Shown here: one piece after another, positions 1 through 64,000 of the stretch
How the letters are laid out: each line of letters starts with the position of its first letter
Position numbering within the stretch: the first letter of the stretch is position 1
Assembly (NCBI GenBank): GCA_046727415.1
Contig: JBKPCO010000021.1
Location: forward strand, 34,052 to 98,051
Origin: Candidatus Methylomirabilota bacterium
GTDB lineage: Bacteria > Methylomirabilota > Methylomirabilia > Rokubacteriales > CSP1-6
Direction of reading: 5' to 3'
Length of the DNA: 64,000 bases
Position numbers and translations under genes: made by a program
Notes under the pieces: generated by a model
What the model was told of the DNA's origin: nothing
What the model saw: only the letters and a program-made list of their open reading frames with translations
Databases searched by the model: none

Positions 1-23
1 GCGTCAGCGCCGTCTGGTGCGGG

Positions 24-362
24 TCACCGCGCGACGCGGAACGAGAAGCGCCCGCTGACGACGTGACCGTCGGTGGAGAGCACCCGCCACTCGACGCGCC
101 AGGCGCCGGGGTCGAGAGACGGCACCGCGGCGGTGAGGCGATCCGCGGGCCCGTCCGCCAGCATCGTGACAGGCCGCGCACCGCCGCGCTCGTCGACCAG
201 GCGGATCGTGGAGAGCTTTTTCTCGATGCGGTTGTTGAAGCGCAGGGAGATTTCCGACGGCGGAGCGGCGAGCTGCGCGTCGGCCGCGGGCGTCGATTCC
301 AGGAGCAGCGAGTGCGCGCGGGCGCTAGGGGCGAGCGTCAGCAGGAGGATGCCGGCGGCCAT
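24..362 (-). CDS. copC: CopC-family copper resistance protein. Only the C-terminal 112 codons of ORF 24..1202 are real.
   Basis: The C-terminal 112 aa of the ORF carries a signal peptide (MAAGILLLTLAPSARA) and CopC-like motifs (HSLLLESTP, LRFNNRIE, WRVLSTDGHVVSGRFSFRV). An ATG lies at 362. The upstream 280 aa of the ORF is Arg/Gly-rich off-frame junk. Confidence 0.65.
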   Translation of the reverse strand: MAAGILLLTLAPSARAHSLLLESTPAADAQLAAPPSEISLRFNNRIEKKLSTIRLVDERGGARPVTMLADGPADRLTAAVPSLDPGAWRVEWRVLSTDGHVVSGRFSFRVAR

Positions 363-376
363 GACGACGGCCCGCT

Positions 377-1357
377 TCAACGCCAGTCGTCGAGGACGAG
401 ATCGTCGGGATCCTCGTAGTCCTCCTGCTTGCCCCGCTGCATCCGGATCATCGTGAAGTCGATCTGGTATCCGCATTGGACGAGGATGTTGTACGCCGTC
501 CAGTAGCGAGCATACACGGGCAGGATCACTCGCTGCACCCCGAGCTCCTGCCCGAGGCTCTCGAGGGCGCTGACGAACTGCTCGAGGTGCTCCGGCTTGC
601 GGTGCGGCGGGTCGATCGCCAGGAACTTCACGTAGAGGGCGCCGGTCGGCGCCTCGCTCACACCCGGCGCGTGGCAGATCGCGAAGCCGATGAGATCGCG
701 GCCGCGCTCCAGCAGGACCGTGTCGCCCAGGGCGAGGCCGTCGACGATCTCGATCTCTTTCGCGAGGTCCATCCCCCGGCAGACCGCGTTGGTGATGCGA
801 TGTATCCGCGCCAGCGCCGCCTTCTTCTTGGCCTCCTCGAGCGTCGAGAACCGGCGCGTCGCCAGCGGCGCCTTGCCGGGCTTGGGCGCAGCCGGCGCGC
901 GGGCCGCCCCGCGATCGATCGTCCGGCTCATGATGGCGGTCAGCTGCTTGGGCCGGTAGCCGAACTTGTGGTAGAGGTACAGGTGCTTGGGGCTCGTCGG
1001 GTACGTGACGCAGCCGTGCAGCGTCGCCTTGTTCTCGTCGAAGAACTCCTGGGCCGCCCGGATGAGCTGCTGGCCGATCGTCTGGTTGTGATAGTTCGTC
1101 AGCACCGCCACCGGTCCCAGCACGCCGACCGTGCCCCACGTTACCGCCAGCGCGGCGCCCACGATCTTCGCGCCGTCCTCCTCGGCCACGAAGCAGCCCC
1201 ACGGCTCCATGAGCCAGCGGTGGTGCACGTACTGCGCGCCGCCGAAGGCCTGCCGAGGTCGCGTGCCGAGCTGGCGCTCCAGGAAGTCGCCGAAGGTCTG
1301 CTCCATCACGTCGCGGATCTTCGACAGGTCGCCCTTGCGGACGCGACGAATCTGAAC
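377..1357 (-). CDS. GNAT-family N-acetyltransferase with tandem GNAT domains.
   Basis: ORF 377..1648 has two acetyltransferase-like halves (LIGFAICH, RVILPVYARYWTAYNIL, and others). The N-terminal 100 aa is Arg-rich junk. The likely start is the GTG at about 1357 or the ATG at 1306 (MEQTFGDF). Confidence 0.55.
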   Translation of the reverse strand, partial: VQIRRVRKGDLSKIRDVMEQTFGDFLERQLGTRPRQAFGGAQYVHHRWLMEPWGCFVAEEDGAKIVGAALAVTWGTVGVLGPVAVLTNYHNQTIGQQLIRAAQEFFDENKATLHGCVTYPTSPKHLYLYHKFGYRPKQLTAIMSRTIDRGAARAPAAPKPGKAPLATRRFSTLEEAKKKAALARIHRITNAVCRGMDLAKEIEIVDGLALGDTVLLERGRDLIGFAICHAPGVSEAPTGALYVKFLAIDPPHRKPEHLEQFVSALESLGQELGVQRVILPVYARYWTAYNILVQCGYQIDFTMIRMQRGKQEDYEDPDDLVLDDWR

Positions 1358-1407
1358 TTTGGGTAGTCGCCCCTGCGGATCGAGGCCCGCGCGATCGACG
1401 GTGGCCC

Positions 1408-2292
1408 TCACCGGGAGAGGCCCGCGATGTCTTCCAGCAGCGTGATCACTCCAGAGTGATCGAGGCCTCCGCGCCCCTTCACCCGCAGGGCGCTGAACAG
1501 CTCCTGGACCACCGCGGTCGTGGGCAGCGGCACGCCGAGGGCGCGCGCCGACTCCATGATGAGCCCCAGATCCTTGAAGTGCAGGTCGATCTTGAAGCCG
1601 GGATTGTAGGTGTCGGCGAGGTAGTTCGGCTTCTTCTGATCGAGGCACTTCGAGCCGGCCAGGCCGCCGGCGAGCGCGGTCAGCGTCAGGTCGCGATCGA
1701 GTCCCGCCTTCTTCGCGAGCGTCAAGGCCTCGGCGAGCGCCGTCAGGTTCACGGCGACGATGATCTGATTCGCGAGCTTCGTGAAGCCGCCGAAGCCGAG
1801 CGGGCCGAGGTGCGTGATGGTCTTGCCCATCGCCTGGAAGATCGGCAGGACGGCGTCGAAGACAGCCTTGTCGCCGCCGACCATGATCGACAGCGCGCCG
1901 TCGATCGCGCCCTTCTCGCCGCCGGACACCGGCGCGTCGAGCATCCTCACGGATTTCGCGGCGAGCGCCTCGCCCACCTTCTTGGAGACGATCGGCGAGA
2001 TGGTCGACATATCCACGAACAGGAGGCCGGGGCGCGCGCCCTCGATGATGCCATCGCGGCCGAGCGCCACCAGCTCGACGTCCGGCGAGTTGGGCAGCAT
2101 CGTGATGAGCACGTCCGACTGCGCCGCGACGTCGCGCGGAGAGCTGCCGACCTTGGCGCCGGCGCGCACGATCTCGTCGACCGGCCCTCGACTCCTACTG
2201 TGCACAACGAGGGGGTAGCCGGCCTTCAATAGGTTCTGAGCCATCGGGCGCCCCATGATGCCGAGTCCAATAAATCCAATCACTTGCGCCAT
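1408..2292 (-). CDS. NAD-binding 3-hydroxyisobutyrate dehydrogenase / 2-hydroxy-3-oxopropionate (tartronate semialdehyde) reductase family protein.
   Basis: The N-terminus is MAQVIGFIGLGIMGRPMAQNLLKAG (Rossmann GxGxxG). The HIBADH family is signalled by DAPVSGG, and the length is about 295 aa. The ATG is at 2292. Confidence 0.85.
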   Translation of the reverse strand: MAQVIGFIGLGIMGRPMAQNLLKAGYPLVVHSRSRGPVDEIVRAGAKVGSSPRDVAAQSDVLITMLPNSPDVELVALGRDGIIEGARPGLLFVDMSTISPIVSKKVGEALAAKSVRMLDAPVSGGEKGAIDGALSIMVGGDKAVFDAVLPIFQAMGKTITHLGPLGFGGFTKLANQIIVAVNLTALAEALTLAKKAGLDRDLTLTALAGGLAGSKCLDQKKPNYLADTYNPGFKIDLHFKDLGLIMESARALGVPLPTTAVVQELFSALRVKGRGGLDHSGVITLLEDIAGLSR

Positions 2293-2397
2293 GGACCCCC
2301 CGATCTCGAGCGAGTGAGCTAAAGAGCTAATAATTAACACGGCCGCGCGGAAGGGGTCAAGGGAGCGGCGCGTACGGATGCGAGAACGGCAGGATCA

Positions 2398-2421
2398 GAT
2401 CGGGCCCTTCGGGGCCCGATC
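2398..2421 (-). terminator. Candidate intrinsic terminator hairpin downstream of the AOR gene.
   Basis: A perfect 10-bp stem GATCGGGCCC-ttcg-GGGCCCGATC lies immediately 3' of the AOR stop on the minus strand. There is no clear U-tract. Confidence 0.35.
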
Positions 2422-2432
2422 TGCTTGAAACT

Positions 2433-4382
2433 CTAAGCCTTCTTGCCCCAGAGATCCCTGGCGAGCCAGTCGAGCCCGAGGCCCTTCAGGGTCTGGGGCA
2501 AGGGCTTGCCGCTCTTCCTGTCGAAACCGACCTCGCTGTACCAGGTGTCGAGCATCTGCTCCCACTGCGCTCGGATGGCCTGCCCCTTCGCAGGACCGTC
2601 AACCGGCGTCGAGCCGTAGCGCGCCGAGGGATATTCGAGCGCGCCGGTGTGGCCGCAGCGGAGCGCGGTCGCGCGGTTGATGGCGGCGGTGCGCTTCCCG
2701 AACCGCAGCGCTTCGTCGACCGTGAAATTCCAGCCGGTCGCCGCCGAGAGGGCGCGGCAGATGTACTCGAGCCGCACGCGCGACGTGAAGATGCAGATGC
2801 CGAGCGAATCCTCGAAGCTCCGGCGTCCGCGCAGCCCGGCGACGTACTTGGCCACCTGCTCGCCGTCGAACGGGTTGATCCGCGCCGGCTGCCCGATCTC
2901 GGTGGGGTGCACAGGGTTACCCGTCTCCATCGTGGCGGTCGACGACGTGCACGTGTCGAGCATCTCTTCCCACCGCGCGCGGTGGTCGTGGCCGCGCGGC
3001 GTGGCACCCTTCTCGATGTAGACCGCGCACTCCTTGGCGGCCCCGCCGAGCTTCTCGGCGGCGCGCTTGACGCCGTCGGCGAGGAAGTCGCCGAAGCCTT
3101 CGCGGCGGCTCACCATCCAGAGGAGCCGCTGCGCGCCCTTGATGTCGCCCCACTTGAGCTCGAAGCCGAGCTGCTCGCGAGTGATGTAGCCCTTCTCCTG
3201 ACACTCCATCACCCAGCCACAGAGCCAGCCCCACTCGTTGACGTCGACGCAGGCCTTGTCGCACTCGGTGTTGAGCCAGGCGACGCCGTCGCGGTCCGCC
3301 GCGCCGATCGCCCAGCCGCAGCCGGACCAGCCCTCGTACTCGGGCTCGTCGACGATCTGCCCCTTCTGCGCGCCCTGGCGGATGACCGACATGTGGCAGT
3401 GGTGCATGCCGCAGGCGTTGCACTGATGGCCGCGGTGGTCGAAGTTCTCGCGGAGCTTCGGCGCCTCCCAGACGCTCATGTCGGCGCCTTCGACGTTCGA
3501 CGTCAGGTTGGTGGTGTAGTTCTTGATGGGCAGGGCGCCCATCTTCGAGAGGTTCACGACGCCGGGCAGCGTGCCGTACTCGTAGAGCGAGCGCGCCGAC
3601 GGGTCGGTTTGTAAATCGTGCGACATGTCCTGGGCCGCCTGCATCAGGCCGCGCGGATCGGCGGCGTGGAGCGCCTTCGTGCCCTTCACGATCGCGACCG
3701 CCTTGAGCCGCTTCTTGCCCATGACGGCGCCGCAGCCGTTCTTGGAAGCGACGTGGCCGAAGTCGCCCTGAATGGCCGCGAAGCGCACGAGGTTCTCGCC
3801 GGCCGGGCCGATCGAGTAGACCGAGAGCTGGTGGCCGGCCAGGCCGGTTTCCTTGTAGAGCGCGTTCTGAGTCTCCCACGTGTCCAGCCCGAGGAGCGAC
3901 TTGGCGTCGCGCAGCTCGACGACGTCGTCGTTGATGTAGAGATAGACCCAGTCCTTCGACTGCCCCTGGATGATGATCGCGTCGTAGCCGCAATACTTGA
4001 GGTTCGTGCCGAAGAAGCCGTTGGCCTGGGTCGAAGTGGGGCCGTTGGTGCCGGGCCCGATGGTGCAGACGGTGAGACCGCCCGTGCCCCACACCGGCAG
4101 ACCGGCCAGAGGCCCTGTTCCCAGGACGAGCCGGTTCTCGGGATGGTCCCACGCCACGTTGCCCTTACCGCCCTTCGTCGCCGTCTCGCGATAGAGGATC
4201 ATCGCGCCGACACCGACGCCGCCGAGCAATTCACGCTGGGCCTCGGGAGACCACGGCTCGGCCCGGCACGTGCGGCGCGAGAGATCGACGCGCAGCAAGT
4301 TGCCGGCGAAGCCGCCCGGGCGCGGGGTCGTCGCGGTCTTCGACTTGGGACGCTTGGGCGCGGTCGCGGTTGCGGGACTCAT
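2433..4382 (-). CDS. aor: Tungsten-containing aldehyde:ferredoxin oxidoreductase (AOR family) catalytic subunit.
   Basis: About 640 aa with AOR-family blocks: LRVDLS at the N-terminus, GNVAWDHPENRLVLGTGPLAG, the cysteine-rich C-CXXC segment HQCNACGMHHCH, and a C-terminal AOR domain. The N-terminal few codons are uncertain. Confidence 0.85.
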   Translation of the reverse strand: MSPATATAPKRPKSKTATTPRPGGFAGNLLRVDLSRRTCRAEPWSPEAQRELLGGVGVGAMILYRETATKGGKGNVAWDHPENRLVLGTGPLAGLPVWGTGGLTVCTIGPGTNGPTSTQANGFFGTNLKYCGYDAIIIQGQSKDWVYLYINDDVVELRDAKSLLGLDTWETQNALYKETGLAGHQLSVYSIGPAGENLVRFAAIQGDFGHVASKNGCGAVMGKKRLKAVAIVKGTKALHAADPRGLMQAAQDMSHDLQTDPSARSLYEYGTLPGVVNLSKMGALPIKNYTTNLTSNVEGADMSVWEAPKLRENFDHRGHQCNACGMHHCHMSVIRQGAQKGQIVDEPEYEGWSGCGWAIGAADRDGVAWLNTECDKACVDVNEWGWLCGWVMECQEKGYITREQLGFELKWGDIKGAQRLLWMVSRREGFGDFLADGVKRAAEKLGGAAKECAVYIEKGATPRGHDHRARWEEMLDTCTSSTATMETGNPVHPTEIGQPARINPFDGEQVAKYVAGLRGRRSFEDSLGICIFTSRVRLEYICRALSAATGWNFTVDEALRFGKRTAAINRATALRCGHTGALEYPSARYGSTPVDGPAKGQAIRAQWEQMLDTWYSEVGFDRKSGKPLPQTLKGLGLDWLARDLWGKKA

Positions 4383-5704
4383 ACGGCTACTGGAGTCTCC
4401 CCGGGCGCCTTCGACGGACGCCCCAGAATGGTTTCGGGCAGCAAGGCACTCGTCGTCTTGGTCGCGATGAAGGCCGGCTTGATGTCGAACGGGTTCGCCT
4501 TGAGATGCGCTTTCCAGCGTCCGAGCCCGACGCCGGACTGGACGAGGCCCTTGAGCATGCCGACGTCGTTGGTGGTCCAGATATCGCTCGAGGGGCCGAG
4601 GATGATCGCGCCGATGAGCCGCTCGCCCCGCCAGAGAAGCTTGCGATACGCGGGCCGGTCGGCCTTGACGCCCGATGCCGTCTCCGCCTTGGCGTCGTCC
4701 CAGGCGCCGAACGACGCCACGTCGAGATGGCAGACCTCGACGATGTTGATGATGAGGCTGCCTCGATACGACACGGCCTTGCCGGCCATGTTGGCGCCGA
4801 CCACGCGGCCGTGCTCCTGCGCGGTCGGCTCGATCGCGTGCACCGCGTTCGCGCCCGAGATCAGATCGCGCCCCTCGGCCACGTCACCGGCGGCGTACAC
4901 GTTCGGCACGCTCGAGCGCAGATGATCGTCGACGACGATCCCCTGATTCACCCGCACGCCCGAGTCTTTGAGCCAGTCGAGATTCGTCCGGATCCCGGTG
5001 GCCATGATCACGACGTCGGCCACCAGGTCGCCGCCGGTGGTGAAGCTGAGCTTCTGCCGGCCCTTCACGTCCGCGATCTTCGTGAGCCGCACGCCGGTGC
5101 GCACCTTGACGCCGTGCCGCGTGAGCCACGCCTCGACGAGCCCGGCGCCGGTGTCGTCGATCATCCGCGGCAGGATGCGCGGCGCCACCTCGATGATCGT
5201 CAGCGTGGCGCCAAGGGCCAGGATGGAATTCAGGATGGTGAACGCGATGAAGCCCGCGCCGACCATGACGACGTGACTGCCCGGGCGAATCTGCGCGACG
5301 ACGCCCCGGGCCTGCTCGAGGGTCCAGAAGGAGTGGACGCCCGGGCCGTCGGCGCCCGGGACCGGCGCCCGCACCGCCGAGGAGCCGGTGGCGATCAGGC
5401 AATCGTCGTACTCGACCTTGGTGCCGTCGTCCAGCGTGCACACGTTCGCCTTCGTGTCGAGCGCCGTCACGCGCTTGCCCACGTGCGCCGTCACGCCCCA
5501 GCCGGCCAGCACCTTCGGGGTCGCGGTGAATACGTGCGACTCGGCGATCGAGCGGTCGAGGTAGTACGGCAGAACCATGCGCGAGTACGGCCACTCGGCG
5601 CTCACCAGCGTGATCGTCGACCGCTCGGTCTCCTCCTCGCGGATCGTCCGGATCGCGTTCATCCCCGCGGTACCGCCGCCGATGATCAGGTGTCGGGCCG
5701 CCAT
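4379..5704 (-). CDS. FAD/NAD(P)-binding pyridine nucleotide-disulfide oxidoreductase (AorC-like electron-transfer subunit).
   Basis: The N-terminus MAARHLIIGGGTAGMNAI is a dinucleotide-binding motif, a second one is HVVMVGAGFIAF, and the length is 441 aa. There is a 4-nt overlap with the AOR gene and a 1-nt overlap with the ferredoxin gene. Confidence 0.85.
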   Translation of the reverse strand: MAARHLIIGGGTAGMNAIRTIREEETERSTITLVSAEWPYSRMVLPYYLDRSIAESHVFTATPKVLAGWGVTAHVGKRVTALDTKANVCTLDDGTKVEYDDCLIATGSSAVRAPVPGADGPGVHSFWTLEQARGVVAQIRPGSHVVMVGAGFIAFTILNSILALGATLTIIEVAPRILPRMIDDTGAGLVEAWLTRHGVKVRTGVRLTKIADVKGRQKLSFTTGGDLVADVVIMATGIRTNLDWLKDSGVRVNQGIVVDDHLRSSVPNVYAAGDVAEGRDLISGANAVHAIEPTAQEHGRVVGANMAGKAVSYRGSLIINIVEVCHLDVASFGAWDDAKAETASGVKADRPAYRKLLWRGERLIGAIILGPSSDIWTTNDVGMLKGLVQSGVGLGRWKAHLKANPFDIKPAFIATKTTSALLPETILGRPSKAPGETPVAV

Positions 5705-6174
5705 CAGCGCGCTCCGGTGAGGACCCGCACGGTCCGCTCAGCCGCGAAGTCGCCGAGCCAATCGCCGGTCGCGACGTCCTCGTAGGTGATGGCGGCCGTC
5801 GGGCACGCCTCCGCGCACGCCGGGGCGCCGCCGCACAGGTTGCACTTGAAGGCCTTGCGCGTCGACGGGTCGTAGAACATCGTTCCGTAGGGGCAGGCGA
5901 TCGTGCAGAGCTTGCAGCCGACGCAGCGGTCGTCGAGCACGTCCTTGGCGCCGACGGCGCTGATGGTGATCGCGCCGACCGGGCACGCCGTCATGCACCA
6001 CCCTTCGGCGCACTGCGTACACGTGTACGGCGCGTATGACGTATGGCCCTCGAATGGAGAGACGCGGATGACCGACTTCGCGGGCTGGTAGTCGCCCGTC
6101 TGCATGTAGGAGCACGCCAGCTCGCAGCGCAGGCACCCCGTGCACTTCTCCGGGTGAATTCTGAGAACGCTCAC
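5704..6174 (-). CDS. Ferredoxin with four [4Fe-4S] cluster motifs (AorA-like).
   Basis: 156 aa with four CxxCxxCxxxCP-type motifs (CTGCLRCELAC, CTQCAEGWCMTACP, CVGCKLCTIACP, CNLCGGAPACAEACP). Confidence 0.85.
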   Translation of the reverse strand: MSVLRIHPEKCTGCLRCELACSYMQTGDYQPAKSVIRVSPFEGHTSYAPYTCTQCAEGWCMTACPVGAITISAVGAKDVLDDRCVGCKLCTIACPYGTMFYDPSTRKAFKCNLCGGAPACAEACPTAAITYEDVATGDWLGDFAAERTVRVLTGAR

Positions 6175-6491
6175 CGCTTCTTCCTTTCGCCGCGCCGGTG
6201 CACGCCGCGCTCCAGCCGGCCGATGAACTCGTCGAGCGGGATCGCCGCCATTGTCATGCCGGCGACGCCGCCGCGCGCGCCGAGCTCGACGGACACACGC
6301 GAGATGGTGGCGTTATCCGGCGCCTCGATGATGGTGACGAAATCGTAGGGGCCCAGGACCGCGTACTGCGCGACGACGCGTGCGCCCATGCGCTGCACGT
6401 CGGCGTTGACCTTCCGGATCCATCCCGGGCGACCGCGCAACACCTTGCGTCCCGATTCGGACAGCGTGCTCAGCATCACGTACGTCGACAC
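6171..6491 (-). CDS. GYD domain-containing protein.
   Basis: 106 aa beginning MSTYVMLSTLSESGRKVL, typical of GYD. The start is a GTG at 6491 with a GGAGG Shine-Dalgarno 6 nt upstream. It overlaps the ferredoxin start by 4 nt (ATGA). Confidence 0.6.
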   Translation of the reverse strand: MSTYVMLSTLSESGRKVLRGRPGWIRKVNADVQRMGARVVAQYAVLGPYDFVTIIEAPDNATISRVSVELGARGGVAGMTMAAIPLDEFIGRLERGVHRRGERKKR

Positions 6492-6557
6492 GGCGAGCCT
6501 CCTCGGCCGTTCGCGCGCTAACTCAGCGAACGCGCCGACGCAGCGGTCGGCAGTATA

Positions 6558-7460
6558 TCAAACGGGCGCTTCGCGGTTTGATGCTCTCAGGAACATATAC
6601 ACCGACGAGAAATCCTTCCGGCCGAAACCGTGCGAGGACGCGAGCCGGAGCGCCTGCTGCGCCGCCGGCGCCACGACCACCGGCACCCGCAGCTCGCGCG
6701 CGGCGTTGACGGCGAGCCCGAGATCCTTCGCCATCAGGTCGGTCGTGAAGCCCGGCGCGTAGTCGCGGCTCGACGGGGCCTTGCCGACGAGGCCCGGGAC
6801 CGGATGCATGTGCTCCATCACCCAGGTGTTGCCCGACGACTTGGAGATGACGTCGGTCAGGACTTTCGGATCGACCCCGAAGCCCTCGGCGATCCGGAAT
6901 GCCTCACTGACCGCCACGGCGGCGACGCCGGCGATCAGGTTGTTGCAGAGCTTGGCGACCTCGCCCGATCCCACCGGGCCAACGTGGATGATGTTGGCGC
7001 CCATCGCCGCCAGCACCGGGCGGGCCTCCTCGAAGTCGCGCGCGTCGCCCCCCACCATGATGGCCAGTGTCCCGTCTTCCGCGCGCGGAACGCCGCCGGA
7101 GACCGGCGCGTCGAGGAAACGCGCGCCGCGCGCCGTCGCCGCCTCGGCGATCCGGCGCGAGACGCTCGGGTCGATCGTCGACATGTCGACGCACAGGCGG
7201 CCGCGGGCAACGCTCTCGAGGACCCCGCCGGCACCGAGGTACACCGACTCGGCGTGCGACGACGAGGGCAGGATGGTGATCACCAGCTCGGCGTCGCGGG
7301 CGGCGGCCGCCGCCGAGGCGGCGCGCGCGGCCCCGGCCCGGACGGCGCCGTCCAGCGCGGCCTCGGCCACGTCGTATGCGCTCACGGCGTGCCCCTTCTT
7401 CACGAGGTTCGCCAGCATCGGCCGCCCCATGGCTCCGGTTCCGATGAATCCGATCTTCAT
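6558..7460 (-). CDS. HIBADH-family NAD-binding dehydrogenase (second paralog).
   Basis: The N-terminus is MKIGFIGTGAMGRPMLANLVKKGH, and DAPVSGG and LCNNLIAG are present. 300 aa. Confidence 0.85.
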   Translation of the reverse strand: MKIGFIGTGAMGRPMLANLVKKGHAVSAYDVAEAALDGAVRAGAARAASAAAAARDAELVITILPSSSHAESVYLGAGGVLESVARGRLCVDMSTIDPSVSRRIAEAATARGARFLDAPVSGGVPRAEDGTLAIMVGGDARDFEEARPVLAAMGANIIHVGPVGSGEVAKLCNNLIAGVAAVAVSEAFRIAEGFGVDPKVLTDVISKSSGNTWVMEHMHPVPGLVGKAPSSRDYAPGFTTDLMAKDLGLAVNAARELRVPVVVAPAAQQALRLASSHGFGRKDFSSVYMFLRASNREAPV

Positions 7461-7497
7461 GGACGGATCCTCCTTGCTCGCGGGCTATGATCGCGGG

Positions 7498-8391
7498 GTG
7501 CCGCAAGCCCGTCAAGCGTCCTGGACCGCGGGCGGTCTCATCCTCATCGGGCTGGCCGCGATGCTGTGGGGCACGAGCGGATCGGTGATGGTCGTGCTCG
7601 GCGACCGCGCGGCAGCCAGCGCGCTCCTGGTCGGTCTCGCGCGGCTCTGGATCGCCGCCCTCCTCCTGCTGGGGGCGGCCCTGGTCACCGGCGTGTCGCT
7701 GGCTGTCGCCCCACGCGATCGCTGGCGCTGCCTCGCGATGGGCGCGTGCATGGCCGGCTATCAGGCTGCTTATTTCCCGGCGGTCACGCTCGGAGGCATC
7801 GTGATCGTGGCGCTCGTCGCGATCTGCTCGGCGCCGCTCGTCATCGCCGCGCTCGCCCCGTGGCTCCTGGGTGAGCGCCAGTCGCGACCGGTACACGCAG
7901 CGCTCGGTCTCGGGGTGCTCGGCACCGCGCTCCTGGTAGCGGCCCCGGGCGCCGTGCTGCCACCGCGCTTCGCCGGCGGCGCGCTGCTCGCTCTGGTCGC
8001 CGGTCTCGCCTACGCGCTCTATGTGCTGGCGGCCAAGGCGAGCCTCGCGCGGTCCTCGCCGCTGCCCCTGGCCGCGCTCACGTTCACGGTCGCGGCCGTT
8101 CTCCTGACGCCCGTCCTCTTCTGGATTCCCGCGCCCGGGCCGCAGCTCGCGGCGGGCTGGCCCTGGCTTCTCTATCTCGGCGGAATTGCGACGGCGGGCG
8201 CCTACGCGATGTACACCGTCGGGCTTCGCCACGTGCCGGCCTCGGTGGCCGGAGTCACGACGCTCCTCGAGCCGCTCACCGCCACGATTCTCGGCGTGGC
8301 GCTGTTCGGCGAGCGGCTGGGCGCCGGCGGCTGGCTCGGCTCCCTGCTGCTGCTCATCGCGCTCGGCCTTCTGGCCGTCTACCGGCGCTGA
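7498..8391 (+). CDS. EamA/DMT-family drug/metabolite transporter.
   Basis: Ten predicted TM segments with duplicated EamA features (LWGTSG...; ALYVLAAKA...LGERL). ORF 6781..8391 upstream of about 7459 is antisense to the preceding gene. The start is either the GTG at 7498 or the ATG at 7459. Confidence 0.75.
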   Translation: MPQARQASWTAGGLILIGLAAMLWGTSGSVMVVLGDRAAASALLVGLARLWIAALLLLGAALVTGVSLAVAPRDRWRCLAMGACMAGYQAAYFPAVTLGGIVIVALVAICSAPLVIAALAPWLLGERQSRPVHAALGLGVLGTALLVAAPGAVLPPRFAGGALLALVAGLAYALYVLAAKASLARSSPLPLAALTFTVAAVLLTPVLFWIPAPGPQLAAGWPWLLYLGGIATAGAYAMYTVGLRHVPASVAGVTTLLEPLTATILGVALFGERLGAGGWLGSLLLLIALGLLAVYRR

Positions 8392-8425
8392 TCGATGGCC
8401 GCACTCGCTCGACCGGTGCCTGCCG

Positions 8426-10051
8426 TTAGAGCGGCCGGATCGGGCGCGACACCGCTCGGCTGAAGGTACAGTTCGGGACGACCGCCGAGTGCTTGCCGGG
8501 CCCGCCGGCGACGATGACCAACACGTCCTCCGGCGATGGCACCTGCGGCAGCAGCGCGTCGTCGTCGGTGATCGCGTGCATCCAGCGCGGCCAGTCCTGG
8601 ATACCCCACATGCCGCCGAGCTTGAGCGTACGAAGCGGAAGCCGCGCGTGCTCGAAGATGAATCGCTGGATGTCCTCGCGGCCGAGCCCGTCCTTCGCGA
8701 TCGTCTGCGCGTGCTCGGGACCAAGGACGATCAGGAGCTGACTCTGCGAGAAGTACCAGCCGACATTCGAGCCGAGCGACACCGACGTGTCGGCCACCGT
8801 CGCGAGAATGCCGGCGGCGGTCGTCGACACGTGATCGTTCACGTTGTGCGGCGGCTCGCCGCCGAACACCGTCACCATGCTGTTCTCGTGCAGGGGGCCC
8901 CAGGGCGCGTCCCGACGCTCGGCGATACAGTAGGAGAACTTCGCGGGGCTTCCCTGGGTCGCCATGTCGTGCCGGCCCGGCCAGGCGCCGCCGACGTTGA
9001 GCAAGATGAGGCGGATCGCCCGGCCGATCGTCGCGTTGGCGCGGAAGCCCGGGCCGAAGCAGCCGCTGCCGCCGTGCACGCCGAGCTCGTCCGCGATCGG
9101 GCCGTGCACGATCAGGAGCGGCGCGACCGAATGCGTCGTCGCCTGGACGCCGTACAGATTGAACGCGGGATCGAGCATCGCCTCGACCGCGGCCACGACG
9201 AGCGGGAAGGCCACCGGCTCACAGCCCGCCATGACGGCGTTGACGGCGAGCTTCTCGAGCGTCACCCGTCGCCAGAGTGGAGGCATCACGCCGAGCAAAC
9301 GGTCGGGCTGGGTGCCGCCGAGCATCGCTCGCACCCGCTCCTCGGTCGGCGGGACGATCGGCAGCCCGTCGCACCACTCGCGCTCGCAGAACGCGGCGAG
9401 AATGGCTTCGGGGGTATCGGGAATTGTAATTGTTGTAGCGGGGGCCTCGAGGCCGGCTTGGATCGAGGGTGGCCTGACAAAGGCGCGTGCCGGCTCCGAC
9501 ACGCCTGGGCTGCGGGTCGCGTCGGATTTGCGCAGCAGGGCTACCAGCTGGTCGACGGCTTGGCGCGCGCGGCGCGTGACGCCTTCGCTACGTTCGCCCC
9601 CGAGCGGATGCTCGAGCACGAGAAGCGGGAGCCCGGCGACGCCGAGGGCGCCGATCTCGCTCAGCGCGAGCCCCTGGAAGACGGTGGTGGTGATGACCCC
9701 GGCGGGCGTGCCCGCCTTCGCCAGCTCGATGGCGTCGTGGAGACTCCACGACGTGCACGACCCTCAGTCGGCCGAGCCCGCGAAGACGACGTCGCAGTCC
9801 TTGGCGAGTCCGGCGACGATCTCCGGCGCGGCCGGCGTCGCCGCGTTCGCCTTGCGGCGGCGAATGATCGACTTGACGCCGTGCTCGGCGGAGAGCAGCG
9901 CGCCGATCTCGTCGGCGAGCCGATCGAAGTTCGCCTTCCTGTTGTCGAGAAAGCCGACGGTCAGGCCGGCCAGCGACGGGGGCAGCGGCGGCGCGCTCGC
10001 CGTGTCGCCGCCGGCGATGCCGACCGGGCTGAGGACGCGAATCAAAGTCAT
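8426..10051 (-). CDS. Candidate selenoprotein of the UGSC-motif type, fused in-frame to a roughly 440-aa conserved domain. The in-frame TGA at 9764..9766 would be read as Sec.
   Basis: ORF 9764..10051 (95 aa) ends at a TGA, but the same frame continues without a stop into ORF 8426..9619. The junction reads ...CDVVFAGSAD-U-GSCTSWSLHD, which is a U-G-S-C redox-like motif. A 10-bp-stem hairpin (CGTCGTGGAG-t-CTCCACGACG, 9733..9753) starts 11 nt 3' of the UGA, which is bacterial-SECIS-like geometry. Downstream translation is protein-like, not Arg-rich junk. Confidence 0.45.
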
Positions 10052-10266
10052 GAGGGTCTCCGTGTGATCCCTGTGGATCGGGCGAGGAGGCGCCCGAGGT
10101 TTTCGTGCAACTCGGCGAGGACCGAGCGCTTGATGGAGACGGACACCGACTCCACCGGCTCGCGACTACCAACGCGGTGAATCACCAGCGTGCCGTCGAA
10201 CTGCTCGGCGCGCTCGTCGGTGGCCGCCAGCCCTCTCAGTGTCAGAACTTCCCAGCTCTCCGCCAT
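10048..10266 (-). CDS. Hypothetical small protein (72 aa), possibly translationally coupled to the selenoprotein gene.
   Basis: ATG at 10266. Its stop overlaps the downstream ATG (ATGA). The composition is acceptable, but its start is only 18 bp from the divergent FGGY kinase start, so it may be spurious. Confidence 0.3.
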   Translation of the reverse strand: MAESWEVLTLRGLAATDERAEQFDGTLVIHRVGSREPVESVSVSIKRSVLAELHENLGRLLARSTGITRRPS

Positions 10267-10284
10267 GGGGGCTATCTTAGCTCA

Positions 10285-11727
10285 ATGGTCATTGCGCTCG
10301 ACGTCGGTACGTCGTCTGTCCGCGCCGGGTTCTACGACGGAGCCGGCCGGGCGATCGCGGGGCGCTCGCACCAGGTGGCCCACGCGCCGACCGTCACGCC
10401 GGATGGCGGCGTCGAGTACGATGCGACACGTCTGCTGGACGGGGTCGTCGCGTGCCTCGACGCGATTCACCCCAATCGGCCTCCCGAGGAGACCCGGGCG
10501 GTCGGCGTGGCGACATTCTGGCATGGACTCCTGGGCTTCGACGCCGGCGGACATCCGATCACACCCGTCTACATGTGGGCCGACACCCGGAGCGAGGGCG
10601 AAGCCCAGCTCCTCCGCGCCGCGCTGGACGACGAGGCGTTACACGCGCGCACCGGCTGCCATCTACACTCCTCGTACTGGCCGGCCAAGCTGCGCTGGCT
10701 CGCGCGCGAGCGCCCCGCCGAGGTCCAGCGCGTCTCACGATGGGGTTCGTTCGGCGAGTTCCTCGAGCTCTCGCTGTTCGGTGACGCCACGACGAGCGTG
10801 TCGATGGCCTCCGGTACCGGGCTCCTGGATCAGACCAGGGTTCGCTGGGATCCCGAGGCGCTGGCGGCCGCCGAGCTCGAGGATCGCCATCTCTTCCCGA
10901 TCGCCGCTCGCACCGAAGCGCGCCATGGACTGCGCGCACCATGGGCAGGTCGATGGCCGGCGCTCAGAACCGCGAGCTGGTTTCCCGCAATCGGCGACGG
11001 TGCGGCAAGCAACATCGGCTCCGACTGCGTCGATCCCGCGCGCGTAGCCCTCAACGTGGGTACGTCCGCGGCGCTCAGAGTCGTCATTCGCGACAGTCCC
11101 ACGCCGCCCCGCGGTCTCTGGCGCTACCGCGTGGACCGCAACCGGTCCGTCATCGGGGGCGCGACGTCGGAGGGCGGCAACGTTTTCGCCTGGTGCCGGC
11201 GGGTATTGCGTCTCGGCGACGACGACGAGGTCGAAGCCGCGCTCGCGACGCTGGCGCCCGACGCGCACGGCCTCACGGTGCTGCCCCATCTGGCTGGCGA
11301 GCGATCGCCCGGGTGGCGCGACGGGCGGCACGGAACGATCAGCGGGCTCCGCATCGACACAACCGCGGTCGAGATCACGCGCGCGGCCCTCGAGGCTGTG
11401 GCGCTGCGGCTGGCGGTGGTCTATGGCCTCCTGGTCCCGTTCGCGTCCGCCGATCACACCGTGGTCGCCTCCGGCGGCGCGCTGGGCCGCTCGCGGACGT
11501 GGACCCAGATCATCGCCGACGCCGTCGGCCACCCCGTGACGTGGTCGGCGGAGACGGAGGCGACGAGCCGCGGCGCCGCACTGCTCGCGCTCGAGGCGCT
11601 CGGCGTTTTGCCCGATCTCGCCGCCGCCCGGCAGACGCTGGGGGAAACGTTCACGCCCGACCGTGCTCATCACGCGCGCTTCCGCGATGCGATCGAGCGG
11701 CAGCGTCGCTTCGACGAGAGGGTATGA
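10285..11727 (+). CDS. FGGY-family carbohydrate kinase (gluconokinase/xylulokinase-like).
   Basis: The N-terminus is MVIALDVGTSSVRAGFYD, and the FGGY N- and C-domains are present (GTSAALRVV, GGATSEGGNVF, VVASGGALGRS). It sits upstream of pgl-zwf. Confidence 0.85.
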   Translation: MVIALDVGTSSVRAGFYDGAGRAIAGRSHQVAHAPTVTPDGGVEYDATRLLDGVVACLDAIHPNRPPEETRAVGVATFWHGLLGFDAGGHPITPVYMWADTRSEGEAQLLRAALDDEALHARTGCHLHSSYWPAKLRWLARERPAEVQRVSRWGSFGEFLELSLFGDATTSVSMASGTGLLDQTRVRWDPEALAAAELEDRHLFPIAARTEARHGLRAPWAGRWPALRTASWFPAIGDGAASNIGSDCVDPARVALNVGTSAALRVVIRDSPTPPRGLWRYRVDRNRSVIGGATSEGGNVFAWCRRVLRLGDDDEVEAALATLAPDAHGLTVLPHLAGERSPGWRDGRHGTISGLRIDTTAVEITRAALEAVALRLAVVYGLLVPFASADHTVVASGGALGRSRTWTQIIADAVGHPVTWSAETEATSRGAALLALEALGVLPDLAAARQTLGETFTPDRAHHARFRDAIERQRRFDERV

Positions 11728-11734
11728 TCTAACC

Positions 11735-12490
11735 ATGGCATCGGACGCCAACCTGACCGTATGCGCAGACCCAGCCACGCTTGCCGAGACAGCAGCCCAC
11801 CTGATCGTCGACGCCGCCACCGACGCGGTGAGAACGCGCGGGCGCTTCCTGTTCTGCCTGGCCGGCGGGGAAACCCCGCGCGAGACGTACAAGCACCTTG
11901 CACTCCCGGCGTTCAGCGAGCGTGTGCGCTGGGACCGGACGTGGATCTTCTTCGGTGACGAGCGCGCCGTGCCGCCGGATCATCCCGAATCGAACTACCG
12001 GATGGCCTACGAGACCTTGCTGTCGAAGGTACCCGTTCCCGAGAATCAGGTCTTTCGCATGCGCGGCGAGCAGAGCGATGCCGACGGCGCGGCCGCCGCG
12101 TACGCGGCCGAGCTCGCCGCGGCCACCGGCACGAAGCGCGGTGAGCTCCCGCGATTCGACGTCGTGCTGCTCGGCCTCGGCATCGACGGTCACACCGCGT
12201 CCTTGTTTCCGGGCTCTCCGGTGCTTCGCGAGGTCTTCCGCACCGTCGCCGCCGTTCACGTCGCCGCGGCGCAGATCCCGCAGCGGCTGACGCTCACCTT
12301 CCCGGTCCTGAACGCCGCGGCGCGCGTCGTGTTCCTCGTGACCGGCCCCGAAAAGGCAAAGATCGTGCGGACCGTTCTGTCCGATCACGGCGGGCTGCCG
12401 GCGGCGCTCGTCCGGCCGATGGACGGCGAGCTCATCTGGCTCACCGATCGCGCGGCGGCGGCGCTCCACCCGGTGAGCCAGGCGCGCTAG
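11735..12490 (+). CDS. pgl: 6-phosphogluconolactonase.
   Basis: Pgl/NagB-fold motifs are present: FLFCLAGGETPRETY, DVVLLGLGIDGHTASLFPGSP and RLTLTFPVLNAARVVFLVTG. Confidence 0.85.
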   Translation: MASDANLTVCADPATLAETAAHLIVDAATDAVRTRGRFLFCLAGGETPRETYKHLALPAFSERVRWDRTWIFFGDERAVPPDHPESNYRMAYETLLSKVPVPENQVFRMRGEQSDADGAAAAYAAELAAATGTKRGELPRFDVVLLGLGIDGHTASLFPGSPVLREVFRTVAAVHVAAAQIPQRLTLTFPVLNAAARVVFLVTGPEKAKIVRTVLSDHGGLPAALVRPMDGELIWLTDRAAAALHPVSQAR

Positions 12491-12492
12491 CG

Positions 12493-13983
12493 ATGGCGAC
12501 CTTGACCGACGAGCCCTTCACACTGGTCATCTTCGGCGCCTCGGGCGACCTGACGCGGCGCAAGCTCGTGCCCGCGCTCTGGAGCCTCTACGCCGGCCGG
12601 ACACTGCCCGAGCCGTTCACCATCATCGGCAGCGCGCGGAGCGAGGTCGGGCCGGACGAGTTTCGTGTGCGCATGCGCGACGCCGTGCGCGAGTTCGCGC
12701 GCACGAAGCCGCCTTCGGCAAACGTCTGGGACCGCTTCGCCTCGTCCTTGTCCTATGTGGCCGGCGACCCCACCGATCCGGCCCTCTACGCCCGACTCGA
12801 AGGCACCCTGAAGAGCGTGGAGGGCGCCCGGCCCGGGCCTGCGAACCGGCTCTTCTATTTCGCGACGCCACCGAGTCTGTACGACGCCATCGTCACCAAC
12901 CTCGGCGCCTCCGGGCTCGCGGATCCGCGCGGGGGCTGGACACGCATCATCGTCGAGAAGCCGTTCGGGCACGACTACGAAAGCGCCCGCGCGCTCAACA
13001 GCCATCTGGGCAGCGTGTTTCGCGAGGACCAGATCTATCGGATCGACCACTACCTCGGGAAGGAGACCGTCCAGAATCTGCTGGTGCTGCGATTCGCCAA
13101 CGAGATCTTCGAGCCCCTGTGGAACCGTAACCACGTGGCGGAGGTCCAGATCACCGTCGCCGAGTCGATCGGCGTCGAGACCCGCGGCGCGTATTACGAG
13201 GAGGCGGGCGCGCTCCGCGACATGATGCAGAATCACCTGCTCCAGCTCCTGTGCCTCATCGCGATGGAGCCGCCCGTCACCTTCGACGCCAACCCGGTGC
13301 GCGACGAGAAGAACAAGGTGATGCAGGCCATCCGCCCGATCGACGCGCGCAAGATCGACGAGGTGGCGCTCCGCGGTCAGTACGGCCCGGGCTTCGCCGG
13401 GGGCAAGCCGGTCCCGGGATACCGGCAGGAGAAGGGCGTCGCGCCCGACTCGCGGACGGAGACGTACGCGGCGCTGCGGCTCACCGTCGACAACTGGCGG
13501 TGGGCGGGCGTGCCCTTCTATCTCCGGACGGGCAAGCGCATGGCCAAGCGCGTGAGCGAGATCGCGATCCGCTTCCACCGCACGCCGCACATGATCTTCC
13601 GCGGCGATTCGCCGGGGCTCGAGCCGAACGAGCTCGTGATCCGCATCCAGCCCGACGAGGGGATGGCGCTGACGGTTGCGGCAAAGACGCCCGGGCCCGA
13701 TCTCAACCTCGGCCCGGTGGGTCTGGACTTTCGCTACGGTGAGGTGTTCGGCGCCGAGCCGCCCGAGGCGTACGAGCGGCTCCTGCTCGACGCGGTGCAC
13801 GGCGACTCGACGCTCTACGCGCGCGCCGACTGGGTCGAAAAGGCCTGGGCGCTCCTCGGTCCCGTGCTCGACGCCTGGGCGCAGTCGTCGGCGCCGCCGC
13901 ATCTCTACGAAGCGGGATCGTGGGGACCGGCCGAAGCCGACCCGTTTATTTCCCGGGACGGGGGCGCCTGGAGACAGCCATAG
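12493..13983 (+). CDS. zwf: Glucose-6-phosphate 1-dehydrogenase.
   Basis: LVIFGASGDLTRRKL at the N-terminus, the active-site peptide RIDHYLGKE, and EKPFGHD. 496 aa. Confidence 0.9.
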   Translation: MATLTDEPFTLVIFGASGDLTRRKLVPALWSLYAGRTLPEPFTIIGSARSEVGPDEFRVRMRDAVREFARTKPPSANVWDRFASSLSYVAGDPTDPALYARLEGTLKSVEGARPGPANRLFYFATPPSLYDAIVTNLGASGLADPRGGWTRIIVEKPFGHDYESARALNSHLGSVFREDQIYRIDHYLGKETVQNLLVLRFANEIFEPLWNRNHVAEVQITVAESIGVETRGAYYEEAGALRDMMQNHLLQLLCLIAMEPPVTFDANPVRDEKNKVMQAIRPIDARKIDEVALRGQYGPGFAGGKPVPGYRQEKGVAPDSRTETYAALRLTVDNWRWAGVPFYLRTGKRMAKRVSEIAIRFHRTPHMIFRGDSPGLEPNELVIRIQPDEGMALTVAAKTPGPDLNLGPVGLDFRYGEVFGAEPPEAYERLLLDAVHGDSTLYARADWVEKAWALLGPVLDAWAQSSAPPHLYEAGSWGPAEADPFISRDGGAWRQP

Positions 13984-14061
13984 TCAACAATTCGTAGGCG
14001 CGCCTCGGCCGGCGGGGCCCAGCCCCGCGACGGCCTGCGGCGCGCACATCGGCCGGGGGCC

Positions 14062-14086
14062 GGGCCCCCGGCCGGGTCCAGAGGCG
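14062..14086. terminator. GC-rich palindromic hairpin between convergent genes, a bidirectional terminator candidate.
   Basis: GGCCGGGGGCC-g-GGCCCCCGGCC has an 11-bp stem and lies between the zwf stop and the convergent lipoprotein gene stop. Confidence 0.3.
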
Positions 14087-14103
14087 CCCGAGGAGCTCGG
14101 GCG

Positions 14104-14520
14104 TTAGCGGGGTGTCGTGGTGATGGCGTGCTGCATTGCGCGGCTCGCCGTCAGCTCGACAACCGTGTACCACCAGCCGTCGATCACGCGAACCTCCAGC
14201 GAGCTGCTGGCCTTCTCGTAGATCTGCGTGACGCCATGGTCGGAGACGGCAGTACTGCTGACATGGCGCCAGCCGTTGGCCTCGAGCGTGGTCCGCATGG
14301 CCGCGCTGAGGCTGTCGACTTCCAGGCGCCCCCGATACACGAGGCGGGCCGCCTTGACCGTCGGCGACTCGATGATCGTCGACTTGTCGGGCTGGTACGA
14401 GAGCCCCTTCGGAACCGGAATGTCTTCGAACTCACTCCGCGCCTGCTTGGGTGGGGCGGAGGCGCATCCGGCGGCGAACGCGAGGACGAGAAGCGCTGTG
14501 GTGATTGATTTAATGCTCAT
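14104..14520 (-). CDS. Hypothetical lipoprotein.
   Basis: Signal peptide with a lipobox (LVLAFAAGCASAP). 138 aa. Confidence 0.55.
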   Translation of the reverse strand: MSIKSITTALLVLAFAAGCASAPPKQARSEFEDIPVPKGLSYQPDKSTIIESPTVKAARLVYRGRLEVDSLSAAMRTTLEANGWRHVSSTAVSDHGVTQIYEKASSSLEVRVIDGWWYTVVELTASRAMQHAITTTPR

Positions 14521-14589
14521 GATCGGAGCCTAGCAGGCCGGTCGCGGGGTCACAAAAGAAATTGTCGTCCACGCACGACCGGTGGGGGC

Positions 14590-15348
14590 TCAGCCCAGGA
14601 CGGAATACCCCCCGTCCACGGGGATGGCGGTGCCGGTGACGAAGTCGGAGGCAGGGCTGGCCAGGAACACCGCGACCCCCGCCATGTCCTCCATCGTGCC
14701 CCAGCGTCCGGCGGGCGTGCGTCGGAGCACGTTGTCGTGCAGGTCCGTGACCTGCCGGCGGGCGGCTCGCGTCAGGTCCGTGTCGATCCAGCCGGGGAGC
14801 ACCGCGTTGACCTGGATGTTGTCCTTTGCCCACGCCGTGGCGAGCGATTTGGTCAACTGCACCAGCCCCCCCTTGCTCGGGCCGTAGGCCGGGGAAAACG
14901 AGACGCCGAAGATGGACATCATCGAGCCGATGTTGATGATCTTGCCGCCGCCGACCGCCTTCATGGGCGCGTAGGCGGCCCGGGAGCACAGAAACGCGCT
15001 GGTGAGGTTCGTGTCGAGCACGTGGTGCCAGTCAGCGAGAGTGTAGTCCTGGGGCTGCTTGCGAACGTTGGTCCCCGCGTTGTTGACGAGGATATCGAGG
15101 CGGCCGCACCGATCCTGCGTCGAGCGGATCAGCGCATTGACCGACGCCTCGTCGGCGACGTCGACCGCGATGGCGAGCGGCTGTCCGCCGAGCTTCTCGA
15201 GCTCGCGAACAGCGGCGTCGGATTTCGCCTGATTCCGCCCCGCCACGACGACGCGCGCTCCCGCACTTGCCAGGCCTCGAGCCATGCCGAGGCCGATGCC
15301 TCCATTGCCGCCGGTCACGATCGCGACTTTGCCCGTGAGATCGAACAT
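14590..15348 (-). CDS. SDR-family oxidoreductase.
   Basis: TGGNGGIGLG (Rossmann motif), NNAG, and the catalytic YxxxK (AYGPSK). 252 aa. Confidence 0.85.
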   Translation of the reverse strand: MFDLTGKVAIVTGGNGGIGLGMARGLASAGARVVVAGRNQAKSDAAVRELEKLGGQPLAIAVDVADEASVNALIRSTQDRCGRLDILVNNAGTNVRKQPQDYTLADWHHVLDTNLTSAFLCSRAAYAPMKAVGGGKIINIGSMMSIFGVSFSPAYGPSKGGLVQLTKSLATAWAKDNIQVNAVLPGWIDTDLTRAARRQVTDLHDNVLRRTPAGRWGTMEDMAGVAVFLASPASDFVTGTAIPVDGGYSVLG

Positions 15349-15368
15349 CGTCCCTCCCGGGCTCGATC

Positions 15369-18300
15369 TTACCCGAAGTCGTGGGACGGCACGTGATGGC
15401 CGAGCGCCGGAAGACCGCGCGCCCGCGCCGCGCGCACCGAGATGACGCCGTCCTGCCGCTGCGCGATTCCTTCCACGAGGAGGTACGGCTCGGCCACGAG
15501 CGCGAGGCGATGGCGGGCGAAGATCGGCGGCGTCACGATCACGTTGGCGATTCCCGTCTCGTCCTCGAGCGAGAGGAAGACGAAGCCCTTCGCGGTGCCC
15601 GGCCGCTGGCGGACGATGACGCTGCCGGCCACCTGGACTCGGGCGCCGTCGTGCACGCCCGCGAGCTCACGCGCGCTCAGCACGCCGGCGTGGCGGAGCG
15701 CCGCCCGCCGCAGCGCCATCGGGTGGCGGCCGAGCGTGACGCTGGTCCCGGCGTAGTCGGCGGCCAGGCGCTCGACCTCCGTCATCTCGCTCAAGGGGCT
15801 GAGCTCACGCGGCGGGTCCTCGAACAGCGGACCAGCCGACGACGCCGCCACCGTCCAGAGATTGGCGCGGCGGGTCCCGCCGAAGGGCGCGAGGGCGCCG
15901 ATCGCCGCGAGGGTTTCGAGCTCGTCGCGCTCGAGTCGCGCGCGCCGGGCCAGATCATGGACGGAGTCGAACGGCCGCGCGCGCCGGGCCGCCACCAGCG
16001 CGCGGCCGGCCGCCTCGCGAAGCCCCCGGACGTACCGTAATCCCAGCCGTACCGTGAGTCCGGTGTCGTCGGGCTCGATCACACACAGCCACTCCGAGCG
16101 CGTGACGTCGATGGGGCGGATGCGCAAACCATGGCGCTGCGCGTCCTTCACGATGGTGGCCGGATGATAGAAGCCCATCGGCTGGTTGTTGAGGAGCGCG
16201 GCGTAGAACGCAGCCGGATGGTGCACGCGCAGGTACGCGCTCGCGTAGGCGAGCAGCGCGAAGCTAGAGGCGTGGGAGTTGTGGACGACGAGGTCGTTGG
16301 CGAGGAAGTTGTGGTCGCCTTCGATGTGAAGATCGTATGTTTCCCGCGTGCCGACCGGATCGATCGACAGGACACGATCCCAGTACAGATCCGATTCGGC
16401 CACCCGAGCCAGCTCGGGAGAGTCGAAGTATCGAGCGAGCCTGGCCGCAACCCAGCGGCGATATCCTCGCTTGGATTCATTCGGCGACACGAGCTCCCGG
16501 AGCGCGACGCCGGCCCCATGGCCCACGTCGGCCCAGGTGGCCCCTCGATGGTGACGCTCGCGATCGATCACGGCTTTCACCGTCACCGGAACCACGACGC
16601 GTGATGCGCGCCGCTGAACGCCCTTCGTCGCCAAGTTTCTCACCCGTTGCCACTTGTCATGATCGAGAAACCGCCGAGCAATTCGCCGATCGAACCGCCG
16701 GAGGTTCTCCTGTCCGGTGATCGTGACGACGAAACTCGTGACGTGCCGACCCCGGTACGGACGCGAACGCGAGTACACCCGCGACACGATCCCGAGACGG
16801 AGGAGGAGATGCTGGATATCTTCGGCCAAGCGGCGCGAGGCCGTGTCATAGGACGCATGCCCAGCCCCTGAAATCGAGCCGTCGCCTTCCCAGAGTCGCG
16901 CCAGGAGCAGCGCGAGATCCACAGGACAGAGCTCGAAGACCTCCTCGGGTAGCCGCTTCGCTCGCGCGTTGGCGTCCCAGATGCCGAGCCGGCGAGCCCA
17001 TTGCACGGCCCCGATCGGTTTCGATGCGTCATGACGCCGGACATGCACGCTGTAGCAGCTTCCATGCCGGGCGATGGTGGCTCGTGTGTTGTCGAATTGC
17101 TGGACGGCGTCCACGAACTCGTCTCGATGCTGTGAGCTGGTCGTATAGAAATAGAACGTCGTGGGATGACACAGATTGCCTTCGGCGATGAGATCCGCCA
17201 GCACGATCAGCTGATGCCGGTGCCAGCGCCGGCGGCCTGACGCGGGAAGCCGACGAGCCGCCGCAATGTAATCTCCAACCTGGAGACTCGCCAGGCCTCG
17301 CCAACCGTGCATCGTGAGTAGAGGATGCTCGGCGGTCGCCATAATCTCCCGGCCAAGAGCGGTGCGAAGGCGATAGACCATCCGGGGCCCGCTCGATGTC
17401 GCCGCGAGCACGCGGCGCTTGCGCAACCGCATGCTGGCGTCGGATGCCAGCGTCTTCTCGACGCGCACTCGCCCGCTTACGATGTCTTCGATCGTCACCC
17501 AGCCCCCGGTATCGGCGTCGAGCACGCGCGTCTCACCAACGACACATTCAGGAAAGCCATACAGCGCGAAGGCGGTGATCGCGTGAACGATCTCCTCGGC
17601 GGCAGCGCCGTGGATCCCCTGCCGCGCCATCCCCGCCCGCAGCTTCGTCTCGACCTCGGCCATGAGACGCTCGCTCCGCTTGAAGCCGAACGCCCGGCGG
17701 AGCTCCTCGGCCTCCGTGGCCGTGAAGCCGGCCGTCACCATCGCCATGCGTAACAATTGCTCCTGGAACAGCGGCACGCCGAGGGTCCGGCGCAGGATCG
17801 GCTCGAGACTCGGATGGGGATACGTCACGGGCTCGCGGCCGCGGCGTCGCCGGATGTAGGGATGCACCATGTCGCCCACGATCGGCCCGGGGCGAATGAT
17901 CGCGACTTGCACGACGAGGTCATAGAACCGCTCGGGCCTCACGCGCGGGAGCGTCGCCATCTGGGCGCGGCTCTCGACCTGAAACACGCCGATCGTGTCG
18001 GCCTCCTGCAGGCTCTGGTACACGGCCGGATCGTCCGGCGGGAGTCGCGCCAGGTCGACGTCGCCGCCGGTCTCCCGCACGAGCGCCAGCGAGTCCTGGA
18101 TCACGGACATCATGCCGAGCCCGAGCAGATCGACCTTGACGATGCCGAGCCCCGCGCAGTCGTCCTTGTCCCACTGGACAACGACCCGGCCCGGCATGGT
18201 CGCGGGCTCGAGCGGCACCACGTCGTCGAGCCGGCCGGCGGCGATCACCATCCCGCCGGAGTGCTGGCCCAGATGCCGCGGCAGATCCTGGATTCGAGTC

Positions 18301-19742
18301 CAGAGCATGGCGAAGCGCCGGATGCGCGGCGCTGTCGGATCGCAACCGGCCTCGGGCAGATGCTTCGTCAGGAGCTCCTGGGGATCCTGATAGCCCCAGT
18401 TCGCGACGAGCTTCGCGAGCCGGTCGCGCATGTCGCGCGGAAGCCCGAGCGCCTGCCCGACCTCGCGCGCCGCGCTGCGACCGCGATACGTGATGACGTT
18501 GGCGGTCATCCCGGCGCCGAGCCGACCGTAGCGGCGATAGACATGCTGGATGACGGCTTCGCGCCGGTCGCCGCTCGGCAGATCGAGATCGATGTCGGGC
18601 CACTCGTCGCGCGCCTCGCTCAGGAACCGCTCGAACAGGAGCTCCATGCCGACCGGATCGACCGCGGTGATCCCGAGGGCGTAGCAGACCGCGCTGTTGG
18701 CCGCCGAGCCGCGGCCTTGAACGAGGATATCGTGGGTCCGGCAATGCTCGACGATGTCCCAGACGATCAGGAAATAGCCTGCGAGGTCGAGACGGCCGAT
18801 GAGGTCGAGCTCGTGTGCGACCTGACGGCGCGCCCGGGCCGCCAGCGGCCCCATACCGTAGCGCGTTCGGACGCCGCGCTCGGTCAGCTCGCGCAGATAC
18901 CCGAGCGGCGTCTGGCCCGGTGGCAGCGGAAACTCGGGGAACCGGTAGCCGAGATCCTTCAGGGTGAACGCCAGCCGCATCGCCAGCTCACCGGTGGCGG
19001 AGATCGCGTCGGGCAGATCCCGGAACAGCTCGGTCATCTCGGCGCCGCGCTTCAGCGAGCGCTCGCCGTTCGCCAGCAGGCGGCGGCCCGCGCGATCGAG
19101 ATCGGTCTTCTCGCGAATGCATGTGAAGACGTCGGCGAGCGGGCGACCCTCGGGGCGCGCGAAGAGCGGCTGGTTGGAAGCGACGAGCGCCACGGGGACC
19201 GCGCGCGCGAGCGCCACCAGCCCCTGGAGGATTTCTTCCTGGTCGCGGAGGAAATGACGCTGGATCTCGACGAAGCAGCTCGAGCGGCCGAACATCGCCA
19301 CCAGGCGCGCCAGAACCAGCCGGGCGCCGTCGACGTCGCCACTCGCCAGGCGCCGCGCGAGCGGGCCGCGCGTGCCCCCGGTGAGACATACCAGCCCGGC
19401 GGCGTACGGCTCGAGGTCGTCGAGCGCGATCGCGGCGGCGCCCTTCGGAGCCCCGAGCTTCATCCGCGTGATCAGGCGGCACAGGTTCTGATAGCCCTCG
19501 CGGTCCTCGACGAGCAGCGGCAGGCGCGAGCCGTCGGCCAGTGTGATCTCGCTGCCGACGATCGGCTTCACGCCCGCGTTCGCGGCCGCCCGGGTGAGCC
19601 GCGCCGCGCCGTAGACGCCGTCGCGATCGACGAGGGCCACCGCCGGCATCTCGAGCCGCGCCGCCTCGGCGGCGAACGCCTCCGGGTGCTCGGCGCCCTC
19701 GAGGAACGAGAAGGCCGATTGCGCGTGGAGCTCGATGAACAC
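15369..19742 (-). CDS. dnaE2: Error-prone DNA polymerase III alpha subunit DnaE2 (ImuC), interrupted by an intein.
   Basis: The PHP domain N-terminus is ELHAQSAFSFLEGA. Pol III alpha core blocks are present (GSAANSAVCYALGITAVDP, IDLDLPSGDRREAVIQ), and there is an OB-fold C-terminus. The likely start is the GTG at 19742, 2 nt after the imuB stop. A 423-aa intein is inserted between ...ALYGFPE and SHASSFALL. Confidence 0.9.
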   Translation of the reverse strand: MFIELHAQSAFSFLEGAEHPEAFAAEAARLEMPAVALVDRDGVYGAARLTRAAANAGVKPIVGSEITLADGSRLPLLVEDREGYQNLCRLITRMKLGAPKGAAAIALDDLEPYAAGLVCLTGGTRGPLARRLASGDVDGARLVLARLVAMFGRSSCFVEIQRHFLRDQEEILQGLVALARAVPVALVASNQPLFARPEGRPLADVFTCIREKTDLDRAGRRLLANGERSLKRGAEMTELFRDLPDAISATGELAMRLAFTLKDLGYRFPEFPLPPGQTPLGYLRELTERGVRTRYGMGPLAARARRQVAHELDLIGRLDLAGYFLIVWDIVEHCRTHDILVQGRGSAANSAVCYALGITAVDPVGMELLFERFLSEARDEWPDIDLDLPSGDRREAVIQHVYRRYGRLGAGMTANVITYRGRSAAREVGQALGLPRDMRDRLAKLVANWGYQDPQELLTKHLPEAGCDPTAPRIRRFAMLWTRIQDLPRHLGQHSGGMVIAAGRLDDVVPLEPATMPGRVVVQWDKDDCAGLGIVKVDLLGLGMMSVIQDSLALVRETGGDVDLARLPPDDPAVYQSLQEADTIGVFQVESRAQMATLPRVRPERFYDLVVQVAIIRPGPIVGDMVHPYIRRRRGREPVTYPHPSLEPILRRTLGVPLFQEQLLRMAMVTAGFTATEAEELRRAFGFKRSERLMAEVETKLRAGMARQGIHGAAAEEIVHAITAFALYGFPECVVGETRVLDADTGGWVTIEDIVSGRVRVEKTLASDASMRLRKRRVLAATSSGPRMVYRLRTALGREIMATAEHPLLTMHGWRGLASLQVGDYIAAARRLPASGRRRWHRHQLIVLADLIAEGNLCHPTTFYFYTTSSQHRDEFVDAVQQFDNTRATIARHGSCYSVHVRRHDASKPIGAVQWARRLGIWDANARAKRLPEEVFELCPVDLALLLARLWEGDGSISGAGHASYDTASRRLAEDIQHLLLRLGIVSRVYSRSRPYRGRHVTSFVVTITGQENLRRFDRRIARRFLDHDKWQRVRNLATKGVQRRASRVVVPVTVKAVIDRERHHRGATWADVGHGAGVALRELVSPNESKRGYRRWVAARLARYFDSPELARVAESDLYWDRVLSIDPVGTRETYDLHIEGDHNFLANDLVVHNSHASSFALLAYASAYLRVHHPAAFYAALLNNQPMGFYHPATIVKDAQRHGLRIRPIDVTRSEWLCVIEPDDTGLTVRLGLRYVRGLREAAGRALVAARRARPFDSVHDLARRARLERDELETLAAIGALAPFGGTRRANLWTVAASSAGPLFEDPPRELSPLSEMTEVERLAADYAGTSVTLGRHPMALRRAALRHAGVLSARELAGVHDGARVQVAGSVIVRQRPGTAKGFVFLSLEDETGIANVIVTPPIFARHRLALVAEPYLLVEGIAQRQDGVISVRAARARGLPALGHHVPSHDFG
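16278..17546 (-). mobile_element. Intein (423 aa) with a LAGLIDADG homing-endonuclease domain inside dnaE2.
   Basis: It begins with Cys (CVVGETRVLD) and ends ...LANDLVVHN, followed by Ser (the +1 residue). It carries two LAGLIDADG-like motifs (LADLIAEGN, LLARLWEGDGSISG). The flanking extein sequences rejoin as a conserved Pol III motif (GFPE-SHASS). Confidence 0.85.
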
Positions 19743-19744
19743 GG

Positions 19745-21259
19745 TCAGTCGTAGACCGCGTCGAGGTACCAGTGGTCGGTCAGCCGGTCGCGCGCGATGC
19801 GGCAGAGCGCGCCATCGGACAGCACAACGTCCCACTCCTCGCGCGCCCACGCCTCGACATCCCACCACTCGCCCGACGCGCGCCACGGCCCCGCCCACGC
19901 GAGAACGCGCCGCGCGTCCACGCGCATCGGCCGCGCGCCCACCGCCTCGACGTCGACACGCCGCGCCGGCCGCATTCGGCGGACGGCGAGCCGATGGTCC
20001 CGGCTGTCGAGGCCAGGCACATCCGGCGACCGCCTGTCGAGCGGCTCGGGCTGCGAGAACCCCAGCATCGTGAACGCGTCGGAACGATACGAGTCGACGA
20101 GCGCGGGCGAGCCGACATTCTCGGTGCCGACGAGGGCGGCCAGACGCGCGAGCACGGACACGAGGTCGCGGGGCGCGGGCGCGAGCGGCTGCCAGAGTCC
20201 TCCCTGCCCGGGCTGAGTCCGGATTGGATGTGCGCTCACCGCCACGCGCGTCACGGCGGCGCCGGGGGGGTGCGCCTCGAGATCGAGGATCACCAGAGTG
20301 AGGATCGGCTTGACGTCGACCACCGGGTAGGCGAGCGACACGTCTCGCGCGTGGTGACCACCGGTGGCGAGGCCGAGTCGGACCTCGAGCGCGTCAGCGG
20401 CGAGCGCCGCCGACGCGAGCCGCTTGCAGAGACGCTCCAGCACGGTCTCGAGCACGCCCGCGAGCACGCCGAGCGAGTCGATCTCCCACTCGAGCCCCTG
20501 CGCTTCCTCCCAGAATGGCGGCGGAGTCCACGGTCGGAACGGATCGTGATCGAGGCCGAGCGCCAGATCGTGAGCGCGCAGGCCGGCGGGGCCGAGCCGC
20601 GTGGCGAGCCCCGCGCGCGGCAGTGCCGCCAGCTCGCCGAGGGTCCGCACGCCCCATCGGGCGAGGGTCTCGGCGAGATCCGGAGAGAGTGCGAGCGTCG
20701 CCAGCGCCGCGCCCGCGAGCGCCGCGCGTTCCCGCCCCTCGGGAACGACCGTCACCGGGGCTGACGCCCTCGCCGCCGTCACTCTCGCGGCGGTCCGGCT
20801 GGCCGCCAACCCGACGCGGGCCGCGAGGCCGACCGCTCGCGCCTGATGCACGAGGCGTCGCCCGATGGCGGGGGGATCGCCGATGAGACGCTCGAGACCG
20901 ACCGTGTCGACGTAGACGAGCCCCGGGCCACCGTCCTCGATCCGTGGCGAAACGGCCAGCGCCGCTTCGAGCAGGGCCTGCCGCGCGGACAGAACGGACT
21001 CCTCGGTCAACGGTCGTGTCACCAGCATCGGGCAGCGGGCCCGCGCCTCCGCCTCCGTCATCCCCGGACGCACGCTCTGCGCGCGCGCCTCGGCGTTCGC
21101 CTCCACGATCATCGCGATCTTCGGCGCCGGTGAGCCGGCGCTCAGGCGATCGACCCGGACGTTGACGACGCCCAGCGGGCGCGCGCGCAGGGCAGGCTCG
21201 CCACGCTCGACCGCGGCCGCGTCGAAATACTCGACGAGCACGCAGGCGAAGCGGTTCAC
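19745..21259 (-). CDS. imuB: ImuB, a Y-family-polymerase-like mutasome component.
   Basis: The N-terminus is VNRFACVLVEYFDAAAVER, typical of ImuB/DinB-like proteins. The GTG start at 21259 overlaps the imuA stop (GTGA). The first 120 codons of ORF 19745..21619 are Arg-rich junk. Confidence 0.8.
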   Translation of the reverse strand: MNRFACVLVEYFDAAAVERGEPALRARPLGVVNVRVDRLSAGSPAPKIAMIVEANAEARAQSVRPGMTEAEARARCPMLVTRPLTEESVLSARQALLEAALAVSPRIEDGGPGLVYVDTVGLERLIGDPPAIGRRLVHQARAVGLAARVGLAASRTAARVTAARASAPVTVVPEGRERAALAGAALATLALSPDLAETLARWGVRTLGELAALPRAGLATRLGPAGLRAHDLALGLDHDPFRPWTPPPFWEEAQGLEWEIDSLGVLAGVLETVLERLCKRLASAALAADALEVRLGLATGGHHARDVSLAYPVVDVKPILTLVILDLEAHPPGAAVTRVAVSAHPIRTQPGQGGLWQPLAPAPRDLVSVLARLAALVGTENVGSPALVDSYRSDAFTMLGFSQPEPLDRRSPDVPGLDSRDHRLAVRRMRPARRVDVEAVGARPMRVDARRVLAWAGPWRASGEWWDVEAWAREEWDVVLSDGALCRIARDRLTDHWYLDAVYD

Positions 21260-21816
21260 GCGGTCCACCAGAGCGGCGGCGAATCCTCCGACCCTTGGCC
21301 GCGAGAGCGAAGCACCCGGGTTCTCGTGCGCACGCGCGCCAGGCGTGTGGGGACCGACCCGGGGCCGGTCCACTCGATCCCTTCCCGCAAGGTCTCGAGG
21401 GCCAGCGCCGCGCTCGATCCCGTGAGCCGACGCCGCCCGACGATCAGCAGCGCCACGTCGGTCCGCCGGACCGCGAACTTCAGGCGGAAGGACAGAGCCG
21501 GCGGAAGGCGAGGCACGCGCTCGCCGAGATCGAGCGCGACCAGCGCGAACCCCGGGCAGCGAACGAGCATGTCGGCGGCGCGAAGCGCCACGCCTCGATC
21601 GCTTCCGCATCGGACCCACAGAAGCCGGCGCAGATCGATCCCCGCCCGCGCCGCCGACCGTGGGTCGAATGTCTCCTCGGCGTCGACGAGGGCCGCGGTC
21701 TCGCCCTGACTCACGACGTCGCTGAGGCAGGCCAGGAGATAGCTCGTACGACCGGAGGAGGGCTTCCCGACGATCTCGGTGATCTCGCCTCGGATCGGGG
21801 CCACGCTCTTGGCCAT
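21256..21816 (-). CDS. imuA: ImuA, a RecA/SulA-like cell-division-inhibitor homolog.
   Basis: 186 aa with a P-loop-like GKPSSGRTS, placed upstream of imuB-dnaE2 in the canonical cassette order. Confidence 0.7.
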   Translation of the reverse strand: MAKSVAPIRGEITEIVGKPSSGRTSYLLACLSDVVSQGETAALVDAEETFDPRSAARAGIDLRRLLWVRCGSDRGVALRAADMLVRCPGFALVALDLGERVPRLPPALSFRLKFAVRRTDVALLIVGRRRLTGSSAALALETLREGIEWTGPGSVPTRLARVRTRTRVLRSRGQGSEDSPPLWWTA

Positions 21817-21880
21817 AATGGAAAGCTAATCATGTGACGAGTATCAGGCAAGACGAAGATGTGGGGGAAGTGAGTGGAGG

Positions 21881-21898
21881 CCCCACTAGATAGTGGGG
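21881..21898. promoter_or_regulatory. Perfect 18-bp palindrome in the divergent imuA/SDR promoter region, a candidate operator (possible SOS box).
   Basis: CCCCACTA-GA-TAGTGGGG has 8-bp arms. It lies 65 bp upstream of the imuA start and 50 bp upstream of the ATG at 21949. Confidence 0.35.
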
Positions 21899-21948
21899 TT
21901 CAGCCCAGGAAGACGCGATCGGCTAGAATGCGTGCCGAGGAGGCTTCT

Positions 21949-22716
21949 ATGGAGCTCCGCACTGTGAAAGCCGTCGTGACCGGTGGCGCATCCGGGCTTG
22001 GACGAGCGACCGCCGAGCGGCTCGTCGACGCGGGCGCGTCGGTCACCCTGCTCGACCGCCCGGCGTCGCCGGGCGCCGAAGCCGCGAAGGCTATGGGAGA
22101 GCGCGCCATCTTCACTCCTGCCGATGTGACGCTCGCCGACGAGGTGAGCGCGGCGCTCCAGACCGCTCGCGACCGGCTGGGCGACGTCAACGTCCTTGTC
22201 AACTGCGCCGGCATCGGCACAGCCATGAAGACGTTCGGAAAGGCGGGTCCGGCCAAGCTTGAGGACTTCACCCGGGTCATTCAGGTGAACCTCGTCGGCA
22301 CCTTCAACTGCATCCGGCTCGCCGCCGCTCTCATGGCCAAGAACACGCCCAGCGCCGAGGGCGAGCGCGGAGTCGTCATCAACACCGCATCGGTCGCGGC
22401 CTTCGACGGCCAGATCGGCCAGGCGGCCTACTCGGCCTCGAAGGGCGGCATCGTCGGCATGACGCTGCCCGTCGCGCGCGACCTCGCCGAGCTGGGCATT
22501 CGCGTCATGACCATCGCGCCCGGGATCTTCGAGACGCCGATGCTCGCCACCTTGCCCGATCCCGTTCGGGTGTCGCTCGGCAAACAGGTGCCTTTCCCCC
22601 AGCGGCTCGGCCGTCCCGCGGAATTCGCAGCGCTCGCGCTCCATATCATCGAGAACGCGATGCTGAACGGAGAGACGATCCGGCTCGACGGCGCGATCCG
22701 CATGCAGCCCCGCTGA
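21949..22716 (+). CDS. SDR-family 3-hydroxyacyl-CoA dehydrogenase-like oxidoreductase.
   Basis: [23 protein letters not shown] and YSASKGG. 255 aa. A GAGGAGG Shine-Dalgarno sits 7 nt upstream of the ATG. Confidence 0.85.
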
Positions 22717-22725
22717 CGGCCGTCA

Positions 22726-23436
22726 GTGCCCGACGCCGAACGGCCACAGCGCGCGCGGCGGGCCGTCAAAAGCGTGGCCTCCCGCGTCGCCTTCAGAGGA
22801 TGGTCGCGTCTCTCGGGTCGGATTGTCGTCATCGATCAGGGCAACGAGCGGCGGCTCATGGTCCACGGCGAGATCCTCTCGATCTATCCGCTCGACGCCG
22901 ACTGGCGACCGGTCCGCCGCGAGTACTGGTGGAAGGCGCTCGAGGCCGTTCCGCTGCCGCCGAGGCCGGAGGTGCTGCTAGTCGGACTGGGCGGCGGAAC
23001 GCAGGTGCACCTCCTGTACCGGCTCTCCGACCCGCGCTCCATCACGGTGATCGAGCGCGATCCAGTCATCGTGCGGGTGGCTCGCCAGTGGTTCGGGCTC
23101 GATCGCGTCGGCAAGCTCGAGATGGTGTGCGCCGACGCGGAGACCGCGGTCGCCGGCCTCGCGCGGATGGGGCGCCGGTTCGACTACGTGATGGAGGACG
23201 TCACGTACGCGGATCCGCCGGAGGTCGCGCTGCCGAAGCTCCTGGCGATGGTGCCGCTGGTCACGCCGCTGGGATCGCTCGTCGTCAATCGCCATCGGCG
23301 AGGAGACCCGCGGCCGCTCGCCCGCACGCTGCGCCTCTACTTCAGGGAGGTCCGGCTGCGCCGAGTGCGGAAGACCGGCGAGAACACGCTGATCTGCTGC
23401 TCGCGCCCGCTGCTCAGCTCCGCGGCAGACGCTTGA
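22726..23436 (+). CDS. Spermidine-synthase-like (polyamine aminopropyltransferase family) protein.
   Basis: [31 protein letters not shown] and DYVMEDV match the spermidine synthase fold. The start is uncertain. Confidence 0.5.
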
Positions 23437-25093
23437 AGCGGAGGCGGTGGGGCCGCTCGGCGTCGGCGCCGAGTCGCCGGCGGCGGTCGGCCTCGTAGTC
23501 CGCGTAGTTCCCCTCGAACCACACCACGCGGCCCTCGTCCTCGAAGGCGAGCATGTGCGTCGCGATCCGGTCGAGGAACCACCGGTCGTGGCTGATCACG
23601 ACGGCGCAGCCGGCGAACTCCAGGAGCGCGTCCTCCAGGGCGCGGAGCGTATCGACGTCGAGGTCGTTGGTCGGCTCGTCGAGCAGCAGGAGATTGCCGC
23701 CGCTCTTGAGCATCGTCGCCAGGTGCAGGCGATTGCGCTCGCCGCCCGACAGCTCCGACACGCGCTTCTGCTGGTCGGTGCCCTTGAAGTTGAACGACGC
23801 GACGTAGCTGCGCGACTGCACGGACCTCCCGCCGAACGTCAGCGTGTCGGCACCGCCGGAGATCGCCTCCCAGACGGTGCGTTGGCCGTCGAGGGCGTCA
23901 CGGCTCTGGTCGACGTAGGCGAGCTTCACCGTCTCGCCGACGCGCAGGGCGCCAGCGTCGAGCTTCTCCTGACCGACGATCATCCGGACGAGTGTCGTCT
24001 TGCCGGCGCCGTTCGGGCCGATGACGCCGACGATCCCGCCACGCGGCAGCTTGAACGAGAGCCCCTCGATCAGCGTCCGGTCTCCGTATCCCTTGCGGAC
24101 GTCGTCCGCCTCGACGACCACGTCGCCGAGCCGCGGCCCGGGCGGGATCGCGATCTCGAGCGCGGCGGCGCGCTTCTCGAAGGATTCGTTGAGCATGGCG
24201 TCGTACGCCTGCAGCCGCGCCTTGCTCTTGGCCTGCCGGGCGCGCGGCGCCATCTGCACCCACTCGAGCTCGCGAGCCAGCGTGCGCTGGCGCGAGAGGT
24301 CGGCCTTCTCCTCCTGGGCGAGCCGTTCGCGCTTCTGCTCGAGCCAGGAGGAGTAGTTGCCTTCCCACGGAATGCCGTGCCCGCGATCGAGCTCGAGGAT
24401 CCAGCCCGCGACGTTGTCGAGGAAGTAGCGGTCGTGTGTGATCGCGACGACTGTCCCCGGGTATTCCTTCAGGTAGCGCTCGAGCCAGGCGACCGACTCG
24501 GCATCGAGGTGGTTGGTTGGCTCGTCGAGCAGCAGCATGTCCGGGCGCGAGAGGAGTAGGCGGCAGAGCGCGACGCGCCGCCGCTCGCCGCCCGAGATCT
24601 TGGTGACGTCCATGTCGCCCGGCGGCACCCGGAGCGCGTCCATCGCGAGCTCGACAGTACGGTCGAGATCCCAGGCGTTGGCGGCGTCGATGCTATCTTG
24701 TAAACGCGCCTGCTCGTCGAGCAGCTTCTCCATCTCGTCGGCGTCGATCGGCTGGCCGAGCTTCGCGCTGACCTCCTCGAAGCGCGTCAGCAGCGCGCGG
24801 GTCTCGGCCACGCCTTCCTCGACGTTGCCCAGGACGTCCTTCTTTGGATCGAGCTGCGGCTCTTGCGGCAGGTGGCCGATCTTGAGCCCGGCGGCCGGGA
24901 ACGCCTCGCCGAGGAAGTCCTTGTCGACGCCCGCCATGATACGGAGCAGCGACGACTTGCCGGCACCGTTGGCGCCGAGCACGCCGATCTTGGCGCCGTG
25001 AAAGAACGAGAGATAGATGCCGCGCAGGATCTCCCGCTTCGGGGGAACGACCTTGCGCAGGTCCTTCATGACGAACGCGTATTCGCCGGGCAT
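23414..25093 (-). CDS. ettA: ABC-F ATPase EttA (energy-dependent translational throttle).
   Basis: The N-terminus is [23 protein letters not shown]. Two ABC cassettes are present ([27 protein letters not shown], two LSGGE signatures) with an inter-domain linker. About 559 aa. Confidence 0.9.
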
Positions 25094-25095
25094 GG

Positions 25096-25554
25096 CTAGG
25101 CGCGCACTCCCTTCGCGGCGATCAGACGTCGGTGCTCGGGCATCATGCAGCGATCCTGGACGACGCGAATACCCGCCCGCGCGAGCTTCTCGGCGGCGGC
25201 GGCGTTGCGAATACCGAGCTGGAACCACACGACCTTCGGACGCCACGACAATGCCAGGATCTCCTCAGCGTGGCCGACGAGATATTCGGGCCGTCGGAAG
25301 ACCTCGATGAGGTCGGCTTCCTCTGTCAGCGCGTCGAGCCGCGCCACCGTCATCGCGTCGTGGAGGCGCTGGCTGGCGAAGCGCGGATTCACCGGCAGGA
25401 TCCGGTATCCGTGCTCGCGCAGATAGGCTGGAACGTAATGGGCGGCTTCGGACGGACCGGGCTTGGCCCCGAGCACCGCGACGGTCCGAGCCTCCTTCAG
25501 AATCGTGGTCAGGCCCGCATCGTCGTCGACGAGATTGGCACGCCAGTCGGTCAT
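25096..25554 (-). CDS. CoA-binding domain protein (YccU-like).
   Basis: 152 aa containing [34 protein letters not shown]. Confidence 0.65.
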
Positions 25555-25569
25555 GGCGAATTCACCTTC

Positions 25570-26712
25570 TCACGGAGCCGCCAGCACGGCAACGATCTCG
25601 GCGCCCATGATCTCGGCCCGCCAGCGGCGCACGCCGTCGAGCGTCGCAAGCGTCGCTGGATCGCGCGGGCCGGCGAGAGCCACGGTGGTGATCAGCCGAT
25701 TGGGCAAGAGCAGACCGGGCTCGAGGCCGAAGCGCGGCGCGGCGTCCTTGCGCCACTGGCGGAGCGCCTCGATCCGCCGCGCGACGATCCCGGGGATGCG
25801 CGGCCGTGGAAGGCGCTCGAAAGTTGGCAAGTCGGTCGCCGGCAGCGCCTGCGCCCGCACCACCGCAGCGAGAATCGCCCCGCCCCAGCGCGCGATCACC
25901 TTCGGCGTGCAGCCCGGAATTCCCTCGAGTCCCGAGAGATCGCTCGGCGGCGTCAGCGCCAGCCGCACCAGCGTCTCCTCGCCGAGGATTTTGAACGGCG
26001 GACGGTCCATGGTGCGCGCGAGGCTCTCCCGAAGCTCGTAGAGCTCCCGGAGAATCGCGAGGCCGCGGGACGGAAGATCGCGCGCGCCCTTGAGGCCCGC
26101 GAAGGCGTTGGGATCCGGGACCCGCTCGACCGCCGGCAGCGCGGCGAGGGCGGCACATTCCTCCTCGACCCAGGCGAGTCGGCCCACCCGGGCCAGCTCC
26201 TCGGTGAGCCGCTGCCTGAGCGCGAAAAGGTGCAGCACGTCGGCCTCCGCGTAGCGGCGCTGGGCTTCGGAGAGCGGCCGCCGCGACCAGTCGTCCCGCT
26301 GTTTCGAGGGCGGCAGCTCCACCCCGAGATAGGTCTGGAGCAGCACGTCGAGGCCGAGGGCCTTGGCGCCCAGGAAGCGCGCGGCGATCGAGGTGTCGAA
26401 GATCGCCGCGAAGCCGATCCCACGGCGCTTGAGCTGCACGAGATCGTTGTCGCCCGCGTGCAGCACGGTCGTCACCGAGGGCGCCGCGAACACCGACGCC
26501 AGCGGCGAGAGATCGCCGAGCGCCAGCGGATCGACCAGCCAGACGTCTTGGGACGGGACCGCGAGCTGGATGAGCGACAGGCGCTCCGGATAGTGGTGCA
26601 GGCTGTCGCCCTCGGTGTCGAGCGCGACCTCGCCGCCCGGCGCGCGCAGCCGCTGGGAGACCTCAGCGAGAGCGGGCGGCGTCTCGATCCAGCGGGACTC
26701 GGTCGTAGTGAT
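25570..26712 (-). CDS. rnd: Ribonuclease D, apparently with a non-canonical or mis-sequenced start codon.
   Basis: The DEDDy exonuclease block ALDTEGDSLHHYPERLSLIQL, an HRDC domain and an N-terminus resembling a conserved RNase D start (ITTT...) extend upstream of the first ATG/GTG/TTG, up to the codon after the upstream gene's stop. GAGGAG-agaag-ATC fits a Shine-Dalgarno/start arrangement, but ATC is not a canonical start. Confidence 0.7.
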   Translation of the reverse strand: MTTTESRWIETPPALAEVSQRLRAPGGEVALDTEGDSLHHYPERLSLIQLAVPSQDVWLVDPLALGDLSPLASVFAAPSVTTVLHAGDNDLVQLKRRGIGFAAIFDTSIAARFLGAKALGLDVLLQTYLGVELPPSKQRDDWSRRPLSEAQRRYAEADVLHLFALRQRLTEELARVGRLAWVEEECAALAALPAVERVPDPNAFAGLKGARDLPSRGLAILRELYELRESLARTMDRPPFKILGEETLVRLALTPPSDLSGLEGIPGCTPKVIARWGGAILAAVVRAQALPATDLPTFERLPRPRIPGIVARRIEALRQWRKDAAPRFGLEPGLLLPNRLITTVALAGPRDPATLATLDGVRRWRAEIMGAEIVAVLAAP

Positions 26713-26721
26713 CTTCTCTCC

Positions 26722-27096
26722 TCAATCCGGATCTCGAGCCCCGGACGCCTCGTCTCGGCCGAGGATGGGATCGAGCACCACGCGAAGCCGCTCGGAGGTG
26801 GCCGGCGCGCGCACCGACGCGGTGACGCCCAGGGCCTCGGCCCTCAAGAGGGTATCCGGGCCCATGTCGCGGGTCAACGCGATGACCCGCGCGCGCTTCG
26901 GCAGCCAGCGGCGGGCCTCCTCGACGGCGGCGAGCCCGGTCAGAACGAGCGTCACCGCCTCATCGCCGTCGACGACGCCGCTCGACGCGTCGACGCGCGT
27001 TGCGATCACGTGCGCCCGCGGAAAGAGGTCACGCAGCATGCCGGCGAGCGCCTCACGCGCCGACGCGTCGTCCTCGAGAATCAGAATCGTCGGCAC
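26722..27096 (-). CDS. Single-domain response regulator (receiver/CheY-like).
   Basis: ILILEDDASAREALAGMLRDLF carries the phospho-acceptor Asp context. The likely start is the GTG at 27096, because the longer ORF overlaps ridA. Confidence 0.55.
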   Translation of the reverse strand: MPTILILEDDASAREALAGMLRDLFPRAHVIATRVDASSGVVDGDEAVTLVLTGLAAVEEARRWLPKRARVIALTRDMGPDTLLRAEALGVTASVRAPATSERLRVVLDPILGRDEASGARDPD

Positions 27097-27169
27097 CGAT
27101 CCGAGTGTACCCGACGCGGGGGCGTCGCCGCGCCGTGGTAGGATGCGTGAGCGACGCGCGGAGGACGCG

Positions 27170-27607
27170 ATGGCCAAGGACATTTCGATCGTTCACCATG
27201 CCGACCGCCGGACCGATGTGATGATGCCGTACGCGCCCGGGATCGTCGTCCGCCGAGGGCAGCTTGTGTTCTTGTCGGGCGTCACCGCGGCCGCGGTCTA
27301 TCACAGCCACCCGCACCGCGAGGAAGAGTTCGATCTGCCGGCGACGATGCGCGAGCAGGCTGTGCTGGTAATGGAGAATCTCAAGAAGACGCTCGAGGCA
27401 GCCGGCTGTACCTTCGCCGATCTGGTCTCGGCGACGCGCTTCCTCACCGACGTCGCCGAACAGGATGATCTCAACCGCGTGTGGGCCGCGTACCTCGGCG
27501 GTCACCTGCCGACGACGACGACGGTCGAGGTCTCGCGCCTGGCGACGCACCCGCGGTGCAAGCTCGAGATCAGCGCGATCGCGGTGGCCGACGAGGCCCG
27601 GGGCTGA
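27170..27607 (+). CDS. RidA/YjgF-family (Rid) protein.
   Basis: 145 aa with the Rid-family C-terminal block PTTTTVEVSRLATHPRCKLEISAIA. A GGAGGA Shine-Dalgarno sits 5 nt upstream. Confidence 0.8.
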   Translation: MAKDISIVHHADRRTDVMMPYAPGIVVRRGQLVFLSGVTAAAVYHSHPHREEEFDLPATMREQAVLVMENLKKTLEAAGCTFADLVSATRFLTDVAEQDDLNRVWAAYLGGHLPTTTTVEVSRLATHPRCKLEISAIAVADEARG

Positions 27608-28506
27608 TGGCGACCGTCGGTTTCATCGGGCTGGGCGCGATGGGTAGCCGCATGGCCAAGCGGCTGCTCGACTCCGGCCGCGGCGTCGTGGGCTACAACC
27701 GGACGCCCGAGAAGGCCCGGACGCTCGTCGCCGCCGGCCTCACGCTCGCGAAGTCGCCCCGCGCGGTGGCCGAGGCCACCGACACGGTCTTCAGCATGGT
27801 CACCGACAACGCCGCGCTCCGCGCGATCGGCCTGGGCCCCGACGGTGTCGTCGCCGGGCTCCGGCCGGGCGCCGTGTGGGTCGAGATGAGCACGGTCAGC
27901 CCCTCCGTCACACGCGAGCTGGGCCAAGCCGTCGCCGCCCGGGGCGCTGCGCTGATCGACGCGCCGGTTTCCGGCAGCGCGGTCACGGTCGAGGCCGGCC
28001 AGCTCTCGTTCATGGTCGGCGGTGACCCGGCGGCGCTTGAGAAAGTTCGGCCGCACGTCCTGGCGATCGGGCCGACCATCACTCACGTCGGCGAGCTCGG
28101 GCTCGCGGTGGCGATGAAGATCGCCACGAACCTGAACCTCGCCGTCCAGATGCTGGCGTTCTGCGAGGCGGTAGCGCTCGCGGAGAAGGCCGGGATCGAG
28201 CGCGAGCGCGCGGTCGAAGTGCTGCTGAAGTCGGTCATCGCCTCGCCGATGGTCAAGTATCGCGGACCGTTCGTGCTGGGGATGCCCGCCGAACCCCTCT
28301 TCGACGTGAACATGAGCAAGAAGGACCTCGGTCTCGCGCTCGAGATGGGGCGCGCGCTCGGCGTGGCGCTGCCGAGCGTCGCGCTCGTCGATCAGCTGAT
28401 GACCGCCGCCGGGGGCCTTGGGCTGGCCCACTACGACTTCGCGGTCGTCTTCGACGTGATCGCGCGCATGAGCGGGCTGAGCCCCAGCGCCAAGAAGGGG
28501 TCGTAA
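27607..28506 (+). CDS. HIBADH-family NAD-binding dehydrogenase (third paralog).
   Basis: MATVGFIGLGAMGSRMAKRLL and DAPVSGS. 299 aa. The start overlaps the ridA stop (TGATG). Confidence 0.85.
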   Translation: MATVGFIGLGAMGSRMAKRLLDSGRGVVGYNRTPEKARTLVAAGLTLAKSPRAVAEATDTVFSMVTDNAALRAIGLGPDGVVAGLRPGAVWVEMSTVSPSVTRELGQAVAARGAALIDAPVSGSAVTVEAGQLSFMVGGDPAALEKVRPHVLAIGPTITHVGELGLAVAMKIATNLNLAVQMLAFCEAVALAEKAGIERERAVEVLLKSVIASPMVKYRGPFVLGMPAEPLFDVNMSKKDLGLALEMGRALGVALPSVALVDQLMTAAGGLGLAHYDFAVVFDVIARMSGLSPSAKKGS

Positions 28507-28513
28507 CCCGGGC

Positions 28514-29134
28514 TCAGCGCAGGGTGAGCGTGGCGCGGCCCGACGCCGTATCGACGCTCAGCGTGAACGCGTCGAGCACGTCGCGACCGAGTAACCCGTC
28601 GACGCCGCCCGTCGCGTCCTCGCCCGAGCCCTCGACGCGAGTCGCGCGCAAGGTCGGCGGCAGCGTGTGGGCGATCACCACCAGGGGCCCGATGCGGGCG
28701 CCGGCCACGTCCAGAATCGGGATGGTGACCAGCGTCGCGGTCGACACACCGGTGATCCCGATGACGTGAACCGTACGGCCGGTCTCGCGGCCGAGCCCGG
28801 CGCGCTCCAGCACCTCGGGCGCGATCACTGTGCGGTCGGCGCCGGTGTCCACGATCAGCGTGAGCGGCACACCGTTGAGACGGGCCTCGGCAGTGATGGG
28901 CGCTCCGGGCGTGACACGCAGTGCGGTCGGCTCGCTCGTGGCCGGCGGCGCCGGGCGGGCCTGCGGAGTGTTGATGAGCGTCGCCGCGTCGCGGAACGCC
29001 GATGGGATCGAGGCGAGGTCAGAGGTGTAGTAAACGACTCCCTCTGCGTCGGCCCATTTGTAGAGCTCGGCAAGGGCGGGCGTGGCCGCGAGGCCGCCGG
29101 CTACGAGGAGCAGCGCCAGTCCGGCGTGTCGCAT
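28514..29134 (-). CDS. Secreted retropepsin-like aspartic protease with an N-terminal DUF4124-like segment.
   Basis: Signal peptide (MRHAGLALLLVAGGLAATPALA), then LYKWADAEGVVYYTS and a DTGA active site (LIVDTGADRTVIAPE). The upstream 160 codons of the ORF are Arg-rich junk. Confidence 0.6.
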   Translation of the reverse strand: MRHAGLALLLVAGGLAATPALAELYKWADAEGVVYYTSDLASIPSAFRDAATLINTPQARPAPPATSEPTALRVTPGAPITAEARLNGVPLTLIVDTGADRTVIAPEVLERAGLGRETGRTVHVIGITGVSTATLVTIPILDVAGARIGPLVVIAHTLPPTLRATRVEGSGEDATGGVDGLLGRDVLDAFTLSVDTASGRATLTLR

Positions 29135-29148
29135 AAGAGCCTCGTGTC

Positions 29149-30348
29149 CTATCGGACGACCTTCTTCGCGCGGAGCGCGCGAATGTCCTCGGCGGAATAG
29201 CCCCACTCGGCCAGCACCTCGTCGGTGTGTTCGCCCTGCATCGGCGCCGGCCGGCGCACGCCCGGACGCATCCGTGAGTATTTCACCGGCGTGCCGATCA
29301 CCGGGATCTCGCCGAGCCGCGGGTGCGTGACGTGCTCGATCATCTGGCGCGCCGCGGTCTGCGCGTCGTTCATCACCTGGGCGACCGTGTTCACCGGCGT
29401 GGCGGGCACGCCGGCGTCCTCGAGCAGCTTCAGCAGCGGCTCGCGGTCGAACTTCCCGATCGCTGCGGCCACCGCCGCCTCCAGCTCTGCGCGGTGCCGC
29501 ACGCGGCCGAGATTCTTCGCGAAACGCTCGTCGTCCCTCATGGCGCCGAGGTCGAGCGCCGCGACCAGCCGTTGCCAGAATCGGTCGTTGGCGCCGGCGA
29601 TGAACACCCATTGGCCATCGCGGCAGCGGAAGTTCCGGTAGGGCGCGAGCGACGGATGGGAGGAGCCGAGCGCCTTCGGCTCGGCGCCGGTGAGCAGGAA
29701 ACCCTCCGCGTGGTAGTTCAAGAGCGTCACGGCCGTCTCCAGAAGGGAGCCATCCACCCGCTGGCCCTGGCCGGTCTTCGCCCGATAGAGCAAAGCGTTG
29801 ACGATACCGAAGGCGGAAAAGATCCCGGTCGTGAGATCGAGGAACGAGACGCCGGCGCGGACCGGCGGGCCGTCGGGCTCGCCGGTGATCGACATGATTC
29901 CGCTGAACGCCTGCATGAGAGCCTCGTAGCCCGCCCCGTCCTTCCGCGGACCGGTGCGCCCGAACGCAGAGATCGAGCAGTAGATGAGGCCCGGATTGAT
30001 CGCGGACAGGGTGTCGTAGCCGAGGCCGAAGCCTTCCATCGTGCCCGTCCGGAAATTCTCGATGAGCACGTCGGCACGCTTGACCAGGTTTTTCAAGATA
30101 TCGGCCCCTTCCGGGGTCTTGAGATCGAGCGTGAGGTCCCGCTTGTTGCGATTGATAACCAGGAACGCCGCTGACTCGCCCTCCTTGTGGGGCGGCCAGG
30201 TGCGGGATTCGTCCCCGGCCCCGGTGTCTTCCACTTTGATGACGTCGGCCCCCATGTCGGACAGGAGCATGCCGCAGAAGGGACCGGCGAGAACGCGCGA
30301 GAGATCGATGACCCGCACACCGTCGAGCGAAAGGGCTCCCGTGATCAT
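29149..30348 (-). CDS. CoA-transferase family III protein (CaiB/BaiF).
   Basis: LDGVRVIDLSRVLAGPFCGMLLSDMGADVIKVE is the family-III N-terminal signature. 400 aa. Confidence 0.85.
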   Translation of the reverse strand: MITGALSLDGVRVIDLSRVLAGPFCGMLLSDMGADVIKVEDTGAGDESRTWPPHKEGESAAFLVINRNKRDLTLDLKTPEGADILKNLVKRADVLIENFRTGTMEGFGLGYDTLSAINPGLIYCSISAFGRTGPRKDGAGYEALMQAFSGIMSITGEPDGPPVRAGVSFLDLTTGIFSAFGIVNALLYRAKTGQGQRVDGSLLETAVTLLNYHAEGFLLTGAEPKALGSSHPSLAPYRNFRCRDGQWVFIAGANDRFWQRLVAALDLGAMRDDERFAKNLGRVRHRAELEAAVAAAIGKFDREPLLKLLEDAGVPATPVNTVAQVMNDAQTAARQMIEHVTHPRLGEIPVIGTPVKYSRMRPGVRRPAPMQGEHTDEVLAEWGYSAEDIRALRAKKVVR

Positions 30349-30366
30349 GTGCGCTACTATAACGCT

Positions 30367-33768
<3,402 letters not shown>

Positions 33769-33793
33769 CCGGCACCCGTCCGAGAGACGCCAC

Positions 33794-33824
33794 GGGCCCG
33801 AGTCGGAAACCGGCTCGGGCCCGC
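33794..33824. terminator. Inverted repeat between convergent metH and the secreted-protein gene, a bidirectional terminator candidate.
   Basis: CGGGCCCGAG...CTCGGGCCCG is a 10-bp stem with an 11-nt loop. Confidence 0.3.
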
Positions 33825-33847
33825 GTCAGACGAGGAGGAGTCGAAGG

Positions 33848-34573
33848 TTAGTCGAAGTCGATCTCGAGCCGAACAGTCGGCATGCCGAGCGAGCGCTCGT
33901 TATTCTTCACCGGGAACGGCCCGGACTGACCGTCCAGATAGTAGGCGTCGGCCCCACGCCAGGGCTTGCCGCGCCGGCCCGACGCATCGAGCGCGAAGGG
34001 CAGGCGGAAGGTCCCGGTGAACGTGAAGGCTCCGCCGTCGTAACCGTCGATCGTGCCCACACCCTTGGTGATGAACCCGAGCGGTGCCTGGCCCGACATC
34101 GCCGGCGAAAGATCGGCATCGCCGGTGAAGGTCCCGGTGATGATCACGAACTCGGGCGCATCCACCGTGTTGTTGTCCTGCACCACCACAGCGTAACTCC
34201 CGCTCAAGGTGCCCGTACCGGTCGCGAGGCTCAGGTCGTCGGAGCCCTTCACGTTCACGGTGCAATACTCGGCCTTGGGCGCGAGCTGCTTCACCCAGAT
34301 CGGGCAGAGCGGGGTTCCGAACTTCGCAAATCCGGAAAGCTGAGCCACTGCCTGGCGGTTCATCGCCTTGCTGGAATCGCTCACGTAGCTCACGATGTTG
34401 CCGTTCGCGCTGGGGACTGTGACGGTCAGGTACATGTCCTCGGTGACTTCGTAGAGCACCGCATCGGCGTTCCTGGCCATGGCCGGCGCCGGTCCCCATG
34501 TGAGGACGCACAGCAGGGACATGAGCCCCGGGAGACTCCACGTCACTGCGCTTTTCCAACTTTTGCTCGCCAT
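33848..34573 (-). CDS. Secreted hypothetical protein.
   Basis: 241 aa with a signal peptide. It is Thr/Gly-rich and likely beta-rich, and I recognise no family. It is followed upstream by a 280-bp AT-richer intergenic region. Confidence 0.5.
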   Translation of the reverse strand: MASKSWKSAVTWSLPGLMSLLCVLTWGPAPAMARNADAVLYEVTEDMYLTVTVPSANGNIVSYVSDSSKAMNRQAVAQLSGFAKFGTPLCPIWVKQLAPKAEYCTVNVKGSDDLSLATGTGTLSGSYAVVVQDNNTVDAPEFVIITGTFTGDADLSPAMSGQAPLGFITKGVGTIDGYDGGAFTFTGTFRLPFALDASGRRGKPWRGADAYYLDGQSGPFPVKNNERSLGMPTVRLEIDFD

Positions 34574-34855
34574 CGCACGTCTCCTCGTTTCCAGTACCGA
34601 CGAAGTAGTTGCTATCGCGCTGTACGGGGTGCAAGCGAAATACCAACGCGGACCTCTCGCAAACTATCAATTTCATTGGACTTCCCGGACTTGCTCCCGG
34701 GGGACATTATCCGTAACTGGTTGATTTATTGTCGTTTTCGGTCCGGAAATCGATCTAGAGCCCAAAAAGTACTGATTTGTAGGGAGTTGAAGCCCAGAAG
34801 GCGGGGTGGCGAGAATTTGCCGATCGTGGCGAAATGGCTCGGAGTGCCTGGCCCC

Positions 34856-37546
34856 TCAGAGGTCGAGATCCGGCTCGGCGACGACGGCTCCGGGCCGAGC
34901 CGGCAGCTTGACGGTGAAGGTCGAGCCGCGACCGAGCTCGCTCTTGACCTCAATGGTGCCGCCGTGGCTCTGCACGATGCCCAGGCTCACGGAAAGCCCG
35001 AGCCCGGTGCCGCTCACGTCGGGCTTGGTCGTGAAGAAGGGCTCGAAGATCCGGTCGATGTGCTCCGGCGCGATCCCCGTCCCGGTATCGATCACCTCGA
35101 CCTGCACCATGTCGCCGCTCGCGGCCGAGCGGATGGTGAGGGAGCCGCCGCTGTCTTTCATGACGTAGACGGCATTATTGATGAGGTTGAGGAACACCTG
35201 CTTGATCCGGGGCACGTCGATCTCAACCGGGGCGAGCCCCGGCGCGTACTGCTCCTCGAGCATGATCGAGTCCAGGGCACCCTGGCGACGCAACATGCCG
35301 AGCGTCTGCTCGAGGACGACATTGAGGTCGGTGATCTGGGGAATGAACTCGCGCTGCCGGCTGAAGTGCAGCAGGTCCCGCACGATGTCGCGGGCGCGAC
35401 CGGCCTCCTCCTGGATCAGATCGAGCTCCTCGCGCATCGGCCGGCCGGGCGGGATCTGCTCGGCGAGGTACGACGCGAAGCCGAGGACGCTCGTCAGTGG
35501 ATTGTTGATCTCGTGCGCGATGTTCGCCGCCAGCTCGCCGATCGCAGCCAGTTTGGTCGACTGGATGAGCTGCGCCTGCGTGCGCTTGAGCTCGGCCATC
35601 TGTTGCTTGACGCCCTCGTAAAGACGCGAGTTCTCGCTGGCCACCGCGGCCTGCAGCGCAATGCCCTCGGCGAGTCTCAGCTCCTCGGAGGTGAAGCGGT
35701 GGTGCTCGCGGAGCCAGGCGAGCGCGAAGCCGCCGATCGTGACCCCCTTCCACCGCATCGGCAGGATGAGGACCGACCTGTGCGACAACAGACGGGCGAT
35801 CGGGTGGGTGAAGCGCGGATCGTCCTGGCTGTGGCTCGCATAGACCGGCCCCTCGATCCGCCGCCAGTCGCTCACCTGCGGATCGAGCGATTTGAGGTTG
35901 GCGCTCTCGAGCGCCCCCAGGAGCTCCTTGGGCACGTGATAGCCCACGACCGGCACGAAGCGGCTCCTGTCCTCGCTCAGCAGCCACGCGCCGCCGGTGT
36001 CGGCGCCGAGCGCACGAACCATGGCCCGCGTCGTACGCCGCAAGATCTCGGTGAGCTCCAGCGTGGAGCTAGCGTCCTGGCTCACCGCCAGGAGCGTCTC
36101 GGTGTGGCGCAGACGCTCCTCGGTCTGCTCGTGCAGGCGCGCGTTGCGGATCGCTACCGACGCCGACGTCGCGAGCGCCTCGCCGAGGGCCAGCTCTTCG
36201 GGCGTGAACACATGACGCTCTCGATAGAAGATGGAGAGGACTCCGACCAGCTCGGTCTCGAGGAAGAGCGGAAGGCCGAGGAACGAGACAAATCCTTCGC
36301 CGGCGAACCACTCGCGGCGATTGAGGCTGGGCTCCGCCAGGACATCGCCGTAGGCCAGAGGCTTACGGTGCTTGGTGATCCACCCGATGAGCCCACTGTT
36401 GTCGCCCTCGCCGGCGCCCGCGGTCTCCTTCACCGCCCGGGTCGTCCCGGCCTGCGCACTGAGGCGGAAGACTCCGGAGATGTCATCGACGATGAGAATC
36501 CGCACGACGTCCGCGCCGAAGCGGCTGCGCACAAGCTCGGCGAGCCGGCTGAGCACCTCGGAGACCTGCAGGGTACCGGTCAGCAGGCGGCCGGACTCCA
36601 CGAGGCTCTCCTGCTCGGCGGCGCGCCGCATCACCCCCTCGTAGAGGCGCGCGTTCTCGGCGGCGATCGCGACCTGGTCCGCGACGATCTTGAGGAGCTG
36701 CTCCTCGTCGGCCTTTGCGCCCGGCGGCAAGATGTGGCGCGCGACCATGGTGCCGAGCGAGCGGCCCCGGATCGTCAGCGGCAGCTTCCACTCGACCTCG
36801 GTCCAGTCCTCGGCTGGCGCCGCGCCCGAGCCGGCCAGGACGCTGCGCGGCTGCTCAACCGTGCTCTGCGGCGCGACGACGGTGATGGCCGGCGGACCGG
36901 TGAGCTCGACGCTCAAGCTGTTGGTGCCGATGGCGCCCGCCAGTCCGCCCAGGAGCTTCTCGAGCATCGGAGCGACGCCCAGCTCGGAGGTGATGTCCTG
37001 CATCGAACGGTGCAGGTCTTCGAGCTGTGAGGCCCGACGCACGAAGTGCTGATTGAGCCGCTTGAGCTCCTCGACCTGGTTGAGCAGGCGGTAGACGAGC
37101 CGCTGGTTCAGCTCGCGGAGGTACACGCCCTCGTCGCGGCTCTCCACCCTTTCCCGCTTGCCGCCGAGGAACTCGGCGACCTGCCGGGGGAACGCGTCGA
37201 CGTCGATGGGCTTCTGGATATAGCCGTCGCACCCCGCCACCAGCGTGCGTTGCCGGTCACCCTGCATCGCATAGGCGGTCAGCGCGATCACCGGAGTCGA
37301 GGCGAGATTCGGGAACGACTTCAAAATCGCGACGATCTCATAGCCGTCGACGCCGGGCAGGTTGATGTCGAGCAGGATGAGGGCCGGCTCCTCGCGGATC
37401 GCCGCTTCGATCCCGGCAAGGCCGTCCTCGGCATCGACGAGGAGGTACCCGGCCGCCTCCAGAACGGCGCGGACGAGTAACCGGTTCTCGCGGTTGTCCT
37501 CGATGTACAGGATCTTCGTCTTCTGGTCGAGTGGCCGTGCCGGCAT
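34856..37546 (-). CDS. Hybrid sensor histidine kinase: receiver domain, three GAF domains, HisKA, HATPase.
   Basis: The true start is the ATG at 37546 (MPARPLDQKTKILYIEDN). An N-terminal REC domain (LLDINLPGVDGYEIV) is followed by three GAF-like blocks, then HisKA (IAHEINNPL) and the ATP-binding G1/G2 boxes. Confidence 0.85.
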   Translation of the reverse strand: MPARPLDQKTKILYIEDNRENRLLVRAVLEAAGYLLVDAEDGLAGIEAAIREEPALILLDINLPGVDGYEIVAILKSFPNLASTPVIALTAYAMQGDRQRTLVAGCDGYIQKPIDVDAFPRQVAEFLGGKRERVESRDEGVYLRELNQRLVYRLLNQVEELKRLNQHFVRRASQLEDLHRSMQDITSELGVAPMLEKLLGGLAGAIGTNSLSVELTGPPAITVVAPQSTVEQPRSVLAGSGAAPAEDWTEVEWKLPLTIRGRSLGTMVARHILPPGAKADEEQLLKIVADQVAIAAENARLYEGVMRRAAEQESLVESGRLLTGTLQVSEVLSRLAELVRSRFGADVVRILIVDDISGVFRLSAQAGTTRAVKETAGAGEGDNSGLIGWITKHRKPLAYGDVLAEPSLNRREWFAGEGFVSFLGLPLFLETELVGVLSIFYRERHVFTPEELALGEALATSASVAIRNARLHEQTEERLRHTETLLAVSQDASSTLELTEILRRTTRAMVRALGADTGGAWLLSEDRSRFVPVVGYHVPKELLGALESANLKSLDPQVSDWRRIEGPVYASHSQDDPRFTHPIARLLSHRSVLILPMRWKGVTIGGFALAWLREHHRFTSEELRLAEGIALQAAVASENSRLYEGVKQQMAELKRTQAQLIQSTKLAAIGELAANIAHEINNPLTSVLGFASYLAEQIPPGRPMREELDLIQEEAGRARDIVRDLLHFSRQREFIPQITDLNVVLEQTLGMLRRQGALDSIMLEEQYAPGLAPVEIDVPRIKQVFLNLINNAVYVMKDSGGSLTIRSAASGDMVQVEVIDTGTGIAPEHIDRIFEPFFTTKPDVSGTGLGLSVSLGIVQSHGGTIEVKSELGRGSTFTVKLPARPGAVVAEPDLDL

Positions 37547-37560
37547 TCGACGGCGTCTCC

Positions 37561-39681
37561 TCAGGTCAAGGGCAGCGTGAAGTGGAACGTTGACCCCTGG
37601 TTCTCCCGGCTCTCCGCCCAGATGCGGCCGCCGTGCAACTCCACGAACTTCTTGCTGATGGCGAGCCCCAGTCCGGTGCCGCCGGCGCTGCGCACGACCG
37701 GGTTGTCGAGCTGCTGGAACGGCTCGAAGAGCCGGGCCAGGTCGTCCTCCCGGATCCCGATCCCGGTATCGGCGACGCTCACCCGGACGGCGTCCGGCTC
37801 GGCCACCACGCTGACGAGTACCCGGCCCTGGCCCGTGAACTTGATCGCGTTGGACAAAAGGTTCAGCAGGATTTGCTTGATCTTGGTGCGATCGCCGGAC
37901 AGCGGCGGCAGCTCGAGCGGCACGTTCTTCTCCACCTTCATCTGCTTGCCGCGGGCGAGCGGCATCGACGACTCGATGCACTCGTCGATCAGCTCGTGCA
38001 GATCGACCTCCTCGGGAATCATCTCGAGCTTGCCGGCCTCGATTCGCGAGAAGTCGAGGATCCCGTTGATGAGCTGGAGCAGATGAGCGCCGCTGTTGTG
38101 AACAGAGCGGATATACGTCTCCTGGCGCTCGGTGAGCTCGCCGTCGAAGCGGTTCAGCAGCACTTTCGAGAATCCGATGATCGAATTGAGCGGCGTCCGC
38201 AACTCGTGCGACATACTGGCCAGGAACTGGGACTTGAGCCGACTCGCCTGCATGAGCTCGGCATTGGTCTCCGAGAGCTCCTCGTACAACCGCGCGTTCT
38301 CCAGCGAGATCGCGACCTGGTTGGCCAGGACCGCCAGCACCTCGAGCTCTTGATCGACGAAGATGTCGCCGGAGAGCTTCTCGCCGACCAGCAGGATGCC
38401 GGTGAGTTTGCCCTCGATCTTCAGGGGCACGATGAGCGCCGCCTTGATGGCGTCGAGCTCGTTCTCGGCTGCCTCGAAGTACGCGGCGATCTCCGGGTTC
38501 AGCTTGGCCTCTTCCTTCACGAGGACCCGGCCGGTCTGGTTGAGCCACTGCACGATGCGGCTGTCGATCCGGATCGGCGCTACCGTGCTCCGCTCGCCCA
38601 CGCTAGCGTCCTCGCGGTAGACCACGAACGCGCTACGCTGGGCGTCGTAGATCATCAGCACGCAGTGGGTGAGCGGCACGCCGCGCACCAGCCCGTGCAC
38701 GAGCGTCTCCATCAGCCGGCCGAAGTCCAGGATGGCGCCCATTCGCTTGCTGAGGTCGAGCAGCGTCTCGTAGCAGCCGCGGCGCCGACTGAACATGACC
38801 CGCTCAATCCACTCTTCCAGCCGCTGGCCGATCGGGCTGACCAGCATGGTCATCACGAAACCGAGCGGCAGAATGATCCACAGCGGATTCACCTGGTCCA
38901 AGTCGGCGTACGATTCGGCCGCGACCAGCACCGAGGTCAGCACGCCCCACACCAGGAGGTAGACGGCGCTCTTCTTGACGGCCACGTTGACGTCGAAGAG
39001 CCGGTACCGCACGATCGACGTCCCGAGCATGAGCGCGAACACCATGTTCGCGGGAATGCCCATCGGGTAGACGAGGTCCGCCGCCGGCACGAACCGGACG
39101 AGGATGAACCGGGCGAAGTCGATGACGCCGCCGACCAGGCTCACCAGGGTGCCCAGCAGGATCAAGGTCGCGCGGTTCCGCCGGAAGCTGGAGTCGACAT
39201 CCTTATAGATCCGGATCAGGTGCGAGAGCCCGTAGATCAGGAAGAAGTTGAAGTAGAAGAAGAACGGCGTGTAGAGGATCCCGGTCGCCGGCGCCCAGCC
39301 CCAGTACGTCGACTTGACGCCATGCATGAACAGCGTCGAGCCGCTCAGGTTGATGATGCTGAAGACGAGAGCCAGCGTGTACGCCACCAGCAGGGACGTC
39401 CGGTGTCGGGTCGTGCGCTCGAGGAAGATCAGGACGAAGTGGTAGTAGAACGCCGGGAGCGCGATGACCCCCGTGTGGATGACAACTTCCCAGAAGACGG
39501 CGGTGGTCTCGTCCGGCGCACGACGTAGCATGAACACGCCGAAGTTCCACACGGCCATGCCGCCCACGAAGTACGTGAACAGCCGGTTCAGCCGGCTCTC
39601 CGGGTTGCGAAAGAGCGTGATCCCCGCGAGGAAGACGTTGAGGATCAGCGCGAGGAGCGGAAGAAAATTATGAAACGTCAC
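37561..39681 (-). CDS. Membrane sensor histidine kinase: 7TM receptor (7TMR-DISM-like) N-terminus, GAF, HisKA, HATPase.
   Basis: Seven hydrophobic segments in the first 300 aa, then a GAF domain, HisKA (SMSHELRTPLNSI) and HATPase (DTGIGI...GGTGLGL). 706 aa. Confidence 0.85.
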   Translation of the reverse strand: MTFHNFLPLLALILNVFLAGITLFRNPESRLNRLFTYFVGGMAVWNFGVFMLRRAPDETTAVFWEVVIHTGVIALPAFYYHFVLIFLERTTRHRTSLLVAYTLALVFSIINLSGSTLFMHGVKSTYWGWAPATGILYTPFFFYFNFFLIYGLSHLIRIYKDVDSSFRRNRATLILLGTLVSLVGGVIDFARFILVRFVPAADLVYPMGIPANMVFALMLGTSIVRYRLFDVNVAVKKSAVYLLVWGVLTSVLVAAESYADLDQVNPLWIILPLGFVMTMLVSPIGQRLEEWIERVMFSRRRGCYETLLDLSKRMGAILDFGRLMETLVHGLVRGVPLTHCVLMIYDAQRSAFVVYREDASVGERSTVAPIRIDSRIVQWLNQTGRVLVKEEAKLNPEIAAYFEAAENELDAIKAALIVPLKIEGKLTGILLVGEKLSGDIFVDQELEVLAVLANQVAISLENARLYEELSETNAELMQASRLKSQFLASMSHELRTPLNSIIGFSKVLLNRFDGELTERQETYIRSVHNSGAHLLQLINGILDFSRIEAGKLEMIPEEVDLHELIDECIESSMPLARGKQMKVEKNVPLELPPLSGDRTKIKQILLNLLSNAIKFTGQGRVLVSVVAEPDAVRVSVADTGIGIREDDLARLFEPFQQLDNPVVRSAGGTGLGLAISKKFVELHGGRIWAESRENQGSTFHFTLPLT

Positions 39682-40345
39682 GCGTATCCCCCTCGGCGCC
39701 CTCGAGAGGGAGGTAGACTGGGTCCTTCTTGCGGTGTTGCTCGATCTCCTGCTTCAGGATCCCGAAGACGAGCATGTCCCAACACTGTCCGTCCTGGTAG
39801 CCCGCCTGCCGGAGAATGCCTTCCTGCCGGAAGCCGTTGCGCCGCAGAGAGTTGGCGCTCAGGTGATTGTACTCGTACACCTTCGCCTCGATGCGTCGAA
39901 GTCCCAGTACGTCCACTCCATAGTAAGAGATGAGCTTGCCCGCCTCCACACCAAATCCGCGGCGGAGCGCCTTGGACGCGGTCAGCATGACCTCGAGGAA
40001 CGCATAGCCCTCGAGGAGGTGGATGTTGAACAGCCGTGCCACGCCGAGGGGGCGGCTCCACTCCGGGCTGGCCTCGATCACGAGGACGATCTGGGTCGAG
40101 TCCATCAGGCACGCCTCGTAGAACGAGGAATCCTTGTCGTACACGTGCTTGTAGCTGTTCAGGAACTCGCTGCCGACCATGCGCTCGATAAACGGGTCTT
40201 CCGCCCACTCCGAAAGGTACACGAGGTCCTCCGGCGTCAGCGTGCGGAGGTAGACTCGCAGCCCGCGCGACACGACGCCACGCCGGCGGGCGGCCCCCTC
40301 GCCCGGGCTCACCGGCACGATCGGTCTCTCGTCCACGGCGATCAT
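39668..40345 (-). CDS. GNAT-family N-acetyltransferase (RimJ/RimL-like).
   Basis: 225 aa with acetyl-CoA-binding-like blocks (LGVARLFNI, RRGFGVEA). Confidence 0.65.
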   Translation of the reverse strand: MIAVDERPIVPVSPGEGAARRRGVVSRGLRVYLRTLTPEDLVYLSEWAEDPFIERMVGSEFLNSYKHVYDKDSSFYEACLMDSTQIVLVIEASPEWSRPLGVARLFNIHLLEGYAFLEVMLTASKALRRGFGVEAGKLISYYGVDVLGLRRIEAKVYEYNHLSANSLRRNGFRQEGILRQAGYQDGQCWDMLVFGILKQEIEQHRKKDPVYLPLEGAEGDTRDVS

Positions 40346-40540
40346 TCCCTCGTCGGCTCGTTCTCCTATATGTCCCGGTCAAAGGTGATCTCGACGCGCA
40401 CCGTCGGATCGCCGAGCGCCCGCTCGTCGGGGCCGACCGGGCCGCCCGCCTCGCTCGAGCCGAGCATCGGCCCCAGCATCGAGCCGGCGGTCAGCAGCGC
40501 GATCACACCTATCGCGTGTTCATCGAAAGCTCGGTCGAAC

Positions 40541-41254
40541 TCACGTCGCCCGGCACCAGGCGAGATGGCTCAGGCCAGAGAGAAACGTCTGGCGGGACTC
40601 GAGGACCTCGAAGCCGGCGCGGCGAAGCGTCTCATGGAACTCGGGGGCGCCGAGATATCGATGCTCGCTCTCGCGAAAGAACTCGAAGGCGACCGTCGGC
40701 AGGAGCCAGCGCAGTGCCTGCACTGCCGCGCCGAGCCCCTGCGCCGCCCGCACCGTCTTGAACGTCGAGATCACCCGCGCCGGCCGATCGTAGGTCAGGA
40801 AGATCGCGTGGCCGCCCGGCTTGAGGGCCCGCCGGCAGCCATGCAAGAGCGCGTCGGGATCGGGATGCCAGTACAGCGTGTGCATGCTCACCAGGACGTC
40901 GAAGCTGCCGGCGCCGGGCAGCGCGGCGTGCGCAATGTCGAAATGCTGGAAGGAGAGGCTGGCGCCAAGGGGCCGGTCCTTCTCGCGCGCGATCTCGACC
41001 AGGTGCCGCACGCCGTCTATCCCGACCACCGTGTAGCCTTCCCGGGCGAGCCGGAGGCTCACGTTGCCGATCCCGCACGCTACGTCGAGCACGCGCATCG
41101 CGCGCGGCTTGGCCGGGTCCGGGACCGAGCGGGCGACGAGCGCGACGATCTCCTCGAGCATGCTCTCGTACGGATGGAAGTGCGTCACCACAGCGTCGTA
41201 GCTGACGCCGTAGGTGACGGCAATCATGTGCTCGAGGGCCTCCCGAAAGGGCAT
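40541..41254 (-). CDS. Class I SAM-dependent methyltransferase.
   Basis: VLDVACGIGNVSLRLAREG (motif I) and LKPGGHAIF. The start at 41254 (MPFREALEH) is chosen by alignment to the adjacent paralog. Confidence 0.75.
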   Translation of the reverse strand: MPFREALEHMIAVTYGVSYDAVVTHFHPYESMLEEIVALVARSVPDPAKPRAMRVLDVACGIGNVSLRLAREGYTVVGIDGVRHLVEIAREKDRPLGASLSFQHFDIAHAALPGAGSFDVLVSMHTLYWHPDPDALLHGCRRALKPGGHAIFLTYDRPARVISTFKTVRAAQGLGAAVQALRWLLPTVAFEFFRESEHRYLGAPEFHETLRRAGFEVLESRQTFLSGLSHLAWCRAT

Positions 41255-41334
41255 ACGATCTCCCGTCCGCTCCGGGGGCGAGGCCGGCTGGACGCCGGCC
41301 AAGGACTGAGATGGATACGGCATGCTGTCGTGAC

Positions 41335-42141
41335 TCACCTGATCTCGGCGCTCTTGCGCGCCCACACCAGGAGGCTGGCGCCGCCGAGGAAGGTTCGCCG
41401 CATGTCCAGGACCGCAAACCCGGCCTGTCCGAGCCGTGCCGAGAATGTCGCCTCGTCCCAGTAATGCGGCCCGACGCGCTCGCGGGTCGCCTCGAAGATC
41501 GAGTTGAGCAGAATCCAGAGAAGACCCTGGAACGCCGCTGCCGGTCCGCCGCGCCGCGCGATCTCCCGCAGCGTCGGCCACTGCCCGATTCGCTGCGTGT
41601 GATTCACGAACACCGCGTACCCGCCGGGCTTGAGCACCCGATGCGCTTCCCGCAGGAGCCGCTCTGGCGCCGGGTGCGCGTAGAGCGCGTGGATGCTCAC
41701 GACCTGGTCGAACGCGCCGTCGCGGAACGCGTTACCGCGAGTGAGCTCTCCCTGTCGAAAGGCCAGGTTGGCCAGGTGTCGGGCGCGGCGCTTTCCCTTG
41801 GCCGATCCCACCAGCGGACCGTACGAGTCGAGGCCCGTCACGTTGAAGCCGGCCTCGGCCAGGGCACAGGCGAAATGGCCGGGGCCGCAGCCCACGTCCA
41901 GCACGCGGACCTCACGCCGCTCGAGGCGTGGGGGCACCGCCTTCTCGACCAGGTCGCGAACCTCGGCCTGGAGCCGTTGATAGTGGCTGAATCGCGGATA
42001 GACGTAGTCGTAGACCACGCCGTAACCGACTGCGAGCACGCGATCGAGCCAGCCACGGATCCCGCCGACGTTCCAGGTCATCGCCATTCCAGCCGATTCC
42101 GCCGTCATCGTCGCGAGCGCACCCTGACGTACCCGGTGCAT
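41335..42141 (-). CDS. Class I SAM-dependent methyltransferase, a paralog of the adjacent methyltransferase.
   Basis: VLDVGCGPGHFACALAEAG and LKPGGYAVF. It is collinear with the 40541..41254 product. The start is uncertain (M1, M12 or M19). Confidence 0.75.
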   Translation of the reverse strand: MHRVRQGALATMTAESAGMAMTWNVGGIRGWLDRVLAVGYGVVYDYVYPRFSHYQRLQAEVRDLVEKAVPPRLERREVRVLDVGCGPGHFACALAEAGFNVTGLDSYGPLVGSAKGKRRARHLANLAFRQGELTRGNAFRDGAFDQVVSIHALYAHPAPERLLREAHRVLKPGGYAVFVNHTQRIGQWPTLREIARRGGPAAAFQGLLWILLNSIFEATRERVGPHYWDEATFSARLGQAGFAVLDMRRTFLGGASLLVWARKSAEIR

Positions 42142-42144
42142 CCC

Positions 42145-42522
42145 CTACGCTTTGCCCGCGAGGACTTTGTCGACCGCCCCGCGCAACTCCGAAGGGGTAA
42201 ACGGCTTCAGCAGGATGTAGTCGAACCCCAGCCGCGTCGCCTCGTTGATGATGTCGGGGGTGCCGTGGGCGGTCATGAGCATGCAGGCCATACCTGGACG
42301 GAGCTGCCGCGCCTGCGCGAGGACCTCGAATCCGTTCATCCCCGGCATTTTGTAATCCACGACGAGGAGATCGAACGGCTCACTACTGACGAGCTCGACG
42401 GCCGTCTCGCCGCGATTGGCGGCACGGATCGAGTAGCCCAGTGCCTGCAAAACGTTGACGCACAGGATGACGACCGGACCGGCGTCGTCGACGACAAGGA
42501 TCTTGTGCCGGGTCGAGCCCAT
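42145..42522 (-). CDS. Single-domain CheY-like response regulator.
   Basis: 125 aa with KILVVDDAGP...LLVVDYKMPGMNG...LLKP. Confidence 0.85.
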   Translation of the reverse strand: MGSTRHKILVVDDAGPVVILCVNVLQALGYSIRAANRGETAVELVSSEPFDLLVVDYKMPGMNGFEVLAQARQLRPGMACMLMTAHGTPDIINEATRLGFDYILLKPFTPSELRGAVDKVLAGKA

Positions 42523-44075
42523 CAGCGAGCTGCCACCAGCGGCGCGGCCGGCCCGTCGGTGATGGCCACCGACCGGAGATCGAGATGGCGGCTGATCTGC
42601 TCCAGACGCGCCAGCGGGATCGTCGAGAATGCGTCGGCGGCGAGCGGATCGAACTGCGTGCCGGCGCCCCGCACGATCTCTTCCATCGCCGTCGCCAGCG
42701 GCCGCTTGCTTCGGTACGGGCGGTCAGAGGTCATCGCGTCGAACGCGTCCGCCACCGACACGACCCGGGCGATGAGCGGAATGTCGTCGCCCTTGAGCCC
42801 GTCGGGATAGCCCTTGCCGTCGTAGCGCTCGTGATGGTGACGGACGGCCTTGGCCTCGCAGGCGAGAAAGCGCAGCGGCTTGAGGATCTTGTCGCCGACC
42901 ACCGGATGGGTGCGGATCAGCTCGAACTCCTCCTCGGTCAGCTGGCGCGGCTTGCGGAGGATGTTGTCCATGATGACCAGCTTGCCGAGGTCGTGCAGCA
43001 TGCCGGCCCGGCTCATCAGCACAACGTCGGCCGGCGGCACGCCCATGACGGTGGCGAGCTCGCCCGAGTAGAGCGACACTCGCGCCGAGTGGCCCTTGAG
43101 GTACGGGTCCTTCGACTCGAGCGCGATCACGAAGGAGGAGATCGTGTCGATCAGATTCCGCTCGAGGTGCTCGCGCAGGAGGATCTTCTGCAGCGCGACC
43201 GCCGTGGTCTGCGCGTAGCCCAGCAGGAGCGCCTTCTCGTCAGGCAGGAAGGCACCGTTCTCGGCGCTGCGCCCGACGCACAGGATGCCCATCGCGTCGC
43301 CCACGCCCGGCACCAGCGCCGCCAGGCCCTCGAAACCATGCTCGGTTTTCGCCAAGACGAACGTCTCGCGGCCACCGGTCTTGACGACCTCACCGAACGA
43401 GGCATGCAGGAGCGCCAGAATCTGGCCGACCAACGACGGCTCACCCTTGCGGCTCGCGTTGAACTGCCCGCCCTGGTCCCGCAGCAGCATCAGCGCGCCG
43501 TCGCACCGGAGGCTCTTCATGGTGTACTCGAGCACCTTCTCCGCGAAGACACTGGGCTCGAGTCCCTGCAGCGCCACCTCGCCGATGCCCGAGATAGCCT
43601 CGACGCCGGCCTGCCGCCGCGCCAGCTCCTCCGTCAGCCCTGCCGGGTAGTTGACGTTGCCGTTGCCATCCGCTCGATCCCGCCGGACCCGCTCGATGAG
43701 GTCCTTCACCTCGGTGACCGAGAACGGCTTGGGCAGGTAGTCGTACGCGCCGTGGCGCAGCCCGAAGACGGCAGAGTTGACCGACGGCACCCCGGTGATC
43801 AGCACGACGGGCGTGCTGGGCTGCTTGCCTTTGACCGCGCGGAGCAGGTCGAGACCGCTCAGCCCCGGCATCTTGATGTCGGAGACGACGAGGTCGAAGG
43901 GATCGTCGCCCAGCTGCTCGAGCGCCTGCTCGGCGGTCGACGCGGTGGTGACCTGACAGTTGTTCGACGAGAACGCCGAAGCCAGGAATCGCAGGACCGA
44001 CGCGTTGTCGTCCACGAGCAGGACGCGCAGCCGTTCGGTCTGCGCTCCGGCCGGGACCGCAGTCTGGCCTTCCAT
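42522..44075 (-). CDS. Response regulator with REC, GAF and HD-GYP domains (c-di-GMP phosphodiesterase type).
   Basis: REC (LRVLLVDDNASV...DIKMPGLSG), a central GAF-like region, and C-terminal HD-GYP motifs (GHSARVSLYS, HDLGK, HHERYDGKGYP). The start is the ATG at 44075. Confidence 0.85.
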   Translation of the reverse strand: MEGQTAVPAGAQTERLRVLLVDDNASVLRFLASAFSSNNCQVTTASTAEQALEQLGDDPFDLVVSDIKMPGLSGLDLLRAVKGKQPSTPVVLITGVPSVNSAVFGLRHGAYDYLPKPFSVTEVKDLIERVRRDRADGNGNVNYPAGLTEELARRQAGVEAISGIGEVALQGLEPSVFAEKVLEYTMKSLRCDGALMLLRDQGGQFNASRKGEPSLVGQILALLHASFGEVVKTGGRETFVLAKTEHGFEGLAALVPGVGDAMGILCVGRSAENGAFLPDEKALLLGYAQTTAVALQKILLREHLERNLIDTISSFVIALESKDPYLKGHSARVSLYSGELATVMGVPPADVVLMSRAGMLHDLGKLVIMDNILRKPRQLTEEEFELIRTHPVVGDKILKPLRFLACEAKAVRHHHERYDGKGYPDGLKGDDIPLIARVVSVADAFDAMTSDRPYRSKRPLATAMEEIVRGAGTQFDPLAADAFSTIPLARLEQISRHLDLRSVAITDGPAAPLVAAR

Positions 44076-44095
44076 TTCAGCTGACAAGGGTTCCC

Positions 44096-45562
44096 CTACT
44101 TGGTCGCGCCGAGCTGGCTCAGGAACTCCAGCCACTGGCGAGACAGACCGTCCTTCGGAAAGCTCAGCGATTCGAGCTCGGGACGGTCGTCGACTTCGAG
44201 AGCCGCCTTGGTCGGGCTGGGCTGCGCCGGCGCCGGCTGGGCGGCGACCGGAGCGGCAGCGACCGCCGGGGCAGGAGCCTCGGCCGGCGACGGGCTCTTC
44301 GTCGCCTGCGTGAAGAAGTGCGGCTTGTTGCCGTTGGGCTGGGCCTGGGCCTTCGCCCACACGGGCGGAGTCTGCGCTGAAGCCACCGGAGTCGGTACCG
44401 GGGCCGCCGGGATGACCGTGGGCTCGGCGGGCGCGAGCGATTGCGGCGCCGGCGCGCTCACGGGAGCCGCCGCCGCGACCGGTGCGCTCACCGGCTTGGC
44501 GTCCTGGATTACCGCGACAGGCGTCGGCGATTCTGTCGGGGTCACGAGGGCGGGCGTCGGTGCCGCTTGGGCCACGTGTCCGTTCGTTGCCGTGTCGGCG
44601 ACCGCGAGGGAAGCGGTCGACTGGATCGGCTCGAGCTGAAGCGCCGGCGCTGGCTTCACCGGGTCCGGGGTCGGCGGCTCAGGCGCGATAGCGGTGGGCG
44701 CCACCGACACCGCGGGAACTGGCTCGACCACGAGCTTTACGCTCTGATACTCCTGGACGGCCGGTTGCCCGGCGACGACCGGGACAGCGGGCGGCGCGAC
44801 GACAGTCGGCAGCGCCTCCGGCTCGACGGATTCGATCGCCTCGGCGACGGGCGGCTGGGCGGCTTCAACCGGCGTCGCCACTTCCTCGACAACCGGCTTC
44901 AAGGCTTCGGCCGTGATGGCCCTGATCGCCTCGGTCACCGACGGCCGGACCGGCTGTGTGACCACGACCCGCTGAGGAGCCTCGATCACCGCGGGCCGGA
45001 CCACTTCGGATCTCACCGGCTCGCTGACTGGCTCGACGTGGGCCGCAGGCGCGACGACTGGCGCCGGGGCCGGAGCCTCCGCCGGAGAATCAGCGGGGGC
45101 CTTCCGGAGCCGCTCGACGTGATCGAAGAAGACGACCGATTCGCCGTTGACCTCGAGATGACGGAACTCGAGGCAATCGATCTCAAGGAAGCTGAGCTGC
45201 TTGATCCGGCGGAGGAACGAATCAGTCAGCCGCTCCACGATGAAGAGGATCCGGGGCGGCCGGGTTGTCGAGACCTGGGCCATCGGGTAGAGACGGCGGA
45301 CCGTGTCGGGAAACTCGAGACACCAGGAATAGGCATCCATCACGCGGAGCAGCAGGCCCTCGTGGGCCGTGAAGTCGAGCGCGATCAGCGCGAGCGAGCC
45401 GCGCGAATCCAGCCCGACGAGGTCGATGGCGGCCTGGCCGAGAAGCAAGCGCGAGTCGACAACCTTCAAGCCGGGCTCGATGCCCTCGACGTTGTCGGCG
45501 ATCAGCTTCTCCAACTGGCCGATATCTTTCACTTCAAGCTTCCTGAAGGTCGGTCTCATCAT
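44096..45562 (-). CDS. Hypothetical protein with an N-terminal NucS/PD-(D/E)xK-like (degenerate) domain and a long Pro/Ala/Val-rich low-complexity region.
   Basis: The N-terminal 150 aa resemble the NucS/DUF91 fold pattern (IEPGLKVVDSRLLLGQAAIDLVGLDSRGSLALIALDF), but the catalytic acids are replaced. About 300 aa of PAPAP/PVxxA repeats follow, then a short conserved C-terminus. A sigma-54 promoter candidate lies upstream. Confidence 0.6.
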   Translation of the reverse strand: MMRPTFRKLEVKDIGQLEKLIADNVEGIEPGLKVVDSRLLLGQAAIDLVGLDSRGSLALIALDFTAHEGLLLRVMDAYSWCLEFPDTVRRLYPMAQVSTTRPPRILFIVERLTDSFLRRIKQLSFLEIDCLEFRHLEVNGESVVFFDHVERLRKAPADSPAEAPAPAPVVAPAAHVEPVSEPVRSEVVRPAVIEAPQRVVVTQPVRPSVTEAIRAITAEALKPVVEEVATPVEAAQPPVAEAIESVEPEALPTVVAPPAVPVVAGQPAVQEYQSVKLVVEPVPAVSVAPTAIAPEPPTPDPVKPAPALQLEPIQSTASLAVADTATNGHVAQAAPTPALVTPTESPTPVAVIQDAKPVSAPVAAAAPVSAPAPQSLAPAEPTVIPAAPVPTPVASAQTPPVWAKAQAQPNGNKPHFFTQATKSPSPAEAPAPAVAAAPVAAQPAPAQPSPTKAALEVDDRPELESLSFPKDGLSRQWLEFLSQLGATK

Positions 45563-45606
45563 CGTCTCCCCTGGCCGATTCGGTCGAAAACTCGCGATCT
45601 AATAAA

Positions 45607-45621
45607 GCAAACCAGGGACCA
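45607..45621 (-). promoter_or_regulatory. Candidate sigma-54 (-24/-12) promoter for the 44096..45562 gene.
   Basis: The minus strand reads TGGTCCCTGGTTTGC. The GG(-24) and GC(-12) are spaced exactly as in TGGCACG-N4-TTGC. It lies about 45 nt upstream of the ATG, with a GGGGAG Shine-Dalgarno in between, and directly downstream of an NtrC-family activator gene. Confidence 0.4.
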
Positions 45622-45828
45622 AGGGCCTGGAGATACGCAAGTAGCTGGGAAACATGACGATTCGAGATTTCCGGGTGACCCCTGGGTTGGCTGATTAGTT
45701 TCCAAGATTCGCCGGGCCTCGCGATGACCTTTCCGGAAAGAATTTAAATTCACACACTTGGAAGACTCCAGGAGCCCTGGTCCGGGTTGGCGACGAACTG
45801 ACCAGTGGCGATGGAATGAGCGTGCCGG

Positions 45829-47178
45829 TCACGCTTCCATCAGCTTCTTCCGGAGAGTTTGTCGTGAAATCCCAAGGATTTTTGCCGCTTTGCTCTTGTT
45901 GGACTCTACGCGCTGCATGATCTGGGCGATGTAGGCGCGCTCGACCTCGGCCAGCGTTCGGGGCTCGTCGCCGGTCTGCTGCGCCACGACAGGTTGGCGA
46001 ACCTGCGTGGCGAACTGCACCGGCATATGCGCGGGCTCGATGAAATCCGAACTGCCGAGGATGACGAGGCGCTCGATCAGATTCCTCAGCTCCCGGACGT
46101 TGCCCGGCCACTGGTAGCCCAGCATCAGCCGTTCGGCCTCGGGCGTGAATCCCTTGATCGATTTGTGGAAGCGCGTGTTCGCGTCCAGGACGAAATGCCG
46201 GGCCAGTGGCAGGATGTCTTCGCGGCGCTCGCGCAGCGGCGAAATGTAGATCGGGATCACGTTGAGCCGGTAGAAGAGATCTTCGCGGAACTGTCCGTCC
46301 TTCACGCGCGTCTCGAGCGGCCGATTCGTCGCGGCGATGATCCGGAGATCAACCTTGATGTCGCGCGTGCCGCCCACGCGCCGCAGAACACGCTCCTGCA
46401 AGACGCGGAGGAACTTCGCCTGGCTGTTGAGCGACATCTCGCTGACCTCGTCGAGGAACAGCGTGCCGCGATCGGCCATCTCCATCAGCCCCTTCTTCGA
46501 GGCCTTGGCGTCCGTGAAGGCGCCTTTCTCGTGGCCGAACAGCTCGCTCTCGAAGAGGGTCTCGGTGATCGCGGCGCAGTTGACCTCCATAAACGGGAAA
46601 TCGCGTCGCGAGCTCTCATAGTGCAGGCCGCGCGCCACCAACTCCTTGCCGGTGCCGCTCTCGCCGTGGATCAGGATCGTCGCCGCCTCGCTCCGCGCCA
46701 GCTTGCTGATGAGATCGCGGAGCCGGCGCGTGCCCTCGGACTCGCCGATCAGCTGGTCGACCCGATATTCCTTCTCCTGCAGCCGGTGCAGACGCTGGAT
46801 CTCGCGCCTGGCGCGGACTTCCTCGAGCGCGCGCGCGACAGCCAGCTTGAGCTTGTCGAGGTGTTCGAACGGCTTTTCGAGATAATCGGTGGCGCCGGCC
46901 TTCATCGCCTCCACGGCGCTCTGGATCTGACCGAATCCGGTGATGATGATCACCGCGATCTCGGCGTGCCGTCCCTTGAGCGCGCGCAGGACCTCGATGC
47001 CGTCCATGTCCGGGAGCCGGAGGTCGAGGAGCACCAGGTCAGGGCTCACTTCGTCGGCGGTCTGGAGGCCTTCCTTGCCCGTCCCGACCCCGTGGACTTC
47101 GACCTGGTCCCCGGCCAGCACCCGTGAGCAGAGCGTACGAATGTTCCGTTCGTCGTCGACGACCAGGATGTTGTCCAT
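45829..47178 (-). CDS. Sigma-54-dependent Fis-family response regulator (NtrC-like).
   Basis: REC domain, AAA+ sigma-54 activation domain (GESGTGKE, the GAFTGA-like loop in ESELFGHEKGAFTDA) and a C-terminal Fis HTH (AAKILGISRQTLRKKL). Confidence 0.9.
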   Translation of the reverse strand: MDNILVVDDERNIRTLCSRVLAGDQVEVHGVGTGKEGLQTADEVSPDLVLLDLRLPDMDGIEVLRALKGRHAEIAVIIITGFGQIQSAVEAMKAGATDYLEKPFEHLDKLKLAVARALEEVRARREIQRLHRLQEKEYRVDQLIGESEGTRRLRDLISKLARSEAATILIHGESGTGKELVARGLHYESSRRDFPFMEVNCAAITETLFESELFGHEKGAFTDAKASKKGLMEMADRGTLFLDEVSEMSLNSQAKFLRVLQERVLRRVGGTRDIKVDLRIIAATNRPLETRVKDGQFREDLFYRLNVIPIYISPLRERREDILPLARHFVLDANTRFHKSIKGFTPEAERLMLGYQWPGNVRELRNLIERLVILGSSDFIEPAHMPVQFATQVRQPVVAQQTGDEPRTLAEVERAYIAQIMQRVESNKSKAAKILGISRQTLRKKLMEA

Positions 47179-47311
47179 ATTGCTAAAATAGCGGGAATTT
47201 CCTGCAGGCTGCGCCCAATTTCTTACCAGCCGAGAAGCCCCTGCTCGCTGTATCTGGGCGACGTGAAGCCCCTACTGGCTGGACCGCGAGAACGAGCGCC
47301 GCGCCTTCCGA

Positions 47312-48229
47312 TTACTCCTTGATCATCTGCTGCCGGCGCCGGAGATAGGCGTTCCGGACAGCGCTGTAGAGATCGACCACGCTTTCCTCGAAGCCCTGGA
47401 ACAGCTCGAGGTTCAGGGCTCGATCGTTGACGATCTCCACGGCCTTCATGGTGATCGAGATCCAGAAGGCCGGACCGACCCAGGTGAGCGGATTCATGGC
47501 CGCATCGACGCCCCGGCCGATGCCGTCGCGGATCGTCATCGGCTCCAACAGAGGCAAGATGAGGTAGGGGCCGGCGGGAACGCCCCATACACCAAGTGTC
47601 TGCCCGAAGTCCTCACGGCTCTTCTCGATCCCCCAGTACTTCGCCGCGTCGAAGAGCCCGCCGATGCCCAGCGTGCTGTTGATCAGGAACCGTCCCAGCT
47701 CGCGTGCGGTGCCGCCCCACTTTCCCTGGAGCAAGCTGTTGGCGGCGCGCGGCACGAAGGCGATGTTGTCGAAGCCATTGGCGATCAGGATCTCGAACGG
47801 CTCGGGCACAATCACCCGGTAAATCTTCGCCACCGGTTTCAGGACGAACCGATCGAGCTGTCGGTTCACCTCGAACATCGCCTCGTTGAACTTCTCGAAG
47901 GGGTCGTATTCCTCGTCGCTCTCGGGCTCAGGCTTCTCGGCCGGCGCCGCTTCGGGCTTTTCGGCCGGCGCGCGCTCGGCCTGAGCGATCGTCGGCAAGG
48001 CCGGCGCGCCGTCGTCGCTCGCGTCCACCCCGAACGAGAGGACCGCGTCGGTGGGGTCGAGCTCGGCGTCAGTAGCGAGACGGCAGGCGGACTCGGATTC
48101 CGCGCCGGACGGCGCATCGATTGAGGGGGGCCGCGACGACTCGGCCAGCAGCGCCGAGTCCGTCCTGACCACACCCGAGAGGCTGCCGCATCCGCCGAGC
48201 ACCGCCGCGGCGATCAGGACGCGGAGAAC
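47312..48229 (-). CDS. mlaA: MlaA/VacJ-family outer-membrane lipoprotein. The start codon is uncertain.
   Basis: A lipobox (AAAVLGGCGS) and MlaA blocks (PFEKFNEAMFEVN, NSTLGIGGLFD) are present. A GGAGGG Shine-Dalgarno precedes VLRVLIAAAVLGGC, but the codon there is GTT. The nearest canonical in-frame start (GTG at 48349) adds 40 non-signal residues through AT-rich, promoter-like DNA. Confidence 0.6.
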   Translation of the reverse strand, partial: VLRVLIAAAVLGGCGSLSGVVRTDSALLAESSRPPSIDAPSGAESESACRLATDAELDPTDAVLSFGVDASDDGAPALPTIAQAERAPAEKPEAAPAEKPEPESDEEYDPFEKFNEAMFEVNRQLDRFVLKPVAKIYRVIVPEPFEILIANGFDNIAFVPRAANSLLQGKWGGTARELGRFLINSTLGIGGLFDAAKYWGIEKSREDFGQTLGVWGVPAGPYLILPLLEPMTIRDGIGRGVDAAMNPLTWVGPAFWISITMKAVEIVNDRALNLELFQGFEESVVDLYSAVRNAYLRRRQQMIKE

Positions 48230-48477
48230 GGAGAGCCCTCCCTTCGAATGACCTGCATGGATAGGTGAGGCGAGATATCGGCTATCGCGTGCTATCGATA
48301 GAGCGACTATATCTTGGAACCGGAACGTGCCAGACAGAATTCGCGTCACGGTCGGGCAGCCATCGAATTTTCGCGGTTCGTATTGTAACGACGCGGCTCC
48401 TGGCGTATGTTAGTCAAGCGCGATTCATTCGAGCATCGTCCCGATCCACACCGCGACCGTCCGAGCGAGGAGATGAC

Positions 48478-48708
48478 GTGAGCCGAAGCCGAGCGCGCGA
48501 ATTCTGGTGTAGCGTCGTGTCGGAGACCGTCCAGATCCGGCTCCGGCGCCCCGGCGGGTTCGGGCGGCCGCAGGGCTACTTCGTGCAGTGCAATCAGGCG
48601 GACTGCCAGTACGTCGACGAGAACAAGCCCCCCTGCCCGCTCACCCCAGCGATGTTCGCGGACGAGATCAAGGCTGCCGAGGAAGCCCGCGCGCAGCGAA
48701 GCGAGTAG
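48478..48708 (+). CDS. Hypothetical small Cys-containing protein (76 aa).
   Basis: A GTG start with a GAGGAG Shine-Dalgarno 5 nt upstream. Four Cys residues (WCSVV, QCNQADCQ, PPCP) suggest a small metal-binding fold. The upstream part of ORF 48265..48708 runs through a promoter-like region. Confidence 0.4.
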   Translation: MSRSRAREFWCSVVSETVQIRLRRPGGFGRPQGYFVQCNQADCQYVDENKPPCPLTPAMFADEIKAAEEARAQRSE

Positions 48709-48726
48709 CGCTTCCCGGGTCGTTCC

Positions 48727-49971
48727 TCAGCTGACCCCGTTCAGCACGTAATCGAATAGATCGAAGTTCCTCAGATCGTCGGCGTGGGCCAGGCGCTCAC
48801 GGTGCGCGTCAGCGAGCGGCCGATTGATCACAAAGGGCACCGTCTGCTCCGACACGCCGCCGTGCGAACGCAGCGGCTCCTCCAGCAGCGAGAGATCGTG
48901 CTCCTCGGCGGATTTCCCGAGAACCGTGTGCGTCTCGCCGATGACGATCAGGTCGCCGACGCGGTCGCGTGGCAGCTCGAATCGGGCCGAGCCGGTCGGG
49001 TTGTCATAGACCTCGGCGACGCCTGGCGTCACCGCGAGCCGCGCCGCCACCTCGGTCGTCCGGGTCGCATCGTCAAGGTACACCGTGGCGAACGAGCCGA
49101 GCGCGCCGTGATGGACCACGTACGGATCTGTGATCGGCAGGATGACCCGCGCGCGCCCAGGCCCGACAATGGCGTCGAGGAGCGGACGGAGATACACGAC
49201 CCGCGGCGCGCCATCAGGGCCGGACTTGGCGTTCATGCCGTGGTCCGCCGTGATACCGAGCACCGCGCCCGCGTGATCGAAGGCGTCGAAGTAGCGGTCG
49301 AGCATCGCGTAGAACTCGGTGGCGGCCGGCGCGCCGGGCGCGTGCTTGTGCTGGACGTAGTCGGTGAGCGAGAGGTACATCGCGTCGGGCCGCTCCCGCC
49401 TGAGCAGCGCGAGCCCCGCTGCCAGCACGTACTCGGACAGCTCGGCGCTGTACACCGAGGGCACTGGCATGGCCACGAGGTCCGTGGCGCGCTCGATGCC
49501 GTGTTCACCTTTGGTCGTCTGGTCGGCGCGCTCCGACGAGAAGCAAACGCCGCGCATGCCGTAGCCCAGGAGTCGCCGCAGCTTGTCCTTGGCGGTGACG
49601 ACCGCCACCCGCGACCCGGCCTGTGAGAGCGCCGCCAGAAGGGTGTCGCAGCGCAGGAACTTCGGGTCGTTCATCATGACTTCCTGACCCGTCGCGGGGT
49701 CGTAGAAGTAGTTGCCCGAGATCCCGTGGATCGCGGGCGGGACGCCGGTGACGATCGAGAGGTTGTTCGGATTGGTGAAGCTCGGCACCACGCACCGCGC
49801 GAGCCGGTACACGCCGTCGCGCCTGAAGCGGGCGAGACCGGGCGCCACGTCCCGCGCGAGCGCCTCGTCGAAGTAGGCGGGCTCAGAGCCATCGATGCAG
49901 ACGACGACCACCGGGCGGTCGGGCACGCGGTAGCGGCGTCCGTTGACGGAGACCGAGGCGACGGAGCTCAT
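48727..49971 (-). CDS. phnA: Phosphonoacetate hydrolase (alkaline phosphatase superfamily).
   Basis: About 414 aa with near-collinear PhnA-family blocks: VSVNGRRYRV, VVVVCIDGSEPAYF, CVVPSFTNPNNLSIVTG, AVVTAKDKLRRLLG, TDYVQHKHAPG, ITADHGMN, PITDPYVVHHGALGS and SHGGVSEQ. Confidence 0.85.
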   Translation of the reverse strand: MSSVASVSVNGRRYRVPDRPVVVVCIDGSEPAYFDEALARDVAPGLARFRRDGVYRLARCVVPSFTNPNNLSIVTGVPPAIHGISGNYFYDPATGQEVMMNDPKFLRCDTLLAALSQAGSRVAVVTAKDKLRRLLGYGMRGVCFSSERADQTTKGEHGIERATDLVAMPVPSVYSAELSEYVLAAGLALLRRERPDAMYLSLTDYVQHKHAPGAPAATEFYAMLDRYFDAFDHAGAVLGITADHGMNAKSGPDGAPRVVYLRPLLDAIVGPGRARVILPITDPYVVHHGALGSFATVYLDDATRTTEVAARLAVTPGVAEVYDNPTGSARFELPRDRVGDLIVIGETHTVLGKSAEEHDLSLLEEPLRSHGGVSEQTVPFVINRPLADAHRERLAHADDLRNFDLFDYVLNGVS

Positions 49972-50023
49972 GAGCGCCACCGATACTACGGCGCGACGCG
50001 CTCCGAGAAAAGCGCTTTCGGAT

Positions 50024-50662
50024 CTATGAGCCGGCCGGGGCCGAGGTCGCGGCAACGGCGCCGCGGCGTCGGACGGCACGCCGGCCCCATGTCCACCCTC
50101 GCACGCCAAGCAGCACAGCGAGCGCGGCCGCGTACCAGTACGGGTCCCTCACCCCGACCTTGGCCAGCCACAGGTAGTGGAGAACCCCGCAGACGCCGGC
50201 CACGTAGGCCAGCCGGTGCAGCCGCGTCCAGTTACGCGCGCCGAGCCGCCGGATCATCCCAGCCGTCGACGTCGCGGCAAGCGGGATCAGCGAGAGCATC
50301 GCCAGCATGCCGATCGTGATGTACGGGCGCTTGACAATGTCCGCCCACATCCTCGGCCAGTCGAAGAAGAAGTCGAGGACGATCCACACCGAAAAGTGCA
50401 GGCACACGTAGGCAAAGGCGAAGAGGCCGAGCAGCCGGCGCAGCGCGATCGGCCACGAGAGACCGAACACGACGCGGAGCGGTGTCATCGCCAATGAGGC
50501 GAGCAGGATCCGGATCGTCCAGTCACCGAGCGTGTTGGTGACGAAGCTGATGGGATTCGCGCCCAGATCGTCGGTCCACGTCCGGTAGGCCAGGGTCGCC
50601 AGCGGCACGAGACAGACGCCCCACACCGCGACCTTGAGCGCGATCCTCGCCCTATGCGACAT
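50024..50662 (-). CDS. msrQ: MsrQ, the heme-binding membrane subunit of the periplasmic methionine sulfoxide reductase.
   Basis: 212 aa with multiple TM segments, conserved His residues, and a position directly downstream of msrP. Confidence 0.85.
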   Translation of the reverse strand: MSHRARIALKVAVWGVCLVPLATLAYRTWTDDLGANPISFVTNTLGDWTIRILLASLAMTPLRVVFGLSWPIALRRLLGLFAFAYVCLHFSVWIVLDFFFDWPRMWADIVKRPYITIGMLAMLSLIPLAATSTAGMIRRLGARNWTRLHRLAYVAGVCGVLHYLWLAKVGVRDPYWYAAALAVLLGVRGWTWGRRAVRRRGAVAATSAPAGS

Positions 50663-50686
50663 CGCGCGGCAGCCGGCGGCCCGGCA

Positions 50687-51637
50687 TCAGTAGAATTTCT
50701 TCAAGTCCATCCCGGCGTACAGCGAAGCGACCTGGTCGGCGTACCCGTTGAAGGGCAGCGTTGCCCGCCGGCGGAATTCTCCGATGCGCCGCTCGTCGGC
50801 CTGGCTCCAGCGTGGATGGCTAACCGCCGGGTTGACGTTGGAGTAGAACCCGTACTCGCTGGGCGCGGCCTTCTCCCACGACGTCCTGGGCTGCTCGGTC
50901 ACCAGACGGATGCGAACGATCGACTTGGCGCTCTTGAACCCGTACTTCCACGGCACCACCATCCGCACCGGCGCGCCGTTCTGGTTGGGCAGGACCTGCC
51001 CGTACATTCCGACCGTGAGCAGCGTCAGGGGATGCAGCGCCTCGTCGAGCCGGAGGCCCTCGACGTACGGCCAGTCGAGCGATGAGAACCCGAAGAATCC
51101 CGGTTTCTGGGCCGGGAACTGGGCCGGGTCGAGCAGCGTGGTGAACTCGACGTACTTCGCCTGGCCGGTCGGCTCGACGCGCTTGAGCAGCGACGCGAGC
51201 GGAAACCCGATCCACGGGATCACCATCGACCACGCCTCGACGCAACGCAGCGAGTAGACGCGCTCCTCCAGGGGAAAGAGGCGGAGCAGCTCATCGATGT
51301 CGAACGTCTTGGGCTTGTGCACGAGCCCGTCGACCTGGACCGTCCACGGGCGCGGGCGCAGCGTGTGGCCCAGCCGCGAGGGATCGTCCTTGTTGACCCC
51401 GAACTCGTAGAAGTTGTTGTAGGTCGTGGCGTGATCGATCTTCGTGGGCGGCTCGGTCAGGCTGAAGGCGGCGTTGCGGGTCGCCGCGAGCGGCTGTCCT
51501 TTTGGGGTCGCCGCCGCGCCCGGCGATGGCATGAGCGCCAGCGCGGCCGCGCCGGCCATCAGCTCGCGGCGGCTCAGGTAGAGCTTGGGATCGGTGATCT
51601 CGCTCGCGGCGAACCGCGGCGCGCGTCGGATCAGCAT
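50687..51637 (-). CDS. msrP: MsrP, the molybdopterin-dependent periplasmic protein-methionine-sulfoxide reductase catalytic subunit.
   Basis: TAT signal ([14 protein letters not shown]) and sulfite-oxidase-fold blocks ([29 protein letters not shown]). Confidence 0.9.
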
Positions 51638-51661
51638 GGTGCTTCCTCCTGCGAGACGATC

Positions 51662-52342
51662 TTACACCGTCGCAAATTTGTATCCGTGGCCATGGAGCGT
51701 AAGGATCCAGACGGGTTGGTCGGCGTCGGCCTCGAACTTCTTGCGCAATCGCAAGATATGCGTGTCGACCGTCCGCGTCGTGGGAAATCGCTCGTAGCCC
51801 CAGACCTCGTCCAGCAGACGCTCGCGGGTGAGCACCTCGCCCCGGTGCGCCACCAGGAACACGAGCAGGTCGAATTCCTTGCGCGTGAGCCGGATTTCCT
51901 CACCCGCCTTGAAGACCTGCCGGACTCGCGGTCGAATCCGGACATCTCCGAACGTGAACTCCTCGAACCGGTTCCGCGGCCCCGGGCGGCGCAGCACCGC
52001 GCGCACGCGCGCGAGCAGCTCGCGCAAAGAGAAAGGCTTGGTGACATAGTCGTCGGCCCCCAGCTCGAGCCCGCGGACCCGGTCGACTTCCTCGCCGCGC
52101 GCGGTCAGCATGATGATCGGCGCCTCGATGCCCTTCTCGCGTAGGGCGCGGCAGACGTCCCACCCGCTCATCCGAGGCATCATGATGTCGAGCAGGATCA
52201 GGTCGGGCGCGTCGCTCTGGGCCAGGGCGAGCGCGTCCTGGCCGTTGGTGGCCGACGCGATCTGATATCCCTCGAATCGGAGGTTGTCCTCCAGACCACG
52301 AACGATCTCGGGCTCGTCGTCGACGATCAGGATCCTAGCCAT
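51662..52342 (-). CDS. OmpR-family response regulator.
   Basis: MARILIVDDEPEI followed by a winged-helix C-terminus (LTRKEFDLLVFLVAHRGEVLTRERLLDEVWG). The start is the ATG at 52342, and the upstream part of the ORF is junk. Confidence 0.9.
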   Translation of the reverse strand: MARILIVDDEPEIVRGLEDNLRFEGYQIASATNGQDALALAQSDAPDLILLDIMMPRMSGWDVCRALREKGIEAPIIMLTARGEEVDRVRGLELGADDYVTKPFSLRELLARVRAVLRRPGPRNRFEEFTFGDVRIRPRVRQVFKAGEEIRLTRKEFDLLVFLVAHRGEVLTRERLLDEVWGYERFPTTRTVDTHILRLRKKFEADADQPVWILTLHGHGYKFATV

Positions 52343-53858
52343 CACCTCGCGCCGCCAGCGGTAGCCGTAGCGTGAAGCGGCTGCCCGCCCCCAGCGCGCT
52401 CTCCACGGTGACGTCGCCTCCGTGCGCTTCGGTGATGTGGCGGACGAGCGCGAGGCCGACGCCGCTGCCGCGGCGTCCCTGTGTATCGCTCCGGCCCACG
52501 CGGTAGAACTTCTCGAAGATCTTCGCGTGCTCGTGGGGCGGGATCCCCATGCCCCGGTCCGCCACGGTGATGGCAAGACGCCCGTCCACGACCCGCGCGC
52601 TCACTGCCAGCGCCCTCTCGTCGCCCGAATACTTGATCGCGTTGTCGACGAGGTTCGCCAGCGCCTGCCCGATGGCATCCGCGTCCACCGGGATGTCCGG
52701 CAGGTCGGGCGCCACGTCCACGTCGACCTTGAAGCCGTGCTGCGCGAGCGGATAGTCGAACGCCTCGAGCACCGACCGGATCAGCGGCTCGATCGCCGTC
52801 GGCGCCATCCGATAAATCTGCCGGCCGCCCTCGATGCGCGAGAAGTCCAGCACGTTGTCGATCAAGCGCGACAGCCGCTCGCTCTCGCGCGCGATGACCC
52901 GGTAGTACTGGCGACGCCCGCCTTCGTCGGTGATCCGGCCCATGTCGAGGGTCTCGCCGAACATCCGGATCACGGAGAGCGGGGTCTTGAGATCGTGGGA
53001 CACGTTGGCGACGAAGTCCGACTTGAGCCGCGCCATCTCGGTCTCCCGGCGCGCCAGCCTCCAAGTCGCGACGATCCCCGCGATGATGACCAGCAGCAAC
53101 ACCCCGTAGGCGCCGGTGAACAGCATGACCTGACGGCGGACCGCGCGCCGCGGCGCCGCGTCCGCCGTCTGGTAGACCGCCAGCCGCCAGTCGGGCAGCG
53201 TGTCACGGAACGTCACCGACAAGATTGGCTGGGTGTCACCGACCGGCGCGCGACTGTAGACCGCGCGCCCCTCGTGATCGAGCACGGCGAAGATAGTCGG
53301 CGACTCGAGCGTGCCCAGCGCGGTCTCGAAGATCTCGCGACGCAGCGCTTCGGGGTCGCGAATGAACGCCGCGAGCACCGGCTCGCCGCCGCGTCCGGCC
53401 AGAAGCGCGACACAGACCCGGTGGCCCGCGACCACCTGGCGCTTGCCGCCTCGCTCGAGCTTGCCCTGAGTCGCCTCGGCGACGAGCGGCCCGATGACGG
53501 CGGCGTCGCCCTCCTGCCACGCCTTGGGATAGAGGAGCGCGCCGCGCCGGGTTACCAGATAGAGCCGGCGGACCAGCGGCGAACGGGCAACGATCTCGTC
53601 CACCGCCCGCGCCGACCAGCTGTCAGCCTCGAGCGCGCCCTGAAGCCGGTCCAGGAAGGTGTCTTCCTCGCGGCGGAGCATCATCTCGACCTTCGCGGCG
53701 GCCATGGACGCCATGTCGCGCGCCTGCTCGCGGTACAGGAGCTCGGAGGACACCTCCCACTGGTGGATCGAGATGTAGCCGAGGATCGCGACGATGGTCG
53801 CCGGAACGGCGATCGCCAGGAGCGCGAGCAGCGAGAACCGTGCGGATGGCGACCGCAC
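52335..53858 (-). CDS. Sensor histidine kinase (two TM segments, periplasmic domain, HisKA, HATPase).
   Basis: HisKA (VSHDLKTPL) and HATPase (DNAIKYS...DRGMGIP...GSGVGLAL) are present. It overlaps the response-regulator gene by 8 nt. Confidence 0.85.
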   Translation of the reverse strand: MRSPSARFSLLALLAIAVPATIVAILGYISIHQWEVSSELLYREQARDMASMAAAKVEMMLRREEDTFLDRLQGALEADSWSARAVDEIVARSPLVRRLYLVTRRGALLYPKAWQEGDAAVIGPLVAEATQGKLERGGKRQVVAGHRVCVALLAGRGGEPVLAAFIRDPEALRREIFETALGTLESPTIFAVLDHEGRAVYSRAPVGDTQPILSVTFRDTLPDWRLAVYQTADAAPRRAVRRQVMLFTGAYGVLLLVIIAGIVATWRLARRETEMARLKSDFVANVSHDLKTPLSVIRMFGETLDMGRITDEGGRRQYYRVIARESERLSRLIDNVLDFSRIEGGRQIYRMAPTAIEPLIRSVLEAFDYPLAQHGFKVDVDVAPDLPDIPVDADAIGQALANLVDNAIKYSGDERALAVSARVVDGRLAITVADRGMGIPPHEHAKIFEKFYRVGRSDTQGRRGSGVGLALVRHITEAHGGDVTVESALGAGSRFTLRLPLAARGDG

Positions 53859-53865
53859 CCCGGCG

Positions 53866-54402
53866 TTACCCCCGCTCGGCGAGGAGCCGCTTGATCATCG
53901 CCTCGGTGGCTTCGTAGTCGCCCTCGCCGATGTGTCGGTAGCGGACGATGCCGTTTCGATCCACCAGGAGCGTGGTCGGCCAGGCGATGACACCCCACCG
54001 TTTCCAGATCGTGAACTCGTTGTCCTGGACGACCGGGTAGTGGACGCCGAGCTTCTTCGTGGCGTCGATAACCTTGTCGTACGGCTTCTCCCACGCGAAC
54101 TCCGGACTGTGGACGCCGACGACGGTGAAGCCGTCCTTCTCGTAGCGCTCGTGCCAGTCCCGCACCTGCGGGATCACATTGCGGCAGTTGATTCAGCCGA
54201 ACGTCCAGAATTCGATGAGCACGACGCGGCCCCGCAGGCCCTGCATGGTCAAGGGACCGCTGTTGATCCAGCGGTCCCCCGACACCTCGGGCGCGGGGGC
54301 GCCAATGCGCAGGGCCTGGCCCGCCGCGGGCCCATTCATCAGGCCCACCGCCAGAAAAGCGGCCAGAACGAGCCCATGGCTCCGTCGCATGTCGTTCTTC
54401 AT
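53866..54402 (-). CDS. Candidate selenocysteine-containing periplasmic thiol:disulfide oxidoreductase (TlpA/redoxin fold) with a UxxC active site. The in-frame TGA is at 54193..54195.
   Basis: ORFs 54193..54402 and 53866..54177 are in the same frame and separated only by a TGA. The joined sequence reads ...VVLIEFWTFG-U-INCRNVIPQ..., which is the thioredoxin-fold WxxCxxC position. The N-terminus is a signal peptide (MKNDMRRSHGLVLAAFLAVGL). A SECIS-like structure lies at 54152..54186 (outer stem UGCC/GGCA, inner CCCGC-AGGU-GCGGG), about 20-35 nt 3' of the UGA. Confidence 0.55.
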
Positions 54403-54518
54403 CTTATCCTCGTCCTCACAGCGAACGTCGACCTGCTATGCGCCAGTGTGGAGGACGGGCGCGCAGCGTTCGTCACAACGGTGTCAAATCTTTCGAGGCG
54501 GCGGCCGGCCGGCGAGCC

Positions 54519-54815
54519 CTACGGTCGGTTGAACGCGCGCGAGATGATTTCGGGGAAGCTCGCCTCGATCTCCGCCGCGACCGCGTCGGCGACCTCGGTC
54601 GCGCTCCCGGGCCGCTCCCGCACGTCGCCGCGGACCCACAGCTCGAGATACGCGTCCTGGTCCTCGAGGCCGAGCCTCATCGCGACGGAATCGATGAGCT
54701 GCTGGAACCGGTCGCTCAGCGGCCGGGTGACGGTGCCTGCGTCGTCGCGCGCTTCGATCATCGACGGGACGTCCTTCCAGGCGATGATCTGGTACGTGGC
54801 CAAGGAGACCGGCAC
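54519..54815 (-). CDS. Hypothetical conserved small protein (98 aa).
   Basis: Non-junk composition (LATYQIIAWKDVPSMIE...). I cannot assign a family. Confidence 0.4.
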   Translation of the reverse strand: MPVSLATYQIIAWKDVPSMIEARDDAGTVTRPLSDRFQQLIDSVAMRLGLEDQDAYLELWVRGDVRERPGSATEVADAVAAEIEASFPEIISRAFNRP

Positions 54816-54846
54816 TCGAAGTCGGTTGACGGCGGGCCGGCTCGCG

Positions 54847-55167
54847 TCAGCTCCCGCCCATGAACTGGGCGAGCAGCGTGATCTGGTCTCCCGGCTGCAG
54901 CGGCGAGTCGAGGGTATGGTCGATGCCGAGCACCGCGTTGTTGACGAGGACCTCGATGTGCTCGCCCAGCTCGTTCCCGTGCCAGAGGGCCCGGTGAAGC
55001 TCGGGGTAGCGCGCCGAGAGCCCGGCGAGCACGCTCCTGACCGTCGCGCCGGGTGTCAGGGCCTCGTCCAGGACGCGCCGCCCCGAGCCGTCGCCGCCCA
55101 CGAACTTCGTGATCCAGGAGGCGACCTCCACGGGAATCGTCGCGGTGGTAGCGCGGGCAGCACTCAT
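54847..55167 (-). CDS. MoaD/ThiS-like ubiquitin-fold sulfur-carrier protein.
   Basis: 106 aa with a beta-grasp-like pattern and a C-terminal ...LLAQFMGGS (a Gly-Gly near the C-terminus). Confidence 0.5.
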   Translation of the reverse strand: MSAARATTATIPVEVASWITKFVGGDGSGRRVLDEALTPGATVRSVLAGLSARYPELHRALWHGNELGEHIEVLVNNAVLGIDHTLDSPLQPGDQITLLAQFMGGS

Positions 55168-55222
55168 CTAAGCCAAAATCTATCAGACGATGCGGAGCCT
55201 CGCCAGCGGCACGAGGCGGTGA

Positions 55223-55840
55223 CTACCCGGCCAAGCGGCGAGCGCGTGCCTGATCGTTGAGAAACTCGTCGCGCTTCTGCTTGAGGCGCCGCACTAGCTC
55301 TTCGTACGAGCTCGAGCGGACGATGCGATCGAACTGCGAGCGATAGTTGGCGACGAGGCTCACGTTCTCGATGAGCACGTCGTAGATCAGCCAGCGCTCA
55401 CCCCGGCGGACCATCCGCGACTCGACGGGCACCTCGATGCCCGCGCGGGTCACGATGCGGGCCCGGACCGTGGCCAGCTCACCGTCGATCGACTCGCCGA
55501 CGTACCGGATCCGCTCACCGCCGTACTCGTCCAGCCGCGCGATGTAGGTTCGCTCGAGGAGGTCAGCGAAGAGCTGCGTGAACTCGTCGCGCTCGGCCGG
55601 GGTGCGCGCCTGCCAGTGGCGGGCGAGCACGCGCCGGGCCGTCTCGGTGACGTCGAACGCCTCGTGCGCGATCTTGCGGACCGCCGCGCGGCGGTCTCCG
55701 CGCGCGAGGGCGGGATCGTCCAGGACCTTGATGACTTGATCGGTGTACTCGCGCAGCTGATCGGTGGGGCCGGCCGCCGCCGGCGCGCCGGCGAGCAGCG
55801 AGAGCGACGCAGCCGCCGCGAGCGCGACGATTCCCCCCAT
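55223..55840 (-). CDS. mlaC: MlaC/Ttg2D-family periplasmic phospholipid-binding protein.
   Basis: Signal peptide (MGGIVALAAAASLSLLAGAPAAAG) and MlaC-like blocks (FDVTETARRVLARHW, RYVGESIDGELATVRARIV). The start is the ATG at 55840. Confidence 0.7.
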   Translation of the reverse strand: MGGIVALAAAASLSLLAGAPAAAGPTDQLREYTDQVIKVLDDPALARGDRRAAVRKIAHEAFDVTETARRVLARHWQARTPAERDEFTQLFADLLERTYIARLDEYGGERIRYVGESIDGELATVRARIVTRAGIEVPVESRMVRRGERWLIYDVLIENVSLVANYRSQFDRIVRSSSYEELVRRLKQKRDEFLNDQARARRLAG

Positions 55841-55848
55841 GGTCGTGC

Positions 55849-57047
55849 TTATCGTAACAGAGCGGGCGCCGGGACGTGCATTCGGAGCTCGCGGCCGACG
55901 ATCCACGCGCCGAAGAAGGTGAGGATAGACGCGACGAGATAGACGGAGTGGACCCCGAAGGCATGGATGAGCAATCCGCCCACGAGTGGGCCCGCGATCC
56001 CGCGCACGCCGGCCAAGGTCGCGCCGATCGCGACGTATTGCGCGGTCCGGTGCGGCCCGGCGACGTCGATGATCGCCATCATCCAGACGAGCTCGAGCCG
56101 ACGGACAGAAGCGAGTCGGTGACCGAGCTCGCGACCAGGACCCACGGGCTCCAGGCGACGTAGTAGATCAGCGGCGTGGCCGCGCCGATCAGGTACATCA
56201 CTCGCAGCGCCTCGAGGCTCGACCGGCGATCGACGAGCCATCCCCAGTACGCGCTGCCGGCGAGCGTCGCCGCGGCGGCGACGGCCGCGAACACCCCAAC
56301 CTGCGATGCGCTCACGTGCAGGACGTCGACGAGCAGGAGCGGGTGCGCGGGCGTCTGGATCCAGCAGCCGAAACCGAAGAGGAACGACGCGACGAGGAGC
56401 CGCCGAAACGCGTGGTCACTCCGGACCGCCAGCCAGGCGTCGGCGAGTCTACCCGGCTCCTCGCCGGCTGATTCGAGCTCGGGGACGGCGAGCCGTCTCT
56501 GACGCAGGCTCGCGGCCATCCCGAGGAGTGCCGCGGCCACGAAGATCCACCGGTACGCGACGCGCTCGAAGAGCTGGCCGGCGGCGAGGGCGAGCCCGAT
56601 CCCGAGCATGGCGCCGGCCATCCGGACCATGCCGAGCGCCCGGCCGCGCTGCGCGCGCGGATAGACGCGCTCGACGACCGCGGCCTGCGCCGGCGCGGCG
56701 GCGGCGCCGAAGAAATCCCGCGCCACCACGATGCCGACGAACGACCACGCCGAGCTGACGAACGGGACGAGCAGGAACACGCCGCGCGCGGCGAACCCGG
56801 GCCACACCAGGTATGGCAGCGGAGGCCGGCCGTGGAACGCGCGTGCCCAGAGGAGCGAGAGCAGAAGGCATGCGCCACCGGCCGAGGACATGACCGCAAG
56901 CTGCAACGGAGTGGCGCCGAGCTCGCGCCGGAGGATCAGGCCGATGAACGGGCTGGTCAGCCCGGCGAACACGGTGAAGAGGAGCGTCGCCGAAATGTCG
57001 ACCCGGAGTGCCTGCCGTATCTCCGGGCTGAATCGCGAGCCGATCAT
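55849..57047 (-). pseudogene. MFS transporter gene split by a frameshift (pseudogene or sequencing indel).
   Basis: ORF 56079..57047 encodes about ten TM helices of an MFS fold and ends abruptly (...SVGSSSSG*). ORF 55849..56241, in another frame, continues with the last two TM helices (LELVWMMAIIDVAGP...LVASILTFFGAWIVG). The overlap at 56079..56241 implies a single-base indel near 56100-56130. Confidence 0.5.
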
Positions 57048-57149
57048 CGTTTGATTATGTCGCGTCTCCGCCCCGCGACGAACGCTTCCCGGCGGTACGG
57101 TCTAACCCTGCGCCACCACGTTGATCTAGGGTCGGCTACAATCGCCTCC

Positions 57150-58025
57150 ATGACGCCCCTGATGGCCTCCGACCCCCACCCCAGGAAGCGCGTTGCAGCG
57201 CTCGACACCGAGCTCGCATACGTCGAGTCCGGCGCGGGCGAGCCGATCGTCTTCTTGCACGGCAATCCCACGTCCTCCTACCTCTGGCGAAATGTCATCC
57301 CGCACGTCGAGCGGCTCGGCCGGTGTCTCGCCCCGGACCTAGTGGGCATGGGCGATTCAGGGAGGTCGCCGGGCGGATCTTACCGCTTCGTCGACCATGC
57401 TCGATACCTTGACGCCTGGTTCGAGGCGCTGGCGCTGTGGAATGTGACGCTCGTCGTTCACGACTGGGGCTCGGCGCTCGGCTTTCACTGGGCCCGCCGC
57501 CACCCCGAGCGCGTCCGAAGCGTGGCCTACATGGAATCGATCGTTCGACCCGTGACGTGGCAGGAGTGGCCCGAGGTGGCGCGCAAGGTCTTCCAGGGGA
57601 TGCGTGGTCCGGGCGGCGAAGAGATGGTTCTCCAGAAAAACGTGTTCGTGGAGCGCATCCTGCCGGCCAGCGTCATTCGCGGCCTGACGGCGGAGGAGAT
57701 GGCTCGTTACCGCGCCCCCTATCGCGAGCCCGGCGAGTCACGGCGGCCGACACTCACCTGGCCGCGCGAGATCCCGGTGGACGGTGAGCCGGCCGACGTC
57801 GTCCGGATCGTCGAGGCCTACGGCGAGTGGCTGGCGAAGAGCCCGTTGCCCAAGCTGTTCGTCAACGCCGATCCGGGCTCGATTCTGGTCGGCGCGCAGC
57901 GCGAGCTCTGCCGACGCTGGCCCAACCAGCAGGAGGTCACGGTCCGGGGCACGCACTTCGTGCAGGAGGATTCGCCGGACGAGATCGGGCGGGCTCTGGC
58001 GGCGTTCGTGCGGCGGCTGGGATAG
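57150..58025 (+). CDS. Haloalkane dehalogenase (alpha/beta-hydrolase fold).
   Basis: IVFLHGNPTSSYLWRNVIPHV is the haloalkane-dehalogenase signature. The nucleophile elbow is VVHDWGSALG, and the C-terminal block is GTHFVQEDSPDEIG. 291 aa. Confidence 0.9.
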   Translation: MTPLMASDPHPRKRVAALDTELAYVESGAGEPIVFLHGNPTSSYLWRNVIPHVERLGRCLAPDLVGMGDSGRSPGGSYRFVDHARYLDAWFEALALWNVTLVVHDWGSALGFHWARRHPERVRSVAYMESIVRPVTWQEWPEVARKVFQGMRGPGGEEMVLQKNVFVERILPASVIRGLTAEEMARYRAPYREPGESRRPTLTWPREIPVDGEPADVVRIVEAYGEWLAKSPLPKLFVNADPGSILVGAQRELCRRWPNQQEVTVRGTHFVQEDSPDEIGRALAAFVRRLG

Positions 58026-58080
58026 CCCCGCGCGCTCGGGCCGCCGAGCGCGCGGGGAGAGGCGAATCCGCGAGAAGCTT

Positions 58081-58755
58081 CTAGTCCTCGGCGTTGACCA
58101 TCATCTTGACGGTCACGCGGCGCTTGTCCTTGTTGGGCGTGCCCTTCTCGGCAATCGGGCCCAGGCCGATCAGGTGGATCCGGGGCAGCTCAACGCCCCT
58201 CTCGACCAGGTAGCGGCGAACCGACTCGACCCGGCGCTGGCTCAGGCCCACGTTGTAGCCGTAGGTCCCCACGGGGTCGGCATAGCCCTGGAGGTCGACC
58301 GTCAGCTTGGGATTCTCCTTCATCTCCTTCACCAGCGTGGACAGGGTGGTCTGCCCCTCGTCGCCGATGTCCCACTTATCGAAGCCGAACAGGATCTGGT
58401 AGGTCTCGGCTTCCTTGCGGTTGTTCCGGTTGGACCAGAGCCGCGTCAGCCGGCTGTTCGTCTCGTCCGCCTTGGTGTACGCGCTATCCGCACGCTCCCT
58501 GGCGCCCTTGGCGGTCGCGGTCGTCTCGGTCAGCGTCCCTTCAGCGGTCTTCAGCCGGCCGTCGACCCCGTCAACTTTCTGGTCAACCCGCTGACTTTCC
58601 GCGGCGGCCTTCTGGTCGACCGCGGCGACCTTCTGATCCATCGCGACTTCTGTCTTTCCGACGTGATCCCTCACCCAATCCCGGGTGGCGACGCAACCGC
58701 TGGCCAGCAGCATCACCGCCGGTAGGACCAACCCCAACTTCAGCGCCTGTCGCAT
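58081..58755 (-). CDS. OmpA-family lipoprotein with an N-terminal coiled-coil-like segment.
   Basis: Lipobox (LLASGC) and a C-terminal OmpA-like domain (ILFGFDKWDI...LQGYADPVGTYGYNVGLSQRR). The start is the ATG at 58755. Confidence 0.8.
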   Translation of the reverse strand: MRQALKLGLVLPAVMLLASGCVATRDWVRDHVGKTEVAMDQKVAAVDQKAAAESQRVDQKVDGVDGRLKTAEGTLTETTATAKGARERADSAYTKADETNSRLTRLWSNRNNRKEAETYQILFGFDKWDIGDEGQTTLSTLVKEMKENPKLTVDLQGYADPVGTYGYNVGLSQRRVESVRRYLVERGVELPRIHLIGLGPIAEKGTPNKDKRRVTVKMMVNAED

Positions 58756-58924
58756 AACGGCCTCCTCTTGTGCCCACACCTGTAGCGGTCGGGCTCGAGC
58801 GGGAGGCCATGCAACCCGGTCGCCAGCCGCGGCACAGCGTTTTTGGCGGGAAATTGGCCTGTTTGCGCGCCCGGGGTGTTCCTTTCGCGACAGGTGCAGT
58901 CAGCCGGCTGACGGCAACGTCAGC

Positions 58925-59410
58925 TTAGTTCAGTCGAGCGCGCAAGGAATGTAGAGCACGCCGGAGGTCGGCGTCTCCGGGGGCCAGACGCACGGCCTGC
59001 TCGAATTCCCGCAGTGCGTCCCACCACCGCCCCTGCTTCATGCGGATCCGGGCGAGGTTCATATGTGGAAACTGGCGCGGCTCGTATCGCTTCGCCTGCT
59101 TCGCGCGCTCGAGCCAGGGGATTGCCTCGTCGAGCTTTCCCTGCTGCATCAGATAGCAGCCGATGTCGTTGTAGGGGTTGCCGAAGTCGGGATCGACCTC
59201 GATAGCGCGCAGACACTCCTGGGTCGCCTCCTCCAGACGCCCCTGGAAGCTGTAAGTCCATCCCAGGAAGGTATGAGCCTCGGCAGTCGGGTGCACCTCG
59301 ATCGAGCGCTGGTAGAGCTCGATCGCGCGGTCGAGCTCCCCCCGCATTTGATGCTGGTAAGCCTCCTTCCAGATCTCGGTGGCCCGATCGAAGCCCTCGG
59401 CGGAGCTCAT
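58925..59410 (-). CDS. TPR-repeat protein.
   Basis: 161 aa with three or four TPR-like repeats (AIELYQRSIEVHP, AHTFLGWTY, AIEVDPDFGNPYNDIGCYL). Confidence 0.7.
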   Translation of the reverse strand: MSSAEGFDRATEIWKEAYQHQMRGELDRAIELYQRSIEVHPTAEAHTFLGWTYSFQGRLEEATQECLRAIEVDPDFGNPYNDIGCYLMQQGKLDEAIPWLERAKQAKRYEPRQFPHMNLARIRMKQGRWWDALREFEQAVRLAPGDADLRRALHSLRARLN

Positions 59411-59414
59411 ACCG

Positions 59415-60080
59415 TCACGAGATCGGCCAGGCCTCGCGCCGCAGGCCCATGTCCCAGAACATCCACTCGTAACGGCTGGTTACCAGGAAGTGGCCGCGCA
59501 TCGCGTCGCGCTCGAACGGCGTCAGCCGCTCGGCCACCTGGTCGGTCGCGGCCAGCACGGCCCGAACGACGGCGCCGAACTCCTCGGAGGCGTAGGTACC
59601 GATCCAGCGTTTGTACAGGGGATCGGCGGAGCCGGCGCGTTCGAGCTCTTTCCCGACCTCCCAGTAGATCCAGTAGCAGGGCAGGAGTGCGGCCATCGCC
59701 TCGTGAAACGGGGCGCCGTACGCGACCGCCAGGAGGTAGCTTGTGTAGGCAAGGTTCGTCGGCGCCAAGGGGGTCGCGGCGACGTCGGCGGGCGTCAGCC
59801 CGAAGTCGCGAAAGAATCCTTCGTGGAGCGCGCGCTCCACTTTGAGGGCGCCGGCAGCGTGCTCGTTGAACATGATGATCCAGTCATCCTCGGGCGCCCG
59901 CGCGCCGGCGAGCGACAGCGCCCGGGCGAACTCGCGCAGGTAGAGCGCGTCCTGGACCGCGTAGAACTTGAAGCTCTCGCGTGGGAGCGAGCCGTCGGTG
60001 AGCCCGCGAAGGAACGGATGCCGCAGGATCGCAGCGTAGATCGGCTCGATCGACTGCCACAGCTCGCCCGTGAACGCCAT
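59415..60080 (-). CDS. TenA/THI-4-family thiaminase II / aminopyrimidine aminohydrolase-like protein.
   Basis: FLRGLTDGSLPRESFKFYAVQDALYLREFARAL and the CYWIYWEVG block. The start is the ATG at 60080, overlapping the upstream stop. Confidence 0.8.
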   Translation of the reverse strand: MAFTGELWQSIEPIYAAILRHPFLRGLTDGSLPRESFKFYAVQDALYLREFARALSLAGARAPEDDWIIMFNEHAAGALKVERALHEGFFRDFGLTPADVAATPLAPTNLAYTSYLLAVAYGAPFHEAMAALLPCYWIYWEVGKELERAGSADPLYKRWIGTYASEEFGAVVRAVLAATDQVAERLTPFERDAMRGHFLVTSRYEWMFWDMGLRREAWPIS

Positions 60081-60874
60081 CAGCGCCCCTTGAAGACTGG
60101 CTCGCGCTTGTCGACGAAGGCCCGGGCGGCCTCCCGATGGTCCTCGGTCATCCCGCACCGGGTATGGTGCCACGCTTCGAGATCGAGCGAATCCTTGAGG
60201 GTACCGCTCTCGGCGGCGTTGAAATTCCGCTTCATGTACTGGTACGCGATGCGCGGCCCGCGGCCGAGGCGCGCGGCCAGCGCCATCGTCTCTTCCTCGA
60301 GCCGCCCGTCGGGCACCACCCGGTTGACGATGCCGAGCGCCAGCGCCGTCTGGGCATCGACGATGTCGGCGGTGTAGTAGAGCTCCCGCGCCTTGGCGCT
60401 ACCCACGAGCTGCGTCAGGTACCAGCTTCCGCCGAAGTCCCCGGAGTAACCGACACGCGCGAACGCGGTCGCGAATCGGGCGGTGTCGCTCGCGACGCGC
60501 AGATCGCACGCCAGCGCCAGCGAGAGCCCGGCGCCGGCCGCCGCGCCGCGCACCATCGCGATCGTCACCTTCGGCATCTCGTGGAGCCAGCGCGAGACCT
60601 CCATGCGCGAGCGAAGCGCCTGCGCCTTTTCCTCGAGGGTCGTGCCACCGAACTCGCGTCCCTCCGCCATGGCCTTCACGTCGCCGCCGGCGCAGAAGCC
60701 GCGGCCCGCGCCAGTGAGCACCACGACGCCGACGGTCGGATCTTCGCCGAGCCGGGGCAGCGCCTCGAGCAGCGTGTCCAGCATCGGACCCGACATGGCG
60801 TTCAGCCGATCGGGCCGGTTCAGCGTGAGCACGGCGACTCCGTCCTTGACGGTTTCCAGCACATCCTCGGCCAT
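60080..60874 (-). CDS. Enoyl-CoA hydratase/isomerase (crotonase fold).
   Basis: VAVLTLNRPDRLNAM and the oxyanion-hole region VVLTGAGRGFCAGGDVK. 265 aa, starting at the ATG at 60874. Confidence 0.85.
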   Translation of the reverse strand: MAEDVLETVKDGVAVLTLNRPDRLNAMSGPMLDTLLEALPRLGEDPTVGVVVLTGAGRGFCAGGDVKAMAEGREFGGTTLEEKAQALRSRMEVSRWLHEMPKVTIAMVRGAAAGAGLSLALACDLRVASDTARFATAFARVGYSGDFGGSWYLTQLVGSAKARELYYTADIVDAQTALALGIVNRVVPDGRLEEETMALAARLGRGPRIAYQYMKRNFNAAESGTLKDSLDLEAWHHTRCGMTEDHREAARAFVDKREPVFKGR

Positions 60875-61101
60875 GGCGATCCTCCCGGAATGACAGTGTC
60901 GCGATGGTACTCCGAGCGCACTGAAGATCAAGTACTTGCGTCGCGGTTCGTGCACTGAGATGCACTGAGCGGAACCCGCGACGCTCCCTGGCGCTCCAGC
61001 CTTATAGACGTTCATCTTTAGGGCGATCACACCGACGAACATCAGCGTGATCTTTTTTCAGGTCGCCCTCCGAAAGCACTGAGCGTTCGTTGTTATCCTA
61101 G

Positions 61102-61323
61102 GTCCCACCCCACCGCCATCTTCTTGCCGACGAGATCGTGTTCATTCACAAGGGAAGCGCCGTTGTCAGACTTGGTGAACGCGAGTTGGTGGTCCATGAG
61201 GGAGGGACCGTCTTCATCCCTTGGAACGTGCGCATCACGCTCACGCTCGATACGTATGGCCGTCATATCCAGCGCACCGGCCATGATCACGTGGTCGCGG
61301 CGCTGGACAAGCTGGTGCGATAG
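61102..61323 (+). pseudogene. Truncated cupin-domain remnant.
   Basis: Cupin motif 1 (PPHRHLLADEIVFIHKG) and motif-2-like GGTVFIPWNV are present, but the in-frame run begins right after a TAG with no room for the N-terminal strands. The only start is the GTG at 61138. Confidence 0.3.
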
Positions 61324-61640
61324 TGCTGCAGATCGAACTCGACAGGCCCGACGAGCCGCACTGGCTCTCGAAGCCGAGGCGCGTTGCTCCGGCTGGTCAT
61401 CGGCCGGGCTCGCGTGCACTCGCAGCCGACCCCGCCGTCTTTTCGCCCCCAGGCGTGGAAGGATTCGGGGCAGGCTGAAGACTTCCCGCCTCGGGCAAGG
61501 TAGAGGTAGCACCCCGCGTTACGAAATTCATCTGCGCGCCTCCTGCGAATTTCGTCAACATCACTCCTGCTCCAAGAACGATTCGTCTGTCATGCGCTCG
61601 AGAAGTCACGCTGGCCTCGCTCGGCCTCAAGGGCCAGGCG

Positions 61641-61784
61641 ATGTTCAAGACCTTCTCATTCTTCAAGGCCCCCACGGACAACCGCAACTTCCACAAGGAG
61701 GGCATCCTCCTGGTCGAGTGGAGCCGTCGGCTCGCGCCGTGGAGCGACGTGAAGCTCATGTTGGAGGCGCGCGACCAGCCTTGA
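61641..61784 (+). CDS. Possible small protein (47 aa) upstream of the sterol genes.
   Basis: ATG MFKTFSFFKAPTDNRNFHKEGILLVEWSRRLAPWSDVKLMLEARDQP. Codon usage is GC3-rich and gene-like, but it is short and I see no homology. Confidence 0.2.
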   Translation: MFKTFSFFKAPTDNRNFHKEGILLVEWSRRLAPWSDVKLMLEARDQP

Positions 61785-61817
61785 CCGGGTTCCGGCCGGA
61801 CGGTAGAACGGGAGCCA

Positions 61818-62393
61818 GTGCGGTGGCGCCCCAGAGTGGCTCCGCTGTTCCAGCCGGACATTCTCCATGCAATCGCCCGGGGCGCTGTCGGCTTGCCTCA
61901 CGGCGAGATGGTGCGGCGCGTCACCGACGAGCTCGCCCGGCTCTACCCGGGCCACATCGAGACCCGTCCGAACTGGATGATGAGCCTTGCCGGTGGCGTG
62001 ACGGGCATCATGACCGTGCTTCACGGCTCGCTCTCCGAGTATGTGCTGATCTTCGGCACGCCAGTGGGCAGCGAAGGGTTCTCCGGTCGTTACAGGATCG
62101 AGATCCACGACTTCATGCTGGCCGGCGAGATGTGGACGTACACTGAGGCGGACTTCGCTGAGCGCCGCGCCTTCCGTCCCGGCGACGCGGCTGTCCTGCG
62201 GCGCGGCGAGGCCAAGGGTGTCAGGCTCAGCGAGGACACTTGGATGCTCGAATATGGCCGCGGCGCGATTCCGTCGGCGCTGCTGTTCGCGCTTGGCGAC
62301 GCGGTGATCGCCTTCGAGCTCCGGACCATCGCCCGGACGATCTGGACGTATGGCCGGCTGACGGTTCGGGAACTCCGCCGGGGCAAGATCTGA
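61818..62393 (+). CDS. ERG2/sigma-1-receptor-family protein (sterol C-8 isomerase-like).
   Basis: Collinear with sigma-1 receptor/ERG2: HGSLSEYVLIFGTPVGSEGFSGRY, EIHDFMLAGEMW and TWMLEYGRGAIPSALLFALGDAV. There is no N-terminal TM helix. The start is probably the GTG at 61818. Confidence 0.8.
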   Translation: MRWRPRVAPLFQPDILHAIARGAVGLPHGEMVRRVTDELARLYPGHIETRPNWMMSLAGGVTGIMTVLHGSLSEYVLIFGTPVGSEGFSGRYRIEIHDFMLAGEMWTYTEADFAERRAFRPGDAAVLRRGEAKGVRLSEDTWMLEYGRGAIPSALLFALGDAVIAFELRTIARTIWTYGRLTVRELRRGKI

Positions 62394-63619
62394 TGGCAAG
62401 CCGGCGGACGCTGGGTCCTCTCGTACTGATGGGGTGCCTGCCGCCGCTCACGTACTACTTCTATCTCTGCCTACGCGACTTTGGTGGTGCGCTCGCACTG
62501 CCCCGATCGGCGGCCGACCTGCACGACCTCACCGCCCGTGTGCCAGCACCGACGCTGCAGGCGCTGGCCCTCTACGGCGGCTGGGTCGTCCTCCAGGTCC
62601 TCTTGCAGGTGTGGGCGCCCGGACAGGTCCGGCAGGGCATGCCCCTCGACGACGGCTCGCGCTTCGCCTATCGGCTCAACGGGTGGTTCTCGTTCTGGGT
62701 CACCCTCGCCTTCGTGGCCGCCGCCGTCGCCGCCGGGGTGCTGTCACCCACCGCGGCCTACGACGAGTTCGGGCCGCTCCTCACCACTGTGAACCTGGTC
62801 GCGTTCGCCCTGGCCGCCGCGCTGTACGTGCAAGGCCGCCGCGCCGGCTCGACGACCGGTGATCCGATTCGCGACTACTTCATGGGGACGACGCTGAACC
62901 CTCGCGTGGGCGGGTTCGATGTAAAGTTCTTCTGCGAGAGCCGGCCCGGCCTCATCCTCTGGGTCGTGTTCAACCTGTCGTTCGCCACCGCGCAGCACCA
63001 GCGACACGGCACGGTGACGCTCGCGATGCTGCTGGTCAACGCGTTCCAGTTCCTTTACGTCGCCGATTACTTCTTCCATGAGGAAGCGATCCTCACGACC
63101 TGGGACATCAAGTATGAGCGCTTCGGCTGGATGCTCGCCTGGGGCGATCTCGTATGGGTGCCGTTCACCTACACCCTCCAGGCCTACTACCTTGTGGATC
63201 ACGCGCCCGCGCTGTCCCCGGCGGCCACCGCCGGCATCGTGGCCCTCAATCTGGCGGGCTACGTCCTCTTCCGCGCGTCCAACATCCAGAAGCATCGATT
63301 CCGCCGTGACCCCGAGGCACCGTTGTGGGGGCGGGCTCCGGAGTATATCCGCACCACCGCCGGCTCGCTGCTCCTGACCTCCGGTTGGTGGGGCATCGCC
63401 CGCCACGTGAACTATCTCGGCGACCTGGTGATGGCGCTCGCGTGGTGCCTGCCGACCGGTTTCCGTCATCCGCTGCCCTACTTCTATGTCGTCTACATGA
63501 CGGTCCTGCTCCTTCATCGCGAGCGGCGCGACAATGCAGTCTGCCGCGAGAAGTACGGTGCGGACTGGAACGCGTATTGCCGGAAGGTCCCCTGGCGGAT
63601 CCTTCCCGGAGTCTATTGA
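62393..63619 (+). CDS. ERG4/ERG24-family sterol reductase (delta-14/delta-7/delta-24-reductase family).
   Basis: Multi-TM protein with the sterol-reductase C-terminal signature LLTSGWWGIARHVNYLGDLVMALAWCLPTGF...PYFYVVYMTVLLLHRERRDNAVCREKYGADWNAYCRKVPWRILPGVY. The ATG overlaps the upstream stop (ATGA). Confidence 0.85.
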   Translation: MASRRTLGPLVLMGCLPPLTYYFYLCLRDFGGALALPRSAADLHDLTARVPAPTLQALALYGGWVVLQVLLQVWAPGQVRQGMPLDDGSRFAYRLNGWFSFWVTLAFVAAAVAAGVLSPTAAYDEFGPLLTTVNLVAFALAAALYVQGRRAGSTTGDPIRDYFMGTTLNPRVGGFDVKFFCESRPGLILWVVFNLSFATAQHQRHGTVTLAMLLVNAFQFLYVADYFFHEEAILTTWDIKYERFGWMLAWGDLVWVPFTYTLQAYYLVDHAPALSPAATAGIVALNLAGYVLFRASNIQKHRFRRDPEAPLWGRAPEYIRTTAGSLLLTSGWWGIARHVNYLGDLVMALAWCLPTGFRHPLPYFYVVYMTVLLLHRERRDNAVCREKYGADWNAYCRKVPWRILPGVY

Positions 63620-63620
63620 C

Positions 63621-64000
63621 GTGGGGGACCCGCAGGCGTTCGACGTCATCATCGCCGGTGGCGGCATGGCCGGAGGCTCGGTGGCCGCCGCGCTGGACCG
63701 CCTCGGCCTCCGCACGCTCGTCGTCGAGCCCGGGCTCGACAGCAGCAAGCGCTTGGCCGGCGAGCTGATCCACCCGCCGGGCGCGGCCAACCTGGCCGAG
63801 CTCGGCCTCCTGGGCTCCCTGGAAGCGGCTGGCGGCGCGCCGGTGCTCGGCTTTGCCGTCGTCGGCGACGGGCAGTCCCATCGCTTGCCCTACGCATCCC
63901 TAGGCACGTTGCGCCTAACCGGATTCGCGATGGAGCACGCCGCCATCGCGTCGACCCTTCGCGCCGCCGTTGCTCGCCTCCCTCACGTCGCGGTGTGGGA
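63621..64000 (+). CDS. Squalene-monooxygenase-like FAD-dependent oxidase (5' part; it runs off the window).
   Basis: The GTG is 1 nt after the reductase stop. FDVIIAGGGMAGGSVAAALDRLGLRTLVVE is a dinucleotide-binding motif, followed by RLAGELIHPPGAANLAELGL, which closely mirrors the squalene epoxidase RIVGELLQPGG...LGL block. Confidence 0.6.
   Translation, partial: MGDPQAFDVIIAGGGMAGGSVAAALDRLGLRTLVVEPGLDSSKRLAGELIHPPGAANLAELGLLGSLEAAGGAPVLGFAVVGDGQSHRLPYASLGTLRLTGFAMEHAAIASTLRAAVARLPHVAVW

Follow-up and report, generated by a model that had tools for sequence, protein, structure and literature searches.

A probable two-domain selenoprotein of the UGSC family with a conserved SECIS-like hairpin and a widespread, unnamed partner domain

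The reverse strand of the window, by which we mean the whole stretch of 64,000 nucleotides of Candidatus Methylomirabilota DNA analysed here, contains at 8426..10051 a reading frame of 541 sense positions whose sole internal stop is a TGA at codon 96 (9766..9764). Past this codon the frame continues for 445 further codons to a TAA at 8428..8426 (Table 1); the original prediction had recognized this continuation and gave its length as 440 codons. The residues that flank the TGA read AGSAD-*-GSCTSW, that is, a potential U-G-S-C motif in the SAD-[TGA]-GSC context described there, and the large downstream domain lies in one frame with the N-terminal part, as had been proposed. Otherwise, TGA serves as a normal stop codon in the window, where it terminates most of the coding-like ORFs. 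The 72-aa ORF immediately upstream shows protein-level conservation at the same position in two related loci (78% in L001 and 62% in L002) and gave no match in a Pfam search; it may be a small, co-translated partner gene, its place in the unit being uncertain. The immediate neighbours, an EamA transporter gene in convergent orientation and an FGGY kinase/6PGL/G6PD cluster in divergent orientation, offer no functional clue for the selenoprotein.

Table 1. Coordinates of the predicted selenoprotein gene, its parts and the adjoining ORF in the window.
Feature	Coordinates	Strand	Remarks
Complete predicted selenoprotein gene	8426..10051	-	541 residues, with putative Sec at 96, plus TAA; one frame, one internal TGA
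Shine-Dalgarno-like GGAG	10058..10061	-	6 nt upstream of ATG 10051..10049; direct reading of the sequence
UGSC domain, residues 6-173	9533..10036	-	Predicted flavodoxin-like alpha/beta fold
UGA codon 96, very likely Sec, first residue of U-G-S-C	9764..9766	-	Aligned with Cys; TGA column shared
Cys99, second residue of the UxxC pair	9755..9757	-	Kept in most members
SECIS-like hairpin	9733..9753	-	From folding and pairing in homologues
Interdomain linker, residues about 174-206	9434..9532	-	Poorly conserved; gappy and variable in alignment A1
C-terminal 335-aa domain	8429..9433	-	No family name; may be 'Unknown_1' of Zhang & Gladyshev 2008
Cys277, NAVMAGC motif, C-domain	9221..9223	-	In at least 90% of members (alignments A1, A2, A3, A5)
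Cys375, PxKFSYC-AE motif, C-domain	8927..8929	-	In at least 90% of members (alignments A1, A2, A3, A5)
72-aa upstream ORF	10048..10266	-	Its TGA overlaps the selenoprotein ATG (ATGA)

The N-terminal part was searched against UGSC family models, a check proposed with the original prediction, and matched the Pfam model PF24696 (UGSC) far above its gathering score. The alignment runs over the TGA from residue 6 to 173, covering profile positions 2-170 of 172 (E 3.4e-45), and scores 154.7 bits with Cys put for Sec and 147.7 bits with X at that position, against a gathering cutoff of 25. The NCBIfam model NF041046 aligns to residues 29-174 over profile positions 2-147 of 147 (E 1.1e-33), and its 116.3 bits fall below the equivalog cutoff of 125 bits, homology being nonetheless clear. 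The gene belongs to the known UGSC family and is not a new selenoprotein family: its first 173 residues align with the Pfam model from one end to the other, U-G-S-C is present, the UGA stands at the Sec column of the family and a hairpin lies downstream. Recognition of UGSC as a selenoprotein family without known function dates from 2007, according to the passages that treat it in two papers (PMC1976440, PMC2398784), and reviews from 2022 and 2026 still give its function as unknown (PMC9312934, PMC13188914).

Full-length homologues of 528-570 aa carry Cys at the TGA column (DCGSC, ECGSC and DCGNC), the alignment that the original prediction had called for. Across 80 related genome loci, TGA occupies the identical column in 57 and TGC in 4; the 57 loci span Methylomirabilota, Dormibacterota, Binatia, Chloroflexota, Actinomycetota and Bacillota, as well as Alpha-, Beta-, Gamma- and Deltaproteobacteria. 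The counterpart of Cys99 is missing in two variants, U-G-S-S (L056) and U-G-T-S (L062), which leaves these without a resolving Cys. TGA forms also occur in cultured organisms, among them Robertmurraya sp. 2P01SA (L027) and Vineibacter terrae (L048), and Natrialba and Halalkalicoccus carry the pair in a Cys form.

The hairpin, CGUCGUGGAG-U-CUCCACGACG at 9753..9733 on the reverse strand, has its first base at the 11th nt past the UGA, the position originally assigned to it; as RNA it folds into a stem of 9 bp capped by the three-base loop GUC. Its conserved core, GUCGUGGA-GUN-UCCACGAC at 9752..9734, starts 11-12 nt after the UGA. The folding z-score of this region is a modest -1.99, so that chance could account for this hairpin if it were taken alone. 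It recurs, however, in the same register in 54 distinct homologous sequences, with 97.2% of cells paired compared with 18-51% in a control in which the partner was slid; loop G23 and U24 are invariant, five cells are changed on both sides in a compensatory manner, and synonymous sites within the hairpin are constrained. The Ser codon is always AGU in Sec forms, giving the loop GU; at this codon, three of the four Cys forms carry UGC or AGC. L056 and L062, in which the peptide is altered, have different hairpins with the loop GU still present. An Rfam search found no family matching the hairpin. Judged by comparison of homologues, the hairpin is a conserved SECIS-like element, which bears out the role first suggested for it.

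UGA codon 96 is very likely recoded as selenocysteine, because the Pfam domain spans it, the TGA column is shared, the downstream hairpin is conserved and the window encodes a second selenoprotein. The latter, at 53866..54402 on the reverse strand, had also been flagged originally and is real: it is a Redoxin/AhpC-TSA protein with the residues WTFG-U-INC, that is, a U-I-N-C motif, and a hairpin with a GGU loop approximately 20 nt downstream of the UGA. Same-frame TGA junctions at 6558, 22714, 26722 and 50687 were considered as further Sec sites and rejected as ordinary adjacent genes. A tRNA gene search of the 64-kb window returned none, hence no tRNA-Sec there, Rfam gave no hit, and no selA, selB, selD or other selenium-utilization family was found among the approximately 40 window ORFs scanned. 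Methylomirabilota metagenome-assembled genomes (MAGs) are reported to be selenoprotein-rich, with 63 predicted selenoprotein genes in one of them (PMC13188914). Translation would start at ATG 10051, read UGA codon 96 as Sec and continue to the TAA at 8426, with recoding presumably effected by SelB and Sec-tRNA(Sec) on the hairpin starting 11 nt downstream of the UGA.

The UGSC domain is predicted to adopt a flavodoxin-like fold with a five-stranded parallel sheet. The U-G-S-C motif would lie where strand 3 passes into helix 3, a position that usually holds a reactive nucleophile of low pKa. UGSC resembles thioredoxin-fold UxxC selenoproteins, such as the redoxin in the window, in having a UxxC motif with the Sec N-terminal at the start of a helix and in having Cys homologues in other organisms; it differs in the predicted flavodoxin-like fold, a thioredoxin fold not being found around its UxxC, and in its dedicated 335-aa partner domain.

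This C-terminal domain (C-domain) is strongly conserved, with two nearly invariant Cys residues, in NAVMAGC and KFSYC, and with the further conserved motifs DGLPxxPPT, TTH, RANATIGRA, PEHA and VAGGxGxHS. Searches for a family name in Pfam at E up to 10 and in NCBIfam at E up to 1 gave nothing meaningful, nor did a sequence-profile search against the PDB, and both annotated RefSeq plasmid regions that we inspected label the domain "hypothetical protein". Assignment to the class I (Fe-S) fumarate hydratase or serine dehydratase type of hydro-lyase was rejected, the combination of a shared global fold with three Cys ligands for a [4Fe-4S] cluster not being found. The C-domain is a widespread, unnamed, enzyme-like domain, and the UGSC/335-aa-domain system comprises 5289 sequence clusters at 50% identity, from bacteria and haloarchaea.

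A tblastn scan of 80 loci finds both domains in 77 of them, in either order and either fused or as adjacent genes. A script that compared the frames of tblastn matches and counted stops detected in-frame fusion in 23 of the 68 pairs in which UGSC precedes the C-domain, about two thirds being separate genes. Elsewhere, the C-domain is fused to Pyr_redox_2 (P0179) or to the FeThRed_B catalytic subunit (P0223), and in P0232 it is joined to both UGSC and FeThRed_B. An AF2 model of P0124, a full-length Cys homologue, has a pLDDT of 95.1 and a pTM of 0.94, with the pLDDT dropping to 77-85 in the counterpart of the linker; these model scores are consistent with a fixed packing between the domains.

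A 'UGSC/Unknown_1' fusion selenoprotein was reported in 2008 from Global Ocean Sampling (GOS) data (PMC2398784, Fig. S1A). Its description in the passages on UGSC, as a fusion of UGSC with a conserved domain of unknown function that carries conserved Cys and also occurs on its own, fits our protein, the likeness of Unknown_1 to the C-domain being one of description only (PMC2398784). Those same passages contain no mention of the near-obligate pairing, the reversed domain order, the fusions to FeThRed_B and Pyr_redox_2 or the lack of PDB neighbours (PMC2398784). New here are a 335-aa C-domain that has no Pfam or NCBIfam model and stands beside or fused to UGSC in nearly all loci examined, and its occasional fusion to disulfide-reductase modules in place of UGSC.

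The locus could be read as two genes, a 95-aa ORF with a genuine TGA stop and a downstream gene with an internal start such as GTG 9619. Gene callers do split the sequence here; 9764..10051 and 8426..9619 are two distinct entries in the list of ORFs. Relatives in the databases, 400-445 aa long, start just past the TGA, and UGSC and the C-domain are truly separate genes in about two thirds of related loci. However, such a boundary would cut through the middle of UGSC, with GTG 9619 inside this domain, and would not lie between the two domains; the Pfam alignment is continuous over residues 6-173, Cys homologues read straight through the TGA column, and the TGA is followed by the conserved hairpin with its constrained synonymous sites in 54 distinct sequences. 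Because the domain alignment spans the TGA, a two-gene arrangement is already contradicted, and we consider it highly improbable; the original prediction had also called the two-ORF annotation probably wrong. That the TGA is a Cys codon mutated in a pseudogene or mis-called in assembly is scarcely credible. It is one base from TGC or TGT, the window is apparently a metagenome-type assembly and its closest relatives are MAG contigs, but the same TGA is present in 57 independently assembled loci of many phyla, each with a matching hairpin, and GC3 is high on both sides of it (0.82 upstream, 0.89 downstream) with no other frame disruption in 8426..10051. One two-domain selenoprotein gene with Sec recoding is the best explanation, and we hold it with considerable confidence.

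The product of this gene is likely to be a selenol/thiol-dependent oxidoreductase, a redox role that is also indicated by the fusion of the C-domain to Pyr_redox_2 and FeThRed_B in other proteins. A real selenoprotein might instead use its Sec or Cys together with the two C-domain Cys residues to ligate a metal or Fe-S centre, with ligation modelled on Fe-S-dependent hydro-lyases, and would then be a lyase or isomerase and not a reductase; we regard this as unlikely. In an oxidoreductase, UGSC and the C-domain would form one catalytic unit, in which the selenolate either acts on the substrate by direct attack or undergoes exchange with a C-domain disulfide or sulfenate. Cys99 would resolve the resulting Se-S bond, and an external disulfide reductase, of the flavoprotein or ferredoxin:thioredoxin-reductase type, would recycle the U/Cys99 pair. 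Some members lack both U/C and Cys99 (IGGS, IGAA and DSG-type) but retain the C-domain Cys residues, and some CGSC members lack one C-domain Cys, so that a scheme in which UxxC reduces a C-domain disulfide cannot fit the whole family; no clean pattern of co-variation links a lost UGSC motif to lost C-domain Cys.

As to substrate class, the gene neighbourhoods hint at a small carboxylic acid or a CoA ester. Genes that recur there encode TctC binding proteins (21 loci), CoA-transferase III (18), SDR (17), luciferase-like monooxygenase (13), MmgE/PrpD (9), acyl-CoA dehydrogenase (8) and enoyl-CoA hydratase (8), an association that may be partly background because these families are very common in Betaproteobacteria. 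A nearby flavoprotein was considered as a dedicated reductase and set aside: a Pyr_redox_2 homologue lies within 10 kb in only 9 loci, and the one in the window is partnered with an aldehyde:ferredoxin oxidoreductase instead.

In GrdB and PrdB, a Sec nucleophile acts together with a thiol reductant and a distinct component that binds the substrate, and UGSC would be a Sec nucleophile working in the same way. UGSC resembles these proteins (PF07355) in the succession of a beta-strand, U-x-x-C, a helix and a '(G)I(P/S)TV' strand, and differs in that its partner domain has no detectable relation to GrdE or PrdA. In hhalign comparisons of UGSC with GrdB-like reads from GOS, the Sec columns fall in register over 47 columns, with P values of 0.004 (single sequence), 0.57 and 0.1 (5-sequence profile) that are not significant. 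Searches with 26 members gave no match to PF07355 (GRDB) at E up to 10, the model ending just before the Sec, and a database search from a GOS GrdB-like read returned near-identical proteins only, most of them truncated at the Sec, and thus no diverse profile. Homology of UGSC to GrdB/PrdB is a lead and not an assignment: the Sec register agrees and the statistics are not significant.

Standard annotation, as anticipated, splits or drops such genes: database proteins are truncated at the TGA, and on the Acidovorax plasmid p2-T1 RefSeq annotates only a 97-aa fragment. The failure is systematic, with most public records mis-calling both halves as a 95-aa stub and a 400-445-aa protein with a false start. 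The gene described here shows the fused architecture cleanly and in full length. It does not itself solve the function of UGSC, for which the near-constant 335-aa partner, the fusions to reductase modules and the predicted fold, flavodoxin-like and not thioredoxin-like, provide handles. UGSC is also abundant: the account of the family in the GOS survey lists 255 sequences, making it the fifth-largest of 51 prokaryotic selenoprotein families (PMC2398784). We tentatively raise the possibility, which we would not yet favour, that UGSC and the 335-aa domain constitute an unrecognized Sec/Cys-dependent reductase or thiol-dependent system acting on small carboxylates or CoA esters, with modules resembling thioredoxin reductase or ferredoxin:thioredoxin reductase to recycle it and with a catalytic domain that has no convincing solved structural relative. 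If true, this system would be a functional counterpart, in the aerobic world, of the Stickland selenoprotein-B reductases, and the abundance of UGSC in aquatic metagenomes would be explained.

The gene at 8426..10051(-) very probably encodes a single selenocysteine-containing protein, interrupted only at codon 96 (see table). The flanking peptide reads ...DCDVVFAGSAD-*-GSCTSWSLHD..., so that decoding TGA as selenocysteine creates U-G-S-C; translating the frame thus recovers the SAD-[TGA]-GSC context of the original prediction, which also had the frame staying open for 440 codons after the TGA, as it does, although the length is 445. GC3 is high both upstream (0.82) and downstream (0.89) of the TGA, as is typical of real coding sequence in this 68% GC window. 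Most other coding-like open reading frames (ORFs) in the window terminate at TGA, and the codon is therefore not generally reassigned here.

Features of the selenoprotein gene, its surroundings and a second selenoprotein gene
Feature	Position	Strand	Remarks
Selenoprotein gene frame	ATG 10051..10049 to TAA 8428..8426	-	One frame, read from sequence
GGAG	6 nt upstream of ATG 10051..10049	-	Read from sequence
TGA, codon 96	9766..9764	-	Sole interruption of the frame
Palindrome CGUCGUGGAG-U-CUCCACGACG	9753..9733	-	Starts at 11th nucleotide 3' of UGA
Linker between UGSC and C-domain	Residues about 174-206	-	Poorly conserved, frame open throughout
72-aa ORF	10048..10266	-	Stop overlaps selenoprotein start, ATGA
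Selenoprotein gene flanks in the window			Convergent EamA transporter; divergent FGGY kinase / 6-phosphogluconolactonase / G6PD cluster
Second selenoprotein gene	53866..54402, TGA 54193..54195	-	Signal peptide and Redoxin/AhpC-TSA/thioredoxin-like domain

A genuine stop at codon 96 would leave two ORFs and halve the UGSC domain, and the continuity of that domain therefore counts for selenocysteine: the Pfam UGSC model (PF24696) aligns unbroken over residues 6-173, spanning the TGA (E 3.4e-45), and the protein almost certainly belongs to this family. The NCBIfam model for UGSC family (seleno)proteins (NF041046) matches with E 1e-33 and 116 bits, below its curated equivalog cutoff of 125. A search of the 445 residues downstream of the TGA against 1.84 billion cluster representatives returned full-length homologues of 528-570 aa, in which alignment to the query starts about 95-108 residues in and the TGA position is occupied by cysteine (DCGSC, ECGSC, DCGNC). 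With the domain crossing the TGA and cysteine homologues aligned at its column, the two-ORF call is wrong, as originally suspected, and both the cysteine counterparts and the family-model match that had been proposed as checks are found.

The TGA also recurs. Of 80 related loci, taken from contigs representing one genome per species, 57 place an in-frame TGA in the codon-96 column with G-S/A/G/T-C/S after it; TGC stands there in 4. Their hosts include Methylomirabilota/Rokubacteria, Dormibacterota, Binatia, Chloroflexota/Dehalococcoidia, Acidimicrobiales, Alpha-, Beta-, Gamma- and Deltaproteobacteria and a Bacillota isolate. A fusion with Sec that shares about 71% identity with the window protein lies on contig DASRWT010000003.1, which was assigned in binning to the archaeon 'Candidatus Nitrosocosmicus sp.' and is probably a mis-binned Rokubacteria-like contig.

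The SECIS-like hairpin proposed 11 nt 3' of the UGA is present as described, folding into a 9-bp stem capped by the loop GUC. Across 54 distinct sequences its register is kept: 97.2% of cells in the 8-bp core (GUCGUGGA/UCCACGAC) are paired, and sliding the 3' partner by 1-3 columns lowers this to 18-51%. G23 and U24 in the loop never vary. Conservation of the encoded peptide, T-S-W-S-x-H-D, leaves little room for covariation; five cells, at two pairs, show double changes in which A-U replaces G-C and the Ser and His codons change synonymously. The loop Ser codon is always AGU in Sec forms, high-GC3 genomes included, and UGC or AGC in three of four Cys forms. In two divergent Sec variants, U-G-S-S (locus L056, 6265-6330) and U-G-T-S (locus L062, 6632-6700), the peptide differs and the resolving Cys is missing. 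Their hairpins are unlike the family consensus in sequence, yet lie at the same distance from the UGA and still have GU in the loop. Domain continuity, cysteine homologues, TGA recurrence and the hairpin agree on selenocysteine as the very probable meaning of the codon, and support the original UGSC-selenoprotein interpretation as a whole.

The second selenocysteine candidate of that prediction is likewise real: 53866..54402(-) encodes a secreted Redoxin-type protein reading WTFG-U-INC, with a hairpin (UCCCGC-AGGU-GCGGGA) about 20 nt downstream of the UGA. The 64-kb window contains no tRNA gene, and roughly 40 of its ORFs, when scanned, gave no selenium-utilisation family; according to a recent review, one Methylomirabilota MAG has 63 predicted selenoprotein genes (PMC13188914). 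Elsewhere, 50024..51637(-), downstream of an OmpR-type regulator, has the sequence appearance of an MsrP/MsrQ-like pair, in which a membrane partner comes after a periplasmic molybdoenzyme-like protein; its same-frame TGA and TAA junctions are ordinary stops.

Past the linker, the frame continues into a 335-residue C-domain for which neither Pfam (E up to 10) nor NCBIfam gives a match. Its family comprises 5289 clusters at 50% identity (E up to 1e-3), or 1237 at E up to 1e-30. The nearest relatives, 80-97% identical and from Rokubacteria/Methylomirabilota metagenomes, are recorded as 400-445 aa proteins starting just past the TGA, or as 335-350 aa proteins. Public annotation misses the gene in the way originally predicted, by splitting it or dropping a part: on Acidovorax sp. 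T1 plasmid p2-T1 (NZ_CP021650.1, 7710-9242) only the 97-aa stub before the TGA is annotated and nothing after, in a gene table that excludes pseudogenes and may differ from the original record. Public collections label all full-length Cys fusions "hypothetical protein" or leave them unnamed. Also in RefSeq, Halalkalicoccus jeotgali plasmid 2 (6612-9311) carries a C-domain paralogue, a gene named "UGSC family (seleno)protein" and a C-domain, in that order, with both C-domains "hypothetical protein".

UGSC and C-domain co-occur in 77 of the 80 loci by tblastn scan. Comparing the frames of adjacent matches and counting stops between them gives, for UGSC followed by C-domain, 22 fusions interrupted by a single TGA, 1 fusion without a stop and 45 pairs of separate adjacent genes; the reverse order occurs 18 times (1 fused), and a further reverse-order protein in the representative set (P0125) ends just ahead of the Sec position in its C-terminal UGSC. 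Sequence comparison establishes a UGSC-family selenoprotein fused to its habitual partner domain. Several loci carry tandem copies or add a further stand-alone C-domain paralogue next downstream; the latter arrangement, seen in L009, L033, L042, L048 and L051, suggests hetero-oligomers. A Chloroflexi MAG carries three UGSC and C-domain pairs in tandem (L030, 5968-11338).

Conserved C-domain motifs (DGLPxxPPT, NAVMAGC, TTH, NGP, RANATIGRA, GxPxKxSYCxAE..PW, PEHA, VAGGxGxHS) suggest an enzyme, and two cysteines, Cys277 and Cys375 of the window protein, are kept in at least 90% of members. An AlphaFold2 model of a 533-aa full-length Cys homologue about 42% identical (P0124), built from a 50-sequence alignment, is very confident (pLDDT 95.1, pTM 0.94) and predicts a flavodoxin-like, not thioredoxin-like, UGSC fold. 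No solved structural relative of the C-domain was found.

We infer that the pair acts as a selenol/thiol-dependent oxidoreductase, and a redox-enzyme mechanism is somewhat favoured. The strongest hints are alternative fusions carrying modules that deliver electrons to disulfides: C-domain with a pyridine-nucleotide disulfide oxidoreductase (P0179), a ferredoxin:thioredoxin-reductase catalytic subunit with C-domain (P0223), and UGSC, C-domain and FeThRed_B (P0232). The C-domain Cys survives in some members that have lost the U/C-x-x-C motif, one C-domain Cys is missing from some CGSC members, and some Sec forms have no resolving Cys, so the Sec is possibly not merely a disulfide shuttle and may instead be a direct nucleophile on substrate. 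Recurrent neighbours (TctC-type binding proteins, family III CoA-transferases, SDRs, luciferase-like monooxygenases, MmgE/PrpD, acyl-CoA dehydrogenases and enoyl-CoA hydratases) point loosely to carboxylate or CoA-ester metabolism, a hint of little weight because such genes are very common in several of the lineages concerned.

In the window itself, the overlapping 72-aa ORF, without a Pfam match, is kept at protein level and position in two related loci (L001, 78%; L002, 62%) and may encode a small partner protein. At 2433..5704(-), an aldehyde:ferredoxin oxidoreductase (AFOR_N/AFOR_C) comes immediately before a Pyr_redox_2/Rubredoxin_C flavoprotein whose homologues lie within 10 kb of the UGSC pair in 9 loci. 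A DnaE-type DNA polymerase III alpha containing an intein with a LAGLIDADG endonuclease domain (15369..19898(-)) adjoins a short RecA-like ORF and is grouped with 19745..21619(-) and 21256..21816(-); the group resembles an imuA/imuB/dnaE2-type mutagenesis cassette that contains an intein. This bacterial window also encodes an ERG4/ERG24 sterol-reductase family protein (62240..63619(+), E 2e-124), a mainly eukaryotic family.

Catalogued since 2007 as a selenoprotein family without a known function (PMC1976440), UGSC still had none assigned in reviews of 2022 and 2026 (PMC9312934, PMC13188914). The Global Ocean Sampling study places it among the most abundant selenoproteins of those metagenomes and notes a "UGSC/Unknown_1" fusion (PMC2398784), and the window gene is hence not a new family; the description of Unknown_1 given there fits the C-domain, and the two may be the same. 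GrdB/PrdB selenoprotein B shares with UGSC the layout strand, U-x-x-C, helix, and hhalign places the Sec columns in register with non-significant scores; no UGSC member tested matches PF07355, the Pfam GrdB/PrdB model, and the analogy would serve as a lead only. Relative to the literature covered, what is new is the near-obligate pairing of UGSC with its partner domain, the fusions in reversed order or with reductase modules, the prediction of a flavodoxin-like rather than thioredoxin-like UGSC, and so widespread a partner domain lacking a family model or solved structural relative. The window gene, ordinary as a UGSC family member, is a good entry point to an abundant unsolved family.

Follow-up and report, generated by a model that had tools for sequence, protein, structure and literature searches.

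A class-1 intein with a predicted double-motif LAGLIDADG homing endonuclease in the dnaE2 gene of an imuA-imuB-dnaE2 operon

The window (the 64,000-nucleotide stretch of DNA analyzed here) carries an error-prone DNA polymerase gene, dnaE2, whose reading frame holds a long segment with homing-endonuclease motifs. This locus raises the question of whether that segment is an intein and, if so, whether it is a mobile selfish element, an immobile relic or a part of the regulation of its host. The initial annotation had placed a 423-residue intein at positions 16278–17546, and these coordinates proved exact; the strand, which it did not give, is minus, since the plus-strand translation of the same interval is riddled with stops. 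On the minus strand, the segment is an open 423-aa frame running from Cys1 (N-terminus CVVGETRVLDADTG) to Asn423 (C-terminus DLVVHN), as judged from translation, profile matches, ortholog alignment and a structure model. It lies in frame inside dnaE2, with …FALYGFPE on its N-terminal side and SHASSFALLAY on its C-terminal side. The Cys1 (CVVGETRV) and the C-terminal His-Asn followed by Ser described earlier were both recovered in the minus-strand translation.

Comparison with intein profiles, which had been proposed as a check, gave matches above the cut-offs for Pfam Intein_splicing (PF14890; 77.8 bits, cut-off 35.8), TIGR01445 intein_Nterm (48.3 bits, cut-off 24.5), TIGR01443 intein_Cterm (25.0 bits, cut-off 15.6) and LAGLIDADG_3 (PF14528; 66.9 bits, cut-off 22.5). 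The N-terminal splicing (HINT) subdomain (intein residues 1–104, 17235–17546, minus strand), which is matched by TIGR01445 and aligns with residues 5–105 of 1mi8, holds Cys1 in block A and T71 and H74 in block B (GREIMATAEHPLLT). The C-terminal splicing subdomain (residues 376–423, 16278–16421, minus strand), matched by TIGR01443 and aligned with 1mi8 residues 109–155, comprises block F (RETYDLHIEGDHNFLAN) and block G (DLVVHN). All splicing residues are present: C1, T71 and H74 (TxxH), D405, H412, H422, N423 and Ser+1. Among aligned relatives, D405, H412, H422 and N423 are invariant (47 of 47), and C1, T71 and H74 are also conserved. The element is thus best described as a genuine class-1 intein (Cys1…His-Asn/Ser+1), for which splicing is predicted from its residues, fold and selection.

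Orthologs locate the insertion precisely. In four intein-free DnaE2 proteins (L012, L013, L016 and L019), precisely 423 aligned positions are missing and SHA follows GFPE without interruption; the segment is therefore a clean insertion between rejoinable exteins, as the initial annotation had proposed, and not conserved polymerase sequence. The insertion point falls between E and S of the conserved motif YGFPE/SHA (the slash marking the junction) in the DnaE2 finger region. The closest intein-free ortholog, L012, comes from a Rokuibacteriota genome and is 83% identical across the exteins; its intein-less site reads ACCGCGTTCGCGCTGTACGGATTTCCTGAA before and AGTCACGCGAGTAGCTTCGCGCTGCTCGCC after the junction, and empty-site DNA was recovered for nine loci. 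A tblastn search for a second copy of the intein in the window returned the self-match alone. In the other frames and on the opposite strand of the intein region, five ORFs of 123–157 aa had no Pfam matches, and no Rfam families were found within 14000–23000.

The host gene itself is clearly of the error-prone type. The enclosing ORF for dnaE2 plus intein spans 1509 codons (15369–19898, minus strand), of which the dnaE2 (imuC) precursor gene likely begins at GTG 19742 and occupies 15369–19742; this start was set from alignment with orthologs, whose N-terminus is MFIELHAQS, and the Arg-rich stretch of ORF beyond it, up to 19898, is absent in those orthologs. The precursor has 1457 aa, and the predicted mature polymerase after splicing has 1034 aa, contributed by an N-extein of 732 aa (17547–19742, minus strand; C-terminus …TAFALYGFPE) and a C-extein of 302 aa plus stop (15369–16277, minus strand), which begins with Ser+1 of SHASSFALLAY. 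The extein belongs to the DnaE2 subfamily, scoring 1226.5 bits against NF004225 “error-prone DNA polymerase” (cut-off 939), whereas the replicative DnaE model NF004226 gave 650 bits, under its cut-off of 1002. Profile search identified PHP, DNA_pol3_alpha, finger, HHH_6 and OB domains, and both catalytic Asp motifs (PDIDLD and KVDLLG) are kept.

The neighboring genes bear out the cassette assignment made earlier. Immediately upstream is an imuB-like Y-family polymerase homolog (19745–21259, minus strand; Pfam IMS, 62.1 bits, cut-off 23.2), which scores far under every DinB cut-off; its probable GTG start and the imuA stop share 4 nt (GTGA), and only 2 nt separate its stop from the dnaE2 start. 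The first gene of the cassette encodes an imuA-like RecA-fold protein of 186 aa (21256–21816, minus strand; Pfam RecA, 45.7 bits), assigned on its fold, size and position because the NCBIfam ImuA and ImuA' models gave weak matches of 25–26 bits, below their cut-offs. These genes form an imuA-imuB-dnaE2 operon with dnaE2 immediately downstream of the other two. A LexA box was sought upstream of imuA and none was identified; conserved upstream elements are present there. Given the intact ORF, the catalytic Asp motifs and the tight operon coupling, the dnaE2 host gene appears functional.

Between the two splicing subdomains lies the LAGLIDADG homing-endonuclease region with its linker and DNA-recognition helices (residues 105–375, 16422–17234, minus strand; LAGLIDADG_3), the segment that is missing from mini-intein relatives. 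Both LAGLIDADG motifs noted previously are there: motif 1, LIVLADLIAEGNL (residues 113–125, 17172–17210, minus strand), and motif 2, LALLLARLWEGDGSI (residues 211–225, 16872–16916, minus strand). The two helices end in …LIAE122-G and …WEGD222-G, in each case an acidic residue followed by Gly; the acidic residue of motif 1 is E in 29 of 32 aligned family members, and that of motif 2 is D in 42 of 44. Relative to the nearest relative, L081, the dN/dS of the endonuclease domain is 0.146, compared with 0.20–0.22 for the splicing halves, and the domain is thus under purifying selection. We infer that the embedded domain is a double-motif LAGLIDADG endonuclease, with cleavage and homing predicted from residues, fold and selection.

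The AlphaFold model of the intein (pLDDT 93.6, pTM 0.92) is in line with this assignment. Its endonuclease region follows an alpha-beta-beta-alpha-beta-beta-alpha order two times and also matches I-DmoI and I-Tsp061I. The complete model resembles the TliVMA intein (7qss; TM 0.70, E 4e-23), PI-PfuI (1dq3; TM 0.64), PI-TkoII (2cw7; TM 0.64) and, less closely, PI-SceI (1vde; TM ∼0.46–0.49), and this confidently modeled fold agrees with those of solved endonuclease-bearing inteins.

Inteins in dnaE2 had initially been called uncommon, which is roughly right in that related inteins occur in at least 11 of 567 sampled species-level loci, all of them in uncultured hosts, and our literature search found no explicit description of DnaE2/ImuC inteins. 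The term fits less well with the >100 metagenomic fragments of Pol III alpha/DnaE2 in which related inteins occupy the GFPE/SHA site, mostly as endonuclease-less mini-inteins, and with the published hot spot for inteins in this polymerase region (PMC4760082). The window intein therefore belongs to a sizeable, undescribed family, so far found in uncultured bacteria only. At this one position, some copies are full length, some partly deleted and some reduced to mini-inteins, while other genes have an empty site, and the junctions GFPE/C…HN/SHA are common to independent assemblies from several phyla. The mini-inteins (139–155 aa, Cys1/Ser+1) make up 52 of the 60 complete family members, and four more are deletion intermediates, so endonuclease decay is the common fate. 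Among related Rokuibacteriota genomes, L012 and L019 are intein-free and L006 has a mini-intein. Two of the carriers among the sampled loci, L005 and L011, have the related intein in replicative DnaE1 (NF004226, 1271 and 1388 bits) at the identical motif position, GFNK/SHS. One further candidate found through its block-F pattern, L059, proved to be a cyanobacterial DnaX (tau/gamma) intein and was set aside. We also observed that dnaE2 genes with these inteins are fragmented by gene callers, or labeled “LAGLIDADG family homing endonuclease” in databases; NCBIfam has no dedicated model for intein-containing DnaE2.

Composition and cross-phylum comparison bear on how the element arrived. Its GC3 is 0.738, vs. 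0.893 and 0.898 for the N- and C-exteins and an average of 0.846 for coding-like ORFs of the window. With copies from Kofleriaceae, Armatimonadota and Gammaproteobacteria, the intein shares 56–65% identity and the extein 45–48%; this excess across phyla points to horizontal spread and indicates that the lineage has been mobile. The window and L081 have both the intein and the local synteny in common, so acquisition predates their split; it is not very recent, though GC3 is still unequilibrated. Truncated gene calls on long contigs had suggested a split or pseudogenized dnaE2, a possibility we rejected for L081, where frameshifts occur contig-wide and the adjacent SDR gene is split too, most likely owing to long-read error. 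As to a vector, the plasmid collection contained no relatives at the GFPE/SHA site (the best matches were a DnaB-like intein, Bacillus endonucleases and one dnaE intein at another site), and a scan of viral contigs gave two weak, unrelated matches.

Taken together, the element is very probably a class-1 intein with a double-motif LAGLIDADG homing endonuclease in the DnaE2 finger region, a horizontally acquired selfish homing element that persists patchily. By this account, the imuA-imuB-dnaE2 operon would be transcribed and translated to give the 1457-aa precursor. By the established chemistry of the family, the HINT domain (residues 1–104 plus 376–423) would then catalyze an N-S acyl shift at Cys1, transfer of the acyl group to Ser+1 by trans-esterification, and cyclization of Asn423 followed by an O-N shift, releasing the 423-aa intein from a 1034-aa DnaE2 in which GFPE-SHA is contiguous again. 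An unspliced polymerase would be interrupted in a conserved motif by 47 kDa of inserted protein and would presumably be inactive, and dependence of mutasome activity on protein splicing, part of the original proposal, is a reasonable inference. The free intein or the precursor would cut an intein-less dnaE2 site of ∼20–40 bp, …TACGGnTTyCCnGAr/TCnCACGCn…, after which recombinational repair would copy the intein gene into that allele. The element would persist through a patchy cycle of gain, endonuclease decay and loss in Rokuibacteriota-like and other soil bacteria.

The most serious alternative, which we consider possible though clearly less likely than a mobile element, is that the intein still splices but its endonuclease is inactive, in which case it would be a relic passed on vertically, decaying toward a mini-intein and not currently mobile. 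The preponderance of mini-inteins and the four deletion intermediates among complete family members would fit such a history, as would the intein and synteny common to the window and L081, which agree with vertical descent. No co-conversion signal was detected against intein-free relatives either: third-position identity to L012 and L019 is flat at the junction (∼0.6–0.7), a comparison limited by the divergence from these genomes at that distance. The endonuclease domain, however, is full length, each of its motifs keeps the catalytic acidic residue and the glycine, the domain's dN/dS is no higher than that of the splicing domain, an endonuclease-bearing fold is predicted with high confidence, and intein similarity across phyla exceeds that of the exteins.

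A much less probable reading, one we would hold as a speculative idea, makes the DnaE2 intein family more than a passenger. Conditional splicing, triggered for instance by redox or DNA-damage stress and possibly redox-sensitive through Cys35, might gate an SOS-type, non-essential mutagenic polymerase and thereby induced mutagenesis; alternatively, release of the endonuclease might be tied to DNA damage and timed to the SOS response. If so, the endonuclease would be freed at times of most efficient recombinational repair and hence of most efficient homing. The host is indeed a damage-tolerance polymerase within an imuA-imuB-dnaE2 operon, and the conserved finger-region motif lies inside a published hot spot that has been argued to reflect function (PMC4760082). 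The non-catalytic Cys35 is near-invariant in the family (21 of 23 relatives), yet position 35 of the window copy is Ser. Strict conservation of splicing residues in a non-essential gene, even in the many mini-inteins that lack an endonuclease, might likewise suggest a role for splicing, but such conservation is expected regardless, since DnaE2 is lost whenever the intein fails to splice. The foreign GC3 and the scattered distribution among close relatives are, moreover, what a purely selfish element predicts. That the segment is not an intein at all (but a polymerase insertion domain specific to the lineage, a chimeric assembly, or a free-standing endonuclease gene wrongly fused during assembly) is effectively refuted by the ortholog gap of exactly 423 residues and by the identical junctions recurring in independent assemblies of several phyla, and its exact, in-frame boundaries with canonical residues, together with the lack of Pfam matches in alternative frames and on the opposite strand and of RNA families in the region, speak against it as well.

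The selfish-element reading leaves the current understanding of inteins and of the mutasome unchanged: the window intein is real and ordinary in kind, a clear-cut representative of an already known type of selfish element. Its interest lies in the setting. One position in one gene family offers full-length, decaying and mini forms alongside empty sites, a natural example of textbook quality, and the host is a non-essential stress-response polymerase, not an essential replication protein. DnaE2 inteins could accordingly serve as a useful test case for persistence through lethal removal only vs. regulatory splicing. The fragmentation and mislabeling of intein-bearing dnaE2 genes is relevant to annotation, and the mini-inteins of the family could be mined for new splicing tools.

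Among known systems, the nearest in location are other inteins of C-family polymerases. The Pol III alpha finger region is an intein hot spot, with 116 PolIII-alpha inteins and insertion points a–d and g within 75 residues (Novikova et al., 2016, PMC4760082). Those inteins and the window intein have in common the host superfamily (C-family polymerase, COG0587) and the region, just past the Pfam finger domain and ahead of the HhH domain; in the text of that survey, all hosts are treated as replicative Pol III alpha, with DnaE2 not singled out. A plasmid-borne dnaE intein of the cultured bacterium Paenarthrobacter sp. YJN-5 (NZ_CP053545.1, L084) is likewise endonuclease-bearing and in a Pol III alpha homolog, and is 31% identical to the window intein across the first 60% of its length. 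Unlike the window intein, it lies ∼75 residues upstream (YGVF/C…HN/CFQES, in the FQEQ motif) and has Cys+1, and the position homologous to GFPE/SHA in its host is empty. The cyanobacterial split DnaE inteins (Ssp and Npu DnaE, site “a”) interrupt the same conserved motif as the window intein, in the same family of polymerases, and are also class-1, with Cys1 and a terminal Asn. Since their native exteins are AEY/CFNK (PMC3759424), their insertion point follows Y and precedes G/C in YGFNK, which puts it four residues upstream of the window site GFPE/SH. They differ in being naturally split, lacking an endonuclease, having Cys+1 and residing in replicative DnaE1, whereas the window intein is contiguous; their structures (3nzm, 1zd7 and 4kl5) resemble the window model in the HINT core alone (E ∼2e-4).

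In sequence, the closest characterized relatives of the splicing domain are the DnaB-helicase inteins. The Ssp DnaB mini-intein 1mi8 matches both HINT halves (E 2.3e-24), the mycobacterial DnaB intein (the intein portion of NCBIfam PRK07773) scores 243 bits, and identity to the metagenomic DnaB intein P0074 is 36% across 84% of the length; these inteins differ in host protein and insertion site, and identity is ∼30–36%. In architecture, the counterparts are TliVMA, PI-PfuI, PI-TkoII and PI-SceI, which are archaeal or yeast elements of other host genes with 13–20% sequence identity, but which, like the window intein, have a double-LAGLIDADG endonuclease set into the HINT domain.

The longest open reading frame of the region (15369..19898, minus strand, 1509 codons) encloses the intein and, in a profile search, contains PHP, DNA_pol3_alpha, DNA_pol3_finger, HHH_6, and OB domains; both palm aspartate motifs, PDIDLD and KVDLLG, were also found. 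It scored 1226.5 bits against the NCBIfam "error-prone DNA polymerase" model NF004225 (cut-off 939) and 650 bits against the replicative DnaE model NF004226, under the cut-off of 1002. Ortholog alignment put the dnaE2 start at GTG 19742 (MFIELHAQS...), giving a precursor of 1457 aa and a spliced product of 1034 aa. The frame runs 52 codons upstream of this start (19742-19898), extending into the end of imuB and encoding an Arg/Gly-rich tail missing from orthologs. Directly upstream on the same strand lies a divergent Y-family imuB-like gene (IMS, 62.1 bits; far under every DinB cut-off) whose stop codon is 2 nt from the dnaE2 GTG, preceded by an imuA-like gene for a 186-aa RecA-fold protein, the stop of which shares GTGA (21256-21259) with the probable imuB start. 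Scores of the latter against ImuA-specific models fell under the cut-offs, and its putative identity is taken from fold, size, and position. The three genes are tightly coupled, and the initial annotation of the cassette as imuA-imuB-dnaE2 holds, given the NF004225 score and the adjoining Y-family and RecA-fold genes.

Short-chain dehydrogenase (SDR) genes lie on both sides of the cassette (14590-15348, minus strand; 21874-22716, plus strand), with a glucose-6-phosphate dehydrogenase (G6PD) gene nearby (12493-13983, plus strand). The nearest relative of the locus, L081 (5872-10260), has the order SDR-imuA-imuB-dnaE2-SDR-G6PD at 80–89% nucleotide identity, and this shared gene order favours a location on the chromosome over one in a mobile island. 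L081 carries frameshifts across the contig and one in-frame stop in its intein (W to stop), probably long-read errors; frameshifts of this type would account for many "truncated" intein-only or half-polymerase proteins in databases, some named "LAGLIDADG family homing endonuclease." Upstream of imuA, a perfect 8+8 palindrome, CCCCACTA-TC-TAGTGGGG (21881-21898, minus-strand reading), is present in a single copy in the window, where 0.02 copies are expected, and is also found upstream of imuA in L081. The mini-intein-bearing locus L006 has another sequence at the same place, GCCTCAAGA-TA-TTGAGGC, which is again palindromic, a pattern suggesting that a hairpin, not a fixed operator, is conserved. 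Nearer the start codon, the block CGTCTTGCCTGATACTCGTCACATGATTAG (21826-21855) is kept in L081, L006, and two intein-free loci (L012 and L019), and a CACGTGA-type core is present in the relatives; the block may serve as promoter or operator of the cassette, and comparison with LexA boxes gave no recognisable match.

The intein had been placed at 16278-17546, and these limits proved exact for a minus-strand feature. A plus-strand reading is ruled out, as stops interrupt translation; the minus strand provides an open segment of 423 residues that begins CVVGETRVLDADTG, ends DLVVHN, and lies in frame between ...AITAFALYGFPE and SHASSFALLAYASAYL, at a motif 23 residues past the Pfam finger domain. 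When one genome per GTDB species was scanned, intein-free DnaE2 loci matched the 30+30 flanking residues as a contiguous 180 nt, and the DNA flanking the empty site is highly conserved. Full-length alignment to four orthologs (L012, L019, L013, and L016) required in each a single gap of precisely 423 residues, across which GFPE runs directly into SHA; extein identity to the window was 83% for L012 (Rokuibacteriota) and 76% for L019. The segment is thus a clean insertion, as initially described, and is absent from these orthologs rather than conserved in them as polymerase sequence. Judging by its closest exteins and the gene order shared with L081, the window probably comes from a Rokuibacteriota/Methylomirabilota-like bacterium.

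Intein profiles matched above their curated cut-offs (Intein_splicing, 77.8 bits; LAGLIDADG_3, 66.9 bits; also TIGR01445 and TIGR01443), and the best NCBIfam match of the intein alone was to a DnaB model, in its intein portion (243 bits). The proposed Cys1, C-terminal His-Asn, and following Ser are all present within a full set of splicing residues, invariant among aligned relatives: Cys1 in block A, T71-x-x-H74 in block B, D405 and H412 in block F, H422-N423 in block G, and Ser+1. At residue 35 (17442-17444) the window intein has Ser, vs. a non-catalytic Cys (TLACD) in 21 of 23 aligned family members. The Ssp DnaB mini-intein structure 1mi8 aligns with the two halves of the splicing domain, residues 3-104 and 376-422 (E 2e-24). 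AlphaFold, given 53 family sequences, yielded a model (pLDDT 93.6, pTM 0.92) that among PDB entries most resembles endonuclease-bearing inteins (TliVMA 7qss, TM 0.70; PI-PfuI, 0.64; PI-TkoII; PI-SceI), its central domain also matching the free-standing LAGLIDADG enzymes I-DmoI and I-Tsp061I.

The steps of class-1 intein splicing are established, and for the window intein we infer the same chemistry. Cys1 would undergo an N-S acyl shift, followed by trans-esterification onto Ser+1, cyclisation of Asn423 with help from His422 and the residues of blocks B and F, and an O-N shift, restoring YGFPE-SHASS and setting free the 423-aa intein. The unspliced precursor would carry 47 kDa inside a conserved motif and presumably be inactive, so that DnaE2 function, and any ImuA-ImuB-DnaE2 mutagenesis, would need splicing.

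A LAGLIDADG active site is defined by an acidic residue and a glycine. Both of the motifs initially reported were found, LIVLADLIAE122GNL and LALLLARLWEGD222GSI, each with its acidic residue (E122, D222) and following glycine intact. By the Nei-Gojobori method against L081, the nearest relative with DNA available (80% identical at the nucleotide level, with no gap in 423 codons), dN/dS was 0.146 in the endonuclease region vs. 0.195 and 0.22 in the splicing halves, indicating purifying selection on the endonuclease at least as strong as that on the splicing domain. This supports, short of proof, an active or recently active endonuclease.

A search of 5.8 billion proteins (E ≤ 1e-5) recovered 181 relatives of the intein. 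With one exception, a DnaB intein, the best 120 of these either occur together with Pol III alpha domains or have only intein/endonuclease domains. Where junctions are present in the relatives listed, they read GF(P/N)(E/K)/C ... HN/SH(A/S), with splice points before C and after HN. Sixty listed relatives have both junctions: 52 are mini-inteins of 139–166 aa, four are intermediates of 242–291 aa with differing deletion boundaries, and four are long forms of 377–426 aa. Among the confirmed loci listed from species genomes, 11 of 567 (roughly 2%) have an intein at this site, all in uncultured organisms; six are full-size (372–451 aa; two Kofleriaceae, an Armatimonadota, a gammaproteobacterium, a Planctomycetota, and an unclassified bacterium) and five are mini-inteins. 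In at least five intein-bearing DnaE2 loci, imuB is immediately upstream. Related full-length inteins of 409 and 451 aa (38–46% identity) occupy the homologous motif position, GFNK/SHS, of replicative DnaE1 in a Planctomycetota MAG (L005, 3634-8568) and an unclassified MAG (L011, 3733-8610), whose hosts scored 1271 and 1388 bits against NF004226, placing one intein lineage at the homologous site of both polymerase paralogs. A further locus caught by the block-F pattern (L059, 5851-6300) was rejected as a cyanobacterial DnaX (tau/gamma) clamp-loader intein, with C-extein CHQLTSQAQNALLK, rather than a DnaE intein.

GC3 is 0.738 in the intein, 0.893 and 0.898 in the exteins, and 0.846 ± 0.042 on average in coding-like ORFs of the window. 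The intein shares 56–65% identity with the Kofleriaceae, Armatimonadota, and Gammaproteobacteria copies, vs. 45–48% for the matching exteins, and three states of the site occur among Rokuibacteriota-like genomes: empty (L012, L019), with a mini-intein (L006), and with a full intein (the window and L081). Together, these patterns are consistent with the classical cycle in which an intein invades a site and becomes fixed, after which its endonuclease decays and the element is lost. At the divergence of the compared sequences, no co-conversion tract was visible, and a scan of viral contigs found no phage-borne copy of the intein.

Judged from its sequence, this is a canonical intein bearing an endonuclease, with predicted splicing chemistry; the insertion itself is confirmed, and its reading as an intein is supported by the clean insertion, splicing residues, and profile matches. 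Only conditional splicing that gates mutagenesis, an unlikely possibility here, would raise its significance. The main text of the main survey reports 116 Pol III alpha inteins, 89 of them cyanobacterial, and a hot spot of insertion points a–d and g within 75 residues of the finger domain (PMC4760082). DnaE2 inteins are described neither in that main text nor in the literature searched, including surveys of C-family and Y-family polymerases in which inteins were excised prior to analysis (PMC3919608, PMC6511836); some non-cyanobacterial "PolIII alpha" inteins of PMC4760082 may well have DnaE2 as host. The cyanobacterial split DnaE inteins, with native exteins AEY/CFNK (PMC3759424), interrupt the same motif four residues upstream of the window site. 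The dnaE of plasmid pYJN5-1 from the cultured actinobacterium Paenarthrobacter sp. YJN-5 (L084, 2538-7997), which is adjoined by SSB and HNH endonuclease genes, has an endonuclease-bearing intein elsewhere in the finger region, at the FQEQ motif ∼75 residues upstream (YGVF/C...HN/CFQES). The window intein is a known kind of element, from a sizeable family seen only in metagenomes, in a host paralog, DnaE2, to which the literature has not drawn attention.

Follow-up and report, generated by a model that had tools for sequence, protein, structure and literature searches.

A conserved sigma-54-dependent signalling locus of Rokubacteria with a possible self-made chemical signal

Genes and promoters of the locus

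The nine same-strand genes of the original prediction (G1–G9) were all found as minus-strand open reading frames at the predicted coordinates of the window, the whole 64-kb stretch of DNA analysed here. Every domain assignment is backed by Pfam except that of G2, which has no match in Pfam or NCBIfam (Table 1). The tiny or overlapping junctions described for the string range from -14 to +20 nt, with the G4 start overlapping the G3 stop by 1 nt and the G7 stop overlapping the G8 start by 14 nt; however, G1/G2, G5/G6 and G6/G7 are separated by longer gaps. A single nine-gene operon had been proposed. This holds for G2–G9, which follow a sigma-54 promoter in the order G2-G3-G4-G5-G6-(X)-G7-G8-G9, but G1 lies upstream of that promoter and thus outside the G2–G9 transcript, with a promoter of its own. 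The signalling unit is also bigger than nine genes. The 195-nt gap between G6 and G7 contains the remnant of a deleted tenth gene, X, and an eleventh gene, dn, with its own sigma-54 promoter, lies 3' of G9; these features had been missed.

Table 1. Features of the signalling locus, with window positions and the distance from each gene to the next (negative values are overlaps)
Feature	Position	Strand	Junction to next gene (nt)	Description
G1	45829..47178	-	+266	REC + Sigma54_activat (3e-68) + HTH_8
Palindrome, G1-G2 intergenic region	45729..45740	.		CTTTCCGGAAAG
Candidate enhancer (UAS) dyad	45687..45705	-		TTGGAAACTAATCAGCCAA; core AATCAGCC ~75-89 nt upstream of -24 element
Sigma-54 promoter of G2-G9	45606..45622	-		TTGGTCCCTGGTTTGCT; -24 TTGG, -12 TTGCT
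G2	44096..45562	-	+20	Pro/Ala-rich; tripartite
G3	42522..44075	-	-1	REC + HD_5 (3.8e-37); HDLGK, HHERYDGKGYP motifs
G4	42145..42522	-	+3	REC only, single-domain CheY-like receiver
G5	41335..42141	-	+80	Class-I SAM methyltransferase, paralog 1, VLDVGCGPG
G6	40541..41254	-	+195	Class-I SAM methyltransferase, paralog 2, VLDVACGIG
Gene X remnant	40366..40506	-		46-codon ORF, signal peptide joined to C-terminal PDERALGDPTVRVEITF
G7, GNAT	39668..40345	-	-14	Acetyltransf_3, RimJ/SpeG-like
G8	37561..39681	-	+14	HisKA_7TM + GAF + HisKA + HATPase
G9	34856..37546	-		REC + 2 GAF + third sub-threshold GAF + HisKA + HATPase
Candidate enhancer of second sigma-54 promoter	34717..34730	-		AATAAATCAACCAG; motif common to G2 promoter
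Second sigma-54 promoter, drives dn	34630..34646	-		TTGGTATTTCGCTTGCA
dn	33848..34573	-		Secreted all-beta protein, two invariant Cys

The pattern TTGG-N8-TTGCW has just two matches in the window (0.24 expected), and both are the sigma-54 sites of the locus. The site ahead of G2, already recognised in the original prediction, is conserved in all orthologous loci: in 25 loci of clade 1 (see below) its spacing to the G2 start is unchanged, and it is also present in all 29 further loci listed and in a more distant locus, L119. The dn site is kept upstream of dn orthologs in L004, L011, L018, L019 and L029-L032. Of 60 promoter instances from the different clades, 44 carry AATCA(G/A)(C/T)C with the same spacing upstream of the G2 or dn sigma-54 site, and we infer that this candidate enhancer is bound by G1. 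The G1-G2 intergenic region also carries a TTCCGGA-type core in all 26 clade-1 sequences, 17 of which have the palindrome form CTTTCCGGAA at about -176 to -180; no conservation of this palindrome was seen in clade 2. The sequence TTTCCGGAAA occurs once in the window and is by itself not above chance.

G1 is an NtrC-type sigma-54 enhancer-binding response regulator composed of a receiver, an AAA+ domain with the GAFTDA loop and a Fis-type HTH. It is closest to AtoC/NtrC in NCBIfam, under the equivalog cut-offs, and its orthologs are 68-96% identical in all loci. The Pfam matches likewise bear out the HD-GYP and bare CheY receivers (G3 and G4) and the two GAF histidine kinases, one of them 7TM-fronted. 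G8 is a multi-pass membrane GAF kinase with short loops and without a sizeable periplasmic domain. Its kinase core is closest to BarA/TorS/LuxQ (NCBIfam) and is of the hybrid type, yet it has no receiver of its own. G9 is a soluble REC-GAF-GAF-GAF kinase with a core closest to AtoS/ZraS (NtrB-class). Altogether the operon encodes four to five GAF domains.

The best PDB matches of G3 are V-cGAP3 (5z7c, 5e-44) and PmGH (4mcw, 5e-37), which share with it the HD...HHExxDGxGYP catalytic signature. Because the motifs are intact and these best solved relatives are active phosphodiesterases, the HD-GYP domain of G3 looks active, with either c-di-GMP or 3'3'-cGAMP as its substrate, the two being indistinguishable from sequence. 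Compared with both relatives, G3 carries a receiver and a middle domain that is weakly GAF-like (GAF match, E 0.09).

G2, whose prominence was overlooked in the original prediction, is the best-conserved and most distinctive core member and the founder of a large unnamed family of 551 clusters. Residues 1-154 adopt a NucS/EndoMS-like PD-(D/E)xK fold in the AF2 model (pLDDT 79; Foldseek match to 5gke, E 5e-5, TM 0.54), followed by a disordered, variable linker of ~300 residues rich in Pro/Ala/Val/Glu and a C-terminal end with the invariant motif VDDRPELESLSFPKDGLSRQWLEFLSQLGATK. An alignment (A1) showed that both termini are nearly invariant. Comparison with NucS/EndoMS (PDB 5gke, 2vld) showed that the fold corresponds to the C-terminal nuclease domain of NucS, whereas the N-terminal DNA-binding domain is absent and the linker and C-terminal motif are additions. 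The first catalytic Asp is retained, but A61 and D63 occupy the positions of the catalytic Glu and Lys, leaving no E-x-K, and the modelled nuclease fold is thus predicted to be inactivated. The genomic context of G2 also differs, being two-component and c-di-GMP signalling.

As predicted, two paralogous class-I SAM methyltransferases and a GNAT lie between the regulators and the kinases. G5 and G6 are 38% identical, and their orthologs separate from each other in all clades; the true start of G5 may be a few codons downstream. The family matches of both are to small-molecule or lipid methyltransferases only (UbiG, UbiE, BioC, the fatty-acid O-methyltransferase Mtf2 and PmtA), with scores under the cut-off of every named NCBIfam family, and no match to CheR (PF01739), PrmA or another protein-methyltransferase family was found. 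The similarity to the phospholipid N-methyltransferase PmtA is weak (PDB 8ys9, 1.8e-10; NF045882), and G7 is weakly SpeG/PseH-like.

In relatives an intact X lies between the second methyltransferase and the GNAT; ~540 bp of it is deleted here compared with locus L013. The dn protein is a paralog of X (~33%), and in clade 1 its gene is the last of the system. The dn model (AF2, pLDDT 84) provided no significant PDB match for the X/dn fold, and a role of these proteins as ligand carriers is speculative.

Conservation of the cluster across genomes

The locus, a sigma-54-dependent signalling system conserved in Rokubacteria, combines sensor kinases, response regulators and a cyclic-dinucleotide-degrading enzyme with two methyltransferases and two uncharacterised protein families. 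Its gene order and its -24/-12 element recur in ~40 loci at 54-96% protein identity. These loci form two deep clades of identical gene order (~21 loci in clade 1 and ~20 in clade 2) with unrelated flanking genes. The more distant L119 retains the NtrC-like activator and its sigma-54 promoter, the Pro/Ala-rich protein, the REC-HD-GYP regulator, CheY, two methyltransferases and an X-like secreted protein, and this core adjoins an MMPL exporter; neither kinases nor a GNAT occur within the viewed part of L119. The carriers, among them the Rokubacteria/Methylomirabilota genome of the window, are uncultured soil Rokubacteria.

The gene-neighbourhood comparison suggested with the original prediction thus came out in its favour: the methyltransferase pair accompanies the HD-GYP regulator and CheY in both clades and in L119, and the GAF kinases wherever these are in view. 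However, the proposed methyltransferase-methyltransferase-GNAT trio is kept only in part. The pair is reduced to one gene in four loci (L018, L020, L096 and L112), and the GNAT, absent from L036/L037 as well, is common in the cluster but not universal. The absence of the GNAT there and the deletion of X in the window indicate that neither is essential to the core mechanism. In contrast, the methyltransferases are kept in both clades and in L119, indicating that they are integral to the system, and on these genomic comparisons functional integration of the enzymes is well supported.

Closest known signalling systems

Judged by operon composition, the closest functional analogue is the Ralstonia solanacearum phcBSRQ quorum-sensing operon, in which the methyltransferase PhcB makes methyl 3-hydroxymyristate, the membrane kinase PhcS senses it, and PhcR (receiver + kinase) and PhcQ (receiver) are also encoded (PMC8578825). 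Both operons contain a SAM methyltransferase, a membrane histidine kinase, a soluble receiver-kinase protein and a single-domain receiver. However, the present locus belongs to a different phylum, has two paralogous methyltransferases, a GNAT and GAF-bearing kinases, and adds the NtrC/sigma-54 activator, the HD-GYP regulator, G2 and the secreted X proteins, whereas a LysR PhcA-type output is absent.

In the Xanthomonas Rpf/DSF system, the membrane kinase RpfC senses a fatty-acid signal and the REC-HD-GYP regulator RpfG is the output (PMC5391125). Both systems pair a membrane histidine kinase with a REC-HD-GYP regulator, which in the RpfG type degrades c-di-GMP, and cluster the signal-synthesis genes, here presumed, with the sensor. 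However, methyltransferases and a GNAT take the place of a crotonase-family RpfF or the acyl-CoA ligase RpfB as the presumed synthase, G8 lacks the REC and HPt domains of a hybrid kinase, and a sigma-54 layer and a second kinase are added.

The Vibrio CqsA/CqsS-LuxO and LuxQ systems use a multi-pass membrane kinase that senses a hydrophobic autoinducer in the membrane and signals to an NtrC-type sigma-54 activator, and the present locus resembles them in these two components. However, G1 scores 374 bits against the LuxO cut-off of 800 (NCBIfam), LuxU/HPt and CqsA-type proteins are absent, and an Rfam search was empty, giving no Qrr sRNA.

Proposed circuit and alternatives

The best explanation, offered tentatively, is a conserved sigma-54 phosphorelay with a self-made small-molecule signal, the steps of which beyond the conserved operon we infer. 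G8 would pass phosphate to the receiver at the N-terminus of G9, and perhaps also to G3 and G4. G9, with its NtrB/AtoS-type core, would phosphorylate G1, a pairing suggested by the closeness of the two proteins to AtoS/ZraS and AtoC/NtrC. Phosphorylated G1 would switch on both sigma-54 promoters and, by raising the synthesis of the kinases, close a positive feedback loop. Once phosphorylated, G3 would cleave c-di-GMP (or 3'3'-cGAMP). G4 could be a phosphate sink or adaptor, and G2 a scaffold or adaptor that binds receiver or GAF proteins through its dead-nuclease domain and C-terminal peptide. G5 and G6, joined in most lineages by the GNAT, would synthesise or modify a small hydrophobic compound; this would exit the cytoplasm, be handled by the periplasmic X/dn proteins and be detected inside the membrane by G8, or by GAF domains. 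Such a quorum-sensing-like circuit would combine a phcBSRQ-like build with an Rpf-like HD-GYP output, and the locus may be an uncharacterised system that makes and senses its own chemical signal. As the target of the predicted modification step, a small or hydrophobic molecule is favoured over a signalling protein: G5/G6 match small-molecule or lipid methyltransferase families and not CheR, the operon includes genes for secreted X-family proteins, G8 lacks a sizeable periplasmic domain, and four to five GAF domains are encoded.

The same enzymes could instead modify a pathway component and tune signalling, as in chemotaxis CheR/CheB methylation or CheY acetylation, the candidates being G2 (its Glu-rich linker or its invariant termini), a receiver or a GAF domain. 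The methyltransferase neighbours invariant in all three clades are G2, REC-HD-GYP and CheY rather than the kinases, and in L119, where no kinase or GNAT is in view, a target among G2, G3 and G4 fits as well as a signal for G8. The 3 nt between the CheY stop and the G5 start and the GNAT/G8 overlap are in line with this reading, as are the near-invariant G2 termini, since a docking partner or recognised substrate would be expected to show them, and small class-I methyltransferases such as EftM and PrmA can modify proteins. However, G5/G6 have only generic or small-molecule/lipid matches, Pfam identified no demethylase or deacetylase in the cluster, and the secreted X proteins and the L119 exporter point outside the cytoplasm; protein modification is considered unlikely. 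Equally improbable is that the enzymes are the output of an external cue relayed to sigma-54, serving to remodel the envelope or lipids (such as by N-methylation or N-acylation of head groups) or to make a secreted metabolite, together with periplasmic X/dn and lowered c-di-GMP. The PmtA-like and SpeG/PseH-like similarities, the exported X/dn proteins, the lipid-type MMPL transporter in L119 and the frequent ties of sigma-54 regulons to the cell exterior (PMC3162934) would suit such an output. However, the scores are far under the family cut-offs, the enzyme genes lie between regulators and kinases instead of forming a regulated operon of their own, and the MlaA neighbour is limited to clade 1.

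Relatedness of the genomes alone could in principle have kept generic enzyme genes inside a signalling string. Nearly all named records are Rokubacteria/Methylomirabilota, so part of the synteny could be shared ancestry, and the clade-1 flanks MlaA and metH are conserved as well. However, clade 2 and L119 hold the cluster amid entirely different flanks, G5- and G6-type orthologs, 51-67% identical (57% in L119), hold the same places in the string, and the junctions are short or overlapping behind a single conserved sigma-54 promoter; the absence of any functional link is disfavoured as very unlikely. A restriction-modification-like anti-phage system was also considered, given the NucS/EndoMS fold of G2, the methyltransferases, the HD domain and a match of G5/G6 to the PADLOC mad2 model at ~71-73 bits. 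However, this match spans the generic SAM-binding domain only and the other components gave none, the HD domain is of the HD-GYP type and fused to a receiver, and the locus is a syntenic chromosomal one under sigma-54 control. With the catalytic residues missing from the G2 family, DNA targeting is effectively refuted and retains a negligible probability.

Gene content and promoters of the locus

The locus is a signalling operon that combines two-component, sigma-54 and cyclic-dinucleotide elements; enzymes are embedded in it, and two of its protein families are unnamed. Nine ORFs (G1-G9) lie between 34856 and 47178 of the window (G+C ~68%), all on the minus strand, and ORF calls together with Pfam searches bore out the domains of the original prediction. 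Three junctions are long, G1/G2 with 266 nt, G5/G6 with 80 nt and G6/G7 with 195 nt; all others measure -14 to +20 nt. The catalytic and phospho-acceptor motifs are intact, among them motif I of both methyltransferases, Walker A, the GAFTDA loop, HD...HHERYDGKGYP and the receiver Asp contexts. The unit extends beyond these genes: the whole module, of ten to eleven genes, has two predicted sigma-54 promoters and encodes two kinases, four receiver domains and an HD-GYP output. Each signalling part falls in a known superfamily, and all stay below the cut-offs of the named NCBIfam equivalogs.

Features of the signalling locus, in window coordinates
Feature	Position	Strand	Description
G1	45829-47178	-	REC, Sigma54_activat, HTH_8 (Pfam)
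Predicted sigma-54 promoter TTGGTCCCTGGTTTGCT	45606-45622	-	G1-G2 gap; TTGGTCC-N5-TTTGCT; GG-N10-GC spacing
G2	44096-45562	-	488 aa, Pro/Ala-rich, no family match
G3	42522-44075	-	REC, HD-GYP (Pfam)
G4	42145-42522	-	CheY-like receiver (Pfam)
G5	41335-42141	-	class-I SAM methyltransferase (Pfam)
G6	40541-41254	-	class-I SAM methyltransferase; 38% identity to G5
X remnant	40366-40506	-	46 codons, in frame; signal peptide joined directly to last ~20 residues
G7	39668-40345	-	GNAT (Pfam)
G8	37561-39681	-	HisKA_7TM, GAF, kinase core (Pfam)
G9	34856-37546	-	REC, two clear GAFs and one degenerate GAF, kinase core
Second predicted sigma-54 promoter TTGGTATTTCGCTTGCA	34630-34646	-	downstream of G9, before dn; TTGGTAT-N5-CTTGCA
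dn	33848-34573	-	241-aa ORF, secreted, no family; second predicted sigma-54 promoter in front
Candidate enhancer site AATCAGCC			contained in fragments of both predicted sigma-54 promoters

Sigma-54 promoters were defined by GG and GC 10 nt apart (TGGCAC-N5-TTGCW), a position 5' of a gene and near an enhancer-binding-protein gene, and conservation in orthologous loci. Two sites have these properties and are predicted sigma-54 promoters. In all orthologous loci, each site keeps a fixed distance to its gene, and the bases around it vary. The pattern TTGG-N8-TTGCW has only two matches in the 64 kb window (0.24 expected), a number reached in 2 of 100 shuffles. Scanning of the window with strict TGGCAC-N5-TTGCW gave zero matches, and allowing two mismatches gave 14 against 16.8 expected, which is not above chance; sigma-70 and terminator scans of the window stayed at background level. 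The single nine-gene operon of the original prediction did not hold, since G1 sits 5' of the first promoter and the secreted-protein gene dn has its own. Thus, the unit consists of an activator gene and two predicted sigma-54 transcription units. Judged from promoter and motif similarity, dn belongs to the same predicted regulon.

The motif AATCA(G/A)(C/T)C, located ~75-89 nt 5' of both -24 elements and seen in 44 of 60 promoter instances, is a plausible candidate binding site of G1. It was preferred to the palindrome TTTCCGGAAA, which was demoted because it is conserved only in clade 1, the window's own. A direct repeat, TCGCCA-N12-TCGCCA (45788-45811, minus strand), lies directly 3' of the G1 stop codon and is kept in clade-1 loci.

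Conservation across Rokubacteria

The Rokubacteria, uncultured bacteria with large genomes, abound in soil; to our knowledge, almost nothing is known of their sensing and communication. A scan of species-representative genomes yielded 23 loci, nearly all labelled Rokubacteria, Rokuibacteriota or Methylomirabilota. The order of G1-G9 is identical in every clade-1 locus long enough (about 21), with identities to the window of 81-96% for G1, 74-97% for G3, 80-96% for G8, 64-94% for G5 and G6, and 72-92% for the GNAT. The clade-1 flanks are conserved too, with MlaA upstream and metH downstream, so that synteny in this clade alone is no proof of a functional link. In clade 1 only, metH (B12-dependent methionine synthase; 30187-33768, plus strand in the window) converges on the cluster end. 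A supply of SAM to the two methyltransferases is possible, but the arrangement is probably a coincidence. In some relatives a multi-haem cytochrome c gene lies between mlaA and G1 (7255-8190 in locus L002); it is absent in the window (47179-47311) and in loci L001 and L013.

A deeper clade 2, with orthologs 54-76% identical to those of the window, emerged from a metagenome scan and from a search with a profile of the G2 N-domain. About 20 further loci share the gene order of clade 1 and have, between G6 and the GNAT, an intact X, the paralog of dn. Their flanks are unrelated (DNA ligase, PDH E1, EboA, UDG and GlcD upstream and a short-chain dehydrogenase downstream), and MlaA and metH are absent from them. 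A third and most distant lineage, locus L119, keeps the NtrC gene, the sigma-54 promoter, G2, the REC-HD-GYP gene, the CheY gene and both methyltransferases, together with an X-like secreted protein; within the part in view it has neither GNAT nor kinase. Two secreted proteins, one of them X-like, follow its methyltransferases on the 3' side, and next comes an MMPL transporter with DUF1329 and TP_0789-like (LolA-like) regions (6284-9240). This layout hints at the export of a hydrophobic product.

The neighbourhood is therefore kept in order in clade 2, and as a core in L119, despite unrelated flanks. The originally proposed methyltransferase-methyltransferase-GNAT trio is present in most loci, but four have a single methyltransferase (L018, L020, L096 and L112) and two lack the GNAT (L036 and L037); in L035 a STAS protein replaces X. 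These variations leave an invariant core of G1, the sigma-54 promoter, G2, G3, G4 and methyltransferases, with an X-family protein as a usual member. The original prediction had further suggested an uncharacterised modification step on a signalling protein or small molecule. This interpretation is supported in part, the synteny giving good support to an integration of the enzymes in the signalling unit.

Three contigs carrying the cluster or dn (L006, L117 and the further record P0344) bear the NCBI labels Binatia, Patescibacteria and Gemmatimonadetes. Their sequences group with Rokubacteria relatives at ~68% G+C, and the labels are probably binning or labelling errors. In clade 2 and L119, the only named records bear such doubtful labels (Patescibacteria, Binatia).

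The G2 and X/dn families

The first 154 and the last 35 residues of G2 are nearly invariant, and the ~300-residue Pro/Ala/Val/Glu linker between them varies freely. Foldseek comparison of the N-domain model (pLDDT 79) showed a PD-(D/E)xK fold matching the EndoMS/NucS nuclease domain (5gke, E 5e-5, TM 0.54; 2vld, 3.5e-4); the sequence match is weak (E 0.045) and falls short of Pfam NucS_C. In the alignment, Ala61-Leu62-Asp63 of G2 take the place of the catalytic Glu-x-Lys (E-L-K) of EndoMS, distant members carry G, A or V there, and the nuclease triad is missing throughout the members examined. The N-terminal DNA-binding domain of NucS is also absent, the nuclease-like domain beginning at residue 1. 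The family comprises 551 clusters at 50% identity. Every full-length member examined has the three-part build, with a C-terminal motif that mostly reads FP(N/K)DG.L(T/S)RQWMEFLNQ. The homologs are all metagenomic hypothetical proteins, and names and Pfam domains are lacking throughout the family.

Family members from outside the cluster occur in diverse genomic surroundings. In loci L033 (263-5316) and L034 (6426-11479), a paralog with a different C-terminal motif (...LRQAG..GV.VT..GL.IEKR) is divergent to three tandem GAF-GGDEF genes. Locus L027 (9568-12750) is a minimal version tying the domain to receivers, in which a stand-alone N-domain of 175 aa overlaps a CheY-like gene on each side, with a GAF histidine kinase next. 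One member, in L118, lies in a non-signalling context. Repeatedly, the domain lies next to genes for receivers, GAF, GGDEF and HD-GYP proteins, which makes it a candidate adaptor; we infer that it is a signalling adaptor or scaffold rather than a nuclease.

X and dn are paralogs of ~33% identity. Each has a signal peptide and a pair of invariant cysteines, and the C-terminus, ER(A/S)LG.PTVR.E..F, is conserved in both. AlphaFold predicts an all-beta fold for dn with confidence (pLDDT 84), and comparison of this model with the PDB gave no significant match. In clade 1, dn is always 3' of G9. The X gene of relatives encodes ~225 aa; the remnant in the window lacks ~540 bp relative to L013. As dn is intact, the genome of the window has lost one of two X/dn copies. 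An apparent X-GNAT fusion in L001 (a 463-aa call, 15157-16548) was rejected, X being frameshifted there and read through into the GNAT. This frameshift, the deletion in the window and the absence of X from L020 and L022 suggest that the mid-operon copy is often dispensable. The close homologs listed for dn, and likewise for the GNAT, are filled by close Rokubacteria relatives, with no distant contexts among them.

Signalling components and a candidate circuit

G1 is an NtrC-family enhancer-binding regulator with REC, Sigma54_activat (229 bits) and HTH_8 domains, D52 in the context DLVLLD, Walker A GESGTGKE and the loop GAFTDA, one substitution away from GAFTGA. Its NCBIfam scores stay below the equivalog cut-offs of AtoC (469 vs 714), NtrC (411 vs 559), PrsR (PEP-CTERM; 378 vs 503) and LuxO (375 vs 800). 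G3 has the features of an HD-GYP phosphodiesterase (HD_5, 128 bits; HDLGK and HHERYDGKGYP motifs), and its best solved relatives are HD-GYP enzymes active on 3'3'-cGAMP and c-di-GMP (5z7c at 5e-44); against the NosR-family response-regulator c-di-GMP phosphodiesterase NF053512 it scores 214.6 bits, the cut-off being 400. The G9 kinase core is nearest AtoS/ZraS and G1 is nearest AtoC/NtrC (NCBIfam), a family resemblance from which G9 probably phosphorylates G1. The membrane sensor G8 has a hybrid-type core (BarA/TorS/LuxQ) without a receiver of its own, which makes the N-terminal receiver of G9, encoded 14 nt downstream, its likeliest acceptor; G3 and G4 would be further targets. With the kinases behind a promoter dependent on G1, the circuit would amplify itself.

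Searches of NCBIfam and the PDB with G5, G6 and G7 gave no named function. All three matched only generic, small-molecule or lipid families, in every case below curated cut-offs, and the Pfam matches of G5 and G6 are Methyltransf_11/23/25/31 only. The CheR domain (PF01739) is absent from both methyltransferases, as are MCP, CheA and CheB from the cluster. G7 is a GNAT by Acetyltransf_3 (42.1 bits, Pfam cut-off 25.4); it falls far under the NCBIfam equivalog cut-offs of SpeG and PseH, so neither name can be assigned to it.

The closest described design, by analogy of architecture, is phcBSRQ of Ralstonia, in which the methyltransferase PhcB makes methyl 3-hydroxymyristate and PhcS, PhcR and PhcQ are a membrane kinase, a receiver-kinase and a receiver (PMC8578825). 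G5/G6, G8, G9 and G4 resemble these parts in turn, and the output of the locus resembles that of RpfC/RpfG (PMC5391125). No cluster gene has the ECH/crotonase domain of RpfF, the crotonase-family synthase of the Rpf/DSF system. Nothing in the literature searched deals with the cluster or with the G2 and X families. The enzymes may make a product that the kinases sense, a reading that we hold tentatively, as quite possible. The product would be small, hydrophobic and exported, as X is exported and encoded inside the operon, L119 has an MMPL exporter, G8 lacks a periplasmic domain and the operon has four to five GAF domains. It would leave the cytoplasm and may feed back on the kinases.

Other roles for the enzymes were weighed against this signal reading. 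They could modify a pathway protein, which the constant G2-G3-G4-methyltransferase neighbourhood in L119 speaks for, although this seems unlikely. It is about equally improbable that they are a regulated output, e.g. for envelope remodelling. Fortuitous linkage of enzymes and signalling genes is very improbable. A defence system is excluded by the catalytic residues missing from G2 and by a negative PADLOC result, in which G5 and G6 matched mad2 in the SAM-binding domain alone, and G2, the GNAT and dn had no match; an Rfam search was also negative.

The signal reading can be extended to an undescribed system for cell-cell or self-signalling, so far in Rokubacteria only. In it, two dedicated methyltransferases, joined in most lineages by the GNAT, would produce a new hydrophobic signal that is methylated or acylated; the new-fold X/dn proteins, in the periplasm, would carry it, and membrane sensing would fall to the 7TM-GAF kinase. 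The output would be sigma-54 transcription and cyclic-dinucleotide hydrolysis. A new adaptor family derived from a dead NucS, with a disordered tether and a C-terminal peptide for receiver docking, would organise the whole. As a whole, this picture is rather doubtful. The wiring plan is clear in a strongly conserved module (enhancer-binding protein, two predicted sigma-54 promoters, kinases and HD-GYP output), and two sizeable families without a database name, the dead-NucS scaffold family of G2 and the secreted X/dn, come with it. If the enzymes make the ligand, bacterial signals would gain a new chemical class and the Phc design principle a second example, from an unrelated phylum. The G2 domain is a candidate new signalling adaptor in either case.

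Follow-up and report, generated by a model that had tools for sequence, protein, structure and literature searches.

A putative selenocysteine-containing redoxin gene linked to two-component-system and msrPQ genes in Methylomirabilota

Gene organization of the locus

The window analyzed here, a 64-kb stretch of DNA from a Methylomirabilota bacterium, carries the following genes and features on its minus strand:

54470..54490, minus strand: conserved 21-nt box (GATTTGACACCGTTGTGACGA), a candidate promoter/operator at the operon head
53866..54402, minus strand: exported thioredoxin-fold redoxin gene, 178 aa including a putative selenocysteine at residue 70
54193..54195, minus strand: UGA putatively read as selenocysteine, aligned with the first (N-terminal) Cys of the CxxC in Cys homologues
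54151..54177, minus strand: bacterial SECIS-type hairpin in agreement with the bSECIS rules, formed by invariant codons
52335..53858, minus strand: sensor histidine kinase (HisKA and HATPase_c), GTG start at 53858
51662..52345, minus strand: OmpR/PhoB-family response regulator, overlapping the end of the kinase gene
50687..51637, minus strand: MsrP, periplasmic molybdopterin methionine-sulfoxide reductase (NCBIfam NF003767, Pfam Oxidored_molyb)
50024..50662, minus strand: MsrQ, haem-b membrane subunit (NCBIfam NF003831, Pfam Ferric_reduct)

Translation of the redoxin frame (54402..53866, minus strand) gives 178 codons followed by a TAA stop (53866..53868), with one internal TGA at 54195..54193. 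A preliminary description of this DNA had reported two ORFs (54193..54402 and 53866..54177) parted by a single in-frame TGA and had read them as one redoxin. Both coordinates and reading hold. The AhpC-TSA, Redoxin and Thioredoxin_8 families, searched against the joined protein with Cys in place of the TGA, score above the Pfam cut-offs over residues 33-167 and thus run across the TGA junction. The protein carries a signal peptide as well as a U-I-N-C active site set in the sequence EFWTFG-U-INCRN and a WPT cis-Pro loop; its full-length Cys homologues reach 79% identity, and among solved structures it comes closest to the C-terminal domain of Mycobacterium tuberculosis DipZ (2hyx, E = 2.7e-37 over ~145 residues). 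The earlier label "TlpA-like" is appropriate at the superfamily level, but the NCBIfam models for TlpA, ResA and DsbE all score far below cut-off and the DipZ domain is nearest. Among NCBIfam selenoprotein models none fits, the best being WAxxUGC_long, where 35 bits fall short of the cut-off of 300. Public JGI, ENA and NCBI gene calls contain only a 103-aa ORF with a GTG/ATG start (VIPQ...), and ~30 database entries of 103 aa begin just past the TGA. The interval 53866..54402 is one intact gene; it encodes a secreted thioredoxin-fold oxidoreductase of a single domain with a putative TGA-coded selenocysteine (Sec).

Domain searches place the kinase, the OmpR-type regulator, MsrP and MsrQ on the redoxin strand, and the redoxin stop lies 7 nt from the kinase GTG at 53858, both as first described. 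The kinase is predicted to have two transmembrane segments and a ~210-aa periplasmic domain followed by HisKA and HATPase_c; no HAMP domain was detected in it. Its sensor domain is lineage-specific, occurring in close relatives only, with Met49 and Met52 invariant and Cys149 present in 78% of sequences. The regulator scores best against the YycF and PhoB models, all under the equivalog cut-offs, and the HprR model (167.9 against 353) and the heavy-metal kinase subfamily model (123.9 against 292.55) are likewise not reached. MsrP matches NF003767 over its full length (473.6 bits against a cut-off of 207) and bears a Tat-type signal (SRRELM), and MsrQ matches NF003831 (165.6 bits against 130). 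The proposed "HprSR-MsrPQ-type" module is therefore sound for MsrP and MsrQ, whereas the kinase and regulator fall below the HprS/HprR thresholds and resemble that system by analogy only. MsrQ passes electrons to MsrP, which does not need a thiol donor, so that a role for a redoxin beside MsrP is not obvious.

Comparative evidence for UGA recoding

The same codon is TGA in 86 of 87 readable relatives and TGC in the remaining one (locus L073), and TGA occupies the matching codon in all eight Rokubacteria/Methylomirabilota genomes. As had been proposed, it falls at the nucleophilic-Cys position, aligning with the first Cys of the CxxC in Cys homologues and with SCINC in DipZ. Were the TGA to terminate translation, one would be dealing with a split or decaying gene made up of a 69-aa upstream fragment and a separately translated 103-aa ORF, which is how database gene callers, annotating the 103-aa ORF alone, present it. 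Such a split would run through the active-site motif within one thioredoxin fold. Moreover, variability by codon position is 0.077/0.081/0.225 upstream of the TGA and 0.079/0.062/0.223 downstream, and coding constraint is as strong 5' as 3' across sequences down to 56% identical; the orthologues are thus neither split nor degraded. The downstream part lacks a conserved start of its own, since in 5 of 75 sequences the putative GTG reads GTC or GTA, and the frame is disrupted other than by the TGA in one locus only (L045). With the TGA fixed in this way, a genuine stop is effectively refuted by the comparative data. A different concern, which is a general limit of in-silico selenoprotein calls, is that UGA and hairpin could recode to cysteine via a SelB-dependent tRNA-ReC (selC*)-type tRNA, leaving an ordinary CxxC redoxin, as tRNA-ReC-like tRNAs read SECIS-dependent UGA as Cys in some Sec-using lineages (PMC13582414). 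In the same survey these tRNAs are tied mainly to UxxU-type genes of other phyla. That the UGA and its constrained hairpin are kept although a single TGA-to-TGC change, as in L073, would give Cys argues for a Sec-specific benefit, and we regard cysteine insertion as very improbable. We infer that Sec rather than Cys is inserted at residue 70.

Directly after the UGA, the message can form a hairpin with an upper stem CCCGC/GCGGG (54172..54168 with 54163..54159, extendable by U54173-A54158), an apical loop AGGU (54167..54164) that begins 25 nt past the UGA, and a lower GUG/CAC pairing (54177..54175 with 54153..54151). It has all four properties quoted for bacterial SECIS elements (PMC13188914), namely a loop of 4 nt whose second position is G and whose third is G/U, a stem of 5-6 bp, a 25-nt spacing and a suitable minimum free energy (MFE), here -9.9 to -13.4 kcal/mol. 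Across Sec forms the consensus is CCCGC-AG[G/U]U-GCGGG, and codons +7 to +11 are free of synonymous variation among 75 non-identical Sec forms (Pro CCG 75/75, rare Leu TTG 61/61, Arg CGG 75/75), the sole 5-codon window without variation among 108 tested. The hairpin is missing in 8/8 Cys forms. A stem-loop at SECIS distance had been suggested at 54152..54186; the upper stem and loop do lie inside that interval and are conserved only in TGA forms. The stem is invariant and hence offers no compensatory covariation, an Rfam search gave no match, and the single-sequence fold is unremarkable for GC-rich DNA when compared with shuffles (z = +0.61). The case for UGA decoding is carried by comparative evidence rather than by single-sequence folding.

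A second selenoprotein gene is predicted in the window, a UGSC-family member with TGA at 9764..9766, the motif D-U-G-S-C and a GU-loop hairpin of its own. MsrP and other genes end in TGA, which is thus a normal stop codon here. A search of the 64-kb window and of the loci retrieved from relatives yielded no selA, selB, selC or selD, so that the Sec machinery is presumed to be encoded elsewhere; Methylomirabilota have been reported as Sec-rich (PMC13188914; PMC13582414).

Conservation of the linkage and of the operon head

Where a locus extends at least 400 nt past the redoxin (window included), the redoxin is followed by the kinase in 44 cases, by msrP directly in 22, by the regulator in 2 and by none of these in 3. 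Cys forms with other flanking genes occur as redoxin-HK-RR-MsrPQ, redoxin-MsrPQ or redoxin-HK-RR, and the linkage is kept where the upstream flank has changed to VirF/ThiS, fumarase or a TPP enzyme. The redoxin-kinase gap is 7-17 nt in most Sec forms and becomes a 4-nt overlap in four Cys forms (P0006, P0016, P0019 and P0020). Linkage to msrPQ is absent in distant homologues (at most 38% identity) and in a 56%-identical Acidobacteriota homologue; the association is thus limited to one lineage, and common descent is a partial confounder. No CcdA/DsbD-type reductant was found near the redoxin. Gene order across these loci shows a conserved association of the redoxin with the two-component system and msrPQ, which recurs under differing flanks.

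Upstream of the redoxin, the 21-nt box has a single occurrence in the window, where chance predicts 0, and is followed after ~20 nt by CCACACT; consensus scans recognized no sigma-70 promoter or terminator. In related loci totalling 783 kb the core motif of the box was counted 50 times, invariably on the gene strand and 5' of an MrpX-like gene or, where this is absent, 5' of the redoxin. The MrpX-like gene, found immediately 5' of the redoxin in 50/88 loci, encodes a predicted secreted peptide with ~20% Met and ~50% charged residues. Most relatives carry it, and the sub-lineage of the window has lost it.

Proposed function

Given these data, we consider it probable that a Sec redoxin heads an oxidant-defence operon with the kinase/regulator pair and msrPQ. 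Most likely SelB and tRNA-Sec, recruited by the intragenic hairpin with its apical loop A-G-G/U-U, recode the UGA during translation. Box, redoxin, histidine kinase, response regulator, msrP and msrQ would be co-transcribed in this order, and in most relatives the operon would open with the gene for the MrpX-like secreted methionine-rich peptide. Presumably the kinase senses envelope oxidants (HOCl, chloramines, peroxides), whereupon the regulator would induce the operon via the conserved box. MsrPQ would return methionine sulfoxide to methionine in the proteins of the envelope; in relatives it would do the same for the Met-rich peptide, which would be sacrificial. The seleno-redoxin may represent the thiol/selenol arm, in which the selenolate would attack either the oxidant or cysteines already oxidized to sulfenates or disulfides. 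Resolution by Cys73 would then give a selenenylsulfide, and a CcdA/DsbD-type membrane reductant encoded elsewhere would recycle it.

The redoxin might instead act mainly as a redox co-sensor for the kinase, relaying its own selenol/thiol state to the periplasmic domain of the kinase, for example through Cys149, with MsrPQ as the regulated output. No other junction in the cluster is as tight as that between redoxin and kinase, some genomes hold redoxin-HK-RR without adjoining msrPQ, the sensor domain is as lineage-specific as the redoxin clade, and 78% of the kinases have a periplasmic Cys. However, msrPQ follows the redoxin directly, without a kinase, in the 22 loci counted above and in P0002; kinase presence varies among close relatives, so the redoxin is retained without it. 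Cys149 is not invariant, and the invariant Met49/Met52 fit a methionine-based sensor at least equally well. We hold this role to be unlikely, albeit compatible with oxidant defence as the main function. Less probable still is a housekeeping job of the TlpA/ResA/CcmG type in cytochrome c or copper-centre maturation, in which the msrPQ adjacency would be inherited synteny. It would agree with the superfamily similarity to ResA, DsbE and TlpA, with the unlinked distant homologues and with the origin of all linked loci in one phylum, whose synteny could be historical. Yet the linkage has outlasted changes of both flanks and persisted while the kinase/regulator pair was repeatedly gained or lost. 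The redoxin is accompanied by the MrpX-like gene and by a dedicated box upstream, no ccm, cytochrome or copper genes adjoin it, and the family-level models fail as described. Oxidant defence is accordingly the function that we favor, and an uncultured soil phylum (Rokubacteria/Methylomirabilota) would then keep a putative Sec redoxin beside envelope methionine-repair genes.

Relation to known systems

A Sec-containing thiol oxidoreductase had been called unusual, which overstates the case, as UxxC redoxins (Table 1 of PMC13188914) and thiol:disulfide selenoproteins are already catalogued and Methylomirabilota are reported to be Sec-rich. The catalogued UxxC redoxin shares with ours the thioredoxin fold, Redoxin/AhpC-TSA membership, Sec as the first residue of UxxC, Cys homologues and a bSECIS right after the UGA (PMC13188914). 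No mention of a UxxC redoxin beside MrpX-like, two-component or MsrPQ genes was found in the literature searched, and the link to an MsrPQ/MrpX-type oxidant-defence module appears to be new.

MrpX and YedY form an established hypochlorite-scavenging pair (PMC4436054). In common with MrpX-YedY1Z1 of Azospira suillum, most relatives of the window cluster periplasmic MsrP/MsrQ with a Met-rich peptide, which the window itself lacks; the A. suillum system is under SigF/NrsF, an ECF sigma/anti-sigma pair (PMC4436054), whereas a two-component system is present here and the Sec/Cys redoxin is an extra conserved member. E. coli HprSR (YedVW)-hiuH-msrPQ likewise places a two-component system beside MsrPQ in an oxidant-inducible envelope repair module, although the kinase sensor domain here is lineage-specific. 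UPEC OrhKR-c3566-c3568, a module of the same oxidant-inducible kind, combines a two-component system, an MsrQP-like pair and an MrpX-like peptide (PMC8550376). Neither the HprSR nor the OrhKR system has a thioredoxin-like gene, the word "thioredoxin" being absent from both papers.

The N-terminal domain of Neisseria PilB (2h30, 2fy6, 2jzr), to which our redoxin is weakly similar (E ~1e-5), is also a TlpA-superfamily redoxin genetically coupled to extracytoplasmic methionine-sulfoxide reduction. It recycles the catalytic cysteines of MsrA/B, a role that cannot apply here because MsrP is a molybdoenzyme fed by MsrQ. The DipZ C-terminal domain (2hyx, 5cyy) has C-I-N-C against U-I-N-C here, with an identical dipeptide, and shares the HxPE(F/Y) and WP motifs; in DipZ it forms one polypeptide with a CcdA-like membrane reductant module and another C-terminal domain, while the redoxin here is free-standing, secreted and putatively Sec-containing. 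More remote kin are the Trx-like domains of SOQ1 and NHLRC2 and B. subtilis YkuV.

Reading frame of the redoxin gene

Features of the window discussed in the text
54402..53866, minus strand: redoxin gene, one frame of 178 codons with stop TAA and a sole interruption, TGA at 54195..54193
52335..53858, minus strand: histidine kinase gene
51662..52345, minus strand: response regulator gene
50687..51637, minus strand: msrP
50024..50662, minus strand: msrQ
54470..54490, minus strand: conserved 21-nt box, GATTTGACACCGTTGTGACGA, then CCACACT, occurring once in the window
8426..10051, minus strand: second selenoprotein gene, UGSC family, TGA at 9764..9766, motif D-U-G-S-C

The two adjacent ORFs from which the preliminary description had assembled a selenocysteine (Sec) redoxin were found on re-examination exactly as described, and the gene is intact, with the TGA lying in the context LIEFWTFG-U-INCRNVIPQ. 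When Cys is substituted for the TGA, the product matches the Pfam families AhpC-TSA (PF00578, the top match, 56.3 bits against a cut-off of 26), Redoxin (PF08534, 52.1 bits, cut-off 26.6) and Thioredoxin_8 (PF13905, 47.1 bits, cut-off 27), each of these matches spanning the TGA position. The sequence carries a U-I-N-C active site and an AWPT cis-Pro motif, and the protein is a member of the thioredoxin-fold CxxC oxidoreductase superfamily (Redoxin/AhpC-TSA/Thioredoxin_8). Its architecture is that of a signal peptide and a single domain, the N-terminus MKNDMRRSHGLVLAAFLAVGLMNGPAAGQA looking, by eye, like a Sec-type signal peptide.

Decoding of the in-frame TGA

Full-length homologues that carry Cys, at identities of up to 79%, were among the matches of the protein search, and the proposed Sec residue (U70) falls, as had been anticipated, on the first, nucleophilic Cys of the CxxC motif in these Cys forms (FWTFDCINC in P0001, and others) and in the SCINC motif of DipZ. 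About 30 of the best 120 protein matches are 103-aa entries of 76-93% identity, all starting at the V/M of VIPQ just past the TGA, which is the signature of gene callers halting at a conserved UGA. A scan of GTDB species genomes identified eight close loci, all in Candidatus Rokubacteria/Methylomirabilota MAGs, and in each of them the TGA occupies the same codon and the upstream part is conserved; a metagenome scan added 80 further loci, mostly from soil. Altogether the TGA is conserved in 86 of the 87 readable relatives and replaced by TGC in one (L073), and a single locus (L045) has an upstream frameshift. Sec and Cys forms are interleaved within the Rokubacterial clade in a rough neighbour-joining tree, and such interchange of Sec and Cys is typical of selenoprotein families.

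Selection on the two halves of the gene was compared in 75 distinct Sec-form sequences, with pairwise amino acid identity down to 56% (median 79%). The first, second and third codon positions had a mean variability of 0.077/0.081/0.225 over the 40 codons preceding the TGA and of 0.079/0.062/0.223 after it, and this match indicates that both halves are translated and equally constrained. In five of the 75 sequences the codon at which the downstream ORF was supposed to begin reads GTC or GTA, so that a separately initiated downstream gene is excluded. A split gene or pseudogene is thus ruled out by the conserved TGA, the equal constraint on both sides and the lack of a conserved downstream start. 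Genome-wide reassignment of TGA is ruled out as well, since TGA is the ordinary stop of many other ORFs and of msrP, the product of which matches the MsrP model end to end.

Along with the UGA, a hairpin downstream of it is conserved. Codons +7 to +11 after the UGA (AUC CCG CAG UUG/GUG CGG) show no variation in codon choice across the 75 sequences: Pro is CCG and Arg is CGG in every case, and Leu, where present, is always UUG (61/61), a codon that is otherwise unused. The same amino acids vary elsewhere in the gene, Leu at -8 being CUG or CUC and Arg at +16 being CGC (30), CGG (29) or CGU (9). Among 108 windows of five degenerate codons, none but the hairpin window is entirely free of synonymous deviation, and the eight windows of lowest variation are confined to the stretch between UGA and hairpin. 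The frozen bases fold as CCCGC-AG(G/U)U-GCGGG, and an additional U-A or U-G pair and lower GUG/YAC pairing often lengthen the helix. The stem is 5-6 bp long, the loop (AGGU or AGUU) starts 25 nt past the UGA, and the minimum free energy is -9.9 to -13.4 kcal/mol. The bacterial SECIS consensus comprises an apical loop of 3-9 nt, a stem of 4-16 bp, a distance of 16-37 nt from the UGA, a minimum free energy of -7.5 kcal/mol or lower, and a G at loop position 1 or 2 with G or U directly after it (PMC13188914). The hairpin lies within all four published bSECIS criteria, which bears out the SECIS element postulated from the sequence.

The hairpin is missing from all eight Cys-form genes with fetched DNA. 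In these the Pro codon is CCG, CCT, CCA or CCC; Leu is retained in seven, as CTC or CTG in six of them and as TTG in L123, and gives way to Ile in L124; and the Arg position is CGC in three, CGG in one, and otherwise Lys or Gln. Folding of the single sequence around the UGA gave no thermodynamic signal in this GC-rich DNA (z = +0.61), and no compensatory covariation was found in the hairpin because the stem is invariant. As the single-sequence fold is uninformative, the case for a putative recoding signal rests on comparative evidence, namely the suppression of synonymous change that is specific to the UGA forms.

Probable selenocysteine use in this genome

The genes selA, selB, selC (tRNA-Sec) and selD were found neither in the window nor in the fetched loci, selA, selB and selD having been sought among about 60 window ORFs annotated with Pfam. 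ARAGORN detected neither a tRNA in the window nor a tRNA-Sec among the fetched loci, and an Rfam scan of the whole window at gathering threshold returned no match. The window does contain the second selenoprotein gene, of the UGSC family, in which the piece downstream of the TGA matches the Pfam UGSC profile from position 94, the match opening with the residue that directly follows the stop. The joined protein, with Cys substituted, covers positions 2-147 of the NCBIfam model 'UGSC family (seleno)protein' at 116 bits (cut-off 125), and its UGA is followed after 19 nt by an 8-bp hairpin that has a GUC loop. The frame of this gene is, unusually, open for about 365 residues beyond the UGSC domain, a stretch with no Pfam or NCBIfam match that may represent an uncharacterised domain fused to the UGSC part.

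One Methylomirabilota MAG has 63 predicted selenoproteins, and Sec-type hydrogenases occur in the phylum (PMC13188914, PMC13582414). Together with the UGSC gene, this literature on Sec-rich Methylomirabilota provides indirect support for the use of Sec in this genome. A minor alternative is that Cys, and not Sec, is inserted at the redoxin UGA by tRNA-ReC, which can insert Cys at a SECIS-dependent UGA (PMC13582414).

Relationship to DipZ, TlpA and peroxiredoxins

Among solved structures the closest is that of the C-terminal thioredoxin-like domain from Mycobacterium tuberculosis DipZ (2hyx_A, E = 2.7e-37, residues 31-175), the C-I-N-C motif of which has the same dipeptide as the U-I-N-C of the redoxin, with U70 on its first Cys. 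This homology already determines the fold and where the active site lies. The DipZ domain is, however, fused to a CcdA/DsbD-type membrane reductant, whereas the redoxin is a free-standing protein of 178 aa, and no DsbD/CcdA domain was found by Pfam in about 60 ORFs of the window. A TlpA structure in the PDB was matched only at E = 2.6e-5, and the NCBIfam models for TlpA (NF047696, 39.8 against a cut-off of 230), ResA (NF002854, 61.8 against 170) and DsbE (TIGR00385, 44.1 against 123) were all missed by a wide margin, the redoxin also being far below cut-off for StoA and for the selenoprotein model WAxxUGC_long. The 'TlpA-like' label originally applied therefore holds in so far as the redoxin is a free-standing, secreted member of the TlpA/DipZ superfamily, but the protein is not a TlpA orthologue. 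Classification as a peroxiredoxin was considered too, given that PF00578 is the top Pfam match, yet the UxxC site and WPT loop resemble those of TlpA/DipZ-type reductases; a peroxiredoxin sensu stricto has its peroxidatic Cys in PxxxTxxC and no CxxC/cis-Pro oxidoreductase site. As a Sec enzyme, the redoxin may nevertheless act as a peroxidase or scavenge oxidants.

Two-component system and MsrPQ

The histidine kinase gene begins with a GTG at 53858, 7 nt past the redoxin TAA, as had been reported; the regulator gene overlaps its end, and msrP and msrQ come next with gaps of 24 nt. The assignment of the last two genes to MsrP and MsrQ was upheld by NCBIfam equivalog scores of 473.6 (cut-off 207) and 165.6 (cut-off 130), respectively. 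The description of the kinase and regulator as 'HprSR-type' was not, since both HprR (NF008567, 167.9 against 353) and cztS_silS_copS (TIGR01386, 123.9 against 292.55) scored below cut-off, and their best NCBIfam matches are to generic PhoR/WalK and YycF/PhoB models, again all below cut-off. The sensor domain of the kinase matched nothing in the protein database beyond close relatives (identity of 49% or more) and a single marginal entry (34% identity, E = 3.9e-4). Met49 and Met52 of the periplasmic domain are invariant, and Cys149 is present in 78% of sequences.

Conservation of this linkage was assessed at 71 loci, including the window, each extending at least 400 nt past the redoxin. The next gene is a histidine kinase in 44, msrP directly in 22, a response regulator in two and none of these in three. 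The Cys-form clusters keep the same units under other upstream neighbours (fumarase, TPP enzyme), in the orders redoxin-HK-RR-MsrP-MsrQ (P0006), redoxin-MsrP-MsrQ (P0002), redoxin-HK-RR with 4-nt overlaps (P0016, P0019 and P0020) and redoxin-HK (P0003). Linkage to msrPQ or the two-component system is absent in other phyla, at redoxin homologues of 38% identity or less and at a 56% Acidobacteriota homologue. By gene order, the redoxin is thus the constant member of a lineage-restricted module with a two-component system and MsrPQ.

Redoxins at least 88% identical to one another differ in the presence of the kinase/regulator pair before msrP (L001, L002, L047 and L048 versus the window, L042, L043, L049 and L050), and where the pair is lacking msrP begins 27 nt past the redoxin stop, which implies that the two-component system was recently and cleanly gained or lost among close relatives. 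At L051, L054 and L070 an ORF of about 500 aa, lower in GC3 (0.72-0.74), stands where msrP would otherwise follow the regulator, which suggests an insertion or rearrangement.

Upstream region

Directly upstream of the redoxin start, 50 of 88 loci carry a small-protein gene, full-length with a signal peptide in 33, the stop of which falls a few nt before the redoxin start. Its product consists of a signal peptide and a mature part of 48-72 residues of D/G-x-M-K repeats, with 15-22% Met and 51% charged residues, and we refer to it as MrpX-like (loci L044, L046, L059-L065, L071-L075, L079, L081, L085-L087, L090-L097, L100-L109 and L113-L120). MrpX of Azospira suillum, which is made with a signal peptide, is a periplasmic hypochlorite sink rich in Met (20%) and in charged residues (44%) that is re-reduced by YedY/MsrP (PMC4436054), and a similar Met-rich peptide is found in the OrhKR-regulated cluster of UPEC (PMC8550376). 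The resemblance of the peptide to A. suillum MrpX is one of composition. In the window and its closest relatives the gene has been lost or cut to remnants of 12-25 aa; the window itself lacks it and retains only a remnant at about 54388..54408, GATAAGATGAAGAACGACATG, which is fused to the redoxin and now forms its own start (MKNDM).

The conserved 21-nt box occurs once in the window against zero occurrences expected by chance. Its consensus is GATTTGACAC(C/G)G(T/C)TGTGACGA, with CCAYACT about 20 nt later. Related loci totalling 783 kb contain its core 50 times, in every case where the cluster begins, and these include loci without the kinase/regulator pair. The box may be a promoter/operator or a regulator binding site. 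Indels rendered a global alignment of the upstream region uninformative; both the box and the Met-rich ORF were found by k-mer and regular-expression searches. A consensus scan of 48.5-55.3 kb identified no promoters, and terminators at chance level only.

Possible function and significance

We infer that the cluster could be an oxidant-inducible envelope defence operon, in which MsrPQ, with the MrpX-like peptide in relatives, would take methionine oxidation, and the seleno-redoxin would take cysteine oxidation or react directly with oxidants through its selenolate, to be recycled by a CcdA/DsbD-type reductant encoded elsewhere. Alternatively or additionally, the redoxin might report the redox state to the kinase. 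It is unlikely to be the electron donor of MsrP, as MsrP is fed by MsrQ and its only Cys is the Mo ligand. A more specific proposal, which we put forward tentatively and regard as possible rather than probable, is that the seleno-redoxin is a dedicated catalytic scavenger or repair enzyme against the damage that reactive chlorine causes in the envelope, with the selenolate acting on HOCl, protein chloramines or sulfenylated cysteines and being recycled through a selenenylsulfide, and that it forms a third, selenium-based arm of the MrpX/MsrPQ-type defence, possibly feeding redox state to the kinase.

To our knowledge, no described MsrPQ system has a selenium-based arm, and the literature searched yielded no report of conserved coupling between a Sec/Cys redoxin and a module of the MsrPQ/MrpX type that has a two-component system of its own. 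UxxC redoxins and thiol:disulfide selenoproteins are already included in the current catalogue (PMC13188914), and the present protein may be the catalogued 'Redoxin family protein'; the advance is hence incremental and not fundamental, the selenoprotein class being known. Public annotations nevertheless cut the redoxin gene of an abundant soil lineage to 103 aa, so that a whole selenoprotein clade is mis-called, and the frozen hairpin offers a clean SECIS example for a phylum with reportedly very large selenoproteomes. The clade joins a thiol/selenol oxidoreductase, molybdenum-based methionine repair by MsrPQ and an MrpX-like sacrificial peptide, suggesting that envelope defence against hypochlorite-type oxidants can mix methionine and (seleno)cysteine chemistry under one regulator. 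Ready comparisons are provided by the natural Sec and Cys forms and by clusters with and without the kinase/regulator pair or the MrpX-like gene.

Other genes in the window

The ORF for DnaE (DNA polymerase III alpha; 15372..20393, minus strand, 1674 codons) is interrupted behind the finger domain by an intein, which has an Intein_splicing match and includes a homing-endonuclease domain of the LAGLIDADG type. A redox cluster at 1411..7484 encodes an aldehyde:ferredoxin oxidoreductase (AFOR), a pyridine-nucleotide disulfide oxidoreductase and a 4Fe-4S ferredoxin, as well as a GYD-domain protein and two 3-hydroxyisobutyrate-dehydrogenase-like genes.
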